Positions 1-64,000 of a DNA stretch of 64,000 nt are shown piece by piece (position 1 is the stretch's first letter; the number at the start of each line of letters is the position of its first letter). Both the position numbers and the translations under genes were made by a program. The notes below the pieces were generated by a model. The model did no database searches and was not told the DNA's origin. It was given only the letters and a program-made list of their open reading frames with translations. The stretch covers positions 32,001-96,000 of the forward strand of contig JBBRLQ010000005.1 in the NCBI GenBank assembly GCA_038231275.1, read 5' to 3'. The DNA comes from Polyangiales bacterium. GTDB lineage: Bacteria; Myxococcota_A; Polyangia; Polyangiales; Polyangiaceae.

Positions 1-627
1 CACCCGCTCATCGCGCGTCGCGACACGAAGATGCTCGCGCGACACCTTGCCGTCGCGCGCCAGTGTGAACGTCACGTCGGGGCGCCCGAGCGCGGCGAGC
101 ATGACGACCTCCCCGACGTGCGCGCTCTCGGTCGCCGTCGACTTGAGGAATTTCTTGCGCGCGGGGACGTTGAAGAAGAGATCCTTCACCTCCACGATCG
201 TGCCCTCCGCGCAGCCCGCGGGCCGGACGTTCGGCGCGCCGCCGCCGTCGAGTGACACCTCGATCCCTTCGCTCGTGCCGCGCGCGCGCGTCGTCAGCGT
301 GAGGCGCGACACCGACGCGATGCTTGGCAGCGCCTCGCCGCGGAAGCCGAAGGTCGCGAGCCGCATCAGGTCATCGACCTCGCGGATTTTGCTCGTCGCG
401 TGGCGCTCCACCGCGAGGCGCGCGTCGTCCTCGGCCATGCCCTCGCCGTCGTCCGCGACTCGGACGAGCGCGACGCCGCCGAGCTCCACGTCGACCCGGA
501 CGCGCGTGGCGGCGGCGTCGAGGGCGTTCTCGAGCAGCTCCTTCACCACGCTCGCCGGTCGCTCCACGACCTCGCCCGCGGCGATCTGGTTGGCGAGATC
601 GTCGGACAGGCGCCAAATTTTGCCCAT
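1..627 (-). CDS. mutL: DNA mismatch repair protein MutL, N-terminal part (runs off the window)
   Basis: Not in the ORF track. Manual minus-strand translation from ATG 627: [38 protein letters not shown]...RHATSKI...[15 protein letters not shown]...[13 protein letters not shown], the MutL GHKL ATPase signatures. Start overlaps the upstream TAA (TAATG). Confidence 0.97.
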
Positions 628-1274
628 TACGTCTCCGTGCGGGTCGCGCTCGCGGCCTCGAAGAACTCGCGCGTTCGGCGGCGCGTGAGCGCGAGCAGCA
701 CGAGCCCGTAGCCGGCGAGCTGCAGCGCCATGAACGCGGTCGGCACCGCCCACAGGTGCCCGCGCACCCACTTCTGCGCATCGCGCTCCGCCGAGGTCCG
801 TGGCTCGGGCACGAGCCCAAGGAGCCCCACGCGCGCCTCCACCGTCGCCGCGCGCACGTCGGGCGTGATCGCGTACGCGAGCACCACCACGAGCGCGTGG
901 ACCGCCATCACCTGTAGCAGCGCCGAGCGCGCGCCGTTTCGTCCGGCCATCGCGCCCGCCGCGAGCCCCCACATCACGCTCCCGAGGAGGAGCGACGCGA
1001 TCGCGAGCGGGAACATGCGCGTCTTGGCCGCCTCGAGCACCGACACGTACTGCTGCGTGATCTTCTCGACCGCCTCGCGATCGGTCTGCTTCGCTTGCTC
1101 GAGCGCGAGGTCCGACGGATCGCTCTTGTAGAGGTTCACCGTCGCGCAGCCCTCGCTCGCCGCGCTCGCGCCGAAGACCCACGCGCAGATGAGCGCCAGG
1201 ATCAAATACCACGGCCGCGTCCGCTCGAAAGGCGGGGCGTTCGAGCTCCGTCGCGGCTCGGGGGGCACGGACAT
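627..1274 (-). CDS. Hypothetical integral membrane protein (about 4 TM segments)
   Basis: ORF 627..1328 with several hydrophobic stretches; likely start MSVPPE at 1274; translationally coupled to mutL. Confidence 0.7.
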
Positions 1275-1396
1275 CGCCAAGCGACTTAGCACGAGGGGGA
1301 CGTCGACGCCCTCGGATTTGCGGTCCAATCGTGGTACTCCCGCCGGTGGCCGTGTCCGTCCGGGTAGCGATGGAGGGCGCGGGCGGGAGGACTCGA

Positions 1397-2272
1397 ATGC
1401 GTCGGATCAGCGTCGTTTTTGCATGGGCGATGGGGATCGCGTTGGGGCTCGCGGCCGCACATGCGGGTGCGCAGGCGTCGCAGGGCGCTGCCGAGGTGAA
1501 GCCGAAGCCGAAGGCGGCCGCGCTCCCGACCGGGGGCACGTTCACGGTGACCCCCGCCCTCCTCCAGAAGCTCAAGTCGTCCGACGAAGCGCAGATCCGC
1601 GCGGCGCTCGACGATCTGCGTCTCGCCGGCAAGTCGGCGCAAGCGGCCGCCCCGGCGATCGGCGATCTCCTCGAGCGCGGCACGACGACGGCGCTCGCCG
1701 AGGCTGCGCTCGACACGCTCGGCGACATGGAGGCCGAGGTCGCGAGCGAGCGCATGGCGGTGTACGTGCACCACCGGGACGTCGCGCTAAGGCGCGCCGC
1801 TGTGAAGGCGCTCATCAGGACGAAGGGCCCCGCGGCGGCCAAAGCGCTCCGTCGCGCCCTGGGCGACGCGGATCCAATGGTGCGCGGCGTCGCGGCGACG
1901 GGCCTCGGCACGCTGAAGGTCAAGGACGCCGTGCCCGAGCTCTTCATGGCGCTCGAGAACAAGATCGCCGAAGCCGCCGCCGCGATCGGCCAGCTCTGCA
2001 CGGGGACCGACTGCGATCAGCTCGCCGCGAAGCTCGGTCGCCTGCCGTTCGACGTCGTCACCGGCGGCCTCGATCAGATTCTGTTCCGACCGACCGCCGA
2101 GGTGAGCGACGACGAGAAGGTCAAGGTCATCGGCAAGCTCCGCGAGCTCGGCACGCAGGAGTCGAACAAATTCCTGAAGGACGTGCAGACGCGCTGGCCA
2201 AAGGGCGGCTCGGCCCGCGTGCGGCAGTCGATCGACCAAGCGGTGCTCGCGACGGCGGGAGGTGCGCAGTGA
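1397..2272 (+). CDS. Secreted HEAT/PBS-lyase-repeat protein
   Basis: Signal peptide MRRISVV...AHAGAQ; HEAT-like repeats ([40 protein letters not shown]). Confidence 0.75.
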
Positions 2273-4134
2273 GCCGCCCGTTTGCCGCCGCCTCGTTCGT
2301 CTCGCTCGTCTCGCTGGCATCGCTGGCGCTCTTCGCCGCGAGCTGCGGCGGAGGGACCACCAGCATCCATGTATTTTCCACGGATTGGTCCGACGATCGC
2401 GGCGTTTCCATGGAAAACGTGCGGACTCGTCTCGGCGGGGCCAAGCCGACGCCCGGCGCCGACGTCGTCGTGGGCGTCGCCGGCAACGCCGACAAGCTCG
2501 TCGGTCTCCCGCTCACCGGCGGCAACAAGTGGACGTTCGCGCACCCGCTCGACTCGCGTCCACTCGTCGCGGGGGCGGTGGTCGTCGGGTCCGGCGGCGG
2601 AGAGCTCTTCGCCCTCGATGCGCTCCACGGAACCAAGCTCTGGGCGCGCCCGACGGGTGGCCTCGCGGTGCACGGTGCAGGCGACGACGGCGGCGTGACC
2701 GTCATCACGTTGTCCGGCGCGGGCGGCCACGGCTCGGTGCTCCTCGCGATCACGCACGACGGCGCGGTGGTGCGGCAGATCGAGACCGACAAATTGCTGG
2801 GCGCCCCCGCCGTCGTCTCGCGCATCGCGTTCGTGCCGTGGGCGAACCAGTACGTCTCCGCGCTCGATCTGTCGAACGGCGACGAGGCCGGCCGCGTCGT
2901 CCTCCGCGAGAAGACCAGCCGCGCGTGGACCGAAGGGAACTCCCTCTATTTCGGCGAGGTCGGCATCTTCCGTTTCGACGCGCACATCAAGGACGCGTCG
3001 CGAAACCTTGCCACGCACGTCGCGCTCCCCGTGCGCGAGCTCCCCGGCGCGCCGGTCCTCATGCAGGCAGGCGGCGAGCGCCTCGCTCCCGTCGCCGGCG
3101 CCACCGATCGCATCCGCCTTTACGCGCGCCCCTCGTCCGGCGATCCGCTCGGCATCGAGGACGATCGCTTCTTCGCCACGTATTTTCGCATCGTCATGGG
3201 CTTCGAGGCCAAGAAGGGCAACCTCGCGTGGGTGCACCTGCACGACAACGACGTCGTCGGCGGCGACGCGGCGAAGGGGGCGCTCGTCCTGTGCGACGAG
3301 CTGGGGAAGGTCACGGTCCTCGACGCGGCGTCCGGCGGCGTGAGCGCCACGCTCGATCTCGGCGAGCCGATCAAAGCGTGCATGGTGCAAGCAGAGGCGT
3401 TCGCGCCCACGTCGGGGCCGCGCACAGGCTCGCTCGCCGCGCAGATCGCCAAGAGCCTCGAGAGCAACGAGGCGCAGCTGGCGACCGGCAACCAGTTCCT
3501 CTTGCGAGAGCTCGCGACGCTGGACGACGAGGCGGCGACCAAGACGCTCGTGGATCTCGCCGAGAGCCCGCGCGCGGCTCCTCCGCTGGTCGCCGCCGCG
3601 CGCGACACCCTCGCGAGCCGCCGCAACGGCGCGCGTTTCATGGTCGAGTCGCTCCAAAAGCATTACGACTTCCTGCACGGCCAGCTTCGGACGCCGCCGG
3701 TCGGGCCGATGGCGCAGGCGCTGGCGGCGATGAACGAGAAGACCGCGGCGCCCGCGCTCGCCGATCACCTGATCGATCCCGCCGACAGCGAAGAGGACGT
3801 GAAGCAAGCCGCCGCGGCGCTCGTCGTGCTCGGCGGGCCGGGGCAGGTGCCACAGGCCAAGAGCTTCTTCGCGATGTACCGCGCCAGCGCCGACGGAGAC
3901 GACATGACCGCCGCACTGGTGAGCGCCGGTCAGGTCCTCCTCAAGTATGGGAGCAAGGACGGACGTGCGATCGTCGACGCCGCCCTCGGCGATCCGTTGA
4001 CGGTGGCCGCGGCGAAGGAGCGCCTCGAGGTGACGCTCCAGCAGGTCGAGCTCGAGCAGGGCGGCGCCGCGAAGCCGGAGCCCAAGGGCGACACCAAGCC
4101 CGCGCCCAAGCCCAAGCCCGAGCCCAAGAAGTGA
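2269..4134 (+). CDS. Lipoprotein with PQQ-like (BamB-type) beta-propeller and C-terminal helical/HEAT region
   Basis: GTG 2269 overlaps the previous TGA (GTGA). Lipobox FAASC; propeller repeats (GNKWTF, LFALDALHGTKLW, VSALDLSNGDE, VTVLDAASG); KPEP-rich tail. Confidence 0.75.
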   Translation: MSRPFAAASFVSLVSLASLALFAASCGGGTTSIHVFSTDWSDDRGVSMENVRTRLGGAKPTPGADVVVGVAGNADKLVGLPLTGGNKWTFAHPLDSRPLVAGAVVVGSGGGELFALDALHGTKLWARPTGGLAVHGAGDDGGVTVITLSGAGGHGSVLLAITHDGAVVRQIETDKLLGAPAVVSRIAFVPWANQYVSALDLSNGDEAGRVVLREKTSRAWTEGNSLYFGEVGIFRFDAHIKDASRNLATHVALPVRELPGAPVLMQAGGERLAPVAGATDRIRLYARPSSGDPLGIEDDRFFATYFRIVMGFEAKKGNLAWVHLHDNDVVGGDAAKGALVLCDELGKVTVLDAASGGVSATLDLGEPIKACMVQAEAFAPTSGPRTGSLAAQIAKSLESNEAQLATGNQFLLRELATLDDEAATKTLVDLAESPRAAPPLVAAARDTLASRRNGARFMVESLQKHYDFLHGQLRTPPVGPMAQALAAMNEKTAAPALADHLIDPADSEEDVKQAAAALVVLGGPGQVPQAKSFFAMYRASADGDDMTAALVSAGQVLLKYGSKDGRAIVDAALGDPLTVAAAKERLEVTLQQVELEQGGAAKPEPKGDTKPAPKPKPEPKK

Positions 4135-4159
4135 CGGCGAGCTCGCGGCGGTTCGTCGC

Positions 4160-4807
4160 CTAGAGACCGTCGTCCTTTGCGCCGTCGGTGATCCCGAGCT
4201 CGTCCTCGCGCGAGAAGAGGCAACACTCGCTCGCAGGCGGAAAATCGCGGCACGCGCCGGGGCGGTCCGCGTAAATCCCGCAGGTGTTGTCGCGGTGGAG
4301 GTGGTGGCAGCGCTTGTTCGCGCGCAGGGTGAGCACGACGCGGCCGTCCTTGCGACGCGACCACGGCGCGTGGAGGAGCTTCGCGAGCCCGGCGCGGCGG
4401 AAGCGCGCCACGTCCTTTTCGAGCAGGACGACCTCGTTGTCCTTGCAGCACGCGCCGCACGCGAGGCAATCGAGCGCGAGGGTCCGCGTCGCACCGGGAA
4501 AGATCGAGTCGCGCTCGGCGCGGCGGCGCACGATGTCGGTCGAGTCGTCGGGGATCCGCAAAAACGCGAGACCTCGGAGGGCGCCCTTTTGCGCGACGCC
4601 CCAGCGCTGCTTGCCGAGATCGAGCACCGACCAGAGGCCGAGATCGTTCACGTCTCCCCTCTTCGGCCGAGAAAAGACGAGCGTGGCTCGCTCGTGCGCG
4701 TCGAGGATTACGGCGTGCCCGCCGGCGCGGACGTGACGCGCGGCGTTCTCGGCGAAGCGCTCGGCGAACGCGCGGACGATGGGACGAACGAAGGTCGTGG
4801 CGGACAT
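4160..4807 (-). CDS. YkgJ-family cysteine-cluster (CxxCxxCC) protein
   Basis: CLACGACC ... RCHHL ... CGIYADRPGACRDF pattern. Confidence 0.8.
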   Translation of the reverse strand: MSATTFVRPIVRAFAERFAENAARHVRAGGHAVILDAHERATLVFSRPKRGDVNDLGLWSVLDLGKQRWGVAQKGALRGLAFLRIPDDSTDIVRRRAERDSIFPGATRTLALDCLACGACCKDNEVVLLEKDVARFRRAGLAKLLHAPWSRRKDGRVVLTLRANKRCHHLHRDNTCGIYADRPGACRDFPPASECCLFSREDELGITDGAKDDGL

Positions 4808-4839
4808 CGGTGCCGGACTCTAGTGGTACCCTCGCGCGT

Positions 4840-5826
4840 ATGAAAGCGATCGTCATCGCCGCGGCCGGAGGCCCCGAGCAGCTCGTCCTTCGCGAGGTTC
4901 CGACGCCTACGCCGAGCAGGGGCGAGGTGCGCGTGCGCGTCCACGCGAGCGCGATCAATCGCGCCGATCTCCTCCAGCGCATGGGCGTCTACCCCGCGCC
5001 GCCCGACGCGCCGCAGGACATCCCGGGCCTCGAGCTCGCGGGCGTCGTCGACGCGCTCGGCGACGGTGTCACGCGCCTCCGCGTGGGCGATCGCGTCTTC
5101 GGTCTCGTCGGCGGCGGCGCGTACGCCGAGCACGTGACGGCCCACGAGCGGACGCTCGCGAAGATTCCGGACGGCCTCTCCTTCACCGACGCCGCCGCGA
5201 TCCCCGAGGCGTTCATCACCGCATACGACGCGATGGTCACGCAGGCGCGCCTGGCCGCCGGAGAGACGGTCCTCGTGACCGCGGTGGGCAGCGGCGTGGG
5301 GACCGCCGCGGTGCAAATCGCGCGCGCGATCGGCGCGACCGCGATCGGCACCTCGCGCACCGCCGACAAGCTCGCCCTCGCCACGCCGCTCGGAATGCGC
5401 CACGGCGTCACCGTCGGCAAGGACGGAAAATTCGCCGACGCCGTACGAAAGCTCACCGGCGACACTGGCGTGGACGTCGTCCTCGAGCTCGTCGGCGGCG
5501 CCTACGTGGAAGAGGACATCGCCTGCCTCGCGCCCCGCGGCCGCCTCGTCCTCGTCGGCCTCCTCGCGGGCGTTCGCGCCGACGTCGACCTCGGCACCGT
5601 CCTCCGCCGTCGCCTCGAAGTGCACGGCACCGTCCTCCGCGCGCGCCCCCTCGAAGAAAAAATCCTCGCCGCGCGGACCTTCGAGCGAAACGTCGTCCCG
5701 CTCATCGCGTCCGGCGCGATGAAGGCGATCGTCGGCAAGACATTCCCCCTCTCCGAAGCCGCCGCCGCCCACGCCTACGTCGCCGGCAACGACGGGTTCG
5801 GCAAGGTCGTGTTGCGAGTTCCGTAG
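4840..5826 (+). CDS. NAD(P)H-quinone oxidoreductase, PIG3/zeta-crystallin (MDR) family
   Basis: MKAIVI, INRADLLQRMGVYP, PGLELAG, GGAYAE, IPEAFITAY, GSGVGTAAVQIA, GKVVL. Confidence 0.93.
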   Translation: MKAIVIAAAGGPEQLVLREVPTPTPSRGEVRVRVHASAINRADLLQRMGVYPAPPDAPQDIPGLELAGVVDALGDGVTRLRVGDRVFGLVGGGAYAEHVTAHERTLAKIPDGLSFTDAAAIPEAFITAYDAMVTQARLAAGETVLVTAVGSGVGTAAVQIARAIGATAIGTSRTADKLALATPLGMRHGVTVGKDGKFADAVRKLTGDTGVDVVLELVGGAYVEEDIACLAPRGRLVLVGLLAGVRADVDLGTVLRRRLEVHGTVLRARPLEEKILAARTFERNVVPLIASGAMKAIVGKTFPLSEAAAAHAYVAGNDGFGKVVLRVP

Positions 5827-5938
5827 GGTCGCTCCGGATCCTCCGTCGTGCCTCGCACGACGTCGCGAAGCGGACCGGGGGAGGACTCCGCGCGAAGCGT
5901 GGAGGGGACCGGAGGTCCCAACAAGACTCGTAAACGAC

Positions 5939-5967
5939 GGAGCCCGTCCCTTTCGGGGACGGGCTCC
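5939..5967. terminator. Probable bidirectional terminator hairpin between convergent genes
   Basis: Perfect 12-bp stem GGAGCCCGTCCC-tttcg-GGGACGGGCTCC abutting the stop of 5967..6758. Confidence 0.7.
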
Positions 5968-6758
5968 TAGTGGTTGCGGGCGTGCTCGAGGCACAAGTTC
6001 CGGAACGGCTTGCACTTGTCGCAGGTGCACTTGCGGATGTCGGCGCCGTCCTCTTCGAGCTGGCCGCATACGGCGCAAGTGCGGCCGCCGGTCGGCTTCG
6101 TCTCGACCTCCGCCATCGCGCCGCGGCGCGCAGCCTGGCGGACCTGGAGGTTTCGCCCTTTGACCATGCCCGCGAGGGTCCCGCCGAAGAAGAGGAAATA
6201 GTTGGCGAGCGCCGCCGTGATCGCCGCGCGATCGAACCAATCGCCGAGCACCGCCGTGTACACGACGTAGAGGCCCGCCAGGATCCCCAGCCACTTCACG
6301 CGAATGCTGAAGGGCACGAAGATGATCGGATTGAAGGGAAAATCCGGGTACAGCGTCGCGAACGCGAGGAGGCACGACATGTTCAGCCACGAGTTGCCGA
6401 CGGCGTGTCCGGTGATCCACGCGGCGATCGTCGTGCCGACCATCCCGAGAAAATAGAAGAGGTTGAACTTGAGCGGCCCCCACTCGCTCTCGAGGCTCGT
6501 CCCGATCGTCCACGCCCACGAGAGGGAGAAGATGATGAAGAGCAGGCTGTCGGTGCGCGGCAAGAACGCGTAGGTGACGAGGCGCCAGACCTGACCGCGC
6601 GCGACCTCGTGGAGATCGAGCGCGAGCAGCGACGCGTACTCGTGGTTCAATCGCGAGAGCACGAACACGATCGCCATCCCGCCGACGATGAACTGCGTCA
6701 GGTGCTCGATCGCGAATTTTCCGTAGCTGCGCTCGAGCTTCGCGAGGAACCGTTCCAC
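5967..6758 (-). CDS. Rhomboid/Derlin-like membrane protein with C-terminal Cys/His zinc-finger-like domain
   Basis: GQVWRLVTYAF (rhomboid WR motif), LESEWG..KFNLFY, about 6 TM segments; tail CAVCG...CTCDKC...CLEH. Confidence 0.72.
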   Translation of the reverse strand: MERFLAKLERSYGKFAIEHLTQFIVGGMAIVFVLSRLNHEYASLLALDLHEVARGQVWRLVTYAFLPRTDSLLFIIFSLSWAWTIGTSLESEWGPLKFNLFYFLGMVGTTIAAWITGHAVGNSWLNMSCLLAFATLYPDFPFNPIIFVPFSIRVKWLGILAGLYVVYTAVLGDWFDRAAITAALANYFLFFGGTLAGMVKGRNLQVRQAARRGAMAEVETKPTGGRTCAVCGQLEEDGADIRKCTCDKCKPFRNLCLEHARNH

Positions 6759-6823
6759 TCCCCGGGTTCTACCGCGACCGCCACGACCGCGCTGTGATTT
6801 CGGACGCGCGCCTCAAGCGCCGC

Positions 6824-7399
6824 TCAAGGAGGTGAGCCGCACGTGAGCCAGAGCTTGATCTTCGCGAGATCGGCGGCCGAGACGTCGGGCGTCGGCGCGA
6901 GGGGCATGTGGTTGCCGCACGCGCCTGCCGCGCCCGTCGCGAGCAGGTTGCACGTGATCGCGCTTTGCGTCGGATCGCACGAGGTCGTGAGGTACGGCTT
7001 GCCGTTGATCTTGTAGGCCTTGAGCGCGGCCAACGTCGCCGTCGCATCGGTGAGGCCCGCCGGGCTGTTGCCGCCGGTCGCGTGACAGGCCGTGCCGTTC
7101 GCGCATTTGTACGTGCCGGCCGTGGCCATCAGCGCGGCATAGATGTCCGTCGCAAAGCTCGGGCATCCGGCGGCGTCCGGCGTGCATCCCGACGACGCGC
7201 CGCCGTCACCGCTCGTCCCGCTGCTTCCGCCCGAGTCCGGCGTCGGCGGGGCTTGATCGTCGGGACTGCGACCGGCGAGGCCCCCCGCGGGACCGAAGTG
7301 AGTGGGATCGTCGTTGCAGCCGCCGAACAGCGCGATGCCTGACAGGACGAGCGGCACGAGGACGAGCGCCACCGACTTCCGCTCCAGTCGCGAGGTCAT
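6824..7399 (-). CDS. Putative monoheme cytochrome c lipoprotein with CX5CH motif
   Basis: Start MTSRLE at 7399; lipobox FGGC; CANGTACH; downstream HMP (candidate axial ligand) and LAKIKLWL..G, as in planctomycete-type cytochrome domains. Confidence 0.62.
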   Translation of the reverse strand: MTSRLERKSVALVLVPLVLSGIALFGGCNDDPTHFGPAGGLAGRSPDDQAPPTPDSGGSSGTSGDGGASSGCTPDAAGCPSFATDIYAALMATAGTYKCANGTACHATGGNSPAGLTDATATLAALKAYKINGKPYLTTSCDPTQSAITCNLLATGAAGACGNHMPLAPTPDVSAADLAKIKLWLTCGSPP

Positions 7400-7616
7400 G
7401 GTCCTATTGTGAAAGGCCGACCCCCGATCGCGCAACGACCTTTGCTGCGAATGCGCCTGCACGACGACGGCGTGGTCCAGGTGGTTCGTCGAAGATCCAC
7501 CGGATGGCTCCATCGCGGAGGCTCGTGTATCCTCAAGCCTCGGCAACATCGCGCCGTCGCACCGCCACGATCGTGGGTGCGTTTGATGCATCGACCGCCT
7601 CCGGGAGAACACCGCC

Positions 7617-7829
7617 ATGCTGGGACGCCTGCTCCTCCTCCTCGCCGTCGCATCCACCCTCGCCACCACCGCGTGCGTGAAGGTCGCCCCCTACGAGCGC
7701 GGCATGCTCGCGCATCCGACGATGACCACCGACGACGTCACCACGGGGCTCGACGAGCACGTTCGCGGCGTCTCCGAAGGGGCCGCGGGCGGCCTCGGTG
7801 GCGGCGGCGGGGGTTGTGGCTGCAACTGA
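7617..7829 (+). CDS. DUF4266 small lipoprotein
   Basis: Lipobox TTAC; V.PYERG.LA.P.M...EH....EGAAGG.GGGGGGCGCN terminus characteristic of DUF4266; GGAG RBS upstream. Confidence 0.9.
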   Translation: MLGRLLLLLAVASTLATTACVKVAPYERGMLAHPTMTTDDVTTGLDEHVRGVSEGAAGGLGGGGGGCGCN

Positions 7830-7868
7830 TCGGGCTCACCCGCTGGCAAAGTTCTGTATCGTAACCGC

Positions 7869-10118
7869 GTGGGTTACGTGGAAAGGGTCACGAGCCGTTT
7901 GCCGTCGACGCTCCGTGCCGTTCTAGCGCTGCTCATGGGCCTCGCCTTCGTCGTCGCGTCTCCCCGCGCGTGGGCGGCGGCCGAGGACGCGCGCCTGCTC
8001 GACTCCATCAACCAGGCGATGGCGGACGACTACCCGGGCAACCTCGGCGAGGCCAAGCGCAAGGTCAACGAGGCGCTCGAGAAATGCAAAGGAGGCCGCT
8101 GCGGCAACTCGGCGAAGGCGCAGGGGTTCGTCGCGCTCGGCATGATCACCTCGCAGCTGGGCGACGAGGCGGCCGCGAAGGCCGCGTTCGCCGACGCGCT
8201 CCGCTCCGACCCGCGCGTGAAGCTCCCGTCGAGCGGCACCACGCCGAACATCAAGAACCAGTGGGCCGAGGCCGTCTCACAGGCCGCGCCTCCTCCTGCT
8301 GCCCCTGCGCCCGCCGACGAACCGCCCGCCCCCGTCCCCGAGCCTCCGGCCGCGCCCGCCGCGCCCGCCGCGGGCAGCACGCTTCCGCCCGGGTGGAAGA
8401 GCCGCGAGGCCTTCGATCTCGCGACCGCCGCCGTGAAGGCGCTCGGCGCCGGGCAGTTCGAGGAGTGCGTCGAGAAGAACCGCGGCTCGCTCGAGCGCGA
8501 AGATCGCCCACGCACGCGCCTCGTCATCTCGCGCTGCGAAGAGAAGGTCGGCAGGTACCTCGACGCGCTCAAGGACGCGCAGAAGGCCCTCGAGCTCGGC
8601 ATCAAGACGCGCGACGCCGAGCTCATTCGCTTCGCGCGCCCGCGCGTCGAGGACCTCATCAAGAAGATGCCGCACGTGACCTTCGCCGTCCCCGCGAACG
8701 TCACGATCGCCGAGGTGAAGTTCGACGATCGCAACGTGCCCCTCGACGCGCTCACCAAGAAGTTCTCGATCGATCCGGGCAAGCACCACGTCGCGTCCAA
8801 CGGCCTCGCCGCCGGCGTTCCCGGCGCGATGCAGGACGACTACGACGTGAAGGAGGGCGAGCTCCTCACCGTCCGCCTCGGCCTCCAGCCGCAGCCGGGC
8901 GCGATCACGAAGGGCCAGCTCGACTGCCTCCTCAAGGCGAAGAACGACGAAGAGATCAAGAAGTGCGTCGAGAAGAGCGGCAAGAGCGTCGTGGTGAAGG
9001 CGGCGATCGAGACGAGCGCCTACGCCGACACGAACCACGTCTACGTCTTCTCGCCCGAGCTCATCGCGTCGGTCGTCTCGCCGACCGCCGGCTGGAACAT
9101 CGGCGCCAGCTACCTGCTCGACGTGATCACCGCCGCATCGCCCGACATCGTCTCGGAGGCCTCGCATCGCTTCAAAGAGAAGCGCAACGCGGCGACGCTC
9201 GGCGGCGGGTACAAACCCGGCCAGTTCGGCGTCACCGTCGGCGGGGACATCTCGATCGAGCCCGACTACGTGTCGCGCGGCGTGAGCGCGGCGGTCACCG
9301 GCGATTTCCGCGAGAAGCTCATCACCCCGCGACTCGGCGTGCACTACGCGCACGACACCATCGGCCGCGGCGGCGGCGCGACGACGCCCGGCGCGCCCAC
9401 GCCGTTCGACCATTACTCGAAGACGCTCGACAACACGCAGTTCGACGCCGGCGTCACCTGGGTCTTGTCTCCGACGGCGGTGCTCGTCACGAGCTCGTCG
9501 TTGACGCTCGAGCGCGGTGATCAGAGCAAGCCCTACCGCTATGTGCCGATGTTCGATCCGGTCACCGCCGGCAGGGTGAGGAGTGGGGAAACGGTCGATC
9601 TCGTCAACCGCTTCCGCCTTCCGATTCGCCCGCTCGAGCAGCTCCCGACGGAGCGCAACCGCTACGCCCTCGGCGTGCGCGTCGTAAAGCGCTTAGGCAA
9701 CGCAACCCTACGCATAGAAGAGCGGCTCTACACCGACAGCTGGGCGACCAAGGCCAGCACGACCGACGCGCGGTACATGATGGACCTTTCGCGCCACTTC
9801 CGCGTCTGGCCGCACCTTCGCCTGCACGCGCAGACCGGGACCGATTTCTACAACCGCGCGTACACCGCGATCGTCGATCCTGGCACGCTCGCGATCACGC
9901 TGCCCACGTACCGCACCGGCGACCGTGAGCTCGCGGCGCTCATCACCGCGACCGTGGGCGGAGGCACGCGAATCGCGCTAACCTCTCCAGAGGCGGCCGT
10001 GCAGCTCGCGGTCCTGGTGTCGGGTGACTTCATGTACTCGCGGTTCCTCAACTCGCTCTTCGTGACGACCCGCTCTGCGGTGTACGGTACGGTCGGCTTC
10101 GAAGCGGAGTTCGAGTGA
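7869..10118 (+). CDS. TPR/PEGA-like N-terminal region fused to a DUF3570-like outer-membrane beta-barrel
   Basis: Signal peptide (AWA); TPR-like helices, Pro-rich linker, PEGA-like IDPGKH segment; C-terminal half has YADT, DVITAASPD, EPDYVSR, KPYRYV, LEQLPTERNR, RLYTDSW and alternating beta-strands ending FEAEFE; directly follows DUF4266. Confidence 0.8.
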   Translation: MGYVERVTSRLPSTLRAVLALLMGLAFVVASPRAWAAAEDARLLDSINQAMADDYPGNLGEAKRKVNEALEKCKGGRCGNSAKAQGFVALGMITSQLGDEAAAKAAFADALRSDPRVKLPSSGTTPNIKNQWAEAVSQAAPPPAAPAPADEPPAPVPEPPAAPAAPAAGSTLPPGWKSREAFDLATAAVKALGAGQFEECVEKNRGSLEREDRPRTRLVISRCEEKVGRYLDALKDAQKALELGIKTRDAELIRFARPRVEDLIKKMPHVTFAVPANVTIAEVKFDDRNVPLDALTKKFSIDPGKHHVASNGLAAGVPGAMQDDYDVKEGELLTVRLGLQPQPGAITKGQLDCLLKAKNDEEIKKCVEKSGKSVVVKAAIETSAYADTNHVYVFSPELIASVVSPTAGWNIGASYLLDVITAASPDIVSEASHRFKEKRNAATLGGGYKPGQFGVTVGGDISIEPDYVSRGVSAAVTGDFREKLITPRLGVHYAHDTIGRGGGATTPGAPTPFDHYSKTLDNTQFDAGVTWVLSPTAVLVTSSSLTLERGDQSKPYRYVPMFDPVTAGRVRSGETVDLVNRFRLPIRPLEQLPTERNRYALGVRVVKRLGNATLRIEERLYTDSWATKASTTDARYMMDLSRHFRVWPHLRLHAQTGTDFYNRAYTAIVDPGTLAITLPTYRTGDRELAALITATVGGGTRIALTSPEAAVQLAVLVSGDFMYSRFLNSLFVTTRSAVYGTVGFEAEFE

Positions 10119-10687
10119 TGGCACGCACCATCCTCTGGGTCCCCACGAGCGCGTACGCGATCGCGTTCGCCGTGGCGATCGGATCGTGCGCCGATCCCGT
10201 TCATGATCTCCAAGTGAAGGCGCTTGGCGGCGAGGCGCCGAACATCCCCACCGGCGAGTACCACCGCGCCGGCCAGCCCTGCACGACGTGCCACAGCCAG
10301 TACGGGCCCGCGACCTCGCAGTTCGCGATCGGCGGCACCATCTTCCACGGCCCCGACAAGGCCATCGGCGAAGAGGGCGTGCGCGTCGAGATGGTCGACG
10401 CGACAGGCTCGCAGCGCAACGCGACCACCAACTGCGTCGGCAACTTCTTCATCCCGACGTCGGACTGGGATCCGGCGTTCCCGGTGCTCGTCATGATCCG
10501 AAAAGGTCAGCAGACACGGTCGATGAACAGCCACATCGGGCGCGAGGCGTCGTGCAACCAGTGCCACAAGGACCCGCCGAGCTTCGATTCGCCGGGCCAC
10601 ATGTCGCTCGTCGCGGTCGAGGACAACGCGCCGCCGCCGCAGGATTGCCCTGTGAGCCCCGTCGCGACCCTCCCGGGGTCCAGATGA
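10115..10687 (+). CDS. Diheme c-type cytochrome lipoprotein with a central Ig/carboxypeptidase-regulatory-like insert
   Basis: Lipobox IGSC; HRAGQPCTTCH and ASCNQCH motifs; overlaps the upstream stop. Confidence 0.8.
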   Translation: MMARTILWVPTSAYAIAFAVAIGSCADPVHDLQVKALGGEAPNIPTGEYHRAGQPCTTCHSQYGPATSQFAIGGTIFHGPDKAIGEEGVRVEMVDATGSQRNATTNCVGNFFIPTSDWDPAFPVLVMIRKGQQTRSMNSHIGREASCNQCHKDPPSFDSPGHMSLVAVEDNAPPPQDCPVSPVATLPGSR

Positions 10688-11265
10688 AGATCCTCGCGCA
10701 GAGACCGGTGGACAAGGGCCGCGTCGCCGCCGCCGCGATCGTGGTGGGCATCTTCGCCGCGGCCGCGTGCGTGTCGGTCCCGGACACCGAGCGCATGACG
10801 TACGTGGGGCCGCTCCCCAATGGGCAGACCGTGGCGCCGGACTTCGCCTCGTACAAGACCGGCGTGGACCCGTACCTCGGCAAGCGCTGCTCGACGCTCG
10901 ACTGCCACGGGCAGCTCGGTCGCGGCCTTCGCCTCTTCAGCCAGCAGGGCCTCCGCGCGTTCGACGCGTCGGGCAACGGATCCTTTCCGCTCACGAGCGG
11001 CAAGGACGCGATCACCGACGACGAGGTGCGGCAGAACTTCCTCGCCGTCGTCGGCCTCGAGCCAGAGGTCATGACGCAGGTGATGGCGGGCGGCGGCGCC
11101 GATCCGTTGAAGCTCCTCCTCCTCAAGAAGCCGCTCCTCTACGAGGGCCACAAGGGCGGACAGGTGATGATCGACACCTCCGACCCCGGCTACAAGTGCA
11201 TCGCGAGCTGGCTGGCGGGCTCGCTCGACACCAACGCGTGCACCAAGTCGCTCGAAGTGCGCTGA
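10684..11265 (+). CDS. Putative monoheme cytochrome lipoprotein with CX4CH motif
   Basis: ATG 10684 (ATGA overlap); lipobox AAAC; RCSTLDCHG; distal LLKKP...HKGG and IASWL. Confidence 0.68.
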   Translation: MKILAQRPVDKGRVAAAAIVVGIFAAAACVSVPDTERMTYVGPLPNGQTVAPDFASYKTGVDPYLGKRCSTLDCHGQLGRGLRLFSQQGLRAFDASGNGSFPLTSGKDAITDDEVRQNFLAVVGLEPEVMTQVMAGGGADPLKLLLLKKPLLYEGHKGGQVMIDTSDPGYKCIASWLAGSLDTNACTKSLEVR

Positions 11266-11280
11266 CGCAAAGCGTACGAC

Positions 11281-11325
11281 AAAAGAGAAACGCCCCGGGC
11301 GAGCTCGTCGCGCCGGGGCGTCGCT
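11281..11325 (-). terminator. Rho-independent terminator for the minus-strand operon (possibly bidirectional)
   Basis: Stem ACGCCCCGG (11290-11298) / CCGGGGCGT (11313-11321), followed on the minus strand by TTCTCTTTT. Confidence 0.7.
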
Positions 11326-11341
11326 TCGTCTGCGTGCCGCC

Positions 11342-12736
11342 TCAGGTCACGACCGCGTTGACGAGGCCGGGGAACGCGGGACCGCGGTAGAAGTCCTGCA
11401 CGCGGCGGAGATCGCCCTTCGCGACGGCGAACGCGGCAGCGGCGGCGGCCGTGGGGCCCATCGACGCGGTCGTGATGGTGTTGCCGTTGGTCGCGACGTT
11501 GTTGCCGGTCTGCGGGTCGAACGTGTTGACGCTGTTGTTCGCGCCGTACGATCCGAACCACCCCGTCTTGAGGTAGCCGGCGCCGTAGACGTAGAGCCAG
11601 TTGGCGTTGCCGTTCGTGTTGTCGGGCCAGCCGCTGCGCTCGAGCGGATCCTTCGGGAGATCTCCGCCGATCGTCATGACGAGGTTGTCGGCCAGGCTCT
11701 TCGAAGAGCAGCCCGGGTCCGGCGTCGCGAGCGCCATGGTCATGAACGCGTCGAAGTGCTTGCCGAGCGCCATGGCCATGTCCGCCGGCATCTGATCGCC
11801 GCCGCCGAACGCGCCGTGCGGATCGTCCAAAAATGGGCTCATGTTGACCATCGACGTCAACCCGAGCTTGAACGCCTTCAGCGCCGTGATGAGCGTGTGC
11901 GCATGGTCCTTCAGCGCCGTCGAGGTGCCGGCGTTGACGCCGAATGCTGCGTCGTCCGCCGCCGTGGGGGCGAGCTGCGCCGCGAGGTTCTTGCCGAGGA
12001 GGTTCGCGGCGATTTTGCCGGTCTCGTAGCCCTTCGCGACCGACGGGCGGCCGGCGGCGGCGTTGAGGCCGAGGAACGCCTTGTAATACGCCTCGTGCAG
12101 CGCCGCGTTGCTCGGCGTGCTCAGGAGCGTCTTGCTCGCGACGCTGTCGAACAGGCCGACGAGGCCCGCCGCGCTGCCGACGCTGGCCATCGACGGAGCG
12201 CCGGGCGCGGTGCCGTAGATGGTCGGGTTGATGGCGATGACGGGGAGGAGCGTCGGCGTCGCCTGCTGAATCGCGGCGAGCGCGGCGAGGAGGCCCACGC
12301 CGGTCGCGATCTCGTGCTTGGGCGTGTTGGTGTGGCCGCCGTTGTTGCCGCCCATGAGGCCGGTCATCTGTCGGTTGCCGGGGAGCGTCGCGAACGGCGA
12401 GTAGGTGCCGCGCACCCACGGGCGATCGGTGCCCGTGACCGCCTTGCCCTTGCCGATCTCGTAAAACGCGTAGTTCGCTTGCGTCCCGGTGGCCTGCTCT
12501 ACGTGCGGGAAGAGCAGCGTGTACCAGGAGAGCGCGCCGTTGCCGGCGTTGATGTGGATCGAGCGGTTCGTGAGGGTGCACGCCGCTTGATCGGCGAGCG
12601 CGCTGCCTCCGATGCCCGAGAGCGCGTCGATGAAGCGCACGCGCTCGAGGCCGAGCCCGACCGCCGCCGCCGCGCTCCACCGGATGAAGTCTCGTCGGCC
12701 CGAGCCGCGCAGATCTTTGAGTCGCTGGTCCGCCAT
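11342..12736 (-). CDS. Tat-exported DUF1501/DUF1552-like protein
   Basis: Start MADQRL at 12736 with AGGAG RBS; twin-arginine motif GRRDFI; DDPHG, LADNLVMTIGGD, GAGYLKTG resemble DUF1501 C-terminal motifs; lies downstream of a DUF1588/1585-like gene, the usual context. Confidence 0.6.
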   Translation of the reverse strand: MADQRLKDLRGSGRRDFIRWSAAAAVGLGLERVRFIDALSGIGGSALADQAACTLTNRSIHINAGNGALSWYTLLFPHVEQATGTQANYAFYEIGKGKAVTGTDRPWVRGTYSPFATLPGNRQMTGLMGGNNGGHTNTPKHEIATGVGLLAALAAIQQATPTLLPVIAINPTIYGTAPGAPSMASVGSAAGLVGLFDSVASKTLLSTPSNAALHEAYYKAFLGLNAAAGRPSVAKGYETGKIAANLLGKNLAAQLAPTAADDAAFGVNAGTSTALKDHAHTLITALKAFKLGLTSMVNMSPFLDDPHGAFGGGDQMPADMAMALGKHFDAFMTMALATPDPGCSSKSLADNLVMTIGGDLPKDPLERSGWPDNTNGNANWLYVYGAGYLKTGWFGSYGANNSVNTFDPQTGNNVATNGNTITTASMGPTAAAAAAFAVAKGDLRRVQDFYRGPAFPGLVNAVVT

Positions 12737-12747
12737 GACGATTCTCC

Positions 12748-13440
12748 TTACTCGCAGGTGTGAGCGGCTTCGAGGAGCGCCGCGATGGCAAGTTGAACGC
12801 CCTGGGCCTGGGTCGCCCCGCCCGTGACGGCGTCGACGACGGCCTGGTTCGCGACGGTGACGTGGTCGTCGGTCGCCAGCGTCCCCGTGAGGCACGAAAT
12901 CCCGTCCTTCGTGAACTTCCCGCTCGCGTCGGCGACGATCACGCCCTGGCAGCCCGTGGACGTCGCCGCGTTGGCGAAGACCTCGGGCGCCGCCGCCACG
13001 AAGATGTCGAACTGCTTCGCGAGCGCGCTCGTCGACGCGAGGAGCGCCTCGGGCGCGCGGCCCGAGTAGTTCGCGACGCCGAGCGACGAGCCGCTCGACT
13101 TGTAGATCGTGAGCGCGTTCGTGTTGCCGGTGAGCTTCGCGCCGCGCGTGTTCAGGATGGACCCGAGCGACGCGTACGTGATCTTCGTGCAGCCGTGGTA
13201 CCGCGCCGCCGTTACGCCGCCGGTGGGATCCGACGCCTTCGGTCGGCCGCCCGGATCGGCGTGCTCGTACTCGCCGACTTGGTTCGGCGGGTCGAAATCG
13301 TGGTGGTACATCGGCGACGAGCCCTGCGTGTCGGCCTCGGTCGCGCTGCCGATCTTGTCGTTGGGTCCGCTGCCGGCGGCCGAGCACCCGCTGGCGGCGA
13401 GGCCGGCGGTGGCGATGAGGGTCAGAAGAATGCGTTTCAT
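12748..13440 (-). CDS. Hypothetical lipoprotein with paired cysteines
   Basis: MKRILL...ASGC lipobox; GGAG RBS; ends AAHTCE. Confidence 0.75.
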   Translation of the reverse strand: MKRILLTLIATAGLAASGCSAAGSGPNDKIGSATEADTQGSSPMYHHDFDPPNQVGEYEHADPGGRPKASDPTGGVTAARYHGCTKITYASLGSILNTRGAKLTGNTNALTIYKSSGSSLGVANYSGRAPEALLASTSALAKQFDIFVAAAPEVFANAATSTGCQGVIVADASGKFTKDGISCLTGTLATDDHVTVANQAVVDAVTGGATQAQGVQLAIAALLEAAHTCE

Positions 13441-13459
13441 TGGAGTCTCCTTTTCCCTC

Positions 13460-14713
13460 TCAGAATTTCGTGAAGTCTTCGGACGTGAACACGTTACGGA
13501 TGACGCGCTTCAGCTTCATCCCGTTGCCCGTGAAGTCTTTCACGAGAGGATCGGTGACGGCAGGCGGAATCGACGCGAGGTCGTTCACGATGTCGCCGCG
13601 CGAGAGCGCCCAGTTCCAGACGCGGTCGACGGCGCAGTGGGCCACGGCGGGGTCGGCGGCGATCGCCGCGCCGAGCGACGGAATGTCGGTCACCGCGACG
13701 CCGTTGCGCCACGCGAACGTCTGCTTGCCGGCGGGGAGCCAGTCGCCGAGGACCGAGGTGGGGTTGCCGGTCGACGGCGTCTTCACCTGGATGGCGGTCT
13801 GGTACGCGCCGTTCGCGTCGAAGAACGCGAACATCGGCGCCATGTGGTTGATCGTCGTGTGGCAGTTGGCGCAGATGATCGAGCTCGTGTCCTGGAAGTC
13901 GATTTTCGCGTTCGGCGTGTTCGTCTTTCCGGTGACGGTCTGGAAATCCCAGGGGCTCGTGTAGAGGCCGGCGCCCATCGGCGTCGACGCGCCGAGCTCG
14001 GCGGGGAACTTCGTGCAGGCGAAGGTCTCCTGGATGAAGCGGACGCGGCGGAAGGCCATGTTCGCGTAGAACTGCGACATGAGGCCGGGGTCGGTGAGGA
14101 CGCCGGCGGTGGGCGCCGTGCCCGGACAGCTCGCGGGGGTGAAGGTGCCGCCCGCGTACGTCGGGCAGGTGTTCGTCGCCGTCGTGAAGAGGTCGGTGTA
14201 CGGCTGGTCGTTGATGACGACCATCGCCGCGAACGTCGCCGCGGTGTCGTAGCTCGGCGCGCCTTGCCTCGCGTTGCCGCCCATCGGGCCGGTGCGGAAC
14301 GTGTCGCGGAACCACTGGATCATGCGCGTCGCGAAGCGCGGGTCGCTCGTGAGGATCTTGTCGATGTACGCCTCGTAGGTGACCTTCTGGTCGGCCTGCG
14401 CCTTGCCGTCGAGCGTCTTCACGTCCGCGAGCGTCGGGAGCTCGCCCGTGAGCTTGAGGCTCGCGCTGCGCATCGCCGCGCCGTAGTCGAACACGCGGGT
14501 GTCGACGTACGCGGGGGGCTGCTCGACGGGCCCGCCAGAAGCGCCGCCACCGCCGCCGCCGCCGCCTGCGCCACCACTGGAGCCCGGGTCACCGGAGGTG
14601 CCGCCGTTGCCGAGCGCGTTCGGGTCGTCGGACCCCGAGCCGCACGCCATCAGCGATGCCGCGATGCCGAGCGCGGCGAGCTTCGCGCTGAGTCGCAGAA
14701 TGCTTCGTCGCAT
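13460..14713 (-). CDS. DUF1588/DUF1585-like CxxCH cytochrome lipoprotein
   Basis: Lipobox LMAC; Gly linker; SLKLTGELPT, ETFAC, ICANCHTTINHMAP.F..FD..G, LKRVIRNVFTSEDF. Alternative start near 14755. Confidence 0.7.
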   Translation of the reverse strand: MRRSILRLSAKLAALGIAASLMACGSGSDDPNALGNGGTSGDPGSSGGAGGGGGGGGASGGPVEQPPAYVDTRVFDYGAAMRSASLKLTGELPTLADVKTLDGKAQADQKVTYEAYIDKILTSDPRFATRMIQWFRDTFRTGPMGGNARQGAPSYDTAATFAAMVVINDQPYTDLFTTATNTCPTYAGGTFTPASCPGTAPTAGVLTDPGLMSQFYANMAFRRVRFIQETFACTKFPAELGASTPMGAGLYTSPWDFQTVTGKTNTPNAKIDFQDTSSIICANCHTTINHMAPMFAFFDANGAYQTAIQVKTPSTGNPTSVLGDWLPAGKQTFAWRNGVAVTDIPSLGAAIAADPAVAHCAVDRVWNWALSRGDIVNDLASIPPAVTDPLVKDFTGNGMKLKRVIRNVFTSEDFTKF

Positions 14714-14763
14714 CGTGTGCCTGCCTTTCTGTTCCGCGTGCCGTTCCATGGCCATTGTCTCTT

Positions 14764-16029
14764 TCATTCGCCGGCGAGCCAGCTGTTGATCTGCGCGGTG
14801 TAGCCACCCACGTCGCTGACGGTGCCGCCGCCGTGGTTTCCGCTCTGCCCCGTCGGGTGCAGGATGATGGCGCTCTTGGTCTTGTCGGTAAGGTTCACCT
14901 TCGTAAGCGCCTGGGCGCACGCCGAGGCGTAGTTGGGGGAGCCCCCCACGAGATCGTTCAAGTCGAGCGCGCCGTCGCCGCCGCCGCCGGCCTTGTGGCA
15001 GCCGGCCGTGCAGTTCGGCGTGAGCGCGTTGCCGTTCACCTGGCCGCCGCGGAACACGTCGGCGATCGCCTGGAAGCCCGACACGTTCTTGCAGCCGCCG
15101 CCGCCCGCGCCCGCGTCGCCGCCCGCGACGGTGCCCGCGCCGATCTTGGCGAACTCGATCTGGAGCTTGTCGGTCGCCTGCCAGTTGAAGCCGGTGAGGA
15201 TGAACGTGCCGGGGCCGACGGCGATCGACTTGCCTGCGCCAGCGGTGTCGTCGACGTTCGAGCCGTTGTCGGCCGGATCCTCGACCGCCTTCGCCGTGGC
15301 GTCGGCGGGGACCTGCACGAAGATCGGGTGCGTGATGTGGATGCCGCCCGCCGCGGGCCCGACCAGCTTCACCGAGCTGAGCGCGAGGATCTTGCCGGAG
15401 ATGGTCGCGTTGAACGTGATCTGCGCGCCGGGAATGCCGCCGGAGACCGTGCTCAGATCGATCGCGTTGGCTGCGCCGCCGACGATCGCGATCGGCGCCG
15501 TCGCCGGGAGCTTCGCGCCCTTCAGCGCGGCCGCTTCGACGTCGAGCCACTTCTTGACCTTGTCGCCGAGGTTGCCGGTGCCGTCGGGAGTGACGAGCGC
15601 CGCGCCCGTGTGCTGGCCCTTCGTGAAGAGGCGGCTCTGGAGCGTGTCCTGAACGATGATCTTCTTGTCGCCGACCTGTGACGTGTCGTACGTCTTGATC
15701 GAGAGGTACGTGTCCGGCCCCTTGAGCCAGAGCGGCGCCGAGGTGCTGCCCTCGTGGCAGTTGGACCCGCCGCACGACGTCTTGAGGTCCGGCTCGAGCT
15801 CGCGGTACAGCTTCTCGGCGAGCTTGAGCGCCGTCGCATTGCCGCCGTCGGGATCGAGGAGGCTGCCGTCGCCGGGATCGACCGTTCCACTGTCGACCGC
15901 GCCGCTCGACCCGCCGCCGCCGTTGCCGCCGAGGAGGCTGTCGGCCGCTCCGTCTCCGCACGCGACCGCCGTGACTGCCGCGAGAGCGATCGCGCCGGTG
16001 AGAAGGGCGAACGCACGCGACGCGAGCAT
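14764..16029 (-). CDS. Putative diheme lipoprotein with CX4CH and CX3CH motifs
   Basis: Lipobox AVAC; SCGGSNCH...GQHTG...KKWL and NCTAGCH...GNHGGG...NSWL, two similar domains separated by a beta-rich insert. Start may be 16068. Confidence 0.68.
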   Translation of the reverse strand: MLASRAFALLTGAIALAAVTAVACGDGAADSLLGGNGGGGSSGAVDSGTVDPGDGSLLDPDGGNATALKLAEKLYRELEPDLKTSCGGSNCHEGSTSAPLWLKGPDTYLSIKTYDTSQVGDKKIIVQDTLQSRLFTKGQHTGAALVTPDGTGNLGDKVKKWLDVEAAALKGAKLPATAPIAIVGGAANAIDLSTVSGGIPGAQITFNATISGKILALSSVKLVGPAAGGIHITHPIFVQVPADATAKAVEDPADNGSNVDDTAGAGKSIAVGPGTFILTGFNWQATDKLQIEFAKIGAGTVAGGDAGAGGGGCKNVSGFQAIADVFRGGQVNGNALTPNCTAGCHKAGGGGDGALDLNDLVGGSPNYASACAQALTKVNLTDKTKSAIILHPTGQSGNHGGGTVSDVGGYTAQINSWLAGE

Positions 16030-16390
16030 CCCCTTTCCAGTACGGCTGCGATCCAGTTTCACGGTCATTTTCAGCGGTCCGTGCACGATGAATGCACAGG
16101 TGAGACCAACCCGATCACACTGAAAATTCCGGACGTATTTGATGAGCCTACATCGTAGCTATCGACGTCGCTGGATCATCGTCGACCGCCCAGATGGCCC
16201 ATGCAACGGCAGCTTTCGAGCATGGACGGAGCCCGATCCACGTCGCCATCCGGCGCGCGGCGAGCGTCCTCCAACCCGTCATGTCCACCCGTCACTGCTA
16301 TGGTGTGAGGAGGTGCTGCGGCGGTTGCAGCGAAGTGCCGTGACCTCGCCGCGGACGTGAAGGAAACCCGAGGACGCGGCCATTCTTCGG

Positions 16391-17383
16391 GTGGGGGTTG
16401 AAGCAAGCGTCGTGGACCAGCCGGAGCCTCCCAAGATCGTGCTCGAGCAGCCGGCGCCGTGCCTGGACGGACGCGCCGCGCAGGAGGTGCTCGTCCGCAC
16501 GCTCGCGCCGAGTCAGGCGCCGGGCGCGGCATGGACGGTGAGCGCGCGCGTGAGGAGAGATCGCACCGCGCTCGTCGCCGAAGGTGAGATCACCGACAGC
16601 GTCGGCGCGGCGGTCGCCCATCGCTCCATTCGCAAAGACACGACCGAGTGCAGCGGCGTCGTGCGCGCGCTCGGCGTGTGGGCGTCGCTGGTGCTCGACG
16701 AGGAAGTGCGTCGCGCCGCTGCGCCTCCGCCTCCTCCTCCTCCCGAGCCCGAGACGAGAGCGCCGTGGCCGTCGCCCGAGCCGCCCGCGGCGGCGGCGCC
16801 CGAGCAAGCGCTCTTCCTCAAGAACCCGAAAGACAGGCGCTCGTTCGAGATCGGGATGGGGACCAGCTACCAGTATGGCCTGCTCGGCGACGGCGGCGCC
16901 GCCATCGGCGGCGGTCACGTGTTCACGGTCTTCGAGATCGACGGCGGGTGGTTCCTTCGTCCGACGATCGCGGCTGGGCGATCGCTGCGCGACGTTGCGG
17001 CGTCGTCCGATCTGAGCGCGACATGGGGCGCGGCGCGCTTCGACGCGTGCCGGCGGATGCCTGGAAACTACACGGAACGTCGCGGCATCCAGATGGACGT
17101 GTGCGGCGGCATCGAGAGCGGCCTTCTCGCGTTCGACTCCGGCGGCAACGGCCGGAGCCCGACGGCGGGTCAGGTGCAAAAGGACGTGACGCCGCTGCTC
17201 GCTCCTGGCGCGTCGCTGGGCCTTCGCGGCGAGCTTGCGAGCGATCTCTCCGCCGAGGTGCGTGGCCTCGTCGGCGTCAATCTTCTGCGCGATACGTTTT
17301 ACGAGAGCCCCGACGGCGTGAAGCTCCAGACCTTGCTCGTGTACGCGCGCCTCGAGCTCGCAGTTTCGTGGAGGGTGCGGTGA
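16391..17383 (+). CDS. Hypothetical protein with Pro-rich linker and C-terminal beta-barrel-like domain
   Basis: Alternating beta-strand pattern ending ARLELAVSWRVR; overlaps the ECF sigma start; start codon uncertain. Confidence 0.6.
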   Translation: MGVEASVVDQPEPPKIVLEQPAPCLDGRAAQEVLVRTLAPSQAPGAAWTVSARVRRDRTALVAEGEITDSVGAAVAHRSIRKDTTECSGVVRALGVWASLVLDEEVRRAAAPPPPPPPEPETRAPWPSPEPPAAAAPEQALFLKNPKDRRSFEIGMGTSYQYGLLGDGGAAIGGGHVFTVFEIDGGWFLRPTIAAGRSLRDVAASSDLSATWGAARFDACRRMPGNYTERRGIQMDVCGGIESGLLAFDSGGNGRSPTAGQVQKDVTPLLAPGASLGLRGELASDLSAEVRGLVGVNLLRDTFYESPDGVKLQTLLVYARLELAVSWRVR

Positions 17384-17970
17384 TCGAAGATACCGGCGCT
17401 GTCGAGCGCACGTCGATTACGTCGGTTCCCGCCGTGGCGCCGAACGCCGCGTCGCGCGAGTCGATCTTCCGCTCGATGTACGAGGCCCACGTCGACTTCG
17501 TGTGGCGAAATTTGCGGCGCCTCGGCGTCGAGCTCGGCGACGTCGACGACAAGACACAAGAGGTCTTCGTCATCGCGCACCGCCGGTTCGTCGAGTTCGA
17601 GGATCGCGGCCACGGTCCGCGCGCGTGGCTCTTCCAGATCGTCATCCGCGTCGCGTCCGACGCGCGCCGCCACAAGCGCCGCCACCCTGAGGATCCCGAC
17701 AGCGGCAAGCTCCTCGAGCGCGAGTCGATCGAGCCGCCGCAAACGCAGGCCCTCGCGCGCCGCGAAGCGCTCGAGCGCCTGGACCGCGCGCTCGGCACCC
17801 TCGAGGTCGGCCGCCGCGCCGTCCTGGTCCTCCACGAGATCGAAGAAATGACCGCACCGGAAATCGCGCAGAGCCTCGGAATTCCCCTCAACACCGTTTA
17901 CTCGCGCCTCCGCGTGGCGCGCGCCGAGCTCGAAGCGGCGCTGTCCCGCCAGGAAGGAGCCTCACGATGA
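17380..17970 (+). CDS. ECF sigma-70 family sigma factor
   Basis: GTG 17380; FVWRNLRRLGV, DDKTQEVF, RAWLFQI (region 2); LVLHEIEEMTAPEIA..LGIPLNTVYSRLRVAR (region 4). Confidence 0.93.
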   Translation: MIEDTGAVERTSITSVPAVAPNAASRESIFRSMYEAHVDFVWRNLRRLGVELGDVDDKTQEVFVIAHRRFVEFEDRGHGPRAWLFQIVIRVASDARRHKRRHPEDPDSGKLLERESIEPPQTQALARREALERLDRALGTLEVGRRAVLVLHEIEEMTAPEIAQSLGIPLNTVYSRLRVARAELEAALSRQEGASR

Positions 17971-18740
17971 GCGATCTCTCGACGAGCACCCGCGCCCTTT
18001 TGGACGCCGCGAAAGCGGACGGACCGTCCAAGCTGGCGAAGGCGAAAATCTGGGGAGGCGTGGCGGCGACGACGGCGGCGGCGGCCGGGGGCGGAGCCGC
18101 GGCAGGGAGCGTGGCGGCGTTCGGCTCGGGCAAGCTGCTGATGTTCGGCGCGCTGTTCGGGAGCGCGGTGACGGTCGGTCTCGCGATGGCGCTGATGCAC
18201 GTGGGTCCGATGTCGCCGGAGATCACCGAGCCGCGCGCGGACATGCAGCTCGCGACGCCGCGGCCGGTGCGGGATCCGGCGGCGCCGGCGCAGCCGATTC
18301 GTGCGGGTGGGCCGCAGGACGATCTCACCGTGGAGCAAGACGACGCGCCCGTGGCGACGCCGGTGGGGAACGCCAACGCAGGCGCAAACGCAGCGCCGAA
18401 GGCGGCGCCGGCGGTGGTCGTGAATCCGGCGCAGGGTGCGGCGGCGTCGAAGGCAAAGGCCGCGACCGCGAAGGCGGCGAGGACCGCGGCGGAGAAGGAC
18501 GATCTGCTCGAGCGCGAGTCGCTCCTCGTGTCCGAAGCGCGCGGGGCGCTGGTTCGTGGAGATGCGCGCGCGGCGTTGTCAGCGGTCCACGCGGCGCAGG
18601 CGCTCGACAGCCACGCGCTCGACCCGGAAGAGCTGTCGCTCGAAGCGCGCGCGCTGCGTGCGATGGGAAGCACGGACGCGGCGGACGCGGTCGAATCGCG
18701 CTTGCGGACGCGTTACCCCGATCACGCGCTCGCGCGCTGA
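17967..18740 (+). CDS. Putative membrane-anchored anti-sigma factor with C-terminal TPR-like module
   Basis: ATGA overlap with the sigma gene; short N-terminus, TM segment, Ala/Pro linker, LERESLLVSEARGALVRGDARAAL...RYPD tail. Confidence 0.7.
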   Translation: MSDLSTSTRALLDAAKADGPSKLAKAKIWGGVAATTAAAAGGGAAAGSVAAFGSGKLLMFGALFGSAVTVGLAMALMHVGPMSPEITEPRADMQLATPRPVRDPAAPAQPIRAGGPQDDLTVEQDDAPVATPVGNANAGANAAPKAAPAVVVNPAQGAAASKAKAATAKAARTAAEKDDLLERESLLVSEARGALVRGDARAALSAVHAAQALDSHALDPEELSLEARALRAMGSTDAADAVESRLRTRYPDHALAR

Positions 18741-19053
18741 GGGCTTCTCGCGAGGCCGACTCGGCGACCGTGAGGATCGAGGCGCGAGGGCACCCGCTTG
18801 ACTCGTTGCGCGGTCGCGATGGGATCCGCCACCGCCGGCGGCGTCATTCGAGCGTCGCGTCGCGTCGGGGAAAAACCGCGCCGCGATCTCCGCCCCGTAA
18901 ATCCTCGCCGCTCCCCTCGCCTCTCGATCTCGCGGGGAAGCTGCGGGATCGCGCGCGCGCTCCGACGCTTCGGCGAGGCGGCGCACGGCGACGATGAGCC
19001 CCGTCAGGGATGGCCGTGGAGGTGCAGGCGTCGGAGAAGGTCGTCTCTTTCGC

Positions 19054-20295
19054 CTACTGCCCGCCGTCGATCTTCCCCCGCAAAATCCTCGCGGCCTCCC
19101 GGTACGCCGGCCGATCCGGAAACAGCAGCGCCAGCTGGTCGTACGCCAGCGCCGCGCGCTCGTATTGCCCATTCGCGACGAAGTCGACCGCTTGCCGCTC
19201 CAGCGTGCGCTGCGTCCCGTTCGTCGTCGTCGGAAGCGCCGTGACCGACGCGGGCGGCAGAGGAACGCTCGGCAGCGACGAAAGGCTGATCGTCGGAGGC
19301 ACAGTCGCCGATGGGACCGCGCTCGCGGCGTCGTTCATCGTCATCGCGCTCGGCACAGCCGCGCCCCCATCGACGATCGCGACGGGTGTAGCCACGGGCA
19401 CCTCCTCGTCGTCCGCGATGAAGAGGAAGTAAAGCGACACGAGCAACGCCGGCAGCAGCGCGACGAGGATCTTCTTCGGCCCCGTCAGCTCGTCCCACTT
19501 TTGCTTGATCAGCTCGAGCTGCGGGTTTTGTATGCGGTTCGTCTGCACCGTCGGCGCTTGCGTCGAGCGCACCGGCGAGGCTCCCGGCAACGGACCGGAC
19601 GGCGGTGCGCGTCGCGTTCCGAACGGCGTCGGGACCACGAGGCCCGGCTGGCGCGTCGTCTCGCCGAGCTCCGGCGGCAAGGGAACGGGCGCGCCCTTCG
19701 CCATGCGCTGCGTTTGATCGAACGGTGGCCTTAGCAAATGCGCGGGCGTGGGGATTTCCTCCAACGGCGGACCCGGCGGCGGGGGAGGGGGCAGCGGAGG
19801 AAGCGGAAGATTTCCCCCCCGTGCGCTCATCGGCGACGGCGCGTCGAGCGGCTGCACGCGCGTCGACTCGCTCTCGGGCCGCCGCGCGAACGCGCCGGGC
19901 TTGAACGGCCGCGCGATCTGCGGCGCCGGACGATCCACGACCGCGGTCGCCTGATCGTCCAGATCCGGCTCTTCGGTGTACGTCGCTCGAAAATGAAGCC
20001 GCGCCGAGCCCATCTCGATTTTGCAGGGCGGCGACACGCTCGTCCACGTGCGCCCGATCGGCTGCCCGTGCGCGATCACAGGACTCCGTTCATCCACGCT
20101 CTGGAGAAAGAACCGCTTACCGTCGAAATACACGTAGCCGTGCACGTCGAGGATGCCGCTGCCCTCGATGCGCCACATGCCGCGCTTGCCGACGCTCATC
20201 GGTGAGAGCACCTGGCCGCGTGGTATCGCGATGAACGGCGGATCGGCGATGCCGATCTCCACCTCCACCACGAGCTCCTCCGACGGATCAGCCAT
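19054..20295 (-). CDS. Degenerate FHA-like domain, Pro-rich linker, TM segment and TPR-like tail (Tad-associated)
   Basis: SVGKRGMWRIEGSGILDVHG...IEMGSARLHF; TM segment ILVALLPALLVSLYFLFI; GQYERAALAY tail; overlaps the cpaF stop. Confidence 0.65.
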   Translation of the reverse strand: MADPSEELVVEVEIGIADPPFIAIPRGQVLSPMSVGKRGMWRIEGSGILDVHGYVYFDGKRFFLQSVDERSPVIAHGQPIGRTWTSVSPPCKIEMGSARLHFRATYTEEPDLDDQATAVVDRPAPQIARPFKPGAFARRPESESTRVQPLDAPSPMSARGGNLPLPPLPPPPPPGPPLEEIPTPAHLLRPPFDQTQRMAKGAPVPLPPELGETTRQPGLVVPTPFGTRRAPPSGPLPGASPVRSTQAPTVQTNRIQNPQLELIKQKWDELTGPKKILVALLPALLVSLYFLFIADDEEVPVATPVAIVDGGAAVPSAMTMNDAASAVPSATVPPTISLSSLPSVPLPPASVTALPTTTNGTQRTLERQAVDFVANGQYERAALAYDQLALLFPDRPAYREAARILRGKIDGGQ

Positions 20296-21415
20296 ATTCG
20301 TGCTCGCGCCGCTTCGCTGCATCGTAGACCGCGGCCGGCATGTCGACCCCGTGCTCGTGCAGTTGCGGAAGCGCGCGAGGCAGTATCCCCGTAGGCAAGA
20401 AATCGCTCAAGACCTCACCGCGTTCGCCGAAGCCATGGTACTCGCGGTGGAAAATATCCTGAATCTGGTAGCTCTGCGTGGCGACGTCGAAGCCGAGCAC
20501 CTCGGAGATGTGTGTGATCTTTCGCGACCCGTCTTGGAGGCGCGAGACCTGCACGATCAAGTTCACGGCGCTCGCGAGCTGGACGCGCATCGCGGCGAGC
20601 GGCATGTCGACGTCGCTCATCATCGCCATCGTCTCGAGGCGCGTGAGCGTGTCGCGCGGATAGGTCGCGTGCAGGGTGGACAAGCAGCCGCCGTGACCGC
20701 TGGTCATCGCCTGGATGAGGTCCAGCGCTTCGCCGGACCGGATTTCTCCGACGACGATGCGATCGGGGCGCAGGCGCAACGTCGCGCGGAAGAGATCGCG
20801 AATCGTGACCTCTCCCTTGCCCTTCGGATCCGCGGGCCGCGCCTCGAGCATGACGACGTGCTGGCGCTGGAGCTGGAGCTCGCGCGAGTCTTCGATGACG
20901 ACGACGCGCTCGCCTTCGGGGATGTACGACGAGAGCGCGTTCAGCATCGACGTCTTGCCGCTGCCAGTGCCGCCGGCGACGAGGATGTTCATCTTGGCCG
21001 CGACGAGCGCGTGCAGCGCCATTGCGCTCTCTTCGGTCATCGCGCCGAAGCCGATGAGGCGCTCGACTGTGAGCGTCTCCTTGAAAAAGCGGCGAATGGA
21101 CACGCACGGCCCGTCCGGCGCGGCGGGCGGTAGGATGGCCTCGATGCGCGATCCGTCGGGGAGGCGGCCTTCCAAGATCGGCCGATTTTCGTCGATGTGC
21201 TTGCCGACGAACTGCGCCGCGTTGCGCAGCGCCGCGATGAGCGCCTCGCGCGTCTCGAAGCGCGCGTTCGTGAGCTCGAGCTTTCCTCTTCGCTCCACGA
21301 AGATCTGATCGGGGCCGTTGATCATGATGTCGGCGACGATCGGATCTTCGAGAAAGGGCCGGATCGGGGCGAAAAATTGGAGAAGCGTCTCGGCGAAGAC
21401 CTCGCGGGGGATCAT
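20288..21415 (-). CDS. cpaF: CpaF/TadA pilus ATPase (short, second copy)
   Basis: DIMINGPD, RLPDGSR, Walker A GGTGSGKT, IEDSREL, LRLRPDRIVVGEIR, MTSGHGG..STLHA. Confidence 0.93.
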   Translation of the reverse strand: MIPREVFAETLLQFFAPIRPFLEDPIVADIMINGPDQIFVERRGKLELTNARFETREALIAALRNAAQFVGKHIDENRPILEGRLPDGSRIEAILPPAAPDGPCVSIRRFFKETLTVERLIGFGAMTEESAMALHALVAAKMNILVAGGTGSGKTSMLNALSSYIPEGERVVVIEDSRELQLQRQHVVMLEARPADPKGKGEVTIRDLFRATLRLRPDRIVVGEIRSGEALDLIQAMTSGHGGCLSTLHATYPRDTLTRLETMAMMSDVDMPLAAMRVQLASAVNLIVQVSRLQDGSRKITHISEVLGFDVATQSYQIQDIFHREYHGFGERGEVLSDFLPTGILPRALPQLHEHGVDMPAAVYDAAKRREHEYG

Positions 21416-22035
21416 GGCGAAGCCTCGGTATTCTCGGGGGAGGGGGGGCCAGCTGGAACGGTTTGCATGAGCGACGCGCGGGCTTCCTCCGCATGCGCGC
21501 CCTGCGGCGCGAGGCGAAGGTACTCCCGAAAATGGACATCGGCGCCGGCGCGATCGCCTTGATCGCGGACCACCATCGCGAGCGCAAAGTGGGCCTGGGC
21601 TTCGGTCGGGCGCGCGACGAGCACCCTCTCGAGCTCGGCGCGGGCGCCCGGCGCGTCGCCGACCGCGGCGTACAGCGTCCCGAGGACGAAGCGCGCGCTC
21701 ACGTCGGAGGGGTGCCGTCGCAAGTGATTCTCAGCGTAATTGATGGCGACGCGGTAGCGGCCGTCTTGCACGCACACGGCCAGGAGCAGCGGGATGATCT
21801 TGGCTTCGTCGCCCCCCGTCTCGATCGCCGCCGCGAAATATTCCTCGGCGCGCGTGAGATCACCGACGTTCCAGAACGCGCGCGCCTGCGCGACCATCTT
21901 CTCGGGCTTCTGCTCGCTGCGGAACGTCTTCACGTTCTGCTGCACGCGCTCGCCGGGCGAGGCCGCGCAGCCGACGGTCAGCGCCGCGGAGGCGAGGAGC
22001 GGGAGGAGGCGCGAGAGGAGGCGAGGCATGCTCAC
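21412..22035 (-). CDS. TPR lipoprotein (TadD/pilotin-like)
   Basis: Lipobox LTVGC; several TPR motifs; GTG 22035 or ATG 22029. Confidence 0.75.
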   Translation of the reverse strand: MSMPRLLSRLLPLLASAALTVGCAASPGERVQQNVKTFRSEQKPEKMVAQARAFWNVGDLTRAEEYFAAAIETGGDEAKIIPLLLAVCVQDGRYRVAINYAENHLRRHPSDVSARFVLGTLYAAVGDAPGARAELERVLVARPTEAQAHFALAMVVRDQGDRAGADVHFREYLRLAPQGAHAEEARASLMQTVPAGPPSPENTEASP

Positions 22036-22916
22036 GACTTCGGCGGCCCTCCGCTGCCGAGCTTCACTTTGAGACGCCGATCCCAGTTCGAGAGCCACGT
22101 TACGTAGTCGCCCGGCTTCCCTTCGGTGAACGCGAGCAGGATCTTGACTTGCCGCTGCGCGCTCTTGCCGTCGTTCACCGAGAGGGCGTGCTCGAGGCGG
22201 ACGCGCTGCGTGCGGTAGTCGTCGGTGAGCTCTTTGCGCAGCGCGTTCGCCGAGGCGTACGCCTGGTTGCTGGATTCGACGTCGCCTCCGCTTCGAAAAC
22301 AGACCGCCGCCAGCTCGTAGAGAGGCACCGCTGCGACGCCGTCCTGCACGTGGAACGGCCGCCGTTCGCGCTTCGCGTCGGCGACCTGCCGCTTCTCACG
22401 CGCGAGCGCCAACGCCTGATCCGCGCTCGGCTGCGGGCACGAGGTGATCGGCGCGCTCCACAAATCCGGCTCTTTCGGCGGCTTGGTGACCACCGTGTCG
22501 GTTGGCTGGTCGAAGAAGAAGAGGTAGCCGGCCGCGGGGATCATCATCAATACGGCGATCACCGTCATCGGGCTCGTGCCGGCTTTCTTCTGCTGCGTCT
22601 GGATGCCGCCGCCGGCGATGTCCGCCGCTTGCGCGTAAATCTGCACCTGCCCCACGCCGAGCAGCGTCTCGGCCGGGAGCGGCGCTTGTGTGAACGGGAT
22701 GCCGTTCATCGTCGGCGGTGGCTCGAAGCTCAGCGCGCGCGCGAAGACGTTGCCGTTGGCGCCGACCTCGATGAGCACGTGCTCCACCGCCGCTTGATCG
22801 AGCGGGAGGCGAATGTCGCAGTGCGCGCCGCTGCCGATGAGCGCGCGCTCGTGCTCGATGTTGATCTGCTCCTGTTGCCCGGTGGGGTACTGGATCTGGA
22901 AGCGGAGGATCCTCAC
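22032..22916 (-). CDS. FHA-like domain, TM segment and helical periplasmic domain
   Basis: ALIGSGAHCDIRL...EHVLI...MNG; TM segment VIAVLMMIPAAGYLFFF. Confidence 0.75.
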   Translation of the reverse strand: MRILRFQIQYPTGQQEQINIEHERALIGSGAHCDIRLPLDQAAVEHVLIEVGANGNVFARALSFEPPPTMNGIPFTQAPLPAETLLGVGQVQIYAQAADIAGGGIQTQQKKAGTSPMTVIAVLMMIPAAGYLFFFDQPTDTVVTKPPKEPDLWSAPITSCPQPSADQALALAREKRQVADAKRERRPFHVQDGVAAVPLYELAAVCFRSGGDVESSNQAYASANALRKELTDDYRTQRVRLEHALSVNDGKSAQRQVKILLAFTEGKPGDYVTWLSNWDRRLKVKLGSGGPPKS

Positions 22917-22920
22917 GGCG

Positions 22921-23832
22921 TCACAGGCCTCCCGTGATCGTCATGAGCGCAGGCCCGAGGAGGAGCAGCATGATCGAGAAGAAGACGAGCATGAGCGGAC
23001 CGACCATCTGCACGCCCGCCTTCGCTGCCGCCTCTTCCGCGCGCACCGAGCGACGCGTGCGCGACACGTTGGCCTGGATGGTGAGCACTTCGGCGACGGG
23101 ATTGCCGCGCTCTTCGGCCTGGATGAGCGCGTTGACGAACTCGGTGACGGAGTCGACCGGCGCGCGCTTCGCGAGCTCGAGGAGCGCTTGCTTGCGCGTC
23201 TGCCCGAGGTTCAAGGTCTGGAGCACCAGCGTGAACTCTTCGACGATCGGATCGTCGGGGTTGCTGCTCTTCTCGACGACCTGACGCACGGCACCCGGGA
23301 AATCGAGCCCCGCGCCCATTCCCAGCGCCATGAGATCGATCACGTAGGGCAGCCCGCGGCTGATCGATTTCAATCGCTCGGTGCCTGCGCCGCTGATTTG
23401 CAGGTACGGCAGCGCGGCGCCGAGGGCGGTCAGCGCGATCGACATGAGCGGCCCGAGATCGGTCACGTACGCGGCGACGACGCCCGCGCCCGCGCCGGCG
23501 ATCGCGCTCAAGATCGACAGCGCGAGGAACTCGTCGGCGGTGAGCCCCATGTAGTCGCCGGCGAGGCCGACCAGGCGATCGATGCTCGATCGCTGCTCGT
23601 CGGTCGGAATGCCGCTGAGGCGCACGCCCATCCATCGCACGAGCGGCTCGAGCCCCGCCCACACCTCGTTCTTCGCGAGCACGCGCTGTCGCTTGAGGCC
23701 GCGGAGACCGAGCCGGCTCGCCACCCGCGTCGGCGCGCTCGCCAGCGTGTACACCGTCATGACGAGCGCGAGCCCGCCGGTGAAGAGCACCGCCATCCGG
23801 AGGACCAACGTCTGGATGCTCAGCTCGCTCAT
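22921..23832 (-). CDS. tadC: TadC / T2SS-F-family inner-membrane platform protein
   Basis: GLPYVIDLMALGMGAGL, FVNALIQAEERGNPVAEVL, RAEEAAAKAGVQM..PL. Confidence 0.9.
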   Translation of the reverse strand: MSELSIQTLVLRMAVLFTGGLALVMTVYTLASAPTRVASRLGLRGLKRQRVLAKNEVWAGLEPLVRWMGVRLSGIPTDEQRSSIDRLVGLAGDYMGLTADEFLALSILSAIAGAGAGVVAAYVTDLGPLMSIALTALGAALPYLQISGAGTERLKSISRGLPYVIDLMALGMGAGLDFPGAVRQVVEKSSNPDDPIVEEFTLVLQTLNLGQTRKQALLELAKRAPVDSVTEFVNALIQAEERGNPVAEVLTIQANVSRTRRSVRAEEAAAKAGVQMVGPLMLVFFSIMLLLLGPALMTITGGL

Positions 23833-24700
23833 AGGTCCACCGAGAGCACCTTGCGGGCGAGCACGATCGCCGTCACCCACAGCGTCGAGGCGACGCCGAT
23901 GAGGATGTAGCCGATCATGTTGCCCTCGAGCGGCTTGAAATAGCCCGGCCAGAGCGCGTTCAACATGAAGACGAGCACGAACGGCAGGACGCCGATCGCC
24001 CACAGCTGGAAGCGCCCCTCGGCGGTCTTCGTGCGCACGACGCCCTCGAGGCGCTGCATCTCGCGCATCGTCGAGCTCGTCGTCTCGAGCACCTTCGGGA
24101 GATTTCCGCCGACCTGACGTCCGATCAAGATCGAGCTCAGCGCCGAGTCGAGCTGACGGCTGCCGGCGCGCGACGCCATGTGCAGGAGCGCCTGATCGAG
24201 CGAGCTGCCGACCTTCATCTCCTTCAGCGCCAGATCCACCTCTTGCCGCATCGGCGGCTGGATGACGCCCGACACCGACGCGAGCGCCGCGCCGATGCTC
24301 GGCGTGGATTTGAGCGCGTTGGCGAGCGCGAGGAGGAACCCGTCGAGCTGCGACTCGATCTCCTCGACGCGCTTCTTGCGGAGCTGCTCGATGTACACGC
24401 CGGGCACGACCGCGATGACGACGACGCCGAGGTACCAGTACGGAATGTCGATGAGGATGTGCGCGACGAGGAACACGAACACGAGGACGAGCTGCGCGAG
24501 CGCGATGCGTCGACCGGGCAGGAAGATGAACATCGGGCGGAGCTTTCGCTCCATCGACGACGTGTAACGGTTCCAGTACCGGTAGCCGAAGCTCGCCGGA
24601 TCACGCGCCGCCGAGAACGTCGCGATGAAGAGCGCGAGGAAGACGGCGGCGAGGCTGCCCCACTTCGTCATCTCCGTCAGCGGCGCGACGTCGCGAAAAT

Positions 24701-24704
<4 letters not shown>
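23829..24704 (-). CDS. tadB: TadB / T2SS-F-family inner-membrane platform protein
   Basis: GTG 24704; QLDGFLLALANALKS, EMKVGSSLDQAL, GGNLPKVLE, TAEGRFQ. Confidence 0.9.
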
Positions 24705-26458
<1,754 letters not shown>

Positions 26459-26491
26459 GACAGGGTTTCTGGATCTGCCTGGTTTTTGAAG

Positions 26492-27817
26492 CTACTTCGC
26501 CGAAGGCGGGGTCTTGTTGAACGTGTTGACCTGGTCGATTTCCCCGCTGTAATCGCCGAACGTCGCGAGTGCGTTCTTGATGATCTCGACCGACGACTTG
26601 GGGACGGTCTCGACGACGCTCGGGATGATGAAGACCGCGCCCTCGACGTCGGTGAGATCGTCGCGGTTGCTGGAGAAGAGGACGCCGAGCACAGGGATCT
26701 GGCTGAGGCCGGGGACGCCCACGATGTCGTGGCGCTGGTTCTGCGTGCGGATGCCGGAGAGGACGAGCGCTTGACCGAGCTTCAGCGTGACGAGCGTGCT
26801 GAGCTTACTGGTGCTTCGGCCCGGCAGCGTGCTCGACGCGGCCGGTGGCGTGAGATCGGAGACGTCGGCGGACAGCTTCACCTCGACGTCCTTGCTCGTC
26901 TGCTCGAAGCGCGGGAGCACGGTGACGTTGGTGCCGAACTGCACCTTGACGAGGCTGGACGTGAGGCCGGTGGCCGCGATGAAGTTCTGCTCGCCGCCCG
27001 AGTCGAACGTGGCCTCGGCGCCGTTGGAGGTGAGCACGGTCGATTGCTTGAGCACCTTCGCCCAGCCGTGGCGCGCGGCGATGTCGAGGCGCGGCAGCGG
27101 CTGATTGACGATCGAGGCCTGCGCAGCCGTCGGCGTCTTCGCGATGAAGTCGTACGAGAACGAGCTCTGCGTGATCTGCGCGCCGCCCGCCGGGTTCGTG
27201 AAGCTGCCCGCCGCCGCGTCGCCGCCGATCGATCCCGGCCACGCGAGGCCCACCGCGTAGCTCGCGCTCCGCTCGTATTGCACGAAGAAAAAATCGAGCC
27301 GGATGAGGATCTTCCCGTCGGCGGGGCCTCGTCCGACGCTCACGAGCGCCTCGACCTGCCCCTCGTAGAGCCCTGCGATCTGCTGGATTCGCCGGTATTC
27401 CACGTCGGTCGTGACCGCGCCCTCGATGAAGACGCGCGTACCGATGGGGCGCGTGCTCACGCCGGGCATCTTGTCGAGCAGCTGCTGGAGCTCTCTCTGC
27501 ACGGCTTCGACCGGCCGCTTCGCGACGCTCACCTGGAACGTCTGCTGCGAGCCGTCCTGCTTGAGCATCAGGAACGTCGTGTTGCCGGGCTTCTTGGCGG
27601 TGATGACGATCTTGTCGCCCTGTGTCGTGAGCGTCGACTCGATGATCGACTTGTCGCCCTCGCCGAAGTTCGACACGCCGCGCGCCGAGAGCGTCTTGGT
27701 CTCGCCGACGGCGAGGTTGATCTCGCTGTCCTTGTGGCCCTGCGCGGCTGCGATGGCCGCGCTCGTCATGACCGCGACGCTCACAAGGCCGGCGGCGGCC
27801 GCGGCCGAAAATCTCAC
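26492..27817 (-). CDS. cpaC: CpaC/RcpA secretin
   Basis: GTG 27817; signal peptide; pilus-formation N domain (LAVGE...KKPGNT), BON-like segment, secretin motifs (ATFDSGGE, FGTNVTVLP, GQALVLSG, PGLSQIPVLGVLF). Confidence 0.88.
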   Translation of the reverse strand: MRFSAAAAAGLVSVAVMTSAAIAAAQGHKDSEINLAVGETKTLSARGVSNFGEGDKSIIESTLTTQGDKIVITAKKPGNTTFLMLKQDGSQQTFQVSVAKRPVEAVQRELQQLLDKMPGVSTRPIGTRVFIEGAVTTDVEYRRIQQIAGLYEGQVEALVSVGRGPADGKILIRLDFFFVQYERSASYAVGLAWPGSIGGDAAAGSFTNPAGGAQITQSSFSYDFIAKTPTAAQASIVNQPLPRLDIAARHGWAKVLKQSTVLTSNGAEATFDSGGEQNFIAATGLTSSLVKVQFGTNVTVLPRFEQTSKDVEVKLSADVSDLTPPAASSTLPGRSTSKLSTLVTLKLGQALVLSGIRTQNQRHDIVGVPGLSQIPVLGVLFSSNRDDLTDVEGAVFIIPSVVETVPKSSVEIIKNALATFGDYSGEIDQVNTFNKTPPSAK

Positions 27818-28611
27818 TGCCCCTCCGGCAAGCGCGTCGCGCGCTGCGGGGTGTAGTTGCGGCTCCCCACCGGATCGCGCCCGTCGCGGTTGAAGAGGAG
27901 CTGCGTATTGTAGTCGGGGATGCGATCGATCGTGCGCTGATCCTCCGCGTTTCGCAGCGCGACGGTGATCCGGCCTTTTTCCTGGGCCGCGGCGAGGAGC
28001 TGCGCCTCGGGCAAGGTGAGGCTCAACGTGAGGAGGTTGTCGCGATCGCTGACGACGCCGTTCTTCTCGGCGGGGCTCGTGTCGCTCGACGTGTCGAGAC
28101 CGGTCGCGAGCACGAGCACGCGCTGAAGGAGCACCGCGGCCGCGCGCGTCTCGCTCTGCTGGCTCTGGCTCATGACGGCGATGACGTCGACGTAGTTGCC
28201 CGGCCGAATGAGCGCGACGCTCGAGTCCTCGCGCGACGTCTTGATCGTGACGGCGCGGTTGCCGGGCTGCACGATGTCCGACAAATCGCGGCGATCCTCG
28301 CTCGCGGTGATGAGGTCGGTCCACATCAAGGTCTGGTTGGCCTGCACGGTGTTGCCCACGCGCAGGCCCAGGATCTTCGCCTTCTCCACCTCTTTGATGG
28401 CGCGATCCTCGACGTACGCCTGCGGCACCTCGCGCGTTGCGACGAGCTCATCGGTGATGACCTTGCCGCGCTCGATGGGCTTAACGGCCATCAGCAGCTT
28501 GATTTTGGCGCCGCCCGACGCGTCGACTTCGAACCTGCGTTGGTACAAAACCAGCAGGAAGACGCCGAGCATGCCGACGATCAGCGCAAGGACGAGCGCA
28601 CGACGGTTCAT
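27814..28611 (-). CDS. cpaB: Flp pilus assembly protein CpaB/RcpC
   Basis: N-terminal TM, SAF domain, PGNRAVTI, IRPGNYVDVI, LLQRVLVLA, ALRNAED. Confidence 0.92.
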   Translation of the reverse strand: MNRRALVLALIVGMLGVFLLVLYQRRFEVDASGGAKIKLLMAVKPIERGKVITDELVATREVPQAYVEDRAIKEVEKAKILGLRVGNTVQANQTLMWTDLITASEDRRDLSDIVQPGNRAVTIKTSREDSSVALIRPGNYVDVIAVMSQSQQSETRAAAVLLQRVLVLATGLDTSSDTSPAEKNGVVSDRDNLLTLSLTLPEAQLLAAAQEKGRITVALRNAEDQRTIDRIPDYNTQLLFNRDGRDPVGSRNYTPQRATRLPEGQ

Positions 28612-28664
28612 AGGTGCTCTGTAAGCGTACCCCTATTTGCCGAAACCTGGAAGGCCCAGGAATT

Positions 28665-29645
28665 TCAGGGGGTTGGGGTCCGCGGACGCGCGGCGAGCTC
28701 GCCGATCGAACAGATCGTGCTCCCCGAGTCGTCCTTGCCGACGGCGACGAGGAACTGCGCGCCGTCCTTCATGTACGCGTGCCCGCGGCCCGTCTGCGGC
28801 GCGCCGTACGCTTTGTCGGGATCGATGATCGCCCAGCCCTTGGCGTCCATCTCGGCGTCGTAGTAGGCGACGAGCTGCGCGGGCTCCTCTTTCGAGCGGT
28901 AGACGAACGTGCCGAACGGCGTGCCGGCGATGTCGATGCTCATGAGGCGCTTCGACTCGGGCGGGCGCGTGATGCCTTCCGGATCTTTGCCGGGCGCCTC
29001 GCCCTCGGCGGGGAACATCGCGCCGAGGTTGAAGCGATCTTCGGTCCACACGGTGAGCACCAACGTGTTGCCCTGCGGCGTCGTCTGCGCGTACGCGTAG
29101 CGTAGCTTGCCGAGGACGCCGAGATCGTGCGTCCGCGTGAACTCGTGCGCCGCTTCTTTCAGCGTCGAGCGCGTCTCGGTGCCCTTCACGAGGCAGAGGA
29201 CGACGCCCTCCTTGCCGTTGTCGTGACGGACGGTGCCGGCCGTCGCGAAGGCGCTCGCGCGCGCATCGGTCTTCGCGTCGAGAGACTTGCCCTCCTTGGA
29301 CAGGCCCTTCCACGCGTCGCCGAGCGCGCCGGGGCTCGCGGCGCAGTGCGCGTCGAAGCGATCGAGGACGGCGGCGAGCGGCTCCTTCGTGACGGCGCTC
29401 GCCACGAAGACGGGCTGATCGTTCAGGCGGATCTGCGTCGTCTCCTCGAGGAGATCGGCGACCTCCGCGAGATCGCGCCCGACCTGCATCGACGACTTGC
29501 CGATGTCGGCCTTCGCCGAGCGGTACGAGTACGCGAAGAGCCCGACGCTGACGACGGTGCCGTACGCCAACACACGCAGCGTGCCCTTCACGCGCTGCGA
29601 TCCCAGCTTCCTTTTTGCGGCGATGAGGAGGGCGAGTCCGATCAT
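28665..29645 (-). CDS. Hypothetical membrane-anchored periplasmic protein in the Tad locus
   Basis: GGAGG RBS; one N-terminal TM segment; no motif recognised. Confidence 0.7.
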   Translation of the reverse strand: MIGLALLIAAKRKLGSQRVKGTLRVLAYGTVVSVGLFAYSYRSAKADIGKSSMQVGRDLAEVADLLEETTQIRLNDQPVFVASAVTKEPLAAVLDRFDAHCAASPGALGDAWKGLSKEGKSLDAKTDARASAFATAGTVRHDNGKEGVVLCLVKGTETRSTLKEAAHEFTRTHDLGVLGKLRYAYAQTTPQGNTLVLTVWTEDRFNLGAMFPAEGEAPGKDPEGITRPPESKRLMSIDIAGTPFGTFVYRSKEEPAQLVAYYDAEMDAKGWAIIDPDKAYGAPQTGRGHAYMKDGAQFLVAVGKDDSGSTICSIGELAARPRTPTP

Positions 29646-29657
29646 GGGGCTGACCTC

Positions 29658-30155
29658 CTAGAGGACTCCGGTGCGGAAGAAGCCGAAGCTCCACTTCATG
29701 ACGCCGATCGGATCGCCGTTCTCGGGGCGCTCGTTACAGTACGCCTGCGACGACCCCTTCACGGTGCGCGAGCGTCCGCCGCCGCTGGCGGTCGCTTGCA
29801 TGCTCGACTGCGCCATGTTGAACGAGCGATCGGTGGACCCTTTCATCGCGTCGGCGCCGGGCGGCCCCTTGTCGATCGCGCCCTGGTACGAGGTGTTCCC
29901 GTTCGTGTCGAGCGTGTAGCCGGCGGGGCCGTAGCCTCCCAGCCCGCCGAGGCCGCCGCTGTTGCCGCGGCAGCCGTGCGACGCGAAGTAGAGCGAGTTC
30001 TCGCGCGAGGTCTGCTGGACCGCGATCTTCTGTTTGTACGAGTTGTACTCGTACATGATGAGCCCGAGAAAAATCGCGAGCACCGGGAGGACCACGGCCG
30101 CCTCGACGAGCGCAGCGCCGCGCTGACGGCTCCTCTTCTTGAAGCGATTGCTCAT
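29658..30155 (-). CDS. TadE/TadF-like pseudopilin
   Basis: RQRG|AALVEAAVVLPVL prepilin cleavage motif with E+5. Confidence 0.85.
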   Translation of the reverse strand: MSNRFKKRSRQRGAALVEAAVVLPVLAIFLGLIMYEYNSYKQKIAVQQTSRENSLYFASHGCRGNSGGLGGLGGYGPAGYTLDTNGNTSYQGAIDKGPPGADAMKGSTDRSFNMAQSSMQATASGGGRSRTVKGSSQAYCNERPENGDPIGVMKWSFGFFRTGVL

Positions 30156-31705
30156 CAGTGCACCATCCCTGTAGCGGGAGGGTTGGTGATCCCGGGGATG
30201 AGCCCCTTCAGGTAGCCGAGCCCGACGTCGGCGATTCCGCCTCCGTTGCCGGTGGCGATGATGTTGCCGTCTGGCGAGACGTTGTTGGCCAGATCTCCGA
30301 AGAGCTTCTTGGCGATCACGCTGCCGACCTTTCCGCCGAATTTGGTCGCGAGGTCCTTCGTGATCTGACCGATCTTTTGGTACCAGCCGGAGGTGGCGAT
30401 CTTGCCCTTGAGGGGGCCGAGCACGTTGGCGCTCGTGAGCATGCCGCCGAGCCACTGCATGAACATGCCGCTGAGGCTCGGGTAGTGGACGCGTCGCAGG
30501 CGCGCCATCCAGCGCATGCTGTACATCGCGCGCGGGATCGTGGTCATCCCCCAGCTGCCGTTGCAGCCGTCGTCGGTCCACTTCGCGTCGCAGTCGTAAT
30601 AGAACTCGGCCTGGCCGATGTAGAAGCTGCCGTCCGGATCGATCGGCGGCATCGTCATGCCCATCTTGGGGCCGACCGACATCGCGATCTTGCTCTGCGA
30701 CACGTCCTTGTACGTGCCGGGGAAGACCACACCGAAGACCTGGTGCCAGTCGCTGCCGTTGCCGTAGTACGGGCGCTTCGGTCCGTCGCGGCCCCAGAAC
30801 GAGTCGAGGTACTCGTTGCAGGAGCCCATCGTGACGGCGCCTGCGAGGATGCTGTTGATCGTGGTGCTGACGCCGGGCAAATCGAAGACGCCACCGATGA
30901 TCGGGATCTTCTTCAGCCAGCTCTCGACCCAGCTCGCGGCGAAATCGACCGAGTACATGCAGAGCTTGTTCATCGTCTCGTTGGTGACGGGGAGGCCGAT
31001 GCGCGCGTCGATGCCATTGAGCTTGAAGCTGCCGCCGCCGGCGTTCGCGGGGGGCGTGGGGCTGATGCTGCCGAAGCCGTAGCTGCCGTTGGTGAGGCCG
31101 CCGGTGAGCGCGAACGACGGGATCATCGACATACTGAGCGAGATGCCGGACTCGCCGTAGTCGCTCGCCACCATCGCGCCGGCGGCGAGACCGCCGTAGG
31201 GCGCCGCCATGGCGTCGAGTGTTTGTGTCCAGCTGAGACCGATGAGGACCGGCTCCATCCCGTCCTTGTAGGCGGTGTCCCACTCGTGCCACGTCGCGTA
31301 CATGTCGCCCGAGGCGGTCGCGATGGGGCACGCGATGATCGCGAGCGGATCGAGCAGCAGGCCGCTGGCGCAGACTGCGTCGGAGGCGAGGTTGATCGCG
31401 AGGAGCGCCTTGTCGATGAGATCGATGACGACCCAGATCGCCGCGATGGCGAGCATGACGAGGTTCAGCGCCGCCATGAAATTCATGCCGCGCGCGTGCA
31501 CGGTCGCCGACGAGAACGCCGTGTGATCGGCGGCCTCTTGCACCTTGTCGCGGTAGACGAGCGCGTCGCCGAGCCCGACGACCGACCAAAGCGCGCCGAT
31601 GAGGAAGCACGCCATGAAGATGCCGATCAGCATCACCGCGCCGCGCTGGTCGTCCTTCATCCTCGGCGTCTCGTTCGGACGCGGTGCAGGGGTGAACCAG
31701 CTCAT
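30155..31705 (-). CDS. TadG-like large pilus tip protein
   Basis: DQRG|AVMLIGIF, TM segment, KVQEAAD..AFSSA...ARGMN (Tad N-terminal domain). Confidence 0.8.
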   Translation of the reverse strand: MSWFTPAPRPNETPRMKDDQRGAVMLIGIFMACFLIGALWSVVGLGDALVYRDKVQEAADHTAFSSATVHARGMNFMAALNLVMLAIAAIWVVIDLIDKALLAINLASDAVCASGLLLDPLAIIACPIATASGDMYATWHEWDTAYKDGMEPVLIGLSWTQTLDAMAAPYGGLAAGAMVASDYGESGISLSMSMIPSFALTGGLTNGSYGFGSISPTPPANAGGGSFKLNGIDARIGLPVTNETMNKLCMYSVDFAASWVESWLKKIPIIGGVFDLPGVSTTINSILAGAVTMGSCNEYLDSFWGRDGPKRPYYGNGSDWHQVFGVVFPGTYKDVSQSKIAMSVGPKMGMTMPPIDPDGSFYIGQAEFYYDCDAKWTDDGCNGSWGMTTIPRAMYSMRWMARLRRVHYPSLSGMFMQWLGGMLTSANVLGPLKGKIATSGWYQKIGQITKDLATKFGGKVGSVIAKKLFGDLANNVSPDGNIIATGNGGGIADVGLGYLKGLIPGITNPPATGMVH

Positions 31706-32172
31706 GGCAGGTACCTCGCGCCCTGGTTGGGCAGGCTCATTCGCTCGGAGACGACCTTCACCGGCCCGCCGCAGACCCACCACTTGCCCATCGGCACGTT
31801 GCAGATGTACGTCGCGGTCACGGTGCACGTGACGAGGCCGTAGGGGTCGTCGTTCGACGCTTGCGACGTGCACTGCGTGTCGGGCGCGACGAGCTTGCCG
31901 TCGATCAGGTACGTGCCCATCGCCATGCCGGCGGCGATCTTCACGTCGTCCATCGTGCCGTTGTCGCCGGGGTTCGGCGGCATGACGACGATCGCGGCGC
32001 GCGTCGCGGCGACGGCGGCGTGCTTCAGGACGAGCTTCGCGTTCGCCAGCGCGGCGACCTGCGTGAAGCAGAAGAACATCATGAGGAGCGGCACCGCGGC
32101 GATGACGAACTCCACGAGGACGGCGCCTCGCTCGTCTCGCGTGCTGCATGTGCCGCGCCGCGTCGACGTCAC
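31702..32172 (-). CDS. TadE-like pseudopilin
   Basis: GTG 32172; DERG|AVLVEFVIA; HAAVAATRAA. Confidence 0.85.
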   Translation of the reverse strand: MTSTRRGTCSTRDERGAVLVEFVIAAVPLLMMFFCFTQVAALANAKLVLKHAAVAATRAAIVVMPPNPGDNGTMDDVKIAAGMAMGTYLIDGKLVAPDTQCTSQASNDDPYGLVTCTVTATYICNVPMGKWWVCGGPVKVVSERMSLPNQGARYLP

Positions 32173-32714
32173 CGCGCCCTCCAATGCATGAGCGCGGCCA
32201 GAGCGGTGCCCACGAAGATGGCGGGTCCGAGACGGAACCACGACATCATCTCCTGGTCGACGGTGCGGCGCTTTTCTTTGGGCATGAAGGGGTTGATCGC
32301 GAGGGCCAGCGTGTTCTTGAGGGTCTTGAGGAGCTTTCCTTCGTAGGCGAGGCGCGCGGGAGCGAGGAGAGCGGCGGCGACGAATCCGTAGGTCTGGGCT
32401 TCGAGCCCCATCATCGGCTGGAGCAGGGCGCCGAGCGCCGCGAACAGCTTCACGTCCCCGAACCCGATCGCGCTCTGCCGGTAGAGGAGGAGCGGGATCG
32501 CCGCGCACCCGATGGCGCCGGCGAGCGACCATCCGGCTTCGCTCACGGCAACGTCGGTCCCCGCGTGGGTGACGACGCCGCGGAGCAAGTACGCGACGGG
32601 AGCGCCGAGAAGGACAGGAAGCGTGAGCTTGTCGGGGATGATCCCGGTGCGCCAGTCACTTACGGCGGCGATCCCGGCGACGACGACCGCAGCAACGAGG
32701 AAGGGCAGCATCAC
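32169..32714 (-). CDS. cpaA: Prepilin peptidase CpaA/TadV (A24)
   Basis: SDWRTGIIPD and IGFGDVKL aspartate motifs; RLGPAIF. Confidence 0.9.
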   Translation of the reverse strand: MMLPFLVAAVVVAGIAAVSDWRTGIIPDKLTLPVLLGAPVAYLLRGVVTHAGTDVAVSEAGWSLAGAIGCAAIPLLLYRQSAIGFGDVKLFAALGALLQPMMGLEAQTYGFVAAALLAPARLAYEGKLLKTLKNTLALAINPFMPKEKRRTVDQEMMSWFRLGPAIFVGTALAALMHWRAR

Positions 32715-32831
32715 GCTTTCAGGAGAGCACGGTGGGAACGACGCCCACGCGCGCGGGGCACACGCCTCCCGTCCGCACCGAGAGCCTGCGCGTGGACGAA
32801 CGAGTGGCGTGCGAGAGTCGACGCAGCAGTG

Positions 32832-33002
32832 TTAGAGCTGGCCGCCGGCGCTGGTCGCCGCTGCGCCGACCTTGGGACCGAGCGCCTTGTATGCGCCGGC
32901 CGCGAGGAGGAGGATCGCGACGAGAAGGAGAGCGTACTCGACCATGCTGGCGCCACGAGCGCGCGAGCGGAGACGAGCAGGGGTGGGTCGAGCCATCTTC
33001 AT
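32832..33002 (-). CDS. flp: Flp major pilin
   Basis: RARG|ASMVEYALLL; AAGGAG RBS; short mature pilin. Confidence 0.9.
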   Translation of the reverse strand: MKMARPTPARLRSRARGASMVEYALLLVAILLLAAGAYKALGPKVGAAATSAGGQL

Positions 33003-33060
33003 GTTGTCGTGTTCTCCTTGGGTTTCGAGAGGCAAAGGATTCGGTAGCTTGTGTGATTCG

Positions 33061-33279
33061 CTACGGCGTGTTCTGGAGCATCATCGCGCGCTCGCGCTGG
33101 TAGTTCGCGTACATCTGCACGCCGCCGACGCCGATGCCGATCATCGTCGGGATCGCAACCGCCACGAGGAGTAGCGCGTACTCCACGAGCACGGCCCCGC
33201 GAGCGCTCGCGAGCGCGACACGTCGCGAGCGGCGATTGCGAGGTTTGGCGCTGGTGGGCGCGTTGGCAGGTTTGTTCAT
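33061..33279 (-). CDS. Second Flp-type pilin
   Basis: SARG|AVLVEYALLL Flp motif. Confidence 0.82.
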   Translation of the reverse strand: MNKPANAPTSAKPRNRRSRRVALASARGAVLVEYALLLVAVAIPTMIGIGVGGVQMYANYQRERAMMLQNTP

Positions 33280-33363
33280 GATCGAGATTGGCCGAGATTC
33301 CAACGGATCAGAGTAGCGAATTCCGTTCGGGCTGCATCCGTATGATGCGTGTGGAACAATCAC

Positions 33364-33380
33364 TACATGCTTCGTGCCAG
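33364..33380 (-). promoter_or_regulatory. Possible sigma-54 promoter upstream of the Tad locus
   Basis: Minus strand CTGGCACG-AAGC-ATGTA versus consensus YTGGCACG-N4-TTGCW: perfect -24 element, imperfect -12. Confidence 0.35.
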
Positions 33381-33592
33381 GGAGGTTCGGCTCGCCTCGC
33401 GCGTATTGGGCGGCTGAATCCGAGCACCTACCGAACGAATGCGCACACTATCCGACATTGTCTTCCGGATCGCCTACGCCCCAGCGGCTCCATACCGATC
33501 CACAAATGGGGACCGCCCCCCCAGGCCCCGCGCGGGCGAACAAACGCCGTCACTTAGGAGCGTTTCGCTCCGCTGCGCTTCGCTCCACTCCT

Positions 33593-34261
33593 TCAGAGGT
33601 GCGTGGGCTTTTTCGGACCGGCGACGTACTTCACGGGATCTTTGTCGCGCGTGAAGCGCTGATCGAAGAGGAACACCTCGTCTTGCGCGCGCACGACGAA
33701 GGGCGCGGTGGGGTTCTGCGGGCGGAGCTTCTCGTTGCCGCGCTCGCCTGTCGCGAGCATGAGCTCGAACGAATCACCGGGCTTGGCGGGCAAGAAGAAG
33801 TGCGCGGCGCCCGATGCGTCGGTGCGCGCGACCTCCTTGTTCAAGTACATCACCGGGAGGTTCGCGCCGTTCTCCGCGCGGATCGCGACGACGACCGCGC
33901 GCTGGTTCGGCGGGCAAACGGCGTCGTATTGCGGTAGGCGCGAGGGATCGGAGATCCGGCGGAGCGACGCGGGGACCGGCTTCGTCGGGCTGCTGAAGCC
34001 GTCGGGGCAACGCACCCAGAGGTCGAACGTGTCGCCCTCGTTTCCCACGAACGAGAGGCGCGCGCGCCCATCGGCCTGCGTCGTCCCGCGCTCGCGGCCG
34101 TTGACGACGAGCACCGCGCCGGCGAGCGGTCGCCCCGGATCGCTCTCGACGTGCGCGAGGATCTCGAAGGGAGGCTGCGTCTTCTTGTCGAGGCTCTGAC
34201 ACCCGAAAACGCCGGAAGCGAGCGCGATCGAAGCGACGGCGATGGCGAACGGTCCTTTCAT
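33593..34261 (-). CDS. Lipoprotein with two Ig/transthyretin-like beta-sandwich repeats
   Basis: Lipobox VFGC; two similar segments (NGRERGTTQADGRA and NKEVARTDASGAA). Confidence 0.7.
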   Translation of the reverse strand: MKGPFAIAVASIALASGVFGCQSLDKKTQPPFEILAHVESDPGRPLAGAVLVVNGRERGTTQADGRARLSFVGNEGDTFDLWVRCPDGFSSPTKPVPASLRRISDPSRLPQYDAVCPPNQRAVVVAIRAENGANLPVMYLNKEVARTDASGAAHFFLPAKPGDSFELMLATGERGNEKLRPQNPTAPFVVRAQDEVFLFDQRFTRDKDPVKYVAGPKKPTHL

Positions 34262-34318
34262 CCTCCTCGAAAGCTATGGGCAAGCGGCGCCGTGTCAAGG
34301 CGGCCCACGACGGTCGCG

Positions 34319-35722
34319 TCAGCGGACGTGCTTCTTCGCCATGTTGAGCGCTTCGTCGACCATGAGCTGCTGCTCGCCCGCGTCCTCCCAGCGACGCTGA
34401 ATGACCGTCGAGAGCTGGTGGAGCGGATCGAAGTAGAGGAAGAACTGCCCCGGCTTCACGCTCGGCGCCGTGTAGACGCTGATGCCCGTCTCGCGGTTGT
34501 AATACTCGTACGAGTGCGCGTCGCGCTTGCCGCCGCCGCCTGGCGCGTCGACGACGAACGTGGGCGTGTTGAAGCCGGCGGTGCTGCCGCGTACGTGTTT
34601 TTCCAGGTAAATCGCGGTGTCGACGGTGGTGCGGAGATCCTCGACGCCCTTCACGAGATCGTGCACGTAGACGTAGTACGGGTGCACGTTGACGTGGCCG
34701 AGGCGCTTCACGAGGAGCGTCATCACCTCCGGCGTGTCGTTCACGCCGCGCTGGAGCACGCTCTGGTTTCGCACGGTGATGCCGCGCTCCATGAGCTTGT
34801 CGAGGCCGCGCTCGGTGTGGCTCGTGATCTCATTGGGGTGGTTGAAGTGCGTGTGGAGGACGACCTCCTTGTGCATCTTGCGCCCCTTCTCGACGATGCC
34901 GGTGAGCGCGTCGACCCACGGATCGTCGGTGAGGAGCTTCTGCGGCATGACCGCGGGCCCCTTGCTGGCGAAGCGCATGCGGCGGACGTTCGGCATGGCC
35001 AGCAGCGCCTCGCCGATCTCGGTCAAGTGGCTCGCGCGGAGCTGGTACGCGTCGCCGCCGGAGATGACGATGTCGGCGAGCTCGGGGCGCGAGGCGATGT
35101 AGTTGAACGCGCGCTTCCACCGGTCGTCGTTGGGTCGGAGGTGGACCTTCTCGACCTCCTCGGTGTCGAGCCCGATCGCGTAGCTGCGCGTGCAGAAGCG
35201 GCAGTAGACGGGGCACGTGTCGAGCGGCAGAAAGAGCGCCTTGTCGGGGTAGCGGTGGGTGAGGCCCGGCACCGGCGCGTCCTCTTGCTCGTGAAGCGAG
35301 TCGAGGTTCAGCTTCGGGTGATCGCCGAGGAGGCGCGACGCGAGCGGGAAGAACTGGATGCGCAGCGGATCGGTGTACGGGTTCTCCCAATCGATGAGCG
35401 AGCAGAGGTACGGGCTCACGCGAACGCTCATCGGCGATTTCTTGATGCCGAGCTCGGTGTCTTTGATGAAATCGGCGGGGACGAGATCCTTCACCGTCGC
35501 AAGCAGCTTCTCGATCTTCGTGATCGAGTTCTTCGCCTGCCAGTTGTGATCGAGGAACTGCTCTTCGCTCACGTCCTTGTACGCGGGGATCTTCTTCCAC
35601 CACTCGCCGGAACGCAGGTCCTTGTAGGCGAGCGTGGCCGGATCGGCCGGCGGCTTCTTCGCGACGATCGGCTCGTCCTGGATGACCCGGAGGGTGGTGG
35701 GCGGCGTCTGCTGGACGGTCAT
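34319..35722 (-). CDS. KamA-family radical SAM/PLP aminomutase (lysine 2,3-aminomutase-like)
   Basis: THRYPDK, CPVYCRFCTR, ISGGD, HFNHPNEIT, NQSVL, PYYVY.HD, VDAPGGGGK. Confidence 0.92.
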   Translation of the reverse strand: MTVQQTPPTTLRVIQDEPIVAKKPPADPATLAYKDLRSGEWWKKIPAYKDVSEEQFLDHNWQAKNSITKIEKLLATVKDLVPADFIKDTELGIKKSPMSVRVSPYLCSLIDWENPYTDPLRIQFFPLASRLLGDHPKLNLDSLHEQEDAPVPGLTHRYPDKALFLPLDTCPVYCRFCTRSYAIGLDTEEVEKVHLRPNDDRWKRAFNYIASRPELADIVISGGDAYQLRASHLTEIGEALLAMPNVRRMRFASKGPAVMPQKLLTDDPWVDALTGIVEKGRKMHKEVVLHTHFNHPNEITSHTERGLDKLMERGITVRNQSVLQRGVNDTPEVMTLLVKRLGHVNVHPYYVYVHDLVKGVEDLRTTVDTAIYLEKHVRGSTAGFNTPTFVVDAPGGGGKRDAHSYEYYNRETGISVYTAPSVKPGQFFLYFDPLHQLSTVIQRRWEDAGEQQLMVDEALNMAKKHVR

Positions 35723-35786
35723 GATTTCTGCCTTTTCCCACGGCGTCGCGGGCAGCGCAATCGTAGCGCTTCTGGCCGACTCTCGC

Positions 35787-36818
35787 TTAGGTCGCATAAC
35801 GCGCCGCGGCGCGACGGAGAGCGGCCGCGACGGAAGCGGCGAGGGTGTCGGGCTCGATGACGCGGGCCTGATCGCCGAATCCGAGCACCCAGCGGGTGAG
35901 CTCGGTCGTGTCGGGCAGGGACAAGGAGAGGCGGACGCGGCCGTCTGGGGCGACGGCAACCTTCTGAGACGGGTGGAGCTTCGTGCGCTGCACCTCATGC
36001 GCGGCCTTCGCGTCGAACTCGACCACGACGCGCGTGCGAGGGCCCGGCCGAGCGACGCCGAACGCACCTTGCAGGAATGGCGTGACGTCGAAATCGGCGG
36101 GGAGGGGGAATCGCTCCTCTTCGTGAGCCGTCACTTCGGTCATCCGCTCGAACGCGAAGCTCCGCACCTCGGCGGCGCCGAGCTCCCAGCCGACCAGGAC
36201 GATTGCTCCTTTGTGAAGCACCATCGCGTACGGGTGGAGGTGGCGCGACGTGCCCTCGTACGCGAAGCGGACCGCGTAGAGCTCGGCGACCGCCAAGAAG
36301 ATCGCGTCGACCTCGTCGCCACGCTTCGCGATCGCGCGGGGCGGATGGGGCAGGTACACGAAGCGCTCCTCGAGGCGCTGATCGCTCGCGATCTCTCCCT
36401 TCATGACGGCGCGCGCGGGGCGCTGCGCGAGCTGGAGGATCTGGCGGTGGGCGAGATCGAGCTCGTCGAAGATCGCCGACCCGCGGAGGGGCTCGAACGC
36501 GGCGCGCGCGGCGAGGAGGGCGTAGGCCTGCGTTCGGCGGAGGTGAACGGAGCGGCCGCGCTCGGTCGGCTTGATCCGCCAGAGGTGCGCGCCGCCGGGC
36601 TCCTTCGAGAGCGACTCGAGCTCGGTGATCTTCGCGAGCTCGTCGAGGTACCGGCGCACCGAGCGCGTCGTGACGTGCAGCATTGCCGCGAGATCGGCGA
36701 GCTCCACGCCGCCGGGGTGCGCCTCGAGCGCGGTCTGGAGCTTCGAGAGGCGCCTGTGCTGCGTGAAGCTCCCGAGGGGTCGGCCGAGCCGCTTCTTCGC
36801 GCGGGGGGAGGGTCTCAC
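35787..36818 (-). CDS. HTH-WYL-WCX transcriptional regulator
   Basis: HTH LAAMLHVTTRSVRRYLDEL; LHPYAM, VRSFAFERM, WVLGFGDQARVIEP. Confidence 0.88.
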   Translation of the reverse strand: MRPSPRAKKRLGRPLGSFTQHRRLSKLQTALEAHPGGVELADLAAMLHVTTRSVRRYLDELAKITELESLSKEPGGAHLWRIKPTERGRSVHLRRTQAYALLAARAAFEPLRGSAIFDELDLAHRQILQLAQRPARAVMKGEIASDQRLEERFVYLPHPPRAIAKRGDEVDAIFLAVAELYAVRFAYEGTSRHLHPYAMVLHKGAIVLVGWELGAAEVRSFAFERMTEVTAHEEERFPLPADFDVTPFLQGAFGVARPGPRTRVVVEFDAKAAHEVQRTKLHPSQKVAVAPDGRVRLSLSLPDTTELTRWVLGFGDQARVIEPDTLAASVAAALRRAAARYAT

Positions 36819-36831
36819 TCGGGTCGCGCCG

Positions 36832-37335
36832 TCAGGGAAGGGGACGCGTGCGGAGCTCGGATTTGTACTTGTTCTTGTACTGCTTGTGGCACTCGGTGCA
36901 CGACGCGCGCGCGGCGTCGAGGTTCCCCGCGCGCGCCGCCGCGGCTCCGTCCTTCGTGATCGAGACCCAGTTCGTGTACCCCGGCGGCGCCATTCCGACG
37001 ATCGCGTCGAGCGCCTTGGCGAGCGCGGGCAGGTCCCCCGCCTGGCTCGCGGCCGACGTGTTGTCCTTCATCCACTTCTGCATCGGGCAGTCGGGAAGGC
37101 CTTTTTTTCCGCACGTGACGCCGCCGTCGCCGCCCCCATCCGCCAGCGGCGCAGGCGCAGGTGCCGAGGCCGACGCCGTTGCCGACGCCGACGCCGACGC
37201 CGTTGCCGACACCGACGCCGACACGGGGACCGACGCCGACACCGACGCCGACACGGAAGGAGCAGGGCTGGAGCCCTCGGATTTGGAGCACGCGAGGAGC
37301 GCCGCGAGCGCGGCGATGGGGATCGAAGCACGCAT
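36832..37335 (-). CDS. Cytochrome c'-like lipoprotein on a Ser/Ala stalk
   Basis: Start MRASIP at 37335; lipobox LLAC; (SA)n linker; helical domain with C-terminal SCTECHKQY. Confidence 0.75.
   Translation of the reverse strand: MRASIPIAALAALLACSKSEGSSPAPSVSASVSASVPVSASVSATASASASATASASAPAPAPLADGGGDGGVTCGKKGLPDCPMQKWMKDNTSAASQAGDLPALAKALDAIVGMAPPGYTNWVSITKDGAAAARAGNLDAARASCTECHKQYKNKYKSELRTRPLP
37165..37255. repeat. Imperfect hexamer tandem repeat (GCCGAC)n encoding the Ser/Ala stalk
   Basis: gccgacgccgttgccgacgccgacgccgacgccgttgccgacaccgacgccgac... Confidence 0.8.
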
Positions 37336-37392
37336 GGGCCCCGAGTCTACGCGGTTCATTGTCGCCGGGTGAAGGAGTACGATCGCGCGACC

Positions 37393-38703
37393 ATGCGGAC
37401 CAACGTCGAGCTCATCGCTTCCAAGCGAGACGGTCAGCGGCTTACCGACGCCGAGATCCGCGGGCTCATCGGCTCGTTCATGGACGGCGGCCTCGCGGAC
37501 TACCAGATGGCGTCGCTCCTGATGGCGATCTTCTTCCGCGGCCTCGACGACGCCGAGACCGTCTCGCTGACCGAGGCGATGCTCCACTCCGGCAAGGTGC
37601 TCGATCTGTCGGCCATCCCCGGAACCAAGGTCGACAAGCACTCCACCGGCGGCGTCGGCGACAAGGTGTCGATCTGCCTCGCGCCGCTCGTGGCCGCGTG
37701 CGGCGTACCGGTGCCGATGGTCAGCGGCCGCGGCCTCGGCCACACCGGCGGGACCCTCGACAAGCTCGAGGCGATCCCTGGATTTCGCACCGACCTGTCG
37801 ACCGATGACTTTGCGCGCCTCGTCGGCTCGGTCGGGACGTGCATGATTGGACAGACGAAGGACGTCGCGCCCGCCGACAAGCGCATCTACGCGCTGCGCG
37901 ACGTCACCGCGACGGTGGAGTGCGTGCCGCTCATCGTCGCATCGATCTTGTCGAAGAAGCTCGCGGAGGGCATCGACGGCCTCGTCCTCGACGTCAAGGT
38001 CGGCCGCGGCGCGTTCATGAAGGATCTGGAGCACGCGACGACCCTCGCGCAGGCGCTCGTCCGCGTGGGGACGCGCGCAGGCAAGAAGGTGGTCGCCGTC
38101 CTCACGTCGATGGAGTCGCCGCTGGGCGAGGCGGTCGGCAACGCGCTCGAGACGCGCGAGGCGATCGAGGTCTTGCACGGCAAGGGGCCCGCCGATCTCG
38201 TCGAGTGCACGATGGTGCTCGGCGCGGAGATGCTGGTCCTCGGCGGCAAGGCGAAGGACGAAGCCTCGGCGCGCGCGCGGCTCGCGGAGGTGATCGCGAA
38301 CGGCTCGGCGCGTCGCACGATGGAGCGGATGATCGCCGCGCAGGGCGGGGATCCGGCCGTCGTCGCCGAGCCTTCGCGCCTTGCCGTCGCCGCGCACGAC
38401 GTGAAGATCGCGGCGCCGAGCGACGGGTTCGTGACGCGGGCCGACGCGCTCGAGATCGGGCTCGCCGCCGTGGCGATGGGGGCCGGCCGCACGCGGGCCG
38501 ATCAAGCGGTCGATCCGGCGGTCGGCATCTCGGTGCACGCCAAGCCGGGCGCGCGCGTGGCGATGGGGGACGCGCTCGCCACGTTGCATGTGCGCCACGC
38601 GGCCGACGCCGCGCCGATCGCGGATCGCGTCGGGGCCGCGTTCGAGGTGGGGCCGGCGGCGCCACCGCCAAGACCGTTGGTCCTTGGCCGCATCGAGGCG
38701 TGA
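37393..38703 (+). CDS. pdp: Thymidine / pyrimidine-nucleoside phosphorylase
   Basis: KRDG, DKHSTGGVGDK, SGRGLGHTGGTLDKLE, PADKRIYALRDVTATV, SILSKKLAEG. Confidence 0.95.
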   Translation: MRTNVELIASKRDGQRLTDAEIRGLIGSFMDGGLADYQMASLLMAIFFRGLDDAETVSLTEAMLHSGKVLDLSAIPGTKVDKHSTGGVGDKVSICLAPLVAACGVPVPMVSGRGLGHTGGTLDKLEAIPGFRTDLSTDDFARLVGSVGTCMIGQTKDVAPADKRIYALRDVTATVECVPLIVASILSKKLAEGIDGLVLDVKVGRGAFMKDLEHATTLAQALVRVGTRAGKKVVAVLTSMESPLGEAVGNALETREAIEVLHGKGPADLVECTMVLGAEMLVLGGKAKDEASARARLAEVIANGSARRTMERMIAAQGGDPAVVAEPSRLAVAAHDVKIAAPSDGFVTRADALEIGLAAVAMGAGRTRADQAVDPAVGISVHAKPGARVAMGDALATLHVRHAADAAPIADRVGAAFEVGPAAPPPRPLVLGRIEA

Positions 38704-38713
38704 CGGGGACACG

Positions 38714-41554
38714 ATGGGGGAAGTGGAAGACGCGAAAAAGAGCAAGGAGAGCGACGACGCCGTCGTCGACACGATCGTGCGCGCCGTCGCAGCGAGCGAG
38801 TCGGGGTTCGACGACGCGGTGCTGGGCGCGCTGTTCCAAGCGCTGAGCGGCAGCATCGCGCTCGAACACTTCGTCGTGTCGCTCGAAGAGGAAGACGGCA
38901 AGAGCTTCCGCGTTTTCGCGAGGGCGGGCGGCCCGGAGGACATCGCGTTTCCCGTCGGCATCCGCGTCCCGTTCGACGGCGTCGCCGAGGGCTTCACCGA
39001 GCCGATCCGCACGCAGGAGCCGGTCGTCGTCGACGACGTGGGCTCGCGGGGCTCCCCCCTCGACACCGCGCTCTTCCAGGCCGGCGTGCGGAGCTACGTC
39101 ACGGTGCCGGTCCAAGGAAAGGTCGGCAACCGCATCTTCATCTCGCTCACGAGCGGTGACGCACGCACGCCGTGGCGGGACAAGGTCAGCCTCTTCGCGC
39201 GCGTCGCACGCGTGCTCGAGCCGGCGTTCGGCCGGATCCGCTCGTTCTTGCGCGCGAACGTGCTCGCCGCGCTCGTCGAGGCGTCGCCCGACGGGATGCT
39301 CGCGCTCGACGGGAGCTTCGTGGTGCGCGAATGCAACGCGGCGGCGCTGCGGCTCCTCCGAAAGAAGCGCGCGGACGTCGTGGCGAGGACGCTTCGCGAA
39401 GTGCTCGGAAGCGAGGGGGGCGCGCGCGTCCAAGAGGCCCTGGCGGTCGGCGCGTCGGGCTTCGCGGGCGGGCTCGCCATCGGCGCGGGAGAGACCGAGC
39501 TCGTCGTCGACGCGACGGTGGGCGCGGTGGTCGGCGAGACCGAGGCCGCGTACCACGTTCACCTGCGGGACGCGCGCGAGCGCCGCGCCGTGGAGGCCGC
39601 GATGTCGCGCCGCCTCGAGCACCTCACGTTCCTCCGAACGTTGGGCGAGTCGCTCGGGAGCGATCTGCGCGTCCACACCGCCGTCGAACGCGCGCTGGAC
39701 GTGTGCATCGCGCACAGGCCCATCCGCACCATCGCGGCCCTTCGCGCCGAGGAAGCCGGGACCCTTCGCCTCATGGCCAGCCGTGGCGCCGAGGCATCCC
39801 TCGTGACCCGCCTCGGCTGGGTCCGGCGCGATCAGCTCGAGGCGCTCCGCGTCGGCGCCTCGTGGTCTCTCATCCTCCCATTGTCTCACGCGCGCAGGAC
39901 GTGGGGCACCCTCTTCGTCGTCGGCCGGGGCGATGGGGAGATTCCCCCGCACGAGCGCGAGCTCTGGGAGTCGGTCGCCGCGACGGTCGCGTCGGCCGTT
40001 CACGCGGCGCAGGACTACGAGCACGTCGTCGAGCTCGAGGCGGAGAAGCGCGTCCTGGTCGACAGCCTCCCGGTCATCGTCGCGCGCGTAGAGCCGGCGC
40101 TCGCGTGGTCGACGTCGTTCGTGAACGGCGCCGCGGAGCGGATTCTCGGCGCATCGGCGGGAGAGCTCGCGGGCCTCCCTGGCCTCGACGGAATGTTGGA
40201 TCCCACCGATCGAGAGGCGGCGGCGAAGACGCGACGGCGCGCGGCGTGCGGGGAGAAGGTCGACTGGGCGGATCGCCACTACCGCCACAAGGACGGCCGC
40301 CCGCTCACGCTCCGCGAGTACGTCTACCCCGTGTACGACGCCGACGGGAGCGTACGCGCGGTGCAAATCATCGCGTACGACGTGACGACCGAGATCGAGT
40401 CGCGGCGTCGGCTCATCCAGACCGATCGCCTCGCATCGTTGGGCGCGCTCGCCGCCGGCATCGCCCACGAGATCAACAACCCCGTCGCCTTCATCGGGCT
40501 GGCCGCCGGGCAGCTCCCGCGCCAGACCGATCCCGAGCGCGTCGCCGAGCTCTCGCGCGAGATCGGCGACGCCGCGCACCGCATCGCGCACATCGTCGGG
40601 GAGCTCAAGCTCTTTACACGCATCCCCGACGGCGCCGCGGCGACGCCGGTTGACGTCAACCGCATGCTCGAGAACGCGGTGACGCTGACCTCGGCGGAGG
40701 TGCGCCGGCGCGCGCGACTCGACGTCGTGCTCGGCGATCTGCCGCTCGCGCCCGGGCGCTTCTCCAGCCTCGGGCAGGCGTTCGTGAACCTCCTGCTCAA
40801 CGGCGCGCAGGCGGTGGAGCTCTCGCCGCCGGGCGTCACGCGCGCGGTCACCGTGACGAGCTCCACGCGCGACGGCACCATCGTCGTGGAGTTCACCGAC
40901 AGCGGACCCAGCATCCCGCGCGAGCAGCTGTCGCGGATCTTCGATCCGTTCTTCGCGTCGGAGCGAATGGTCGCGGGGCTCGGCCTCTCCATCGCGTACG
41001 ACATCGTGCGTCGCGGAGGAGGCGAGCTGCGCGTCGACGCGACGGCAGCGGGCGGGACCAAATTCGAGGTCGTCCTGCCGATCGACGGCGCCGATCGCGA
41101 GGATGACGCCGAGGTCGCGCTCCCGCGCCGCATGACCTTCGAGAAGCCGTCGCCCATCCCGGCGGCCGGCGAGCGTCGTCGCGTGCTCATCATCGACGAC
41201 GAGCTCGCGCTGGCCAAGGCGCTCGCTCGGCAGCTCGCGGGGCGCTACGAGGTCGACACCGCCTCGACCGCCGCCGACGCGCTCGCGCAGCTGGCGGTGC
41301 ACGCCTACGACGCGGTCGTGTGCGATCTGCGGATGCCGGATCAGTCTGGCCCGTCCATCCACGCGGCGATCCACGCGCGCGCGAAGGCCCAGGCCGATCG
41401 CTTCATCTTCACGACCGGCGGCAGCTACGGCACCAGCGACGACGAGATCCACGAGCGCGCGACCCGCACCGGCCGCCCCGTGCTCGAGAAGCCGTTCGAC
41501 GGTCAGAGCTTCGAGGCGCTCGTCGCCGAAGTTGCCAGCGCCCCCGTCGGCTAG
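38714..41554 (+). CDS. Cytoplasmic hybrid histidine kinase (GAF-PAS-GAF-PAS-HisKA-HATPase-REC)
   Basis: AGIAHEINNP H-box, NLLLNG N-box, FDPFF, GLGL; receiver VLIIDDE...CDLRMP...KPF. Confidence 0.9.
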   Translation: MGEVEDAKKSKESDDAVVDTIVRAVAASESGFDDAVLGALFQALSGSIALEHFVVSLEEEDGKSFRVFARAGGPEDIAFPVGIRVPFDGVAEGFTEPIRTQEPVVVDDVGSRGSPLDTALFQAGVRSYVTVPVQGKVGNRIFISLTSGDARTPWRDKVSLFARVARVLEPAFGRIRSFLRANVLAALVEASPDGMLALDGSFVVRECNAAALRLLRKKRADVVARTLREVLGSEGGARVQEALAVGASGFAGGLAIGAGETELVVDATVGAVVGETEAAYHVHLRDARERRAVEAAMSRRLEHLTFLRTLGESLGSDLRVHTAVERALDVCIAHRPIRTIAALRAEEAGTLRLMASRGAEASLVTRLGWVRRDQLEALRVGASWSLILPLSHARRTWGTLFVVGRGDGEIPPHERELWESVAATVASAVHAAQDYEHVVELEAEKRVLVDSLPVIVARVEPALAWSTSFVNGAAERILGASAGELAGLPGLDGMLDPTDREAAAKTRRRAACGEKVDWADRHYRHKDGRPLTLREYVYPVYDADGSVRAVQIIAYDVTTEIESRRRLIQTDRLASLGALAAGIAHEINNPVAFIGLAAGQLPRQTDPERVAELSREIGDAAHRIAHIVGELKLFTRIPDGAAATPVDVNRMLENAVTLTSAEVRRRARLDVVLGDLPLAPGRFSSLGQAFVNLLLNGAQAVELSPPGVTRAVTVTSSTRDGTIVVEFTDSGPSIPREQLSRIFDPFFASERMVAGLGLSIAYDIVRRGGGELRVDATAAGGTKFEVVLPIDGADREDDAEVALPRRMTFEKPSPIPAAGERRRVLIIDDELALAKALARQLAGRYEVDTASTAADALAQLAVHAYDAVVCDLRMPDQSGPSIHAAIHARAKAQADRFIFTTGGSYGTSDDEIHERATRTGRPVLEKPFDGQSFEALVAEVASAPVG

Positions 41555-41614
41555 ACGGCCGACCTCGACGGCTCAGCTCACCCTCGACCCCAACAGTGCC
41601 GGCCGGCCACGAAA

Positions 41615-41680
41615 GATACGAACACAGGCTTGACAAAAGTTAGACAAAAGCTATTCATTGATGAGTGAGTATGTACACAG
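41615..41680 (+). promoter_or_regulatory. Sigma-70 promoter (-35 TTGACA at 41630) overlapped by phased 11-bp direct repeats (CarH/CarA-type operator)
   Basis: Units gataCgaACAc, aggcTtgACAa, aagtTagACAa, aagcTatTCAt, one non-matching unit, then tatgTacACAg; AT-rich patch in high-GC DNA. Confidence 0.7.
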
Positions 41681-42969
41681 CCAACGAAAATGCCGATCGG
41701 AGCCACGCGCCCCCGCATGGGAAGGGCTCGTCGTTGAAGATCGCCGTCGTCGGCACCGGAATCGCGGGAAACGTCGCCGCTCATCTGCTGGCGGACGACC
41801 ACGACCTGACGATTTTCGAGAAGAACGACTACGTCGGCGGCCACACCAACACCGTCCGCGTCGATGCAGAAGACGGCACGCACGCCATCGACACGGGCTT
41901 CATCGTCTTCAACGAGGAGCGCTACCCGAGCTTCGTGAAGCTCCTCGCGCGGATCGGCGCCGCCTCGCAGCCGACGGGCATGAGCTTCAGCGTACGCAGG
42001 GACGACGACGGCCTGGAGTACTCGAACCGCGCGCTCTTCGCGCAGAGACGAAACGCCGTGTCGCCGCGCTTCCTTCGGATGGTCGCGGACATCGTTCGCT
42101 TCAACGCGAGCTCGCGCGAGCTCCTCCTCGCCGCCGACGACCGCGTCCTCCTCGGGCCCTATCTCGAGGAGCATCGCTACTCGGAAGCGTTCATCGAGAG
42201 CTTTCTCTACCCGATGGGAGCGGCCATCTGGTCGTCAGACCCGCTCCAGATGCGGGAGTTCCCGGCGCGCTTTTTCGCCCAATTCTTCACGAACCACCGC
42301 TTCCTCGACATCTTCGGACAGCCGGAGTGGCGGGTCGTCCGTGGCGGCTCGAGCGCGTACGTCGACAAACTCATGGCAGGCGTCCGGGATCGGATTCGCC
42401 TCTCGACCCCGGTGACGTCGATCCGCCGCGAAGGCGATCACGTCCTCGTCACGCCGCGCGGTGGTGAGCCGGAGCGCTTCGACGAGGTCGTGATCGCCGC
42501 GCACGCCGACGAGGCGCTCGCGATGTTGGAGGATCCGACCGCTCTCGAGCGCGAAATCCTCGGGAGCTTCCGGTTTCAGGAGAACGTCGCGGTGCTCCAC
42601 ACCGACACGAAGCTGATGCCTCGACGCCGTCCCGCGTGGGCGTGCTGGAACGCGAACGTCCCGCGGCAGAAGACCGGCGCCGTCTCCGTCACCTACGACA
42701 TGAACCTCCTCCAGGGGCTCCGGACGAAGGCCGAGTACCTCGTGACGCTCAACCGCACCGAGCAGATCGACCCGCGCGCCGTCCTCCGCGAGATCCGGTA
42801 TCACCACCCGGTCTTCTCGGCCGCCGCGGTCGTCGCGCAGCGGAGGCACAGCGAGATCAGCGGACAGCGCCGTACGCACTTCTGCGGCGCCTACTGGGGC
42901 TTTGGGTTCCATGAGGACGGGGTAAACAGCGGCCTCGCGGTCGCACGCCACTTCGGAAAGGACCTCTAG
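41665..42969 (+). CDS. FAD-dependent oxidoreductase / fatty-acid desaturase (UfaD-like)
   Basis: IAVVGTGIAG, GGHTNT, DTGFIVFN..YP, AAIWS, YHHP, GAYWGFGFHEDG. Start GTG 41665 or ATG 41671. Confidence 0.88.
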   Translation: MSMYTANENADRSHAPPHGKGSSLKIAVVGTGIAGNVAAHLLADDHDLTIFEKNDYVGGHTNTVRVDAEDGTHAIDTGFIVFNEERYPSFVKLLARIGAASQPTGMSFSVRRDDDGLEYSNRALFAQRRNAVSPRFLRMVADIVRFNASSRELLLAADDRVLLGPYLEEHRYSEAFIESFLYPMGAAIWSSDPLQMREFPARFFAQFFTNHRFLDIFGQPEWRVVRGGSSAYVDKLMAGVRDRIRLSTPVTSIRREGDHVLVTPRGGEPERFDEVVIAAHADEALAMLEDPTALEREILGSFRFQENVAVLHTDTKLMPRRRPAWACWNANVPRQKTGAVSVTYDMNLLQGLRTKAEYLVTLNRTEQIDPRAVLREIRYHHPVFSAAAVVAQRRHSEISGQRRTHFCGAYWGFGFHEDGVNSGLAVARHFGKDL

Positions 42970-42971
42970 CG

Positions 42972-43751
42972 ATGGAGAGCGCCATCTTCCTCGGCCGCGT
43001 GCGTCACGCCCGCTTCATCGCGCCGCGCCGCGCATTCACCTACTCGATGTTCATGGTGTACCTGGACCTCGCGGAGCTCGACGACGTGTTCGCGCGGCGC
43101 TGGTTCTGGAGCACGAGCACGCCGAACGTCGCCTGGTTTCGCCGCCAGGATCACTACGGGGATCCCGATGTGCCGCTCGACGTGGCGATCCGCGATCTCG
43201 TGGCCGAGCGCACCGGTGCGCGTCCCGACGGGCCGATCCGCCTCCTCACGCACCTGCGCTACTTCGGGCATTGCTTCAACCCGGTGTCCTTCTACTACTG
43301 CTTCGCGAAGGACGGCCGGACGCTCCAGACGGTCGTCGCGGAGGTGAGCAACACACCGTGGGAGGAGCGGCACATGTACGTGCTGCCCGAGGCGGAGAAC
43401 CGCGGTACCGGAGGCGCCAAGCGCTACGACTTCGCCAAGGCGTTTCACGTCTCGCCATTTCTCGGGATGGACATGGAGTACGGCTGGCGGTTCGGGCTGC
43501 CACCGGCGAGTGGCCGCGGCCCGCTCTGGGTCCACATGAAGAACGGGCGCGGCGCGTCGCGCGTCTTCGAGGCGACGCTCACGCTCTCGCGCCGCCCCAT
43601 GACGGGACCGTGGCTCGCGCGCGTCCTCCTCCTGCACCCGATGATGACGCTCACGGTCGTCGTCGCGATCTACTGGCAAGCGCTCGTCCTGTGGGCGCGG
43701 CGAGCCCCGTTTCATCCGCATCCACGCACTCTGACCCCGAGGCAGCCATGA
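42972..43751 (+). CDS. DUF1365 protein (UfaO-like)
   Basis: VRHARF..P...FTY, FNPVSFYYC, EVSNTPW.ERH.Y, KAFHVSPF, IYWQAL.LW. Confidence 0.9.
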   Translation: MESAIFLGRVRHARFIAPRRAFTYSMFMVYLDLAELDDVFARRWFWSTSTPNVAWFRRQDHYGDPDVPLDVAIRDLVAERTGARPDGPIRLLTHLRYFGHCFNPVSFYYCFAKDGRTLQTVVAEVSNTPWEERHMYVLPEAENRGTGGAKRYDFAKAFHVSPFLGMDMEYGWRFGLPPASGRGPLWVHMKNGRGASRVFEATLTLSRRPMTGPWLARVLLLHPMMTLTVVVAIYWQALVLWARRAPFHPHPRTLTPRQP

Positions 43752-45043
43752 GAGAATCATCACGCGCGCTCGTCGCCGACTCCGGACACTTCTACGCGGG
43801 CGCGGCCGGCGCGGCGTCCCTGTCTCTCCTCGACGGAGTGAGCCGTCGCCGCGTCCTCTCGCTCTTCGGCGAGATCGCGCGGGGCTCGCTCACCGTCGTG
43901 GACGGCGGAGAGCGTCTCGTCTTCGGCGAGCCTGGCCCGCTCGCGGCGACGATCACCGTGCACGATCCGGCAGCCTACCGCGCGCTCCTCTTTCACGGGA
44001 GTGTCGGCGCCGGGGAGGGGTACATGAAGGGCCTCTGGTCGTGCGACGATCTCGCCGCTCTCGCGCGGATCTTCGCCCGCAACCTGGACGCGCTCGGTGC
44101 GATGGAGGGTGGGGCCACGCGGCTCTCGCGCCTCGCGGGCGAGGTCCTCACGATGGTGACGCGTCGCAACACGCGGGCCGGCAGCCGGCGCAACATCGCG
44201 CATCACTACGATCTCTCGAACGAGCTGTTCGCGCTCTTCCTCGATCCGCAGATGATGTATTCGAGCGCGATCTTCGAGTCGAAGACCTCGACGCTCGAAG
44301 AGGCGCAGCTCGCGAAGCTCGATCGGATTTGCCAGAGGCTGGAGCTCGCGCCGACGGACCACGTCCTCGAGATCGGCACCGGCTGGGGCGCCTTCGCCAT
44401 CCACGCCGCGCGCGAATACGGCTGCCGCGTGACGACGACGACCGTCTCGGCGGAGCAGCACCGCTTGGCGATCGAACGCGTCCGAGCCGCGGGGCTCGAA
44501 GACCGGATCGAGGTGCTTCTTCGCGACTACCGCGACCTCGACGGGAAGTACGACAAGCTCGTCTCCATCGAGATGATCGAGGCCGTCGGGCACGAGTTCT
44601 TGCCGGAGTACTTTCGCGCGTGCAGCGAGCGGCTCGCGGCCGACGGGCGCATGCTCCTCCAGGCCATCACGATCGCGGATCAGAACCACGCGCGCCATCG
44701 CGCCAGCGTCGACTTCATCAAGCAGTACATCTTCCCGGGCAGCTGCATCCCGTCGGTGACCACGATGGTCGACGCGGCGACGGTCGCGTCCGATCTCCGT
44801 CTCGTCGGACTCGAGGACATCACGCCGCACTACGCGCAGACCCTCCGCGCCTGGCGCGCGCGCTTCCACGAGAACGCCGATCAGGTGCGGCGACTCGGCT
44901 TCGACGAGGCGTTCATGCGAATGTGGGACTACTACTTGGCCTACTGCGAAGGTGGGTTCGAGGAGCGGTACCTCGGGTGCGTCCACATGCTCTTCGACAA
45001 ACCGCGGGCGCGCGGCCAGTCGATCCTTCCCCGGCTCCGATGA
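43748..45043 (+). CDS. cfa: Cyclopropane-fatty-acyl-phospholipid synthase family methyltransferase (Cfa/UfaM-like)
   Basis: NIAHHYDLSN, MMYSSA, LEIGTGWG, SIEMIEAVG, YIFPG, YLAYCEGGF. Confidence 0.92.
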   Translation: MRESSRALVADSGHFYAGAAGAASLSLLDGVSRRRVLSLFGEIARGSLTVVDGGERLVFGEPGPLAATITVHDPAAYRALLFHGSVGAGEGYMKGLWSCDDLAALARIFARNLDALGAMEGGATRLSRLAGEVLTMVTRRNTRAGSRRNIAHHYDLSNELFALFLDPQMMYSSAIFESKTSTLEEAQLAKLDRICQRLELAPTDHVLEIGTGWGAFAIHAAREYGCRVTTTTVSAEQHRLAIERVRAAGLEDRIEVLLRDYRDLDGKYDKLVSIEMIEAVGHEFLPEYFRACSERLAADGRMLLQAITIADQNHARHRASVDFIKQYIFPGSCIPSVTTMVDAATVASDLRLVGLEDITPHYAQTLRAWRARFHENADQVRRLGFDEAFMRMWDYYLAYCEGGFEERYLGCVHMLFDKPRARGQSILPRLR

Positions 45044-46035
45044 CCGCGATGTCCGCCCTCGTGCGCGCCCTTCGTAGCGTGACCGATTGGGTGCTCCCGT
45101 TTTCGTTCAACCGGATGGGGTTCGAGCTCAATCGACTCGGCTTCGACGCGGCCGAGGTCCCCGAGGACGGCGAGGGGCGCGTCGCGCTCGTGACCGGCGC
45201 GAACTCGGGGATCGGGCTCGCCACCGCGCGCGCTCTCGCGAAGCGCCGGTTCGACGTCTGGATGCTCTGCCGCGACCGGGCGAGGGGGGAGGACGCGCGA
45301 AAAACGCTCGCGCGCGAGCACGGGGAGGATCGCGTGCACCTCGCCGTCGTCGACATGTCGAGCCTCGACTCGATCCGGAGCGTCGCGAAGGAGCTGCCGC
45401 TGGATCGCGTCGATGTGCTCGTCCACAACGCCGGCGTCCTCCCGCACGAGAAGACGCTCACGGCCGACGGTGTGGAGCTCACGTTCGCGACCAACGTCCT
45501 CGGCCCCTACGCGCTCACCGGGCTGCTTCTCGACCGCCTCGCGCGATCGCAGGACGCGCGCGTCGTCTTCGTCGCCTCCGGAGGTCTCTACGCGCAGCGC
45601 CTCGATCTCTCTCTTCCCGACGTCGCCCCGGCGTCCTTCGACGGCGTACGCGCGTACGCCAACGCGAAGCGGGCGCAGGTCGTCCTCGCGCACGTGCTCG
45701 CGGACAGACTCGCGGGGCGCGCGCCGATCACGTTCGCGAGCATGCACCCCGGCTGGGCCGACACGGCGGCGGTGCGGACGTCGCTTCCCCGCTTTCATCA
45801 GACGATGCGGAGCGTCCTTCGCGACGCCGAGCAGGGTGCCGACACCGTCGTATGGCTCGCGACGAGCCCGCGCCCTCGAGGGACCCGCGGCAATTTCTGG
45901 TTCGACCGACGGGTGGTCGCCGAGTACCCGCTCCCGTGGACGCGTGAGCGCCGCGCCGCGCGCGAGGAGCTCGTCGCGACGTGCGCGCGGCTGAGCGGGG
46001 TCAGCGTCGACCTCTCCAACGGAAAGGCGGCATGA
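45040..46035 (+). CDS. Short-chain dehydrogenase/reductase (DHRS12-like)
   Basis: TGANSGIG, HNAG, YANAK, MHPGWADT, EQGADTVVWLA. Confidence 0.9.
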   Translation: MTAMSALVRALRSVTDWVLPFSFNRMGFELNRLGFDAAEVPEDGEGRVALVTGANSGIGLATARALAKRRFDVWMLCRDRARGEDARKTLAREHGEDRVHLAVVDMSSLDSIRSVAKELPLDRVDVLVHNAGVLPHEKTLTADGVELTFATNVLGPYALTGLLLDRLARSQDARVVFVASGGLYAQRLDLSLPDVAPASFDGVRAYANAKRAQVVLAHVLADRLAGRAPITFASMHPGWADTAAVRTSLPRFHQTMRSVLRDAEQGADTVVWLATSPRPRGTRGNFWFDRRVVAEYPLPWTRERRAAREELVATCARLSGVSVDLSNGKAA

Positions 46036-46388
46036 CGGTGCGCACGGCCATCGTCCTCGCCGGGGGCTTCGCGGGGGCGATGGCCGTCCTGATCGGCCAC
46101 GCGCTGGTGACAGGAGCATTCTGGCAAGAAGGCAGCCTCCTCCTTTCGCTCGCATGGGGGAGGGTGACGCTCGCCGATCTGTACGTGGGCTTCGGCTTGT
46201 TCTCCGGCTGGGTGCTCTTCCGCGAGCGTCACGTGGGACGCGCGCTCGTGTTCGTGGTGCTCACGCTGTCGCTCGGAAACTTGTTCACGTGCATCTACGT
46301 TCTGATCGCGCTCCTCGGGAGTCGCGGAGATTGGGCGAAATTTTGGCTGGGTCACCGATCGGAGCGAGGAACAGGAGAGGCGCCATGA
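46032..46388 (+). CDS. Small membrane protein (DUF1475-like)
   Basis: WG.VTLADLYVGF..F..WV..RE; LGN...C.Y. Confidence 0.7.
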   Translation: MTVRTAIVLAGGFAGAMAVLIGHALVTGAFWQEGSLLLSLAWGRVTLADLYVGFGLFSGWVLFRERHVGRALVFVVLTLSLGNLFTCIYVLIALLGSRGDWAKFWLGHRSERGTGEAP

Positions 46389-46822
46389 CCGTCGACGAAG
46401 ACCAGGCTCTCGCGGAGACGCTCCGCGACATCTACGTGTCGTTCGAGCGCGAGGGGGAAGGCGCGATCGCGAGGCTCGCCAGGATCTACGACAGGGACGT
46501 CGTCTTCGATGATCCGCTCCAGACCCTGCGCGGGCGTGAGGCCTTTCTCGCGATGAATCGGCGCATCCTCCGGAGGGCGCGCCGTCTCTCGTTCGACGTC
46601 TCGGACGTCGCGTCGGGAGGTGGAGCGATTTTCCTCGCCTGGAAGATGCTCTACCAGCCGCGCGTCGGGCCGACGCTGACCTTCGTCGGGGCCACACGCG
46701 CCCGAACTCGGGCGGGGCTCATCGTCGAGCAGAGGGACTACTGGGACTTGCTGTCGAGCGTCGCGCAGAGCCTCCCGCTCGTCGGACGGATCTACGCGTC
46801 GCTGACGCCGCACCTGGGATGA
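46385..46822 (+). CDS. SnoaL/NTF2-like protein
   Basis: YDRDVVFDDP...GRE; QRDYWD. Confidence 0.85.
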   Translation: MTVDEDQALAETLRDIYVSFEREGEGAIARLARIYDRDVVFDDPLQTLRGREAFLAMNRRILRRARRLSFDVSDVASGGGAIFLAWKMLYQPRVGPTLTFVGATRARTRAGLIVEQRDYWDLLSSVAQSLPLVGRIYASLTPHLG

Positions 46823-47331
46823 GCGTGCGCGCGATCCTTCTGTTCCTCTGGTCCCAGGTCGGGTGGTTCGCCTGCGTGCTCGGGGCGGCGCGCGGTCACG
46901 TGTGGCTCGGGCCTGTCGTCGTCGCGGTCTCGCTCGCGGTGCACGTCGGGCGACGACGAGAACGACTTCGTGAGGGCGCGGTCCTCGCCGTCTCCGCGCT
47001 CGTGGGGTTCCTGGTCGACACGGCGCTCCTCCGCGCCGGCGTCGTTCGGATCTCGGGGGCGGCGTTCCCTCCGCTTTGGCTCGTGGCGCTCTGGCCGAAC
47101 TTCATCTCGACGACGGCCGAGGATGGGATCCTCCGCTCTCTTCCGAGGCGTCCGCTGCTCGCGGCGATCCTCGGCGCGATCGGCGGTCCGCTCGCCTACG
47201 ACGCAGGAGCCCGTTTGGGCGCGATCGCCTTGGGCCCAAATCGTCTCGTTTCGCTCGCCGTCGTCGGGCTCGTATGGGCAGCCGCAGTGCCCGCCCTCGT
47301 CACGGTACGCGCGCGTCTCGTGCCTCCGTGA
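46819..47331 (+). CDS. DUF2878 membrane protein
   Basis: QVGWFACVLG, PPLWLVALW, GAIGGPLAY.AG.RLGA. Confidence 0.85.
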   Translation: MSVRAILLFLWSQVGWFACVLGAARGHVWLGPVVVAVSLAVHVGRRRERLREGAVLAVSALVGFLVDTALLRAGVVRISGAAFPPLWLVALWPNFISTTAEDGILRSLPRRPLLAAILGAIGGPLAYDAGARLGAIALGPNRLVSLAVVGLVWAAAVPALVTVRARLVPP

Positions 47332-47347
47332 TCGCCGAGGTCCGCCG

Positions 47348-49327
47348 CTACTTCAGGCGCGCGCCGGCCGCGACGTCGGGGACTGTCGCCAACGTGAGGG
47401 CCTCGCTCGGTCCCGTCGCGAGGAGCATGCCGTGCGAGACGAGCCCCTTGCCAAAATCGCGCGGCGCGAGGTTGGCGACGACGACGACGCGCCGCCCGAC
47501 GAGCTGCTCGGGCTGGAACGTCAGCGCGAGGCCGGCGACGATCTGACGCGGCTCTGCCTCGCCGACATCGACGGTGAGGCGGAGGAGCTTGTCCTTCTTG
47601 GGGACCTTCTCGCACGTGAGCACGATCCCGACGCGCAGATCGACGGCCGAGAACTGATCATAGGAAATGGTCGCTGTCGCGGTCGCGGTCGTGGTCGTGG
47701 TCGTGCTCGCGGTCGCGGTCGGGTCGGCGGGATCCGTCGGGACTTTGGGGACAAGCTTCTCGAGAAGCGCCTTCTCGGCGTCCTTGTCGTACGTCGGAAA
47801 AAGCGAGCCCGTCGGCGCGAGCGCGTGACCCGTCGCGAGCGGCGTCGCGCCCGCGGGCCAAAAATCGGACCCCTGCGCGAGCGTCAGCGGCGCGAGACCG
47901 AGCTGCTTCCGTAGCTCGCCGCTCTTCGTCGGCATCACCGGCCAGATCATCCGGCTCACCGCCTCGAGCACGGCGAGCAGCGTTCCGAGGATCGTCCCGA
48001 TCCGCGCCGTGTCTCCCTTCTTTGCCTCCGCCCACGGCGCCGCGCGATCGACGTACTGGTTCGCGGCGGCGCAGATCTCCCACGTCGCCTCGAGCGCGCG
48101 GTGCGGCGCGATCGCCTCCCACGCCTCGGCGGCCTCACGCGCCTTGTCGCGCGTCTTGGCCTCGAGCTCCGCCTCGAGCGGCCCGAGCTCGGCGCGCCCA
48201 GGGACCTTGCCTTCCGTCATCTTCGTGCAGAGGCCGAGCGTGCGCGACAGCAAATTGCCTAAATTTTTGCCGAGATCCGCGTTGTACCGCTCGAGCAGCG
48301 CCGCGTGCTCGAAGTCGCCGTCCTGCCCGAACGCGATCGCGCGGAGCAGGTGGTAGCGCAAGACGTCGACGCCGAGCTCCTTCGCGAGGCGCAGCGGATC
48401 GACCGCGTTGCGCAGGCTCTTGCTCATCTTCTGCCCGTCGACGGTCAGAAATCCGTGCGCGTACACCTGCGTCGGCAGCCCCTCGTCGCCATAGCCCGCC
48501 GCGAGCAAAAACGCCGGCCAGTAAATGGCGTGCTGCCGGAGGATGTCCTTGCCGACGAGGTGCACCGCGCGCCCCTTGGGCGGCCAATAACGCGTGAGCT
48601 CGCCGTTGCCGAGGATGCTGCGGTAATTCGCGAGCGCGTCGAACCATACGAACATGATGTGCTCGGGACGGTTCGGAACGGGGATGCCCCACGAGAAGCT
48701 CGTGCGCGACACGCTCAGATCGCGCAGCCCGCCCTCGACGAAGCTGATGACCTCATTGCGTCGTGTCGCCGGCTCGACGAACGAAGGGCGGCGCGCGTAG
48801 AGCTCGAGCAGGGGCTTTTCGTACTTCGAGAGGCGGAAGAAGTAGGTCTTTTCTTTGAGGCGATCGACGGCGCCCTTGTTCGGATGGAGCGGGCAGATGT
48901 TGCCAGGCAGGAGCTCTTTCTCCGTCTTGAACGACTCGCAGCCGACGCAGTACCAGTCCTCGTATTCGCCTTCGTAGAGGTCGCCCTTCTTCTCGATCGT
49001 CGTCCAGAGCTCCTGCACGAAGGCCTTGTGGCGCGCCTCGGTCGTGCGGACGAAATCGTCGGCCTCGATTCCGAGCAGAGGCCACGCCGCGCGGAACTTG
49101 GCGCTCACCTCGTCGACGAGCGCCGTCGGTGTCGTCCCTCGCTCCTTCGCCTCGCGCTCGATTTTGAGGCCGTGCTCGTCGGTGCCCGTGAGCATGCGCG
49201 CGTCCTCGCCGCGGAGCGAATGGAAGCGGCGCAGCGCGTCGGCCGCGATCGTCGTGTACGCCGAGCCCAGGTGCGGCACGTCGTTGACGTAGTAGATGGG
49301 CGTGGTGACGTAAAAAGGCCTGCTCAC
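47348..49327 (-). CDS. metG: Methionyl-tRNA synthetase with C-terminal tRNA-binding OB domain
   Basis: FYVTTPIYYVN..PHLG, GTDEHG, VWFDAL, GKDI, KMSKS; C-terminal DLRVG...ANLAPR. Confidence 0.97.
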   Translation of the reverse strand: MSRPFYVTTPIYYVNDVPHLGSAYTTIAADALRRFHSLRGEDARMLTGTDEHGLKIEREAKERGTTPTALVDEVSAKFRAAWPLLGIEADDFVRTTEARHKAFVQELWTTIEKKGDLYEGEYEDWYCVGCESFKTEKELLPGNICPLHPNKGAVDRLKEKTYFFRLSKYEKPLLELYARRPSFVEPATRRNEVISFVEGGLRDLSVSRTSFSWGIPVPNRPEHIMFVWFDALANYRSILGNGELTRYWPPKGRAVHLVGKDILRQHAIYWPAFLLAAGYGDEGLPTQVYAHGFLTVDGQKMSKSLRNAVDPLRLAKELGVDVLRYHLLRAIAFGQDGDFEHAALLERYNADLGKNLGNLLSRTLGLCTKMTEGKVPGRAELGPLEAELEAKTRDKAREAAEAWEAIAPHRALEATWEICAAANQYVDRAAPWAEAKKGDTARIGTILGTLLAVLEAVSRMIWPVMPTKSGELRKQLGLAPLTLAQGSDFWPAGATPLATGHALAPTGSLFPTYDKDAEKALLEKLVPKVPTDPADPTATASTTTTTTATATATISYDQFSAVDLRVGIVLTCEKVPKKDKLLRLTVDVGEAEPRQIVAGLALTFQPEQLVGRRVVVVANLAPRDFGKGLVSHGMLLATGPSEALTLATVPDVAAGARLK

Positions 49328-49360
49328 GGCCCAACGCTTACCACTTGTGCAGGCGTGCTC

Positions 49361-50395
49361 CTAGGTCGCGCCGATGCCTGGCGCGGCCAGGTGCGGCGGG
49401 ACGCTGGTACGCGCGAGGCGCGGGGCGCGGTCGAGGGCGCGGCGCAGCGGGAGCATGAAGAGGCGCTCGATCGCGACGCGCTGATCGCGCGGAGGAGGCG
49501 CGTCGGGGACCGAGTGCATGAGGCGCATGTCGCGCACGAGCGCGCGCTGGACGAGCGCGTCGCCGGTGATGGCGCCCACCGGTCGCGGCGCGCGGCCGAC
49601 CATCCACGACGTCACCTCGCTCGGCAGCGGCGAGACGAGGACGACCTCGGTCGTGGCCTGGCGAAGCCACGTCGCCTGGTAAATCGTGGTCATCTGGCCC
49701 ATCGACTCGTGGAACATGAAGCCGCGCCACTCGAGCGGCGTGCGGAGATCGACGACGCGATCGCCGAGGTGCAGCGCGTCGCCGTCGAGCGTGACCGCGG
49801 CGCCGTGCGCGTCGGTGAGGAAGCAGCGCTCGAGGGCCTGCGGGGCCCGCGCGGCGATGAGCTCGACGAAGCGCGCGGCTTGGACCGCCGAGAGAGCGTC
49901 CCCTTCGTCGTCGGCGCCGAGGAGCACGTCGGCCTCGGTCACGGTCGAGGCGCGCGCGAGGAGCTGGCGCGCGCGCGCGGCGTCGTCGGCCCCGCGGATG
50001 CGAACGCGGACGTACCTCGTCCGCTCGCGCGAAGTGAACGCGAGGAGCGCGCGCGTGCGACCTTGATTGGCGAGGACGGTGAGGCCGAACGGCGCGTCGA
50101 AACTGGCCAGCTCGATCTCGCCGTGCTCGTCCTGGCGCGTCACGCGCCCCGGCTCGATCGTCACCCAACGCTTGGGCTGCCGCTTGGGGCGTGGCCGAAA
50201 CGCCAATCCCGCGAGCGCGAGCGCGACGATCGTGCCGGCGATGCCGATGCGTACCGGCAGCGAGACCCCGGGCAACGCCGCCGCCGCCGCCGTGGGCAGC
50301 GCGATCGCAGTGAGGATGGAGCGCCACGAACCTCGATCGTCCTCTGGACCACCAAGCCTCAGCCGCACGATCTCCTGTCCACGCGCCTTTTGCAT
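49361..50395 (-). CDS. Hypothetical membrane protein
   Basis: Two N-terminal hydrophobic segments and a soluble domain; fills the gap upstream of metG. Confidence 0.6.
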   Translation of the reverse strand: MQKARGQEIVRLRLGGPEDDRGSWRSILTAIALPTAAAAALPGVSLPVRIGIAGTIVALALAGLAFRPRPKRQPKRWVTIEPGRVTRQDEHGEIELASFDAPFGLTVLANQGRTRALLAFTSRERTRYVRVRIRGADDAARARQLLARASTVTEADVLLGADDEGDALSAVQAARFVELIAARAPQALERCFLTDAHGAAVTLDGDALHLGDRVVDLRTPLEWRGFMFHESMGQMTTIYQATWLRQATTEVVLVSPLPSEVTSWMVGRAPRPVGAITGDALVQRALVRDMRLMHSVPDAPPPRDQRVAIERLFMLPLRRALDRAPRLARTSVPPHLAAPGIGAT

Positions 50396-50541
50396 TCGCT
50401 CGAGTCCTTCGAAAGCAAGCGCGAACCGCGCCGAAATGCGGCCCGAGATTAAGAGCTAGCACCGATGACTCGGCTTGGCTCCCCCCGGCGGAAAGGCGTG
50501 GAGGAGGATCTCTTACTTTGCTCTCGCGCACGCTCGCGCGG

Positions 50542-52986
50542 CTATTTTTTCGAGGGATCGTTGGGGTCGGAGTCGACGTCGTCGGCCGCGCCGTCGTCGT
50601 CGGCGTCGCGCACCGGCGGCTTGAATCCGGTGACGACTGGCGCCTTGCCGGCGAACGCGTCGGCGAAGAAGCGCGTCGCCATGCTCTGGAGCTCTCGGTA
50701 CGGGCAGCTCACGTAGTAACCGTCGGAGAGGCGAGCGAACGGATCCCGGCGGCCGTCGGTGCTGCCGTACGGCACCGCGTAGCCGCGCTTGCCGCGCTTG
50801 CGAACGGCGTCGTAGCCGTGCTGACCGGGCGACGCTTGGACGACCACCGCGGTGACGCCGGGGACCGGAGTGTCGTGAATGCCCGTGGCGTCCGGCGCGA
50901 CGTCGAGGAGCGGGACGCGCTGCGTGTTGTTTGCCATCGTCTTGATGTCGACGATGCCGGCGTTCGAGCCGACGTTCGGAAGGGCGAGCCCCATCCCCGC
51001 CGCGCGCGCGAGCGCTTCGCCGCCTTCGTTCGCGACGAGCTCGTCGTAAATGACCTCGGTCACGACGATGTTGCGAGGTGACGTTGGCGCGCCCTTGAGC
51101 GGGTGCGGGCGAAGGACGAGGTTCGGCGCGTAGTCGAGTGGATCTCCCGGATCGGCGATCGTCTGCCCGATGACGTTGAGCGGATGCGACTCGTCGAAGC
51201 GCTCGGGGCCGAAGCGGAAGTTGAACGTCGCCGCCGCGCCGAGGAGCGCGCCGATGCCGGGGCCGTGCGCGGCGATCTCGGAGAAGAGCCCGCCGCCCGC
51301 GACGTTCAAGAACCACGCGCGCACGTGCGGCTCGATCGCGGCGGCCGTCGCGCCGGTGATGCCCCCGAACGAGTCGCCGAAGTAGGCGATCTTGTCGCCG
51401 TCGAACTTGGGGACGCCGGCGCCGGTGTCGAGCGGCGAGAGGTCCGGCGCGCTGCGAAGCAGCCGAACGAGCTGCGCGAGGTCGAAGCCCTGCTCGCGAA
51501 GCTGATCGCGGAGGGCCCCCATGTTCTTCAGGTTGCCGAAGAAGTCGACGGGGCCGTTCTCGTCGTCGGCGAGCCCGTCGGGGCCGGCGTACGCCGCGCC
51601 GTTCTTCCCGGCGTACGCGGTCCCTTTGTCGAGCTGGAATTTGGCCTCGGGCGCGCGCGCGCCGAAGGTCACGCCGTCGATCGCCGCCACCGCCCAGCCC
51701 ATCTTCGCCCACGTGTTCCCCATGTCGAGGAGGTACGCGCGCGAGCTCGAGAGGCCGTGCCCGACGATGACGACCGGATATCCGGCGGGCGGCATCGGTG
51801 CCGTCGGGATCGCGATCGTCACCCAGATTTTCGTCGTCGGCGCGTCGGCGGGGAGCGTGGGCTTGCCGCTCGCGTCGATCGCGATCGTGCCGTGATCCAT
51901 CGTGTCGTAGCCGCCGGGTCGGGTCTGAAGGTAATTCTGCGCGGCGAAGACGGCGGTGCCGAGTGCCGAGATCTTGTCGTGCGCGCGCACCGGGAGCTCG
52001 GCGTCGGGATCGTCGGTACCGTCCGGGAGCTTCGCGCTCGCGGCGACCACGCCGAGCCAATCGTCGAGGGATGCGGTGAAGCCGGCCGGCAGCGCGCCGC
52101 TCCCCTTCGCCGCGAAGCGCGCCGCACCCATCGGCGCGACCGTCGCCGCGTCCCACGCGAGGCGTGGCGTCGGCGCGTCCTCGAGCGCGTCACGCATCGC
52201 GTAGAGCGGCTCGGTCATCTTCTGCGTCGTGTACGGCGCGATCGCGACGATCTCCGCGTCCCCGAGCGCGCCCGCGAGCGCCGCGCGCGCCTTGGCGATC
52301 GCGTCGGCGTACATCCCCCGCGCCGCCGTTCCCCGATCGCCGCCCGCGACCGCGCGAAAGTCCGACGATGCGCCGAGCTTCCGTCCTTTGTCGTCCTTCA
52401 CGCGGCTGGTCACGACCGCCGCGTACGCGTGCCCCTCCTCCAAGAGCACTCCACGCGCAGGACCCACCGCGAGCACCGGCCGCGACGTCGCCCGCGCCCG
52501 ATCGTCGTGGAACGCCGCGCGGCACGGTACGCGCGTCTTGGCAGGATCGGCCGCCGCGAGGTCGAGAAAGAACACCGCGCTCCCGTCCGCGACGCAGTCC
52601 GCCTCCGTCTTCGGCAGCGTCGCCGCGTCGAGCGTCGCGGGCATCGGATCGCCGTTGTCGTCGGAGCCCGCCGCGAGATCGTCGATCACGAAGAGGGAAA
52701 GGGCGACCCGCGAGAACCCGTTCGCCTTGCCGAGCTCATGGGACAAAAAGGGCGCGTTGCTCGTGAACCATTTGTCGAGACCCGGGAGCGGGTCCGCGAT
52801 TTTTCCGCCCGTGAGGTAAGCGTCCGACGGGAACGGAACGTCGAGGAACGGCGGCATGTCCGCGACGAGCGAGAACCGCGCGACGACACCGGGCGGCGTC
52901 GTTTTCGTCGACGAGCACGCTGCTCCGAGCGCCGTGACGAGCACGAGCGAACCGAACGCCGGCGCGCGAAGGGAGGTCCAGCGCAT
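50542..52986 (-). CDS. Large lipoprotein alpha/beta hydrolase (Ig-like N-terminus, lipase-like core)
   Basis: Lipobox GAAC; PFPSD, NGFS; PVVIVGHGL; GDSFG nucleophile elbow; acidic DADDDG..DDVD tail. Confidence 0.8.
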   Translation of the reverse strand: MRWTSLRAPAFGSLVLVTALGAACSSTKTTPPGVVARFSLVADMPPFLDVPFPSDAYLTGGKIADPLPGLDKWFTSNAPFLSHELGKANGFSRVALSLFVIDDLAAGSDDNGDPMPATLDAATLPKTEADCVADGSAVFFLDLAAADPAKTRVPCRAAFHDDRARATSRPVLAVGPARGVLLEEGHAYAAVVTSRVKDDKGRKLGASSDFRAVAGGDRGTAARGMYADAIAKARAALAGALGDAEIVAIAPYTTQKMTEPLYAMRDALEDAPTPRLAWDAATVAPMGAARFAAKGSGALPAGFTASLDDWLGVVAASAKLPDGTDDPDAELPVRAHDKISALGTAVFAAQNYLQTRPGGYDTMDHGTIAIDASGKPTLPADAPTTKIWVTIAIPTAPMPPAGYPVVIVGHGLSSSRAYLLDMGNTWAKMGWAVAAIDGVTFGARAPEAKFQLDKGTAYAGKNGAAYAGPDGLADDENGPVDFFGNLKNMGALRDQLREQGFDLAQLVRLLRSAPDLSPLDTGAGVPKFDGDKIAYFGDSFGGITGATAAAIEPHVRAWFLNVAGGGLFSEIAAHGPGIGALLGAAATFNFRFGPERFDESHPLNVIGQTIADPGDPLDYAPNLVLRPHPLKGAPTSPRNIVVTEVIYDELVANEGGEALARAAGMGLALPNVGSNAGIVDIKTMANNTQRVPLLDVAPDATGIHDTPVPGVTAVVVQASPGQHGYDAVRKRGKRGYAVPYGSTDGRRDPFARLSDGYYVSCPYRELQSMATRFFADAFAGKAPVVTGFKPPVRDADDDGAADDVDSDPNDPSKK

Positions 52987-53114
52987 CCACTACCCCTAGC
53001 AAATGTTCGCCGCGCCAGCGGGAAAGGCGTGGCTCGCCCCGCGCAGATCAGGTAAGAAGGCCCTGCGATTTGGCTTGGTTTGTCGGGATTTTCTTGAGCC
53101 GGTAGGAGGCAGTC

Positions 53115-53672
53115 ATGACACGAGTCGGTCAGTGGATCATGGTGGGATCGATTTCGATGTCGCTGGCGGGCGGGTTCGCCGTCGGCTGCGGCAGCACCAC
53201 GACGGACAACCCCGTCGTCGACGCGGGTGGGGACACGTCGGCCGACGTGACGCTCGATCAAGGCGCGCAGGACACCGGCGCCGACGTGAAGGACAGCGGC
53301 GTCGCCTGCGTCGAGGACTCGAGCATCGCGACCCTCTCGCCGCCCGACGCCGCGATCGCCGACGGCGCGAGCAGCGTCGGCATCTGCCTCGGCTGCATCA
53401 AGGGCAACTGCGACACCGAGCTCAACGCATGCGCCGCGGACTGCGTGTGCAACAACGCCGTCGAGGGCATCATCGGCTGCGTCCTCACCGGCACGGCGAT
53501 CACGACGTGCGGGGCGCCGCTCGCCGGCTTGACCGGCAACTCCCAGCTCCTCGGGCTCTCGCTGGGCCAGTGCCTCATCGGCAACTGCCGCGCAGAGTGC
53601 GCGCCGAACATCGACGCTGGCCAGACGGACAGCGCCTCCGACGCGCCGGCCGACGCGCCCGACGCCGGCTGA
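53115..53672 (+). CDS. Cys-rich lipoprotein
   Basis: AGGAGG RBS; lipobox AVGC; CLGCIKGNC...C..DC.C...C...C...CLIGNCRAEC; DAG-rich linkers. Confidence 0.8.
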   Translation: MTRVGQWIMVGSISMSLAGGFAVGCGSTTTDNPVVDAGGDTSADVTLDQGAQDTGADVKDSGVACVEDSSIATLSPPDAAIADGASSVGICLGCIKGNCDTELNACAADCVCNNAVEGIIGCVLTGTAITTCGAPLAGLTGNSQLLGLSLGQCLIGNCRAECAPNIDAGQTDSASDAPADAPDAG

Positions 53673-53687
53673 CAGGCTCAGCGCACT

Positions 53688-54464
53688 CTACGCGGCCGGA
53701 CGGAGGAACGCGCGGCGCCGCTCGCGCCACGCGTACCCCGCCGGCAGTCCCAGCGCCTCGAGGCCCGGGACGATGACCTCGATCACGGTCGAGTAGAAGA
53801 GATCGCGCGCGTCGCGGCCGTTGCAGAGGCCGAGGCACGCGCCTTCCTTCGGCGGCGCGGCCGCCGGGTTCAGGTGGGCGAGCTCGTGCTGCTCGAGGTG
53901 CAGGAGCGCAACCTTCAAGTACTCGCCGACACGCGCGAGCGCGGCGCCATCGAGCTGCGATGCGAGCCGACCCGCGAGGCGCCATCCGAAGCGCGCGTGC
54001 CCGACCTCGTCGGCGTAGATCGTCGTGAGCAGCTCGCGCAGCGGCCCTTCCGGCATCTCGAGCCGCTCGGCGCCGATGAGCGCAACCGCGACGGTCTCGC
54101 TCAAGCACGAGATGCTGAGCAGGTTTCGCAGCGCCGCTTCGATGCGCGAGGCGTCGGAGTGCTCGGGCACTTCTTCGAGCGGGGGCGCCTCGAACGTCGC
54201 CTCGCCGCCCAGGGCCTCGACGACTGCGCCGCAGAGGACGCCGTGACGACGCTCCTCGCCCGCGAAGCCGCGGCACTCGGCGACGATCTCCGGCTCGAGG
54301 CCGGCGTCCTCGAGCTGGCGCGCCAGCCCTTCGAAGACGCGCGCGGACGTGTGCTCATTGAGCATGCGCCCACGCCACGTCGCCAACGCAGCCTCCGCGA
54401 GGTGTGGAAGCACCGGTAGGGAGGGCGCGTGGCGACGGGCCTGGACTCTAAGATCGACAATCAT
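53688..54464 (-). CDS. Ferritin-like (diiron carboxylate) protein
   Basis: NEHTS, EERRH, CLSET, DEVGHARFGW give the E...ExxH...E...ExxH ligand pattern. Confidence 0.8.
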   Translation of the reverse strand: MIVDLRVQARRHAPSLPVLPHLAEAALATWRGRMLNEHTSARVFEGLARQLEDAGLEPEIVAECRGFAGEERRHGVLCGAVVEALGGEATFEAPPLEEVPEHSDASRIEAALRNLLSISCLSETVAVALIGAERLEMPEGPLRELLTTIYADEVGHARFGWRLAGRLASQLDGAALARVGEYLKVALLHLEQHELAHLNPAAAPPKEGACLGLCNGRDARDLFYSTVIEVIVPGLEALGLPAGYAWRERRRAFLRPAA

Positions 54465-54487
54465 GGCAAGCTCCGACGAAAGAACGT

Positions 54488-54949
54488 TCAGGCGAGGAGA
54501 GCGGGCATGGCCGGCGGAACGGGCGGGCCCCACGGCGTGCACGTCCCCGCCGCGGCCCAGCCGATCGCTTCGCAGCACTGGGTGCGCTCGGGCCACGAGA
54601 ACGTCTGCGCCTTGTCGGCGTCCTTCGCGAGGACGGTGCAGCAGGCGCGCGTGAGCACGTCGACGCGCGTATCCGGTTTGTCCGACGGATGCGGATCCTT
54701 CGGGAACGACGCGCTCGCGACCTCGTCCTCGCAGCACTGCTTCTCGGTCTCGCCAGCGTGGTGCTTCGCGCAATAGCTCGCGACGGTCGTCCTGCGCGCC
54801 ACGCTCAGATCGTCGGCGCTCGTGTCCGCAGGGGCGGCGTTCGGATCGGCCGGCGTCTCGACGGTCGCGCCGCCGCAGCCCACCAGCACCGCCGAGAACG
54901 CCAGCTTGGCGGCCGCACGCAGCGCCGCCCGATGAATCTCCGGAGTCAT
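54488..54949 (-). CDS. Small Cys-rich lipoprotein
   Basis: Lipobox LVGC; three CC pairs; C-terminal CTPWGPPVPPAM. Confidence 0.72.
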   Translation of the reverse strand: MTPEIHRAALRAAAKLAFSAVLVGCGGATVETPADPNAAPADTSADDLSVARRTTVASYCAKHHAGETEKQCCEDEVASASFPKDPHPSDKPDTRVDVLTRACCTVLAKDADKAQTFSWPERTQCCEAIGWAAAGTCTPWGPPVPPAMPALLA

Positions 54950-55011
54950 TTGTCCCGTCCCCTTTTCGCCGCGCACACCGCGACCACCACCCTTCTAGCG
55001 CACGGGACCGT

Positions 55012-55062
55012 ACGAACAATCATTATGACGTGGATTGTATTGTATGCCCGAACGATACAATC
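55012..55062. promoter_or_regulatory. AT-rich promoter/operator with inverted repeat
   Basis: GATTGTATTG-N10-CGATACAATC (55033-55062, 9/10 match), extra GAACAATC half-site at 55014; TACAAT hexamers on the minus strand. Confidence 0.5.
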
Positions 55063-55074
55063 GTGTCGCGCGCG

Positions 55075-55968
55075 TCAGCGGAGCGGGTTCTTCGTCATCG
55101 TGCGAGCGAAAGCCTCGTAGATGACGCGCCGCGGATCGTCGGCGCGGAAGACGAGGCGGAAGAAGTCGTGCGTGGGGACGACCGACGGGAACACCCTCTT
55201 GAAGGCCCCGCCCTTGAGCTCACGCCGAACGAGGTACGCCGGCAGCACCGCCACGCCGACGCCCGCCGCGACGCGCTGGCGGATCGCCTCGATCGTCCCG
55301 AAGCGCACGATGCGCCCGAACCGCAGCCGATCGCCGCCCGACGGCGCGTCGCGCCAATACCGGTAGAGGGCGAGATCGGCGTCGATGTCCACGAGCGTGT
55401 GCTCCGCGGCGTGCTCGACGCGTGTGAGCGGCCGCTCGCGCAGGAGCTTGGCGGAGCCGACGAAGACGTAGTCCTCGCGGTGCATGCGGATGCTCTCGAG
55501 CTTCGGATCGGTGAAGCGCGACGAGGTGACGGCGCAGTCGATCTCCATCGTGCGCACGCGGAGCAGTAGATCGGAGCCCGAGCCGAAGTAGAGGTGCAGC
55601 TGCAGCTGCGGCTGCTCGCGCGTGAGGAGGTCGAGCTGCGGGAGGATCCACGAGAGGCCGAGCTCGTGGCGCGTGCCGAGGACGATGTCCATCGAGCCGG
55701 GGGCCGTCTCGCCGCCGCCCGCGCGCCCGCACTCTGCCGCGTAATGCAGCGCCTTTTCGGCGGATGGAAGCATCGCGAGCCCCGCCGCCGTCAGCCGAAC
55801 GCTCCGCGTCGTCCGCGCGAAGAGGACGATGCCGAGCTGACCCTCGAGCTGTTTGATGCGCTGCCCGAACGCGGCGGGCGTCAGCGCAACGTCGCGCGCC
55901 GCCGCCCGGAAGCTGAGGAGCTTGGCGGCCGCGACGAAGCAGCGGAGCGACTCGATCGGCGGCAGCAT
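55075..55968 (-). CDS. LysR-family transcriptional regulator
   Basis: SFRAAARDVALTPAAFGQRIKQLEGQLG..LFARTTRSV.LT.AG. Confidence 0.93.
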   Translation of the reverse strand: MLPPIESLRCFVAAAKLLSFRAAARDVALTPAAFGQRIKQLEGQLGIVLFARTTRSVRLTAAGLAMLPSAEKALHYAAECGRAGGGETAPGSMDIVLGTRHELGLSWILPQLDLLTREQPQLQLHLYFGSGSDLLLRVRTMEIDCAVTSSRFTDPKLESIRMHREDYVFVGSAKLLRERPLTRVEHAAEHTLVDIDADLALYRYWRDAPSGGDRLRFGRIVRFGTIEAIRQRVAAGVGVAVLPAYLVRRELKGGAFKRVFPSVVPTHDFFRLVFRADDPRRVIYEAFARTMTKNPLR

Positions 55969-55978
55969 GAAGGAGGCC

Positions 55979-58102
55979 TCACTTCGCGGCGGTCACCGGC
56001 GACGGCGGCTTTACGCCGACGCTTTCCAATACCTCCCTCGCCGGAAACACGACGCCGCCGCGCATCGTGGAGACGACGTTGCGAACGTCCCCGATGCGCG
56101 CGAGCGGATCGCCGTCGACGACCACGAGGTCGGCGTCCTTGCCCACCGCGATCGAGCCGCTCTTTTTGTCTCGCCTCATCTCGCGCGCCGGCACGATCGT
56201 CGCGCTGCGCAGCGCTTCGGCGGGCGAGAGGCCCGCGTGCACGAAGAGCTCGAGCTCGCGATGGAGCGACAGGCCCGCGAGCGCGTCGGTCCCTGCCACG
56301 ACCGTCACCTTCGCGTCGCGCAGCGCCTTCACCGTCGCGATGACGTGCTCCCACGACTCCTGGCGCGCTTGCTCCTTGCCCTCGGGGATCGGCAGCCCTC
56401 CCATCAAGAAGTAGCGCTGCGTCTGAACCGGCAAGCGCGCGACGAGCCACTCGCTGCCCGGCGTGATCTTGCCGGGCACGCCGCCGAGTGTCGATTCGAA
56501 GGCGACGAGCGTCGGGTCGATGACCGTCTTCTTCTCACGGAGGAGCGCGAAGAAGTCCTGCACGGGCTTCCCCTTCAGGTCCACCGTCGTCGCCTTGTCG
56601 GCCACGATCGAAAAGCGCGCGGTGGTGCGCGTGTCGGTCTCGTGATCGGCGAGAAAGTTGAGGAACACCATGTTGATGTGCTCGATGCCGTCGTAGCCGG
56701 CGCGCACCGCCTCGTTCGCGAGCATGTGGACCGGGATGTGCCCGATGACCTGCATGCTGCGCGCGTGCGCCTCCTTCGCGAGGATCGGGACGAGCTCGGG
56801 CTTGATCGAGTTGTAGATCTTGATCCCCTCGTACCCGCGCTTGGAGAAGAACTCGACCGCCGCCTTCGCTTCGGCCTCGGTCTCGGCGGTCACCGTCGAC
56901 GACGCCGCCTTCTCGCCGCGCCCCTCGATGAAACCGAAGCGGAGGAGGCGCGGCCCCACCGCGGTCCCATCGTCGTAGCGCTTCTTCCAGTCGTCCAGCT
57001 TGTCGGGATCGTTGCCGACGTCGCGCGCGGTGGTGACGCCGGAGCCTATGTTCAGCGCGCCATCCGGATCGCCGACGTGCGCATGCATGTCCCAGAGCCC
57101 TGGGAGCAGGGCTTTTCCGGCGAGGTCCACGATCTCGGCACCGGCGGGCGGCTTGGCAGCAGCCGAGGGGCCGATCGAAAGGATCGCTCCCCTCGCGACG
57201 ACGACGGTCTGATCTGTGAGCCACGCGCCCTTCTCGACATCCAAGACGCGCGCGTGGACGTACGCCAGCCCCGCGGCCGGCGGGAGATGGGCCGTCGCCT
57301 TCGCGACCTTCACGTCCCGTTCCTTGTCGATCTGGTTTTGGCGCTGCTGGAGCGGCTCGATGACGCTCTCCCATCCCTCGGGAACCAGGGAAAACCAGGG
57401 CGATACGACGCCGAACCACGTTCCGTCGTCGTTCATCCAGATGTACTGCGGGATGAGCTCGAGGCCGCGGATCGCGTAGTTGGTGAGGTGCCGCTCCTCG
57501 GCGCCGACCTTGACCGTCGCGTCGCCGACCTTCTCGACGCGCGCGGTGCCCGAGGGCAAGACCGGGATCGTGCCGCCGGCCTTGAGGGCGGCCTGGGCAA
57601 GCAGGCCGAACGCGGACTGGACCTCCGCGATGGGGACGAAGAAGGCGGGCCCCGTCACCTCGCGGTCGCCGGACTCCTCGTGGCTCTTCCAGCGTGCGCG
57701 TGTCCCCTCGCGCGTGAACGTTTCGTCGGCGGCGGTGCCGAACTCGTGGTGCCCATGCGCATCGAGCGACGCGATTGTCCCGTCCGGCGCGAGCTTCAGC
57801 GTGGACTCGACGTGCGCGCCCCGGCCGTTCTGCATGACGTCGAAGACTTCGTGGAGCGTGCCGTCCGGGTCGCGCACTGTGGTGCACGTTCCGGACTTGC
57901 GCGAGAGCGAGACGACGATGCGCTTGCTCGTGATCGGCGTCGCGGATCCCGCCGCGCTGGCGGTCGGGGACATGCCGGTCCCGCTCGGGATCGTCGTCGG
58001 CGTTGGCGTGATCGGAGGCGGGCCCTCACCCCCGCACGACGCCGCGCCGAGCGCGGTGGTGACAGCCAGGACGAGCACGAGCGAGGCGGCCTTGGTGCGC
58101 AT
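55979..58102 (-). CDS. Secreted amidohydrolase-family lipoprotein
   Basis: Lipobox AASC; LLPGLWDMHAH, GVTTARDVG, IKIY, IEH, AGTDA, GSIAVGKDADLV. Confidence 0.9.
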   Translation of the reverse strand: MRTKAASLVLVLAVTTALGAASCGGEGPPPITPTPTTIPSGTGMSPTASAAGSATPITSKRIVVSLSRKSGTCTTVRDPDGTLHEVFDVMQNGRGAHVESTLKLAPDGTIASLDAHGHHEFGTAADETFTREGTRARWKSHEESGDREVTGPAFFVPIAEVQSAFGLLAQAALKAGGTIPVLPSGTARVEKVGDATVKVGAEERHLTNYAIRGLELIPQYIWMNDDGTWFGVVSPWFSLVPEGWESVIEPLQQRQNQIDKERDVKVAKATAHLPPAAGLAYVHARVLDVEKGAWLTDQTVVVARGAILSIGPSAAAKPPAGAEIVDLAGKALLPGLWDMHAHVGDPDGALNIGSGVTTARDVGNDPDKLDDWKKRYDDGTAVGPRLLRFGFIEGRGEKAASSTVTAETEAEAKAAVEFFSKRGYEGIKIYNSIKPELVPILAKEAHARSMQVIGHIPVHMLANEAVRAGYDGIEHINMVFLNFLADHETDTRTTARFSIVADKATTVDLKGKPVQDFFALLREKKTVIDPTLVAFESTLGGVPGKITPGSEWLVARLPVQTQRYFLMGGLPIPEGKEQARQESWEHVIATVKALRDAKVTVVAGTDALAGLSLHRELELFVHAGLSPAEALRSATIVPAREMRRDKKSGSIAVGKDADLVVVDGDPLARIGDVRNVVSTMRGGVVFPAREVLESVGVKPPSPVTAAK

Positions 58103-58165
58103 GCGCGGCAGCATACCCGAGACGCGAGGAGCCGCCGCGCCGCCGCGCGAGACCGTGCGCCCGCG

Positions 58166-59005
58166 CTACTTCACGAGCGCGTCGTGCATGATCAAGTAAA
58201 TCGACGGATCGTAAAACGTCTGGAAGTGATCGACGAACCCGTCGCACAGACCGATGTTGGTCGCGCCGGGGACGATCGACGTGCTGACGGGACGGATGTA
58301 CTCGTCGGTGCACGTGTAGATCGACGTCATGGGCACGCTCTTGGGGAGCGGCACGCCGTTGACCGCCTTCAAGAACGCGCTGCCCGGGGAGAGATCGTAG
58401 AGCGCGGGCCACCCGGCGATCACCGCGGCGATGGGCGCCTTCGCGATCCCGTGCTGGGGCGAAACGAAGGTGACGAGGCGCGACACGTTCTTGTCGCCGC
58501 CCAGCGACTGGATGTAGTGACGCGCGATGAGGCCGCCCGTGCACTCGGCGAGGATGTCGATCTTGTCCTGCCCACTCTCGGCCTTCACGCGCGCGACGAC
58601 GTCGCCGAGGTCCTTCGAGTTCTGGAAGAGGCTGCCGCTGAGGAGAGCCGGCGGCTCGTACACGACCGGTCGAAATCCGTCGCGCGTCAGGCGGGCGACG
58701 ATGGGGTCGAACCACTTGGCCGGGATCGTCACGCCGGTGATGAGGAGGACGGTGCGCGGCTCGGCGAGCGGCGTCGGGCCGGGCTCGAGCGTGCCGACGA
58801 CGAGCTTGTCGGCGTACGCGTGCAAGACCTTGTCGCCCCAGTAGTACGGCGAGCGGATGTCCTTCGCGCTGGCGTGAAACACCGTCTCGGCCTCGCCGAT
58901 GGTCTGCGGCCCGTCGGACTCCGACTCCGCGCTCTCCGGTGCGGAGGCGCATCCAACGGCGGCGGCGGCGACGAAAAGAAGGCTCGAACCCAGGTTTTTG
59001 AGCAT
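58166..59005 (-). CDS. Lipase/esterase-fold lipoprotein with Cys at the nucleophile elbow
   Basis: Lipobox AVGC; KIDILAECTGGLIARHYI, V.RLVT..SPQHG, TDEYI, VDHF; AAGGA RBS. Confidence 0.8.
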   Translation of the reverse strand: MLKNLGSSLLFVAAAAVGCASAPESAESESDGPQTIGEAETVFHASAKDIRSPYYWGDKVLHAYADKLVVGTLEPGPTPLAEPRTVLLITGVTIPAKWFDPIVARLTRDGFRPVVYEPPALLSGSLFQNSKDLGDVVARVKAESGQDKIDILAECTGGLIARHYIQSLGGDKNVSRLVTFVSPQHGIAKAPIAAVIAGWPALYDLSPGSAFLKAVNGVPLPKSVPMTSIYTCTDEYIRPVSTSIVPGATNIGLCDGFVDHFQTFYDPSIYLIMHDALVK

Positions 59006-59041
59006 GACGTTTTCCTTGGCGAAGGTCAGCATTGAATTATC

Positions 59042-59140
59042 GACTGAACGTTCATTCCTAGTACCGAAATGAAGACCGTCAAGCTCAATTTGTGCTGATT
59101 GTGCGATTGACTTCACCGTTCATCAAACGAATATTCAATC
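59042..59140. promoter_or_regulatory. Divergent promoters with two related palindromic TetR-type operators
   Basis: GACTGAACGTTCATTC (59042-59057) and AAACGAATATTCAATC (59125-59140); -35-like TTGACT (+, 59107) and TTGACG (-, 59082-59077). Confidence 0.65.
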
Positions 59141-59148
59141 GAATCAAG

Positions 59149-59748
59149 ATGGTTCGAGCTACACGAGGACGGCCCCCGACGACGCCCGATCGGCGCGAGG
59201 AGATCATTGAGGCGGCGCTCCAGTGCTTCGTCGACCGCGGCTTCCACGGGACGGCCATGCCCCAGATCGCCGAGCGCGCCGGCACCGCGTCGGGGACGAT
59301 TTACCATTACTTCCCCAGCAAGGAGGCGCTGGTGAACGCCCTCTACCGCAAGTGGAAGGGCGAGGTGTCGAAGCGCGTGCTCACGGCGTTCCCGCAAGGC
59401 GCGCCGGTGCGCGAGCAGTTCTCGACGATGTGGCGGGAGATGGTCGCGTTCTTCTTGGAGCACCCGGCGGCGTTCGTCTTCTTGGAGCTCCACAGCCACA
59501 CCTCGTACCTCGACGCGGAGAGCGTGGCGGTGGACCGCGGGCTGAAGGAGTTCGGCGCGATGATGGTGAGGCCGGCGCAGGAGCAAGGGCTCCTGAAGCA
59601 GGCGAACCCACTCCTCTTGATGGAGCTCGTCTTCGGCGCGTTCAACGGCATGATGCGCGCGCACTGGGAGCGGCGCATCGAGCTGACACCCGAGGTCATC
59701 ACGCTGGCCGAGCAAGCGTGCTGGGACACCGTCGCCGTTCACCCATGA
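59149..59748 (+). CDS. TetR/AcrR-family regulator
   Basis: IIEAALQCFVDRGFHGT....IAERAG.ASGTIYHYFPSKEAL. Confidence 0.93.
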   Translation: MVRATRGRPPTTPDRREEIIEAALQCFVDRGFHGTAMPQIAERAGTASGTIYHYFPSKEALVNALYRKWKGEVSKRVLTAFPQGAPVREQFSTMWREMVAFFLEHPAAFVFLELHSHTSYLDAESVAVDRGLKEFGAMMVRPAQEQGLLKQANPLLLMELVFGAFNGMMRAHWERRIELTPEVITLAEQACWDTVAVHP

Positions 59749-61190
59749 GCGCGCCTCGTTCGCTCGTTCGCGTGGGGCTGCGGGCCGCCCTCCTCGTCAT
59801 GTCGGCCGCCGGCTGCCAACGCTGCACGAGTTCCGCTCCGCCCGGCGCGAGCGGTGAGGCGGGACTCGTTTCGCCGGACTTTCCCGAGCCCGTCGTACTC
59901 GCCGACAAGCAGCCGGCGCCATCTGCCGTCGCGGTCGACGAATCATTCGTCTACTGGAACAACGTCGGCGCCGGCGTCGTGAGCAAAGCGCCGAAAGGGG
60001 GCGGACCAATTACTAAGCTCTACGAAAGTGCGAGCCCGTTCGGAGGTCGTTCGATCGCGCTCGACCGCGACGCCGTCTACTTCGACGAAGCCTTCATGAT
60101 CAAGCGAGTGCCGAAGGCGGGAGGGCCGGTCACGAACGTCGGTCACGTGCCGCAAATTCCGGTGTGGATGACGGCAGACGACGATGGAGTCTACGCAGCT
60201 TCCGACACCGTGCTGAGGTTCGCGAAGGACGGGAGCTCGAGCACGAGTCTCTCGAGCGTGGAAGAGACGTGGGCTGTCGCGAGCGACGTGACGCATGTCT
60301 ATTGGGTCGCTCGCGACGGAGTGCGGCGCGCCGCGAAGAACGGTGGCCGCGTCGAGACGCTCGCCCGAGGAACGTTCCGTTTTTGCAAAATGGCGCTCTC
60401 GGACACGGAGGTTTTTTGGGGCGATGCCGTGCTCGAAGCCGTCTTCGCGGTCCCCAAGGCGGGCGGTCGCGCGCGTCTCGTGGCGCACGCGTGGGACATC
60501 GCTTCGAAGCGCCTGGTGGTGGACGCGCGCGCCGTCTGGGTACTGCAGAGCGGTGGCAGGCTCGAGCGGATCGACGCGATGCGCGGCACCGTCACCGTCG
60601 TCGCCGTTTCGCTAGCACGGGGCGGCTCGGCCGATCAGGACTTCGGGCTCGCGCTCTCGGGCGAAGACGCGTTCGTCGCCGCGGGCGGCACCGATGTGGT
60701 CGGTGCGGGCCCGGTGCACATCGACCTCACCGGCAGTGGCGATGCCGCATTTCCCACAATGACGCACGGCGGCCAAGTTCTCCGCGTCGCGACCGCGATT
60801 CCTCCCGGCGCGATCACCAAGAGCGAGAGCGCGCTCGAGATCGCGCGCGTTTGGTTCCAGGGCACGAGCGCCGTGGCTCAGGACCTCGGAAACGCAACAC
60901 GCTGGATCGGCAAGCTCGACGCAGCCGTCGTCCCTGACGTGAGAGCGGGACGGCTCGGCGTGACCCTCTTGGCCTTCGTCGGAGACGGCGTCGGTGAGGA
61001 TGTCGCTCGCGCCCGCGCGAAGATCGTCGAGGACGCCATCGTCGCCCAGCTCGGCGCTCGCGCTCGCGTCGCGACGACCACCCCGCAGGTAAGCGGCTAC
61101 CGCGGCGACGTGCAGGTCACGCTCGATCAAAACGATCTCGCGACGCTCATGGCCCCGCCACCCGAGCGGCGTGACGCCGGATCGAAATGA
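59745..61190 (+). CDS. Lipoprotein with beta-propeller repeats and a possible degenerate OmpA-like tail
   Basis: Lipobox AAGC; repeats AVDESFVYW, ALDRDAVYF, ASDVTHVYW, each followed by PK.GG-like segments; tail ARARAKIVEDAI. Confidence 0.7.
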   Translation: MSAPRSLVRVGLRAALLVMSAAGCQRCTSSAPPGASGEAGLVSPDFPEPVVLADKQPAPSAVAVDESFVYWNNVGAGVVSKAPKGGGPITKLYESASPFGGRSIALDRDAVYFDEAFMIKRVPKAGGPVTNVGHVPQIPVWMTADDDGVYAASDTVLRFAKDGSSSTSLSSVEETWAVASDVTHVYWVARDGVRRAAKNGGRVETLARGTFRFCKMALSDTEVFWGDAVLEAVFAVPKAGGRARLVAHAWDIASKRLVVDARAVWVLQSGGRLERIDAMRGTVTVVAVSLARGGSADQDFGLALSGEDAFVAAGGTDVVGAGPVHIDLTGSGDAAFPTMTHGGQVLRVATAIPPGAITKSESALEIARVWFQGTSAVAQDLGNATRWIGKLDAAVVPDVRAGRLGVTLLAFVGDGVGEDVARARAKIVEDAIVAQLGARARVATTTPQVSGYRGDVQVTLDQNDLATLMAPPPERRDAGSK

Positions 61191-61208
61191 GCGATTCGCG
61201 AGCTCGCG

Positions 61209-62726
61209 TCAGCCGCGGAGACGCGCGCGGTGCTGAGCGACCCATGGCGAGAGGCGCGAGCCGGTCTCGCCGGTGGTCGCGTCCTTCGCGCCCGCGGCTC
61301 GTTCGAGTCGGGCGGCGGCGAGCGCGACGGCGACCGCGATCTTCTCGCGATCCTCTGCCGGTACCGTGGGGTAGCCGAGGAGCTGCTCTTTGTTCCGCTC
61401 GAGGAACCCCGTGTCGTACCGGCCGGCGACGAACTCCGGGTGCTCGAAGAGCTTGGAGTGGAACGCGAGGTTCGTGCGGATGCCAGTGACCACGTACTCG
61501 CCGAGCGCGCGGCGCATGCGCTCGACGGCGCGCGCGCGCGTGGGGGCCCACACGCTGAGCTTGGAGATGAGCGGATCGTAGAAGCTCGAGATCGAGCAGC
61601 CGGGGTAGGCGCCGCCGTCGTCGCGAACGCCGGGGCCGGCGGGGACGACGAGGCTCTCGATGGTGCCGGGCGAGGGCAAAAATCCGCTCGCCGGGTCCTC
61701 CGCGTAGACGCGGCACTCGATGGCGGCGCCGCGCGCGACCAGATCGTCCTGCGCGAACGAGAGCTTCTCGCCCTGCGCGACGAGCACCATCTCGCGCACC
61801 AGATCGAGGCCGGTCACGAGCTCGGTGACGGGGTGCTCGACTTGGAGGCGCGTGTTCATCTCGAGGAAATAGAAGCTGCCGTCCTCGGCGAGGAGGAACT
61901 CGAACGTCCCGGCGGAGTGGTAGCCGACGGCCTTTGCGCCTTGCACGGCGATCGCGCCCATCTTCGCGACGAGCTCGCGCGAGGCGGCAGGCGACGGCGT
62001 CTCCTCGACGACCTTCTGGTTGCGCCGCTGGATGGAGCAGTCGCGCTCGAAGACGTGAACCAAGTTGCCCTCGCGATCGCCGAGGACCTGGATCTCGACG
62101 TGGCGCGGCTTCTGGATCGCCTTTTCGAGGTAGACGGTGTCGTCGCCGAAGAACTTCTTCGCCTCGCTGCGCGCGCGTTCCCAGGCGTTGGCCATCTCGC
62201 TCGCGGCGTTCACGAGGCGCATGCCCTTGCCGCCGCCGCCGCTCGACGCCTTCAGCATCACCGGGAAGCCGATCTTGGTGGCCGCGGCGATCGCCTCGTC
62301 GCTCGTGTCGCACGTCGCGCCGGGCACGATGGGGACGCCGGCGTCGCTCATGCGCGCGCGAGCTGCGGTCTTGCTGCCCATCTGGCGCATCGCGGAGGCG
62401 GGCGGGCCGATGAACGCAATGCCGGCCTTCTCGCACGCCTCGGGCAGCGCGGGGTTCTCGCTGAGGAAGCCGTAGCCGGGGTGGATGCCGTCGCAGCCGG
62501 CCTTCTTGGCGGCGGCGATGATCTTGTCGACACGGAGGTAGCTCTCGGCGGCGGGCGCGGGTCCGAGCAGGTACGCCTCGTCGCAGACGCGGACATGGAG
62601 CGCCGCGCGATCGGCCTCCGAGTAGACCGCGACCGCGCCGAGGCCCATCTCGTGGAGGGTGCGTGCGACGCGCACGGCGATCTCGCCGCGGTTGGCGATG
62701 AGGACCTTCTTCCAGGGTCGAGCCAT
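61209..62726 (-). CDS. accC: Biotin carboxylase subunit of an acetyl/propionyl-CoA carboxylase
   Basis: KVLIANRGEIAVR, IHPGYGFLSEN, GGGGKGMR, ERDCSIQRR.QK, EMNTRLQVEHPVTE. Confidence 0.93.
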   Translation of the reverse strand: MARPWKKVLIANRGEIAVRVARTLHEMGLGAVAVYSEADRAALHVRVCDEAYLLGPAPAAESYLRVDKIIAAAKKAGCDGIHPGYGFLSENPALPEACEKAGIAFIGPPASAMRQMGSKTAARARMSDAGVPIVPGATCDTSDEAIAAATKIGFPVMLKASSGGGGKGMRLVNAASEMANAWERARSEAKKFFGDDTVYLEKAIQKPRHVEIQVLGDREGNLVHVFERDCSIQRRNQKVVEETPSPAASRELVAKMGAIAVQGAKAVGYHSAGTFEFLLAEDGSFYFLEMNTRLQVEHPVTELVTGLDLVREMVLVAQGEKLSFAQDDLVARGAAIECRVYAEDPASGFLPSPGTIESLVVPAGPGVRDDGGAYPGCSISSFYDPLISKLSVWAPTRARAVERMRRALGEYVVTGIRTNLAFHSKLFEHPEFVAGRYDTGFLERNKEQLLGYPTVPAEDREKIAVAVALAAARLERAAGAKDATTGETGSRLSPWVAQHRARLRG

Positions 62727-62784
62727 GCCCCCTCGATACCACGAAAGGCCGCCGGATCGCGCGACGGTGCGCGACGGTGTTACC

Positions 62785-63252
62785 GTGATCTCCGTGCTCC
62801 GTTCGCTCGTGATCGCGCTCGTCCTCGTGACCCCGCGGATGGCCGCGGCGCAAGGGGCCCCGCACACGCGCGCGTCGTGCCCTGAGGGCTCGCTCCTCTC
62901 GTCGCCGCCGGACGGACGTGAGGTCTGCGCGCCGCTGAACTGCGCGTCCGACGTGGACTGTGGACCAGGTCGCGTCTGCCGCGATCTCTCGCTGTGCGTC
63001 GAGACGCCGATGGGCTCGACCACGAAATCCGCGGTGTCTGCCTGCGAATCGAGTGCAAAATGCACGTATCCGGCGGAGTGCGACGAGACGAGCAAGCGAT
63101 GCGTCCGCGCGGGGCTCGTCGAGCGGTACCGGACCTCGTGCGGGTGCGCAGTGCCGGGGCTCGGTGGAGAAGGCGGGCTCGCGGGGTCGTGCGCGCTGGG
63201 GGTGGCCACGTTGCTCGTCCACCGTCGCGCGCGAAGGCGACGTGGAGTATGA
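62785..63252 (+). CDS. Small Cys-rich protein with MYXO-CTERM-like sorting signal
   Basis: Signal peptide; Cys repeats (CASDVDCGPGRVC); SCGCAVPG, hydrophobic segment, RRARRRR. Confidence 0.7.
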   Translation: MISVLRSLVIALVLVTPRMAAAQGAPHTRASCPEGSLLSSPPDGREVCAPLNCASDVDCGPGRVCRDLSLCVETPMGSTTKSAVSACESSAKCTYPAECDETSKRCVRAGLVERYRTSCGCAVPGLGGEGGLAGSCALGVATLLVHRRARRRRGV

Positions 63253-63259
63253 CCAGGAC

Positions 63260-64000
63260 GTGGCCGATCGGGATCGCGACCGGAACCTGACGCTAGATTT
63301 CGCGGCGCCGCCTCCTCCGGAGCCGAAGCCCGTGGTCGCGGAGCCGCGGCCCTTCGTAGCCCCACCTCCGCCGGTCGTCGCGGAGGCACCGGAGCCGAAG
63401 GCGCCCGAGCCGAAGCCGGAGCCGCCGCGTGCGCTCACCGTTGCCGAGCTCGATCGCGCGATCAAGGGCTCGCTCGACGAGACGTTCATTCGCGCCGTGT
63501 GGGTGTGCGGAGAGGTCACCGGCGCGCGACCGGCGTCGAGCGGCCACCTGTACTTTTCGCTCAAGGACGAGGAGGAGGACGCGTCGATCGACGTCGTCAT
63601 GTACAAGACGAACGTTTCGCCGCGGGCGCGCACGCTCGTGAAAGACGGCGCGCGCATCCGCGTGCGGGGTCGGCCGACGTTCTGGGCGCCGCGCGGCAAG
63701 CTCCAGATGATCTGCGATCGCGCCGACGCGGTGGGGCGCGGCGCGCTGCTCGAGGCGCTCGAGAAGCTGAAGGCCAAGCTCGCGGCCGAGGGGCTCTTCG
63801 CCCCCGAGCGAAAGCGGCCGCTGCCCGCCGAGCCGCGCACAGTCGGTGTCGTGTCGAGCGCGACCGGCGCGGTCATCCACGACATCTGCAAGGTCGCGTT
63901 CCGGCGCGGCGGCGCGCGCGTGCTGCTGGCGCCCGCGGTCGTTCAGGGCGACGGCGCGCCCGAGTCGATCCGCCGCGCGCTCGCGATGCTCCAGCGTGTG
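63260..64000 (+). CDS. xseA: Exodeoxyribonuclease VII large subunit (runs off the window)
   Basis: Manual translation: Pro-rich N-terminus, then LTVAEL...VWVCGEV...SSGHLYFSLKD...LAAEGLF..ERKRPLP...GAVIHDI...VQGDGA. Start GTG 63260 or 63242. Confidence 0.93.
   Translation, partial: MADRDRDRNLTLDFAAPPPPEPKPVVAEPRPFVAPPPPVVAEAPEPKAPEPKPEPPRALTVAELDRAIKGSLDETFIRAVWVCGEVTGARPASSGHLYFSLKDEEEDASIDVVMYKTNVSPRARTLVKDGARIRVRGRPTFWAPRGKLQMICDRADAVGRGALLEALEKLKAKLAAEGLFAPERKRPLPAEPRTVGVVSSATGAVIHDICKVAFRRGGARVLLAPAVVQGDGAPESIRRALAMLQRV

Follow-up and report, generated by a model that had tools for sequence, protein, structure and literature searches.

Two small heme-motif lipoproteins that are always encoded beside a predicted DUF3570 barrel, in the window (the whole 64-kb stretch of DNA that was analyzed) and at related Polyangia loci, point to an undescribed heme-based version of an envelope redox system of bacteria that is itself poorly understood. 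Judging from sequence, we lean toward the view that genes B, C, D, and E of the window, together with A, would encode a heme-partnered, ApbE-less counterpart of the published DsbD/thioredoxin-like/DUF4266/flavinylated-DUF3570 system, with hemes on docked lipoproteins replacing the flavins. The conserved unit is the triad C, D, and E, which is smaller than the nine genes present at the locus.

Nine exported proteins are encoded at the locus

GC3 frame analysis and translation of positions 6824–16029 identified nine real exported genes. An earlier interpretation of this DNA (the sequence-only reading) had claimed nine contiguous exported genes here, and all were found at the coordinates that it gave.

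A, 6824–7399, minus strand: 191-aa lipoprotein with one CXnCH motif (CANGTACH) and 9 Cys; divergent from B
B, 7617–7829, plus strand: 70-aa DUF4266 lipoprotein with a C-terminal CGCN (CXC) tail
C, 7869–10118, plus strand: 749-aa exported protein with an N-terminal TPR-like/Cys-rich region and a DUF3570 domain
D, 10115–10687, plus strand: 190-aa lipoprotein, candidate diheme c-type cytochrome (CTTCH, CNQCH)
E, 10684–11265, plus strand: 193-aa lipoprotein with C-x3-D-C-H (Cx4CH) and HKGG motifs
F, 11342–12736, minus strand: 464-aa Tat-exported protein of an unnamed family, DUF1501-like by fold only
G, 12748–13440, minus strand: 230-aa lipoprotein of no family, with four conserved Cys
H, 13460–14713, minus strand: 417-aa lipoprotein cytochrome, PSCyt type (CANCH)
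I, 14764–16029, minus strand: 421-aa lipoprotein with two putative heme motifs, comprising an A-like N-domain, a middle region, and an E-like C-domain

Lipobox-type N termini were read from the translations of A, B, D, E, G, H, and I. The locus was compared with a set of 80 related Polyangia loci. Because all of these come from one order-level lineage, their synteny partly reflects shared ancestry; rhomboid, ADH, and CxxCxxCC genes upstream of the core are conserved across them too.

C, D, and E form the conserved unit

D was found at 77 of the 80 loci and E at 74, and every miss lies at a contig end; where the sequence reaches, D is present in 77/77 and E in 74/74. In the window, the stop of C overlaps the start of D (GAGTGATGG, with D starting at GTG 10115 or ATG 10118), and the ATG of E overlaps the stop of D (ATGA). 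Both overlaps were checked on the DNA and bear out what the sequence-only reading had reported for the barrel gene and the two downstream cytochrome genes. Overlaps of −4 or −1 nt occur between C and D at 30 loci and between D and E at 49 of 74. Two to three paralogous loci per assembly are present in 9 of 70 assemblies, and the trees of D and E match the four paralog types of the barrel with 3 label changes, the minimum possible. C, D, and E were co-duplicated into these four types.

A and B are frequent, non-universal partners of the triad. A was detected by tblastn at 53 of the 80 loci. B, which lies 39 bp upstream of C on the same strand, belongs to DUF4266 (PF14086, 57.5 bits versus a cut-off of 27, E = 2.6e-15), and the CGC tail ascribed to it earlier was recovered as CGCN in the window and as GCGCN in 58/58 B orthologs. 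It occurs in type 1 and type 4 loci, and in 0/9 type 2 loci, 0/3 type 3 loci, and 0/2 outliers; its absence from types 2 and 3 means that the triad does not depend on DUF4266.

F-G-H-I is a second module, often alongside the triad

The sequence-only reading had suggested checking relatives for a conserved nine-gene order and had proposed that two modules may be joined into one system. In that form the proposal is not supported: only C, D, and E are strictly linked. F-G-H-I lies within 10 kb of the core at 24 of the 55 loci that could be judged and is absent from 31, which goes halfway toward the lack of co-occurrence of the two convergent operons that the reading had named as counting against it. 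The nine genes are no obligate unit, and F-G-H-I is a separate module, dispensable for the core.

A stricter version of that proposal, in which the nine genes together make up a single integrated outer-membrane system obligately joining the DUF3570/DUF4266 and PSCyt/DUF1501-like modules, draws on the window-like clade, where F is inside the 10-kb flank at 23 of 37 judgeable loci and usually 80–830 bp from E, on locus L071, where F, G, H, and I were kept beside the core in a rearranged order, and on the domains that I has in common with A and E. We consider it unlikely. Besides the 31 loci where F is absent, F-G-H-I lies past inserts of 2.8–8.3 kb at 7 of the 24 positive loci, 17 of the 18 loci of other paralog types are without F, and at least 8 gains or losses of F are needed on the barrel tree.

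F carries the twin-arginine motif RRDFIR, in line with the Tat export proposed earlier; the accompanying label, DUF1501-like, was not recovered by Pfam. TAT_signal was matched in 12/12 F proteins, mostly below cut-off (sub-threshold in the copy from the window, reaching the cut-off in only 1 of 11 orthologs), and DUF1501 (PF07394) in 0/12 at E ≤ 1 (window copy and 11 orthologs). F has 734 relatives, of which all those listed are "hypothetical"; TAT_signal is the only precomputed domain in 120 of them, and F has no match in the PDB. DUF1501 proteins are recognized by a Tat signal together with a fold of the sulfatase/phosphatase type. For a homolog of F, P0210, comparison of the atlas model gave TM values of 0.67 (a DUF1501 cluster) and 0.54 (DUF1552) and a feature score of 0.96, and through this homolog F appears to resemble DUF1501 at the level of fold only.

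G, which was never found apart from F and H (24 loci), conserves C84, C164, C183, C229, H82, and H193. H scores just above the cut-off for PSCyt2/DUF1549 (31.3 versus 29.8 bits) and below the cut-offs for DUF1588, DUF1585, and DUF1553 (PSCyt3, PSD2, and PSD1); with its conserved CxxCH, it is a probable PSCyt-type cytochrome. The N-terminal domain of I is homologous to A (hhalign, 95.2%, E = 2.6e-8) and its C-terminal domain is weakly similar to E (hhalign, 43.6%, E = 2.4e-4, 95 columns), and this A-like plus E-like construction links F-G-H-I thematically to the core. Type 2 loci encode tandem I-like lipoproteins (hhalign, 97.9%, E = 3.3e-13).

DUF1501 is found with PSCyt1, PSCyt2, and PSD1 in modules of Planctomycetes and Verrucomicrobia that are presented as having a proposed role in electron transfer and an unknown function (Kamneva et al. 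2012, PMC3542564). F and H resemble those modules, as outlined there, in pairing a Tat-exported protein with a lipoprotein that has a cytochrome c motif and scores above the PSCyt2 cut-off. They differ in that F fails the DUF1501 Pfam model and has its likeness through the predicted fold of a homolog only, H is without PSCyt1 and has the other PS domains below cut-off, the operon contains the extra lipoproteins G and I, and the host belongs to the Myxococcota. F-G-H-I would be a second module, made of a PSCyt-type cytochrome, a Tat-exported enzyme of DUF1501-like fold, and two lipoproteins, which probably exchanges electrons with the core via I, the protein with domains related to A and E.

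C is a DUF3570 protein with a Cys-rich extension

C had been described as a TPR/PEGA-DUF3570-like barrel, and a barrel unlike DUF3570 had been named as grounds against the sequence-only reading. C scores as a true DUF3570 protein (PF12094, 87.2 bits versus a cut-off of 25, residues 432–697), and PF12094 is present in all 120 homologs listed of 331 in total. TPR matches at the N terminus are weak, and a PEGA domain was not detected by Pfam in C of the window or in the precomputed Pfam domains of the 120 homologs. Behind a Sec signal ending in AWA, C consists of a Cys-rich TPR-like region (∼35–370) followed by the DUF3570 domain (∼380–749). Six Cys are invariant in the ortholog alignment (C73, C78, C200, C223, C353, and C366), an aromatic residue is last or penultimate in 73 of 75 complete orthologs, and a crude estimate gives ∼17 amphipathic β-like segments. 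The DUF3570 domain is presumed to be an outer-membrane β-barrel. At type 4 loci, the N-terminal module of C is encoded as a separate protein (hhalign, 96.3%).

Comparison with known systems and proposed function

The published system consists of DsbD, ApbE, DUF3570, a thioredoxin-like protein, and DUF4266 (Méheust et al. 2021, eLife, PMC8238504), and the same source argues for the interchange of flavins and cytochromes in other systems. As in that system, the window encodes DUF3570 (87 bits) and DUF4266 with a CXC tail, adjacent and co-oriented, and DsbD and TlpA/ResA-like genes flank the core at some related Polyangia loci. The window differs from the system as outlined there in having no nearby ApbE, no [S/T]GA[S/T] in the barrel, and no thioredoxin-like or DsbD gene in its 64 kb; the barrel is extended by the ∼370-residue Cys-rich TPR-like domain; two heme-motif lipoprotein genes, not among the typical members given there, are always present and translationally coupled; and DUF4266 is dispensable in two paralog types. 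Because C is a true DUF3570 protein, DUF4266 and heme-motif lipoproteins are coupled to it, the barrel in the window has no flavinylation motif, and no ApbE adjoins it, "heme-based DUF3570/DUF4266 variant" is a fair reading. That suggestion of the sequence-only reading stands for B-C-D-E plus A, with no ApbE at 80 loci, and fails for the nine-gene unit.

We propose that the unit would be a lineage-specific envelope redox module centered on three co-inherited genes, in which C may join an outer-membrane β-barrel to a periplasmic domain that is Cys-rich and TPR-like, D may carry two c-type heme sites, and E one Cx4CH site. In the window this triad would be joined by the DUF4266 lipoprotein B, with its CXC tail, and by the divergent heme-motif lipoprotein A. 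The small lipoprotein cytochromes, docked at the barrel, would take over from the two covalently bound flavins that the canonical barrel carries and would relay electrons between carriers in the periplasm and a site located either at the outer membrane or outside it. From the sequences we infer the barrel fold, the outer-membrane location, the docking, the direction of electron flow, and the physiological substrate. Two considerations weigh against such a heme relay: three or four hemes on separate small proteins would be few for crossing the outer membrane, and transfer from a thiol donor (the CXC of B or the Cys pairs of C) to one-electron hemes without a flavin would be chemically awkward.

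In porin-cytochrome conduits (MtrCAB and Geobacter Pcc), deca- or octaheme proteins are threaded through a 26-strand barrel. The predicted arrangement here is alike in that an outer-membrane barrel is encoded beside lipoprotein or periplasmic c-type cytochromes, and differs in that the barrel is of an unrelated family and that two, one, and one putative hemes are spread over separate lipoproteins of ∼190 residues. Profile searches found no sequence relationship to any solved structure, Mtr chains included, and an Mtr/Pcc-type conduit built on an 8–10-heme cytochrome was rejected for a locus whose candidate heme sites number 2 in D and 1 each in E and A. A bolder proposal, which we would think improbable, is that the DUF3570 barrel with docked two-heme D and one-heme E might represent a novel class of trans-outer-membrane electron conduits, of minimal size, with lipoprotein hemes in place of the two covalent flavins. 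A single Polyangia genome might then keep three or four of these paralogous conduits, specialized and each connected to a separate set of A/I-type surface cytochromes and of enzymes, for instance the DUF1501-like protein.

The barrel might instead be a channel that transports, say, iron or a different metal, with the cytochromes working as reductases in the periplasm or at the surface to make the substrate ready; the role would then lie in metal assimilation rather than in respiration or a relay. Flavinylated systems have been tied to iron reduction and uptake, and a VIT1 transporter is reported in 25 DUF3570 clusters (PMC8238504); few hemes would suit short-range reduction, and the CXC tail and the paired Cys are possible metal ligands. 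The recurrent neighbors include no transporter, no TonB-box protein, and no family that binds metal, and this account, to which we give a low probability, overlaps the heme relay rather than excluding it.

The barrel in the window has no flavinylation motif

ApbE-flavinylated DUF3570 systems are recognized by two conserved [S/T]GA[S/T] motifs in the barrel (Méheust et al. 2021, PMC8238504). No such motif is present in C of the window, which reads AGWN, SGET, and TGTD at the three alignment positions that hold it in some relatives. The motif is missing from C in 54 of 76 orthologs, 21 others carry at most one, and it is missing in 117 of 149 wider relatives. Much of the family keeps an xGA[S/T] site at window position ∼572 (∼57 of 77 rows; SGET in the window itself), and many relatives could therefore still receive flavin from an ApbE whose gene lies elsewhere.

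Pfam searches found no ApbE (PF02424) among the 56 proteins of the window (the nine plus 47 others) or, across the 80 loci, among 36 recurrent neighbor clusters and 179 further neighbor representatives; within the limits of gene calling, none lies within 10 kb at any of these loci. TlpA/thioredoxin-like and DsbD domains were likewise not found in the 56 proteins, and the earlier remark that neither ApbE nor TlpA is adjacent was correct. DsbD-type genes lie beside the core at loci L028, L031, and L036 and ResA/TlpA-like genes at L031, L036, and L080; these genes are still kept in the family, at a few related loci. Cytochrome c maturation also calls on DsbD and ResA-like proteins, and finding their genes beside cytochrome genes is therefore ambiguous.

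These data bear on the view that the barrel is still flavinylated by a distant ApbE, with D, E, and A as additional partners and not flavin replacements. It fits the conserved xGA[S/T] position, the TGAS or SGAS found at two other aligned positions in some relatives, and the short type 4 barrels, which have SGAS and KGAS yet occur alongside D and E; moreover, ApbE need not adjoin, and 316 clusters without DsbD are given in PMC8238504. Set against the sequence of C in the window and the 10-kb flanks at 80 loci, we find this view quite improbable.

Putative heme-attachment motifs are invariant in five lipoproteins

Five lipoproteins with seven C..CH motifs had been claimed, and all seven are present (one each in A, E, and H and two each in D and I), but only 3/7 are canonical CxxCH (CTTCH and CNQCH in D and CANCH in H). 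The other four in the window are Cx5CH in A, Cx4CH in E, and Cx4CH and Cx3CH in I. The motifs are kept in all orthologs examined (D, 75/75 complete copies; E, 74/74; A, 53/53; H, 21/21, always as CANCH; I, 21/21), which is far above chance, and the His after the second Cys is invariant in every motif. Covalent heme binding is predicted from these motifs, with most reserve at the wider spacers.

At the motif level D qualifies as a probable c-type cytochrome, with two CxxCH and the axial-ligand candidates H50 and M137; its invariant residues are H50, C56, C59, H60, M137, C147, C150, and H151. Pfam gave sub-threshold cytochrome c7/c3 matches for D, and none of its 559 relatives has any Pfam domain. 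E, which has no relative in Pfam or the PDB, has invariant C29, C69, D73, C74, H75, G76, H156, K157, G158, G159, C172, W176, and C186. A matched no Pfam family at E ≤ 1 (window copy and 12 orthologs); C99, C105, H106, M165, P166, W184, and C187 are invariant, and its spacer is 4 (39 copies), 5 (11), or 2 (3). In the 21 orthologs of I, the spacer of the first motif is 3 (14), 6 (3), 4 (2), or 2 (2), and that of the second is 2 (15), 4 (4), or 3 (2). For 9 of 13 proteins scanned, Pfam gave sub-threshold Cytochrome_CBB3 matches, located at the second motif.

The C(x3–6)CH motifs of A, E, and I could also be disulfide or metal sites, which would leave D and H as the only cytochromes of what would chiefly be a thiol-disulfide relay. 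A, E, and I are all Cys-rich and match no cytochrome family at Pfam thresholds, and B (CXC), C (six invariant Cys), and the DsbD/TlpA-like neighbors are thiol-based. This explanation is nonetheless very doubtful in view of the invariant His, the invariant distal-ligand candidates (M165 in A, H156 in E, and H140 and H399 in I), and the occurrence of canonical CxxCH at the same aligned site in 3/53 copies of A and, in I, in 2/21 at the first site and 15/21 at the second. Among the cluster-18 copies, which have an A/I-type domain, at least one canonical CxxCH is present in 17/17 and two in 16.

Nine contiguous genes encode exported proteins

Because the G+C content of the region is ∼70%, genes were called by third-position GC and reading frame and then translated. 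This procedure upheld the nine contiguous genes for exported proteins that a sequence-only reading had placed at 6824-16029. The genes fill this interval as two blocks transcribed toward each other, A itself being divergent from B, and export signals are readable in the translations of all nine.

Genes at 6824-16029, with export signal and Pfam result
A, 6824-7399, minus strand: lipobox; no Pfam match; divergent from B
B, 7617-7829, plus strand: lipobox; DUF4266 (57.5 bits)
C, 7869-10118, plus strand: Sec signal; DUF3570 (87.2 bits, residues 432-697); weak N-terminal TPR matches
D, 10115-10687, plus strand: lipobox; cytochrome c7/c3 matches, all sub-threshold
E, 10684-11265, plus strand: lipobox; no Pfam match
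F, 11342-12736, minus strand: twin-arginine motif; no Pfam match
G, 12748-13440, minus strand: lipobox; no Pfam match
H, 13460-14713, minus strand: lipobox; PSCyt2/DUF1549, barely over the cut-off
I, 14764-16029, minus strand: lipobox; no Pfam match

The earlier assignments of B to DUF4266 and of C to DUF3570 were borne out by these Pfam scores, whereas the same scan gave no match to the PEGA domain also proposed for the barrel protein. The overlapping stop and start codons reported for the barrel gene and the two genes downstream of it were verified at C/D and D/E. The reported lack of ApbE and TlpA near the cluster agrees with a Pfam scan of the 47 other window proteins, in which neither domain was found. 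NCBIfam searches with the nine proteins yielded nothing beyond the Pfam result, profile searches of PDB sequences with C, D, E, F, H, and I gave only weak TPR and marginal haem-motif matches, and a promoter and terminator scan found no signal exceeding shuffled controls.

The barrel and two downstream lipoproteins are duplicated together

C belongs to a family of ∼730-residue TPR and DUF3570 proteins (331 matches). Scanning a single genome per species confirmed 195 matches, and the 80 best loci were kept (handles such as L028); nearly all of these 80 are labelled Polyangiales or Myxococcales, and they include Labilithrix luteola DSM 27648. Partner presence was scored by tblastn with the window proteins.

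Presence of window genes in the 80 related loci
C: 80 of 80
D: 77 of 80 (all 3 misses at contig ends)
E: 74 of 80 (all 6 misses at contig ends)
B: 58 of 80
A: 53 of 80
Rhomboid gene: 42 of 80
F: 28 of 80
G: 24 of 80
H: 24 of 80
I: 20 of 80

A barrel-domain tree of these loci contains four groups and two long-branch outliers (L071 and L079).

Barrel groups in the 80 related loci
Type 1 (window-like clade), 62 loci: gene order <A >B >C >D >E
Type 2, 9 loci: >A >C >D >E without B; another conserved gene set next
Type 3, 3 loci: shorter N terminus
Type 4, 4 loci: short barrel of ∼420 residues; B present

Two or three of these types co-occur in 9 of 70 assemblies, so the types are paralogues. The trees of D and E match the barrel types with the fewest possible label changes; C, D, and E were therefore duplicated and retained jointly. 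This joint duplication is the strongest support in the analysis for the prediction that C, D, and E work together as a unit. The N-terminal TPR/Cx4C module of C has its own gene, downstream of E, in type 4 loci (hhalign 96.3%), so the long C of the window is a fusion whose two parts belong together. As far as the collections show, this variant is confined to Polyangia-type Myxococcota.

All nine type 2 loci (L053, L054, L056, L058, L060, L062, L063, L067, and L069) carry their own conserved set downstream of E: two tandem I-like haem-motif lipoproteins (cluster 18), a protein of 588 aa bearing a MYXO-CTERM sorting signal (cluster 23), and three more unnamed proteins (clusters 24, 25, and 31). 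This set is a second, distinct accessory module for the C-D-E core. A protein upstream of the core in type 3 loci (cluster 86) was considered as an A homologue and rejected, because the alignment is confined to the lipoprotein N terminus.

Linkage of the second operon to the core is facultative

The family of F contains at least 734 proteins; the 120 relatives listed are all named “hypothetical,” with no Pfam domain except TAT_signal. An atlas model of an F homologue has a TM score of 0.67 to DUF1501 and 0.54 to DUF1552, and a feature score of 0.96 to a cluster in which 45% of members carry DUF1501. The earlier description of F as a DUF1501-like Tat protein thus holds for the Tat motif and, through this homologue, for a likeness of fold, but F has no Pfam DUF1501 match; the likeness is a fold-level lead and not family membership. 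The pair formed by F and H (PSCyt2) resembles the DUF1501 and PSCyt modules of Planctomycetes and Verrucomicrobia, which are described without an assigned function (PMC3542564). A true DUF1552 (HXXSHH) protein is encoded upstream of the core in one related locus (L046, 3931-5310, plus strand).

Linkage of F could be judged in 55 loci: F is adjacent to the core in 16, follows an insert of 2.8-8.3 kb in 7, lies upstream in 1 (L071), and is absent in 31. Within the window-like clade it is present in 23 of 37 loci, and its distribution on the barrel tree needs at least eight gains or losses. Linkage of F-G-H-I to the core is facultative, and the nine genes do not form one conserved set.

The two operons do have a domain family in common. 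The N-terminal domain of I is homologous to A (hhalign 95.2%, E 2.6e-8) and to the type 2 tandem lipoproteins (hhalign 97.9%, E 3.3e-13), and E is similar to the C-terminal domain of I (hhalign 43.6%, E 2.4e-4, 95 columns). In the outlier locus L071, all four genes of the second operon surround the core, but their order differs. Taken together, these similarities, the type 2 lipoproteins, and the L071 arrangement suggest that haem-motif lipoproteins of the A/I type are recurrent partners of the core. We take F-G-H to be a putative optional enzyme module joined via I; that all nine genes constitute a single system is doubtful.

The barrel lacks the flavinylation motifs of the published DUF3570 system

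Several features point to C as an outer-membrane β-barrel: its family, an aromatic residue that is last or next to last in 73 of 75 orthologues, ∼17 amphipathic β-like segments (a crude estimate), and the insolubility of a Chlorobium DUF3570 protein noted in PMC8238504. Our somewhat favored reading is an outer-membrane–associated electron-transfer module in which haems borne on the lipoproteins D, E, and A would accompany a DUF3570 barrel that lacks its flavin sites. Translational coupling and co-duplication suggest that D and E dock on C, and the CXC tail of B and the six invariant cysteines of C would either belong to a thiol input or be left over from one. A role in metal uptake is unlikely.

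The published system comprises DsbD, a thioredoxin-like protein, a CXC-tailed DUF4266 protein, ApbE, and DUF3570, which ApbE flavinylates at two [S/T]GA[S/T] motifs (PMC8238504). Judged by motif pattern, [S/T]GA[S/T] is missing from the window's C, 54 of 76 orthologues, and 117 of 149 wider relatives. At three aligned positions that bear the motif in some relatives, the window has AGWN, SGET, and TGTD. No canonical flavinylated protein was present in the best 150 of 1031 relatives of a short barrel found by exhaustive search. ApbE was likewise absent from the 36 recurrent neighbour clusters and from 179 other neighbour representatives with lengths of 200-480 residues, in a screen that used a crude gene caller and one representative per cluster. 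An xGA[S/T] site at window position ∼572 is conserved widely, so many relatives may still be flavinylated by a distant ApbE; continued flavinylation of the barrel itself is quite improbable.

Across L028, L031, L036, and L080, genes for DsbD-type and ResA/TlpA-type thioredoxin proteins adjoin A/B or C, so the thiol branch appears not to be wholly lost in related loci. These neighbours could equally serve cytochrome c maturation. In two of these loci (L031, 13188-16415; L036, 6248-9322), A lies with a ResA/TlpA-like thioredoxin, an unnamed 108-aa protein with two cysteines (cluster 48), and a DsbD-type protein; the four genes of L036 share one strand and sit immediately upstream of B. The cluster 48 protein may be the N-terminal domain of DsbD in detached form. 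Another related locus encodes a thioredoxin-reductase–like Pyr_redox_2 protein downstream of the core (L050, 8471-9439, plus strand).

Putative haem motifs are conserved in the lipoproteins

All seven of the C..CH motifs described previously exist, but only the two in D and the one in H are canonical CxxCH; the others are Cx5CH in A, Cx4CH in E, and Cx4CH and Cx3CH in I. Both motifs of D are kept in 75 of 75 complete orthologues, with H50 and M137 invariant; C-x3-D-C-H of E is kept in 74 of 74, with HKGG invariant; and CXnCH of A is kept in 53 of 53 (n = 4, 5, or 2). CANCH of H and both motifs of I are each kept in 21 of 21, and the second site of I has a canonical two-residue spacer in the majority (15 of 21). 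Chance would hardly account for this conservation. Because the spacers vary around an invariant Cys...Cys-His and some members are canonical at the aligned position, the wider-spaced motifs are predicted to be haem sites in which loop length has drifted, and a non-haem nature of these motifs has little probability.

The proposed haem-based variant of the DUF3570/DUF4266 module is thus a reasonable reading of C-D-E, with A and B, given the invariant putative haem motifs and the missing flavin motif, but not as a system joined obligately to F-G-H-I. DUF3570/DUF4266 and DUF1501/PSCyt, both extracytosolic redox systems, have already been published as uncharacterised modules. The accessible portions of the literature on these modules and on Myxococcota porin-cytochromes describe no cytochrome-linked DUF3570 variant; set against them, what appears new is the strictly conserved, co-duplicating triad of DUF3570, the candidate dihaem protein D, and the Cx4CH protein E, and the three unnamed families represented by D, E, and the A/I domain, at present annotated as hypothetical. 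The locus family, which numbers in the hundreds, has strictly co-inherited partners and, with several paralogues to a genome, offers a natural experiment in which predicted haem proteins sit beside a barrel deprived of flavin sites. It makes testable the role of the barrel and the interchangeability of flavin and haem at the outer membrane. The cultured, fully sequenced host L. luteola DSM 27648 (locus L035; D orthologue AKJ09_01142) provides a tractable route to DUF3570 function.

Flanking genes

The nine genes are flanked by a rhomboid gene, a Zn-dependent alcohol dehydrogenase gene, an ECF sigma/anti-sigma–like pair, and a Tad pilus cluster. Many loci conserve the rhomboid protease, the dehydrogenase, and a CxxCxxCC-domain protein (4160-6758) upstream of A, with the rhomboid gene at most 2.6 kb away in 40 of 63, and the set is kept across sub-clades that differ in the genes further upstream. 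The rhomboid protein was rejected as a protease dedicated to processing B, because B is without a GlyGly-CTERM–type transmembrane tail and the rhomboid matches are weak and generic; we treat it as conserved synteny.

Downstream of I (16391-18740, plus strand) are U1 (330 aa, no assignment), the ECF sigma factor, and a 257-aa anti-sigma–like protein with one hydrophobic segment. By tblastn, 13 related loci contain U1, 11 contain the sigma factor, and 7 contain the protein labelled U2. Because U1 and the sigma factor lie near cores lacking F-G-H-I in L024, L029, and L045, this set may regulate the barrel operon rather than F-I. In the Tad/Flp-type pilus cluster (19054-33363, minus strand), several unnamed genes are interspersed among those for two T2SSE ATPases, of which one carries an FHA domain, two T2SSF proteins, a secretin, RcpC/CpaB, a TPR protein, and a prepilin peptidase.

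Two further window genes (50542-52986, 814 aa, and 49361-50395, 344 aa, both minus strand) have good coding signal and match no Pfam family at E ≤ 1e-4. A lipid-modification cluster (41665-47331, plus strand) encodes an amine oxidase–like flavoprotein, DUF1365, a cyclopropane-fatty-acid synthase, a short-chain dehydrogenase, a SnoaL-like protein, and DUF2878.

Follow-up and report, generated by a model that had tools for sequence, protein, structure and literature searches.

Haem c sites in genomes are found almost entirely by scanning for CXXCH, and the known haem motifs with long spacers between the two Cys residues depend on dedicated lyases. Described non-canonical motifs are CX3CH and CX4CH (as in cytochromes c3), the long CX11CH, CX15CH (MccA) and CX17CH, and CXXCK; the motif list of PMC11492766, in its accessible text, gives CX3CH and CX4CH as naturally occurring and includes the three long forms, CX5CH, CX6CH and CX9CH being absent from that list, and our literature search found no haem paper for any of these last three. 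The structure of FoxE from Rhodobacter ferrooxidans SW2 (PDB 5mab, 5mvo) has been solved; it is a c-type cytochrome with two haems, His/Met-ligated, and a stabilising disulfide (accessible text of PMC10654088). For PSCyt1 domains (PF07635, ‘Planctomycete cytochrome C’), experimental haem evidence was not found in the literature searched; in PVC bacteria, genes for PSCyt2 and PSCyt3 adjoin genes of unknown families (accessible text of PMC5615132). DUF3570 proteins form a redox family that is flavinylated by ApbE in other bacteria, a proven ApbE substrate being that of Chlorobium luteolum (accessible text of PMC8238504).

Here we describe a window, the whole 64,000-nucleotide stretch of DNA analysed, from an uncultured myxobacterium, in which three predicted exported lipoproteins, designated A, B and C, hold four cytochrome-c-like domains (one in A, one in B, and C1 and C2 in C) whose motif Cys residues are separated by three to five residues in place of the canonical two. 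We consider it rather probable that all four represent a divergent form of class I c-type cytochrome domain, of the FoxE/PSCyt1 kind, with the haem ligation proposed below.

Gene groups and motifs

The three genes belong to two conserved and separable gene groups. Module 1 consists of gene A and, divergent from and adjoining it, an operon of a TPR-DUF3570 gene, a dihaem cytochrome gene and gene B, while module 2 comprises gene C and the genes for a PSCyt2/PSCyt3-like CXXCH lipoprotein, a further lipoprotein and a protein with a Tat-like N-terminus.

6824..7399, minus strand: gene A, predicted lipoprotein with a single cytochrome-c-like domain of the FoxE/PSCyt1 kind (motif, homologue alignment, profile matches)
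6845-6856, minus: invariant Trp inside KLWL of A
6902-6907, minus: invariant Met-Pro of A
7082-7105, minus: CANGTACH (CX5CH) of A (sequence)
7869..10118, plus: TPR and DUF3570 protein, at the head of the DUF3570-dihaem-B operon (Pfam DUF3570 87.2 bits, cutoff 25)
9120-9140, plus: DVITAAS motif of the TPR-DUF3570 protein (sequence)
10118..10687, plus: dihaem c-type lipoprotein, with canonical CTTCH at 10280-10294 and CNQCH at 10553-10567
10684..11265, plus: gene B, predicted lipoprotein with a fixed CX4CH (homologue alignment, model, hhalign)
10888-10908, plus: CSTLDCH (CX4CH) of B, family consensus C-[GS]-T-L-D-C-H-G
11146-11160, plus: GHKGG of B with its invariant His (110 homologues)
11203-11214, plus: ASWL of B with its Trp (sequence)
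11342..12703, minus: final module 2 gene, its product starting with a twin-arginine, Tat-like N-terminus that scores under the cutoff of Pfam TAT_signal
12748..13440, minus: lipoprotein of module 2 without a Pfam or NCBIfam match
13460..14713, minus: PSCyt2/PSCyt3/PSD2-like (DUF1549/DUF1588/DUF1585) lipoprotein with canonical CANCH at 13859-13873
14764..16068, minus: gene C, predicted lipoprotein with cytochrome-like domain 1, a beta-sandwich and cytochrome-like domain 2 (alignments, model, hhalign)
14767-15093, minus: C2, with CTAGCH (CX3CH) at 14995-15012 and a His in GNHGGG at 14824-14841
about 15124-15501, minus: beta-sandwich of C, between C1 and C2
about 15520-15837, minus: C1, with CGGSNCH (CX4CH) at 15754-15774 and a His in GQHTG at 15604-15618

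Across the 38 plausible open reading frames of the window (15,591 aa), C-X2-6-CH occurs seven times, always within the interval from 6.8 to 16.1 kb and in no more than five genes there; because it is found only in these clustered genes, and its two Cys and His are invariant in homologues, the motifs represent more than chance. The four stretched ones (one CX5CH, two CX4CH and one CX3CH) lie in the genes and at the positions that the initial annotation had assigned to them, and the strings it had listed downstream are likewise all present in the A, B and C domains, both those around a His (GNHMP, GHKGG, GQHTG and GNHGGG) and those ending the terminal helices (KLWL, ASWL, KKWL and NSWL).

In module 1, the start of the dihaem gene overlaps the DUF3570 stop and its own stop overlaps the start of B, so that translation of B is coupled to that of a canonical dihaem cytochrome. 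B is carried by at least 287 species genomes and is accompanied by the TPR-DUF3570 gene at 76 and by the dihaem gene at 78 of 80 loci, two CXXCH motifs being present in 75 of the 78 dihaem orthologues. Of the module 2 genes, that for the Tat-like protein, which matched no Pfam or NCBIfam family, occurs at 30 of the 80 loci, that for the family-less lipoprotein at 25, and that for the PSCyt2-like lipoprotein at 24; the last protein passes Pfam PSCyt2 (31.2 bits, cutoff 29.8), with PSCyt3 (22.8) and PSD2 (17.9) both below cutoff. The neighbours of gene A encode rhomboid and DUF3570 proteins. A, B and C themselves matched no Pfam or NCBIfam family. Their predicted export, as expected of c-type cytochromes, is read from signal peptides with lipoboxes, whose Cys is invariant in A (C19, 119/119 rows) and at least 90% conserved in B (C29), the lipobox of C being AVAC.

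Relationships among the four domains

BLASTP comparisons among the window’s own domains are not significant (E 0.23 and 1.3), so that their kinship is visible only at the level of profiles. There, hhalign gives 95.2% and 86.6% for A against C1 (two comparisons), 86.9% for A against C2 and 88.8% for C1 against C2. When searched against solved structures, the A-family profile (119 sequences) finds FoxE (5mab/5mvo; E=1.8e-7, 34.6 bits) in two stretches that align CH-G, M-P-l-G and W..GAP. The C2 profile yields 43 PDB matches at E<=10, short and located around the motif, of which 42 are named c-type cytochromes (CcoP being the best at 5e-4, and FoxE at E=0.057), and the C1 profile three, FoxE not among them. 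No Pfam cutoff is reached by any of the 119 A-family members, and same-locus CXXCH orthologues of A also remain below threshold (Cytochrome_CBB3 21.4 bits against 27 at locus L047), but two CXXCH relatives of A do exceed it: P0134 with PSCyt1 (40 bits, cutoff 22), and P0250 with Cytochrome_CBB3 (45.6, cutoff 27), PSCyt1 (38.4, cutoff 22) and Cytochrom_C (30.7, cutoff 21.3). Sequence comparison thus supports the placing of A, C1 and C2 in one family with kinship to class I c-type cytochromes.

The position of B is less clear-cut. Its alignment with C2 (58.4%, E=9.6e-5) extends over 92 columns spanning the whole domain and is collinear through the N-helix, C..CHG, GLRL/LDL, S..ii.kP, H.GG and W, whereas its alignments with C1 (15%) and with A (45% over 24 columns) cover the motif region only. 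B could therefore be a lipoprotein family with a fold of its own, carrying CX4CH with or without haem and sharing the downstream pattern through convergence or chance. Consistent with this, the B profile has zero matches in the PDB; Foldseek, despite a confident model (pLDDT 89.3, built without haem), returned no PDB match at E<=0.001 (best E 5.9); and the B spacer, unlike those of A and C, is constant in both length and sequence (G/S-T-L-D in 110/110 homologues). The model of C, mediocre (pLDDT 65.2) and also built without haem, likewise gave no match at E<=0.001, its weak matches coming from the beta-sandwich alone. A separate origin of B is nonetheless rather doubtful in view of the domain-wide collinearity with C2, a helix order that agrees between the B model and the C domains (models without haem), the canonical dihaem cytochrome as operon partner and, as a lead only, a language-model search in which the nearest neighbours of a B homologue were PSCyt1-bearing clusters (0.93, 0.90). 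We therefore tie B to the other three domains with moderate confidence. The single paralogous cytochrome family envisaged in the initial annotation holds up for A, C1 and C2 and is less firmly supported for B, and the structural comparison it had suggested produced, from haem-free models of B and C, a fitting helix order but no cytochrome-c match.

Spacer plasticity and proposed haem attachment

Tolerance of variable Cys spacing, which had been proposed from the window itself, is borne out by tabulation across homologues, with X2 to X9 in the A family and X2 to X6 in C1 and C2. The A family numbers 355 cluster representatives at E<=0.001, and among the 150 listed, for which spacing was tabulated, 97 have X4, 40 X5, five X6, one X9 and two X2, the remainder being two fragments lacking the region and three multidomain proteins in which X2 is the sole spacing. 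CX5CH is thus common, and it recurs in nine of 38 same-locus orthologues of A (X4 in 25, X2 in four), one X5 case lying in the complete chromosome of an isolate, Labilithrix luteola DSM 27648 (locus L007). About ten spacing changes are placed on a 39-row tree, with X4 and X5 intermixed within one well-supported clade. In the 22 complete same-locus orthologues of C, C1 has X3 (17), X2 (four) or X6 (one), and C2 has X2 (16) or X4 (six), so that orthologues of A and C at the same locus in other genomes span X2 to X6. G, A, S, T, N and D together make up 89% of the spacer residues.

The surrounding residues behave quite differently. All 132 A representatives keep both Cys, the His, the Met-Pro and the Trp; C69, C74, H75 and H156 of B are invariant in 110/110 homologues; and C1 and C2 keep Cys, Cys and His in 23/23 rows each, together with a His 42-54 residues past the motif (again 23/23 each) and no conserved Met. 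Each of the four domains thus has the conserved Cys-Xn-Cys-His of a c-type cytochrome and a conserved candidate distal ligand. The distal His (or Met) suggested earlier proves to be a His in B, C1 and C2; in A just 12 of 132 representatives retain the GNHMP His, and it is the Met of the Met-Pro that follows which is universal. With overall identity at about 30%, such constancy of the motif Cys and His and of the distal Met-Pro or His is what haem ligation would be expected to produce. Plasticity of the Cys spacing at orthologous positions, from X2 to X9 around fixed Cys, Cys and His, is accordingly supported by the alignments.

We propose the following layout for each domain: a helix at the N-terminus that leads to the putative haem-binding motif, then a loop region, the loop bearing the distal ligand and, at the C-terminus, a helix containing the conserved Trp. 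Once A, B and C were exported across the inner membrane as lipoproteins, periplasmic haem would be joined to both motif Cys residues through thioether bonds, with the His after the second Cys as proximal ligand, and the one to three extra spacer residues, nearly all small, would loop outward as in known CX3CH and CX4CH sites. In A, the invariant Met of Met-Pro would be the distal ligand, giving His/Met ligation like that of FoxE; the conserved His of B, C1 and C2 would provide bis-His ligation and, probably, a lower redox potential. More tentatively, two copies of single-domain A might associate so that each supplies the Met for its partner's haem, as the FoxE repeats do. Spacer length has drifted repeatedly between 2 and 9 in Polyangiales-type Myxococcota while the ligand residues stayed constant. 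Judging by gene context, the role of these modules is most likely extracytoplasmic electron transfer.

Descent from CXXCH cytochromes with subsequent loss of haem, the Cys pair now forming a structural or redox-active disulfide or, with the His and the Met or His, a metal site (such as Cu, Zn or Fe), would agree with the extracytoplasmic and Cys-rich nature of the three proteins, with the failure of Foldseek to find a cytochrome fold in the B and C models, and with our finding no report of spacings 5, 6 and 9 as haem sites. It would also agree with the lack of a dedicated lyase nearby, since no Pfam domain of a CcsA/CcmF-type lyase was detected in the eight cluster proteins, in 30 further window open reading frames or in 15 scanned from loci L007, L011 and L019. 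We nevertheless judge such a loss unlikely. The accepted haem motifs found in nature include CX3CH and CX4CH (accessible text of PMC11492766), same-locus orthologues and multidomain relatives retain CXXCH with recognition by cytochrome models (below threshold for the orthologues), and the ligand set is invariant in otherwise divergent proteins. Moreover, a metal site of exact geometry would hardly be expected to let X4 and X5 alternate among close relatives.

Haem attachment through a single Cys is known elsewhere, in the XXXCH cytochromes of Euglenozoa. By that precedent, haem might be held by the second Cys, beside the His, and the first Cys kept for another reason such as a folding disulfide, which would explain why the Cys-Cys distance drifts from X2 to X9 next to a fixed C-H dipeptide. 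This appears highly improbable, as the first Cys is present in 132/132 A, 110/110 B and 23/23 C1 and C2 sequences, no partner Cys covaries with it in position, and the spacers, being short and built of small residues, could bulge outward with a thioether on either side. A does have up to five conserved Cys besides the motif, including a pair at its domain ends (129/132 each), so that other disulfide arrangements are conceivable in this family.

We suggest tentatively that Polyangiales-type myxobacteria may need no dedicated lyase for these sites, their usual apparatus for cytochrome c maturation attaching haem to Cys-Xn-Cys-His over a range of n that starts at 2 and extends at least to 6, perhaps to 9; acceptance of any n would render spacer length a nearly neutral and frequently changing character of the FoxE/PSCyt1-like domain. 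The A, B and C families escape CXXCH scans, Pfam and NCBIfam, and, should they bind haem, cytochrome counts for Myxococcota are underestimates and the list of natural attachment motifs gains CX5CH, CX6CH and possibly CX9CH. Orthologues that differ only in spacer length offer a ready series for studying substrate recognition by haem lyases, would allow the tuning of haem geometry and potential to be tested and, with a natural range of 2 to 9, constitute a test set for haem attachment to proteins.

Comparison with known systems

[quoted passage not shown] With the known non-canonical haem c motifs the four domains share a His and two Cys that are separated by more than two residues; there, however, spacing is fixed for each haem site, whereas here orthologues vary from 2 to 9.

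PSCyt1 is approached through the CXXCH relatives of A, which exceed the family cutoff, and through module 2, where gene C adjoins the PSCyt2/PSCyt3/PSD2-like gene in company with the family-less Tat-type protein, a layout that echoes the pairing of PSCyt2 and PSCyt3 with genes of unknown families in PVC bacteria (accessible text of PMC5615132). The window proteins differ in falling below the PSCyt1 cutoff, in carrying the cytochrome-like domains on a separate, unfused protein, in spacing other than CXXCH and, for B, C1 and C2, in a His in place of Met-Pro.

FoxE is a two-domain chain with canonical CXXCH motifs, in which the Met of each repeat ligates the haem of its counterpart, and is encoded in a foxEYZ operon; A is a predicted single-domain lipoprotein with CX4-6CH, and the Pfam domains of its neighbours among the window open reading frames suggest no FoxY- or FoxZ-type protein. 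The A family is nevertheless similar to FoxE in sequence, sharing C..CH-G, the Met-Pro-(l)-Gly loop and the W..GAP helix, and its Cys pair at the domain ends may parallel the stabilising disulfide of FoxE (accessible text of PMC10654088), as the His/Met ligation proposed for A from its sequence would parallel that of FoxE. Through A and its relatives, FoxE and PSCyt1 become linked, and a large domain family of unknown function is thereby connected to a solved cytochrome.

Genes and haem-type motifs between 6.8 and 16.1 kb

Eight genes lie between 6.8 and 16.1 kb of the window, whose G+C content is ~69%, and by their export signals seven of them are read as lipoproteins, and the eighth is taken to have a twin-arginine (Tat-like) N-terminus. 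Three of the lipoprotein genes, A, B and C, encode stretched haem motifs, denoted CXnCH or Xn for n residues between the two haem-anchoring cysteines (X2 in the canonical CXXCH), with two cytochrome-like domains, C1 and C2, in C:

6824-7399, minus strand: gene A
7869-10118, plus strand: TPR-DUF3570 protein
10118-10687, plus strand: canonical dihaem protein
10684-11265, plus strand: gene B
11342-12703, minus strand: Tat-type protein, 453 aa, last of the set headed by C; no Pfam or NCBIfam match
12748-13440, minus strand: lipoprotein, 230 aa, third in that set, after C; no Pfam or NCBIfam match
13460-14713, minus strand: PSCyt2/PSCyt3/PSD2-like protein with CANCH, second, after C
14764-16068, minus strand: gene C, first in transcription order of this minus-strand set

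Start and stop codons overlap at the DUF3570-dihaem and dihaem-B junctions. The neighbour of gene A is a rhomboid-family protease whose C-terminal tail is rich in Cys (5967-6758, minus strand), a position kept in 34 of 80 related loci. A protein with a putatively Zn/Fe-chelating CxxCxxCC domain is encoded upstream of the cluster both here (4163-4819, minus strand) and in Labilithrix luteola (L007:3086-3742). Three plus-strand genes come after C: 16391-17383 encodes a protein of no named family, 17398-17967 an ECF sigma factor and 17967-18737 a possible anti-sigma protein. The set recurs beside C in 7-11 of the 80 loci. Further on lie Tad/Flp-type pilus genes (24704-32831, minus strand), among them those for RcpC/CpaB, a type IV prepilin peptidase and an FHA-domain T2SSE ATPase.

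C-X2-6-CH, looked for in 38 plausible window ORFs totalling 15,591 aa, is confined to five of the eight genes, with seven motifs in total. The four stretched ones are where the initial annotation had placed them, namely CANGTACH in A (7082-7105), CSTLDCH in B (10888-10908), and CGGSNCH (15754-15774) and CTAGCH (14995-15012) in C, and the downstream strings it had described, a His-containing segment and a terminal Trp-Leu, are likewise found in the sequences. HMMs of all families revealed no further domain copy in six-frame ORFs of the window. In a four-way alignment the domains share only Cys, His, Asp, Gly, Trp and Leu, and profiles were needed because pairwise BLASTP among them was non-significant (E 0.23 and 1.3).

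Kinship with c-type cytochromes

No Pfam or NCBIfam model matched A, B or C, and none of 119 A-family members reached a Pfam cutoff. The relatives recovered by word-based searches number 13 for C, 110 for B and 8 for A; a HMMER search with the A alignment returned 355 cluster representatives at E<=0.001, and our A-family counts rest on the 150 of these that were listed. With the B motif as seed, 287 loci were confirmed across genomes, 80 of which provide the locus counts; the nearest are all from Myxococcota, mostly Polyangiaceae and Labilithrix MAGs, and the closest among the 80 (L001) has ~80% protein identity to the window.

The domains had been proposed to form one cytochrome-related group of four, and on profile evidence cytochrome homology is shown for three of them. 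Against the PDB, the A-family profile matches the dihaem c-type cytochrome FoxE (5mab/5mvo, E=1.8e-7), both repeats of which align to it over the CH-G, Met-Pro-x-Gly and W..GAP elements. FoxE is described as having two haems, His/Met ligation and a stabilising disulfide (PMC10654088). Multidomain proteins with canonical CXXCH among the A-profile matches exceed curated Pfam cutoffs: P0134 scores 40 bits for PSCyt1 (cutoff 22), and P0250 scores 45.6 for Cytochrome_CBB3 (27), 38.4 for PSCyt1 (22) and 30.7 for Cytochrom_C (21.3). P0134, a relative of 960 aa, contains five PSCyt1-like CNGCH repeats in tandem together with three CHRD domains. Of 43 PDB sequences matched by the C2 profile at E<=10, 42 are c-type cytochromes by name, with only two below 1e-3 and the matches in general confined to short stretches around the motif; PDB sequence searches with the whole-C and C1 profiles gave nothing useful. 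Profile comparison by hhalign gave 95.2% in one run and 86.6% in another for A and C1, 88.8% for C1 and C2, and 86.9% for A and C2, values that depend on alignment depth, since shallow alignments had earlier given 39% (A and C1) and 45% (A and C2), a deeper A alignment alone lowered A and C2 to 4.5%, and this last pair scored high only with C2 aligned from 22 same-locus orthologues.

By the same comparisons B is the outlier among the four. Its profile has no match in the PDB, and hhalign aligns it to A and C1 over the motif region only; against C2 it reaches 58.4% (E=9.6e-5) in a collinear alignment of 92 columns that takes in the whole domain. Long alignments of B forced with mact 0.01 are collinear and non-significant (E ~0.01). 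Protein Atlas entries of B homologues are annotated only as "lipoprotein family". When a B homologue was used in a language-model search, PSCyt1-bearing clusters were nearest among the named ones (0.93, 0.90), a weak lead only. The dihaem neighbour was considered as a domain of the same type and rejected, its hhalign matches being limited to signal-peptide and motif regions.

In the confident B model (pLDDT 89.3, pTM 0.79), the motif directly continues a helix; a long loop and three short helices follow, then a loop with the conserved His and a C-terminal helix bearing the Trp. The mediocre C model (pLDDT 65.2) has two helical end domains with this common element order, and a beta-sandwich between them. 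The initial annotation had looked to predicted structures for a cytochrome c fold, and Foldseek against the PDB with these models yielded none, nothing being matched at E<=0.001 and the beta-sandwich of C alone matching weakly. This outcome, obtained with haem-free models, would count tentatively against a cytochrome fold.

Spacer length and predicted haem ligands

The plasticity of motif spacing is the strongest result of the analysis. Among the 150 A-family representatives listed, the spacer is X4 in 97, X5 in 40, X6 in 5, X2 in 2 and X9 in one (P0146), the rest being three multidomain proteins with X2 only and two fragments without the motif region. The full-length CX9CH protein has nine spacer residues that are all Gly, Ala, Ser or Thr, and it keeps Met-Pro and W..CGAP. 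Seven of eight close A homologues have X5 and one X4, and where A stands beside the DUF3570 operon in genomes of other species (n=38), 25 have X4, nine X5 and four X2. Domain 1 in close homologues of C (n=12) is X4 in nine and X6, X3 and X2 in one each, and domain 2 (n=13) is X3 in 11 and X2 in two; among 22 complete same-locus orthologues, domain 1 is X3 in 17, X2 in four and X6 in one, and domain 2 is X2 in 16 and X4 in six. The C-terminus of C2 also differs by clade (loci L004-L074, orthologues of 14767-15093), reading W-L-x-G-E in the clade of the window, W-V/I-N-K/A/N-E in a second, and N-N-x-x-V-F-F without the Trp helix in a third.

The best tree of 39 A domains, made with the spacer left out, needs 10 spacing changes against a shuffled mean of 12.8, its well-supported branches alone requiring far fewer; X4 and X5 alternate inside one well-supported clade of close relatives, where they are clean one-codon differences in DNA. 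Spacers consist to 89% of G, A, S, T, N or D. One CX5CH is present in the finished chromosome of an isolate, the harmless, cultured soil bacterium Labilithrix luteola DSM 27648, and the pattern is therefore not an assembly artefact. In this isolate A is CX5CH and B is CX4CH, and C contains CX3CH and CXXCH. B has a near-fixed spacer, CX4CH in 110 of 110 homologues (its 80 of 80 across the loci is circular, the scan pattern having been the motif itself), and the dihaem neighbour retains two CXXCH in 75 of 78.

Both Cys, the His, Met-Pro and the Trp are present in all 132 A-family representatives compared. Of the distal His or Met originally proposed, the Met fits A: Met-Pro occurs in 132/132 and the His of GNHMP in just 12/132, which should make Met the distal ligand, as it is in FoxE and PSCyt1. 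Two further conserved Cys pairs of A are likely disulfides, one at the ends of the domain (129/132 each) and one with counts of 120 and 119. In B, C69, C74, H75 and H156 are invariant, and C1 and C2 have a His 42-54 residues past the motif in 23 of 23 rows, without a conserved Met; at the position homologous to the Met of A, the C1 domain in the window has Leu and that of some homologues Met. From these conservation patterns, A is predicted to have His/Met ligation, and B, C1 and C2 bis-His. Invariant ligands, together with orthologues that have canonical CXXCH, speak against the main rival, in which the domains would no longer carry haem, their Cys pair forming a disulfide or binding a metal, and which we consider improbable. 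We rather favour, with some confidence, a mechanism in which two thioethers would hold the haem, the spacer would loop out, His/Met or bis-His would provide the axial ligands, and the proteins would serve electron transfer in the envelope.

The kind of domain is itself already known. Allen et al. (2009) reportedly found the E. coli Ccm system able to cope with CX3CH and CX4CH in test proteins. Non-canonical haem motifs named in a recent survey are CXCK, CX2CK, CX3CH, CX4CH, CX11CH, CX15CH and CX17CH (PMC11492766). Full-text literature, with subscription journals largely outside it, yielded no haem paper for CX5CH, CX6CH, CX7CH or spelled-out forms. What appears to be new is a spacer varying freely at one orthologous site, and the CX5CH, CX6CH and CX9CH motifs.

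Two gene modules and their known counterparts

Beside B, the 80 loci have the dihaem gene in 78 and the DUF3570 gene in 76; A is present in 38, and genes of the C module (C with the three minus-strand genes after it) in 24-30, the Tat-type protein and the 230-aa lipoprotein being conserved with C in 25-30. The A-B and C modules are separable units, because histidine kinases, a protease, an aldehyde dehydrogenase and other unrelated genes intervene between them in three loci (L007, L011, L019). The DUF3570 protein, 749 aa vs ~420 usual, has an N-terminal TPR extension. In place of [ST]GA[ST], it contains a single DVITAAS (9120-9140), by its residues a Gly-to-Ala variant of that ApbE flavinylation motif, and most of 76 DUF3570 orthologues have D-x-[IVL]-[ST]-A-A-S. 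No ApbE, cytochrome maturation or lyase genes were found among the ORFs scanned in the window and these three loci. In other bacteria, ApbE flavin transferase is described as acting on DUF3570, and flavinylated proteins and cytochromes as interchanging, according to the authors of that study (PMC8238504).

In the literature searched, the combination of DUF1501, DUF1553 and a cytochrome was not found, and "Planctomycete cytochrome C" occurred only in a paper on a dinoflagellate genome and the preprint of that paper. The PVC arrangement, described as PSCyt domains with PSCyt2/PSCyt3/PSD proteins beside genes of unknown families, is there said to be of unknown function (PMC5615132). The C module resembles this arrangement.
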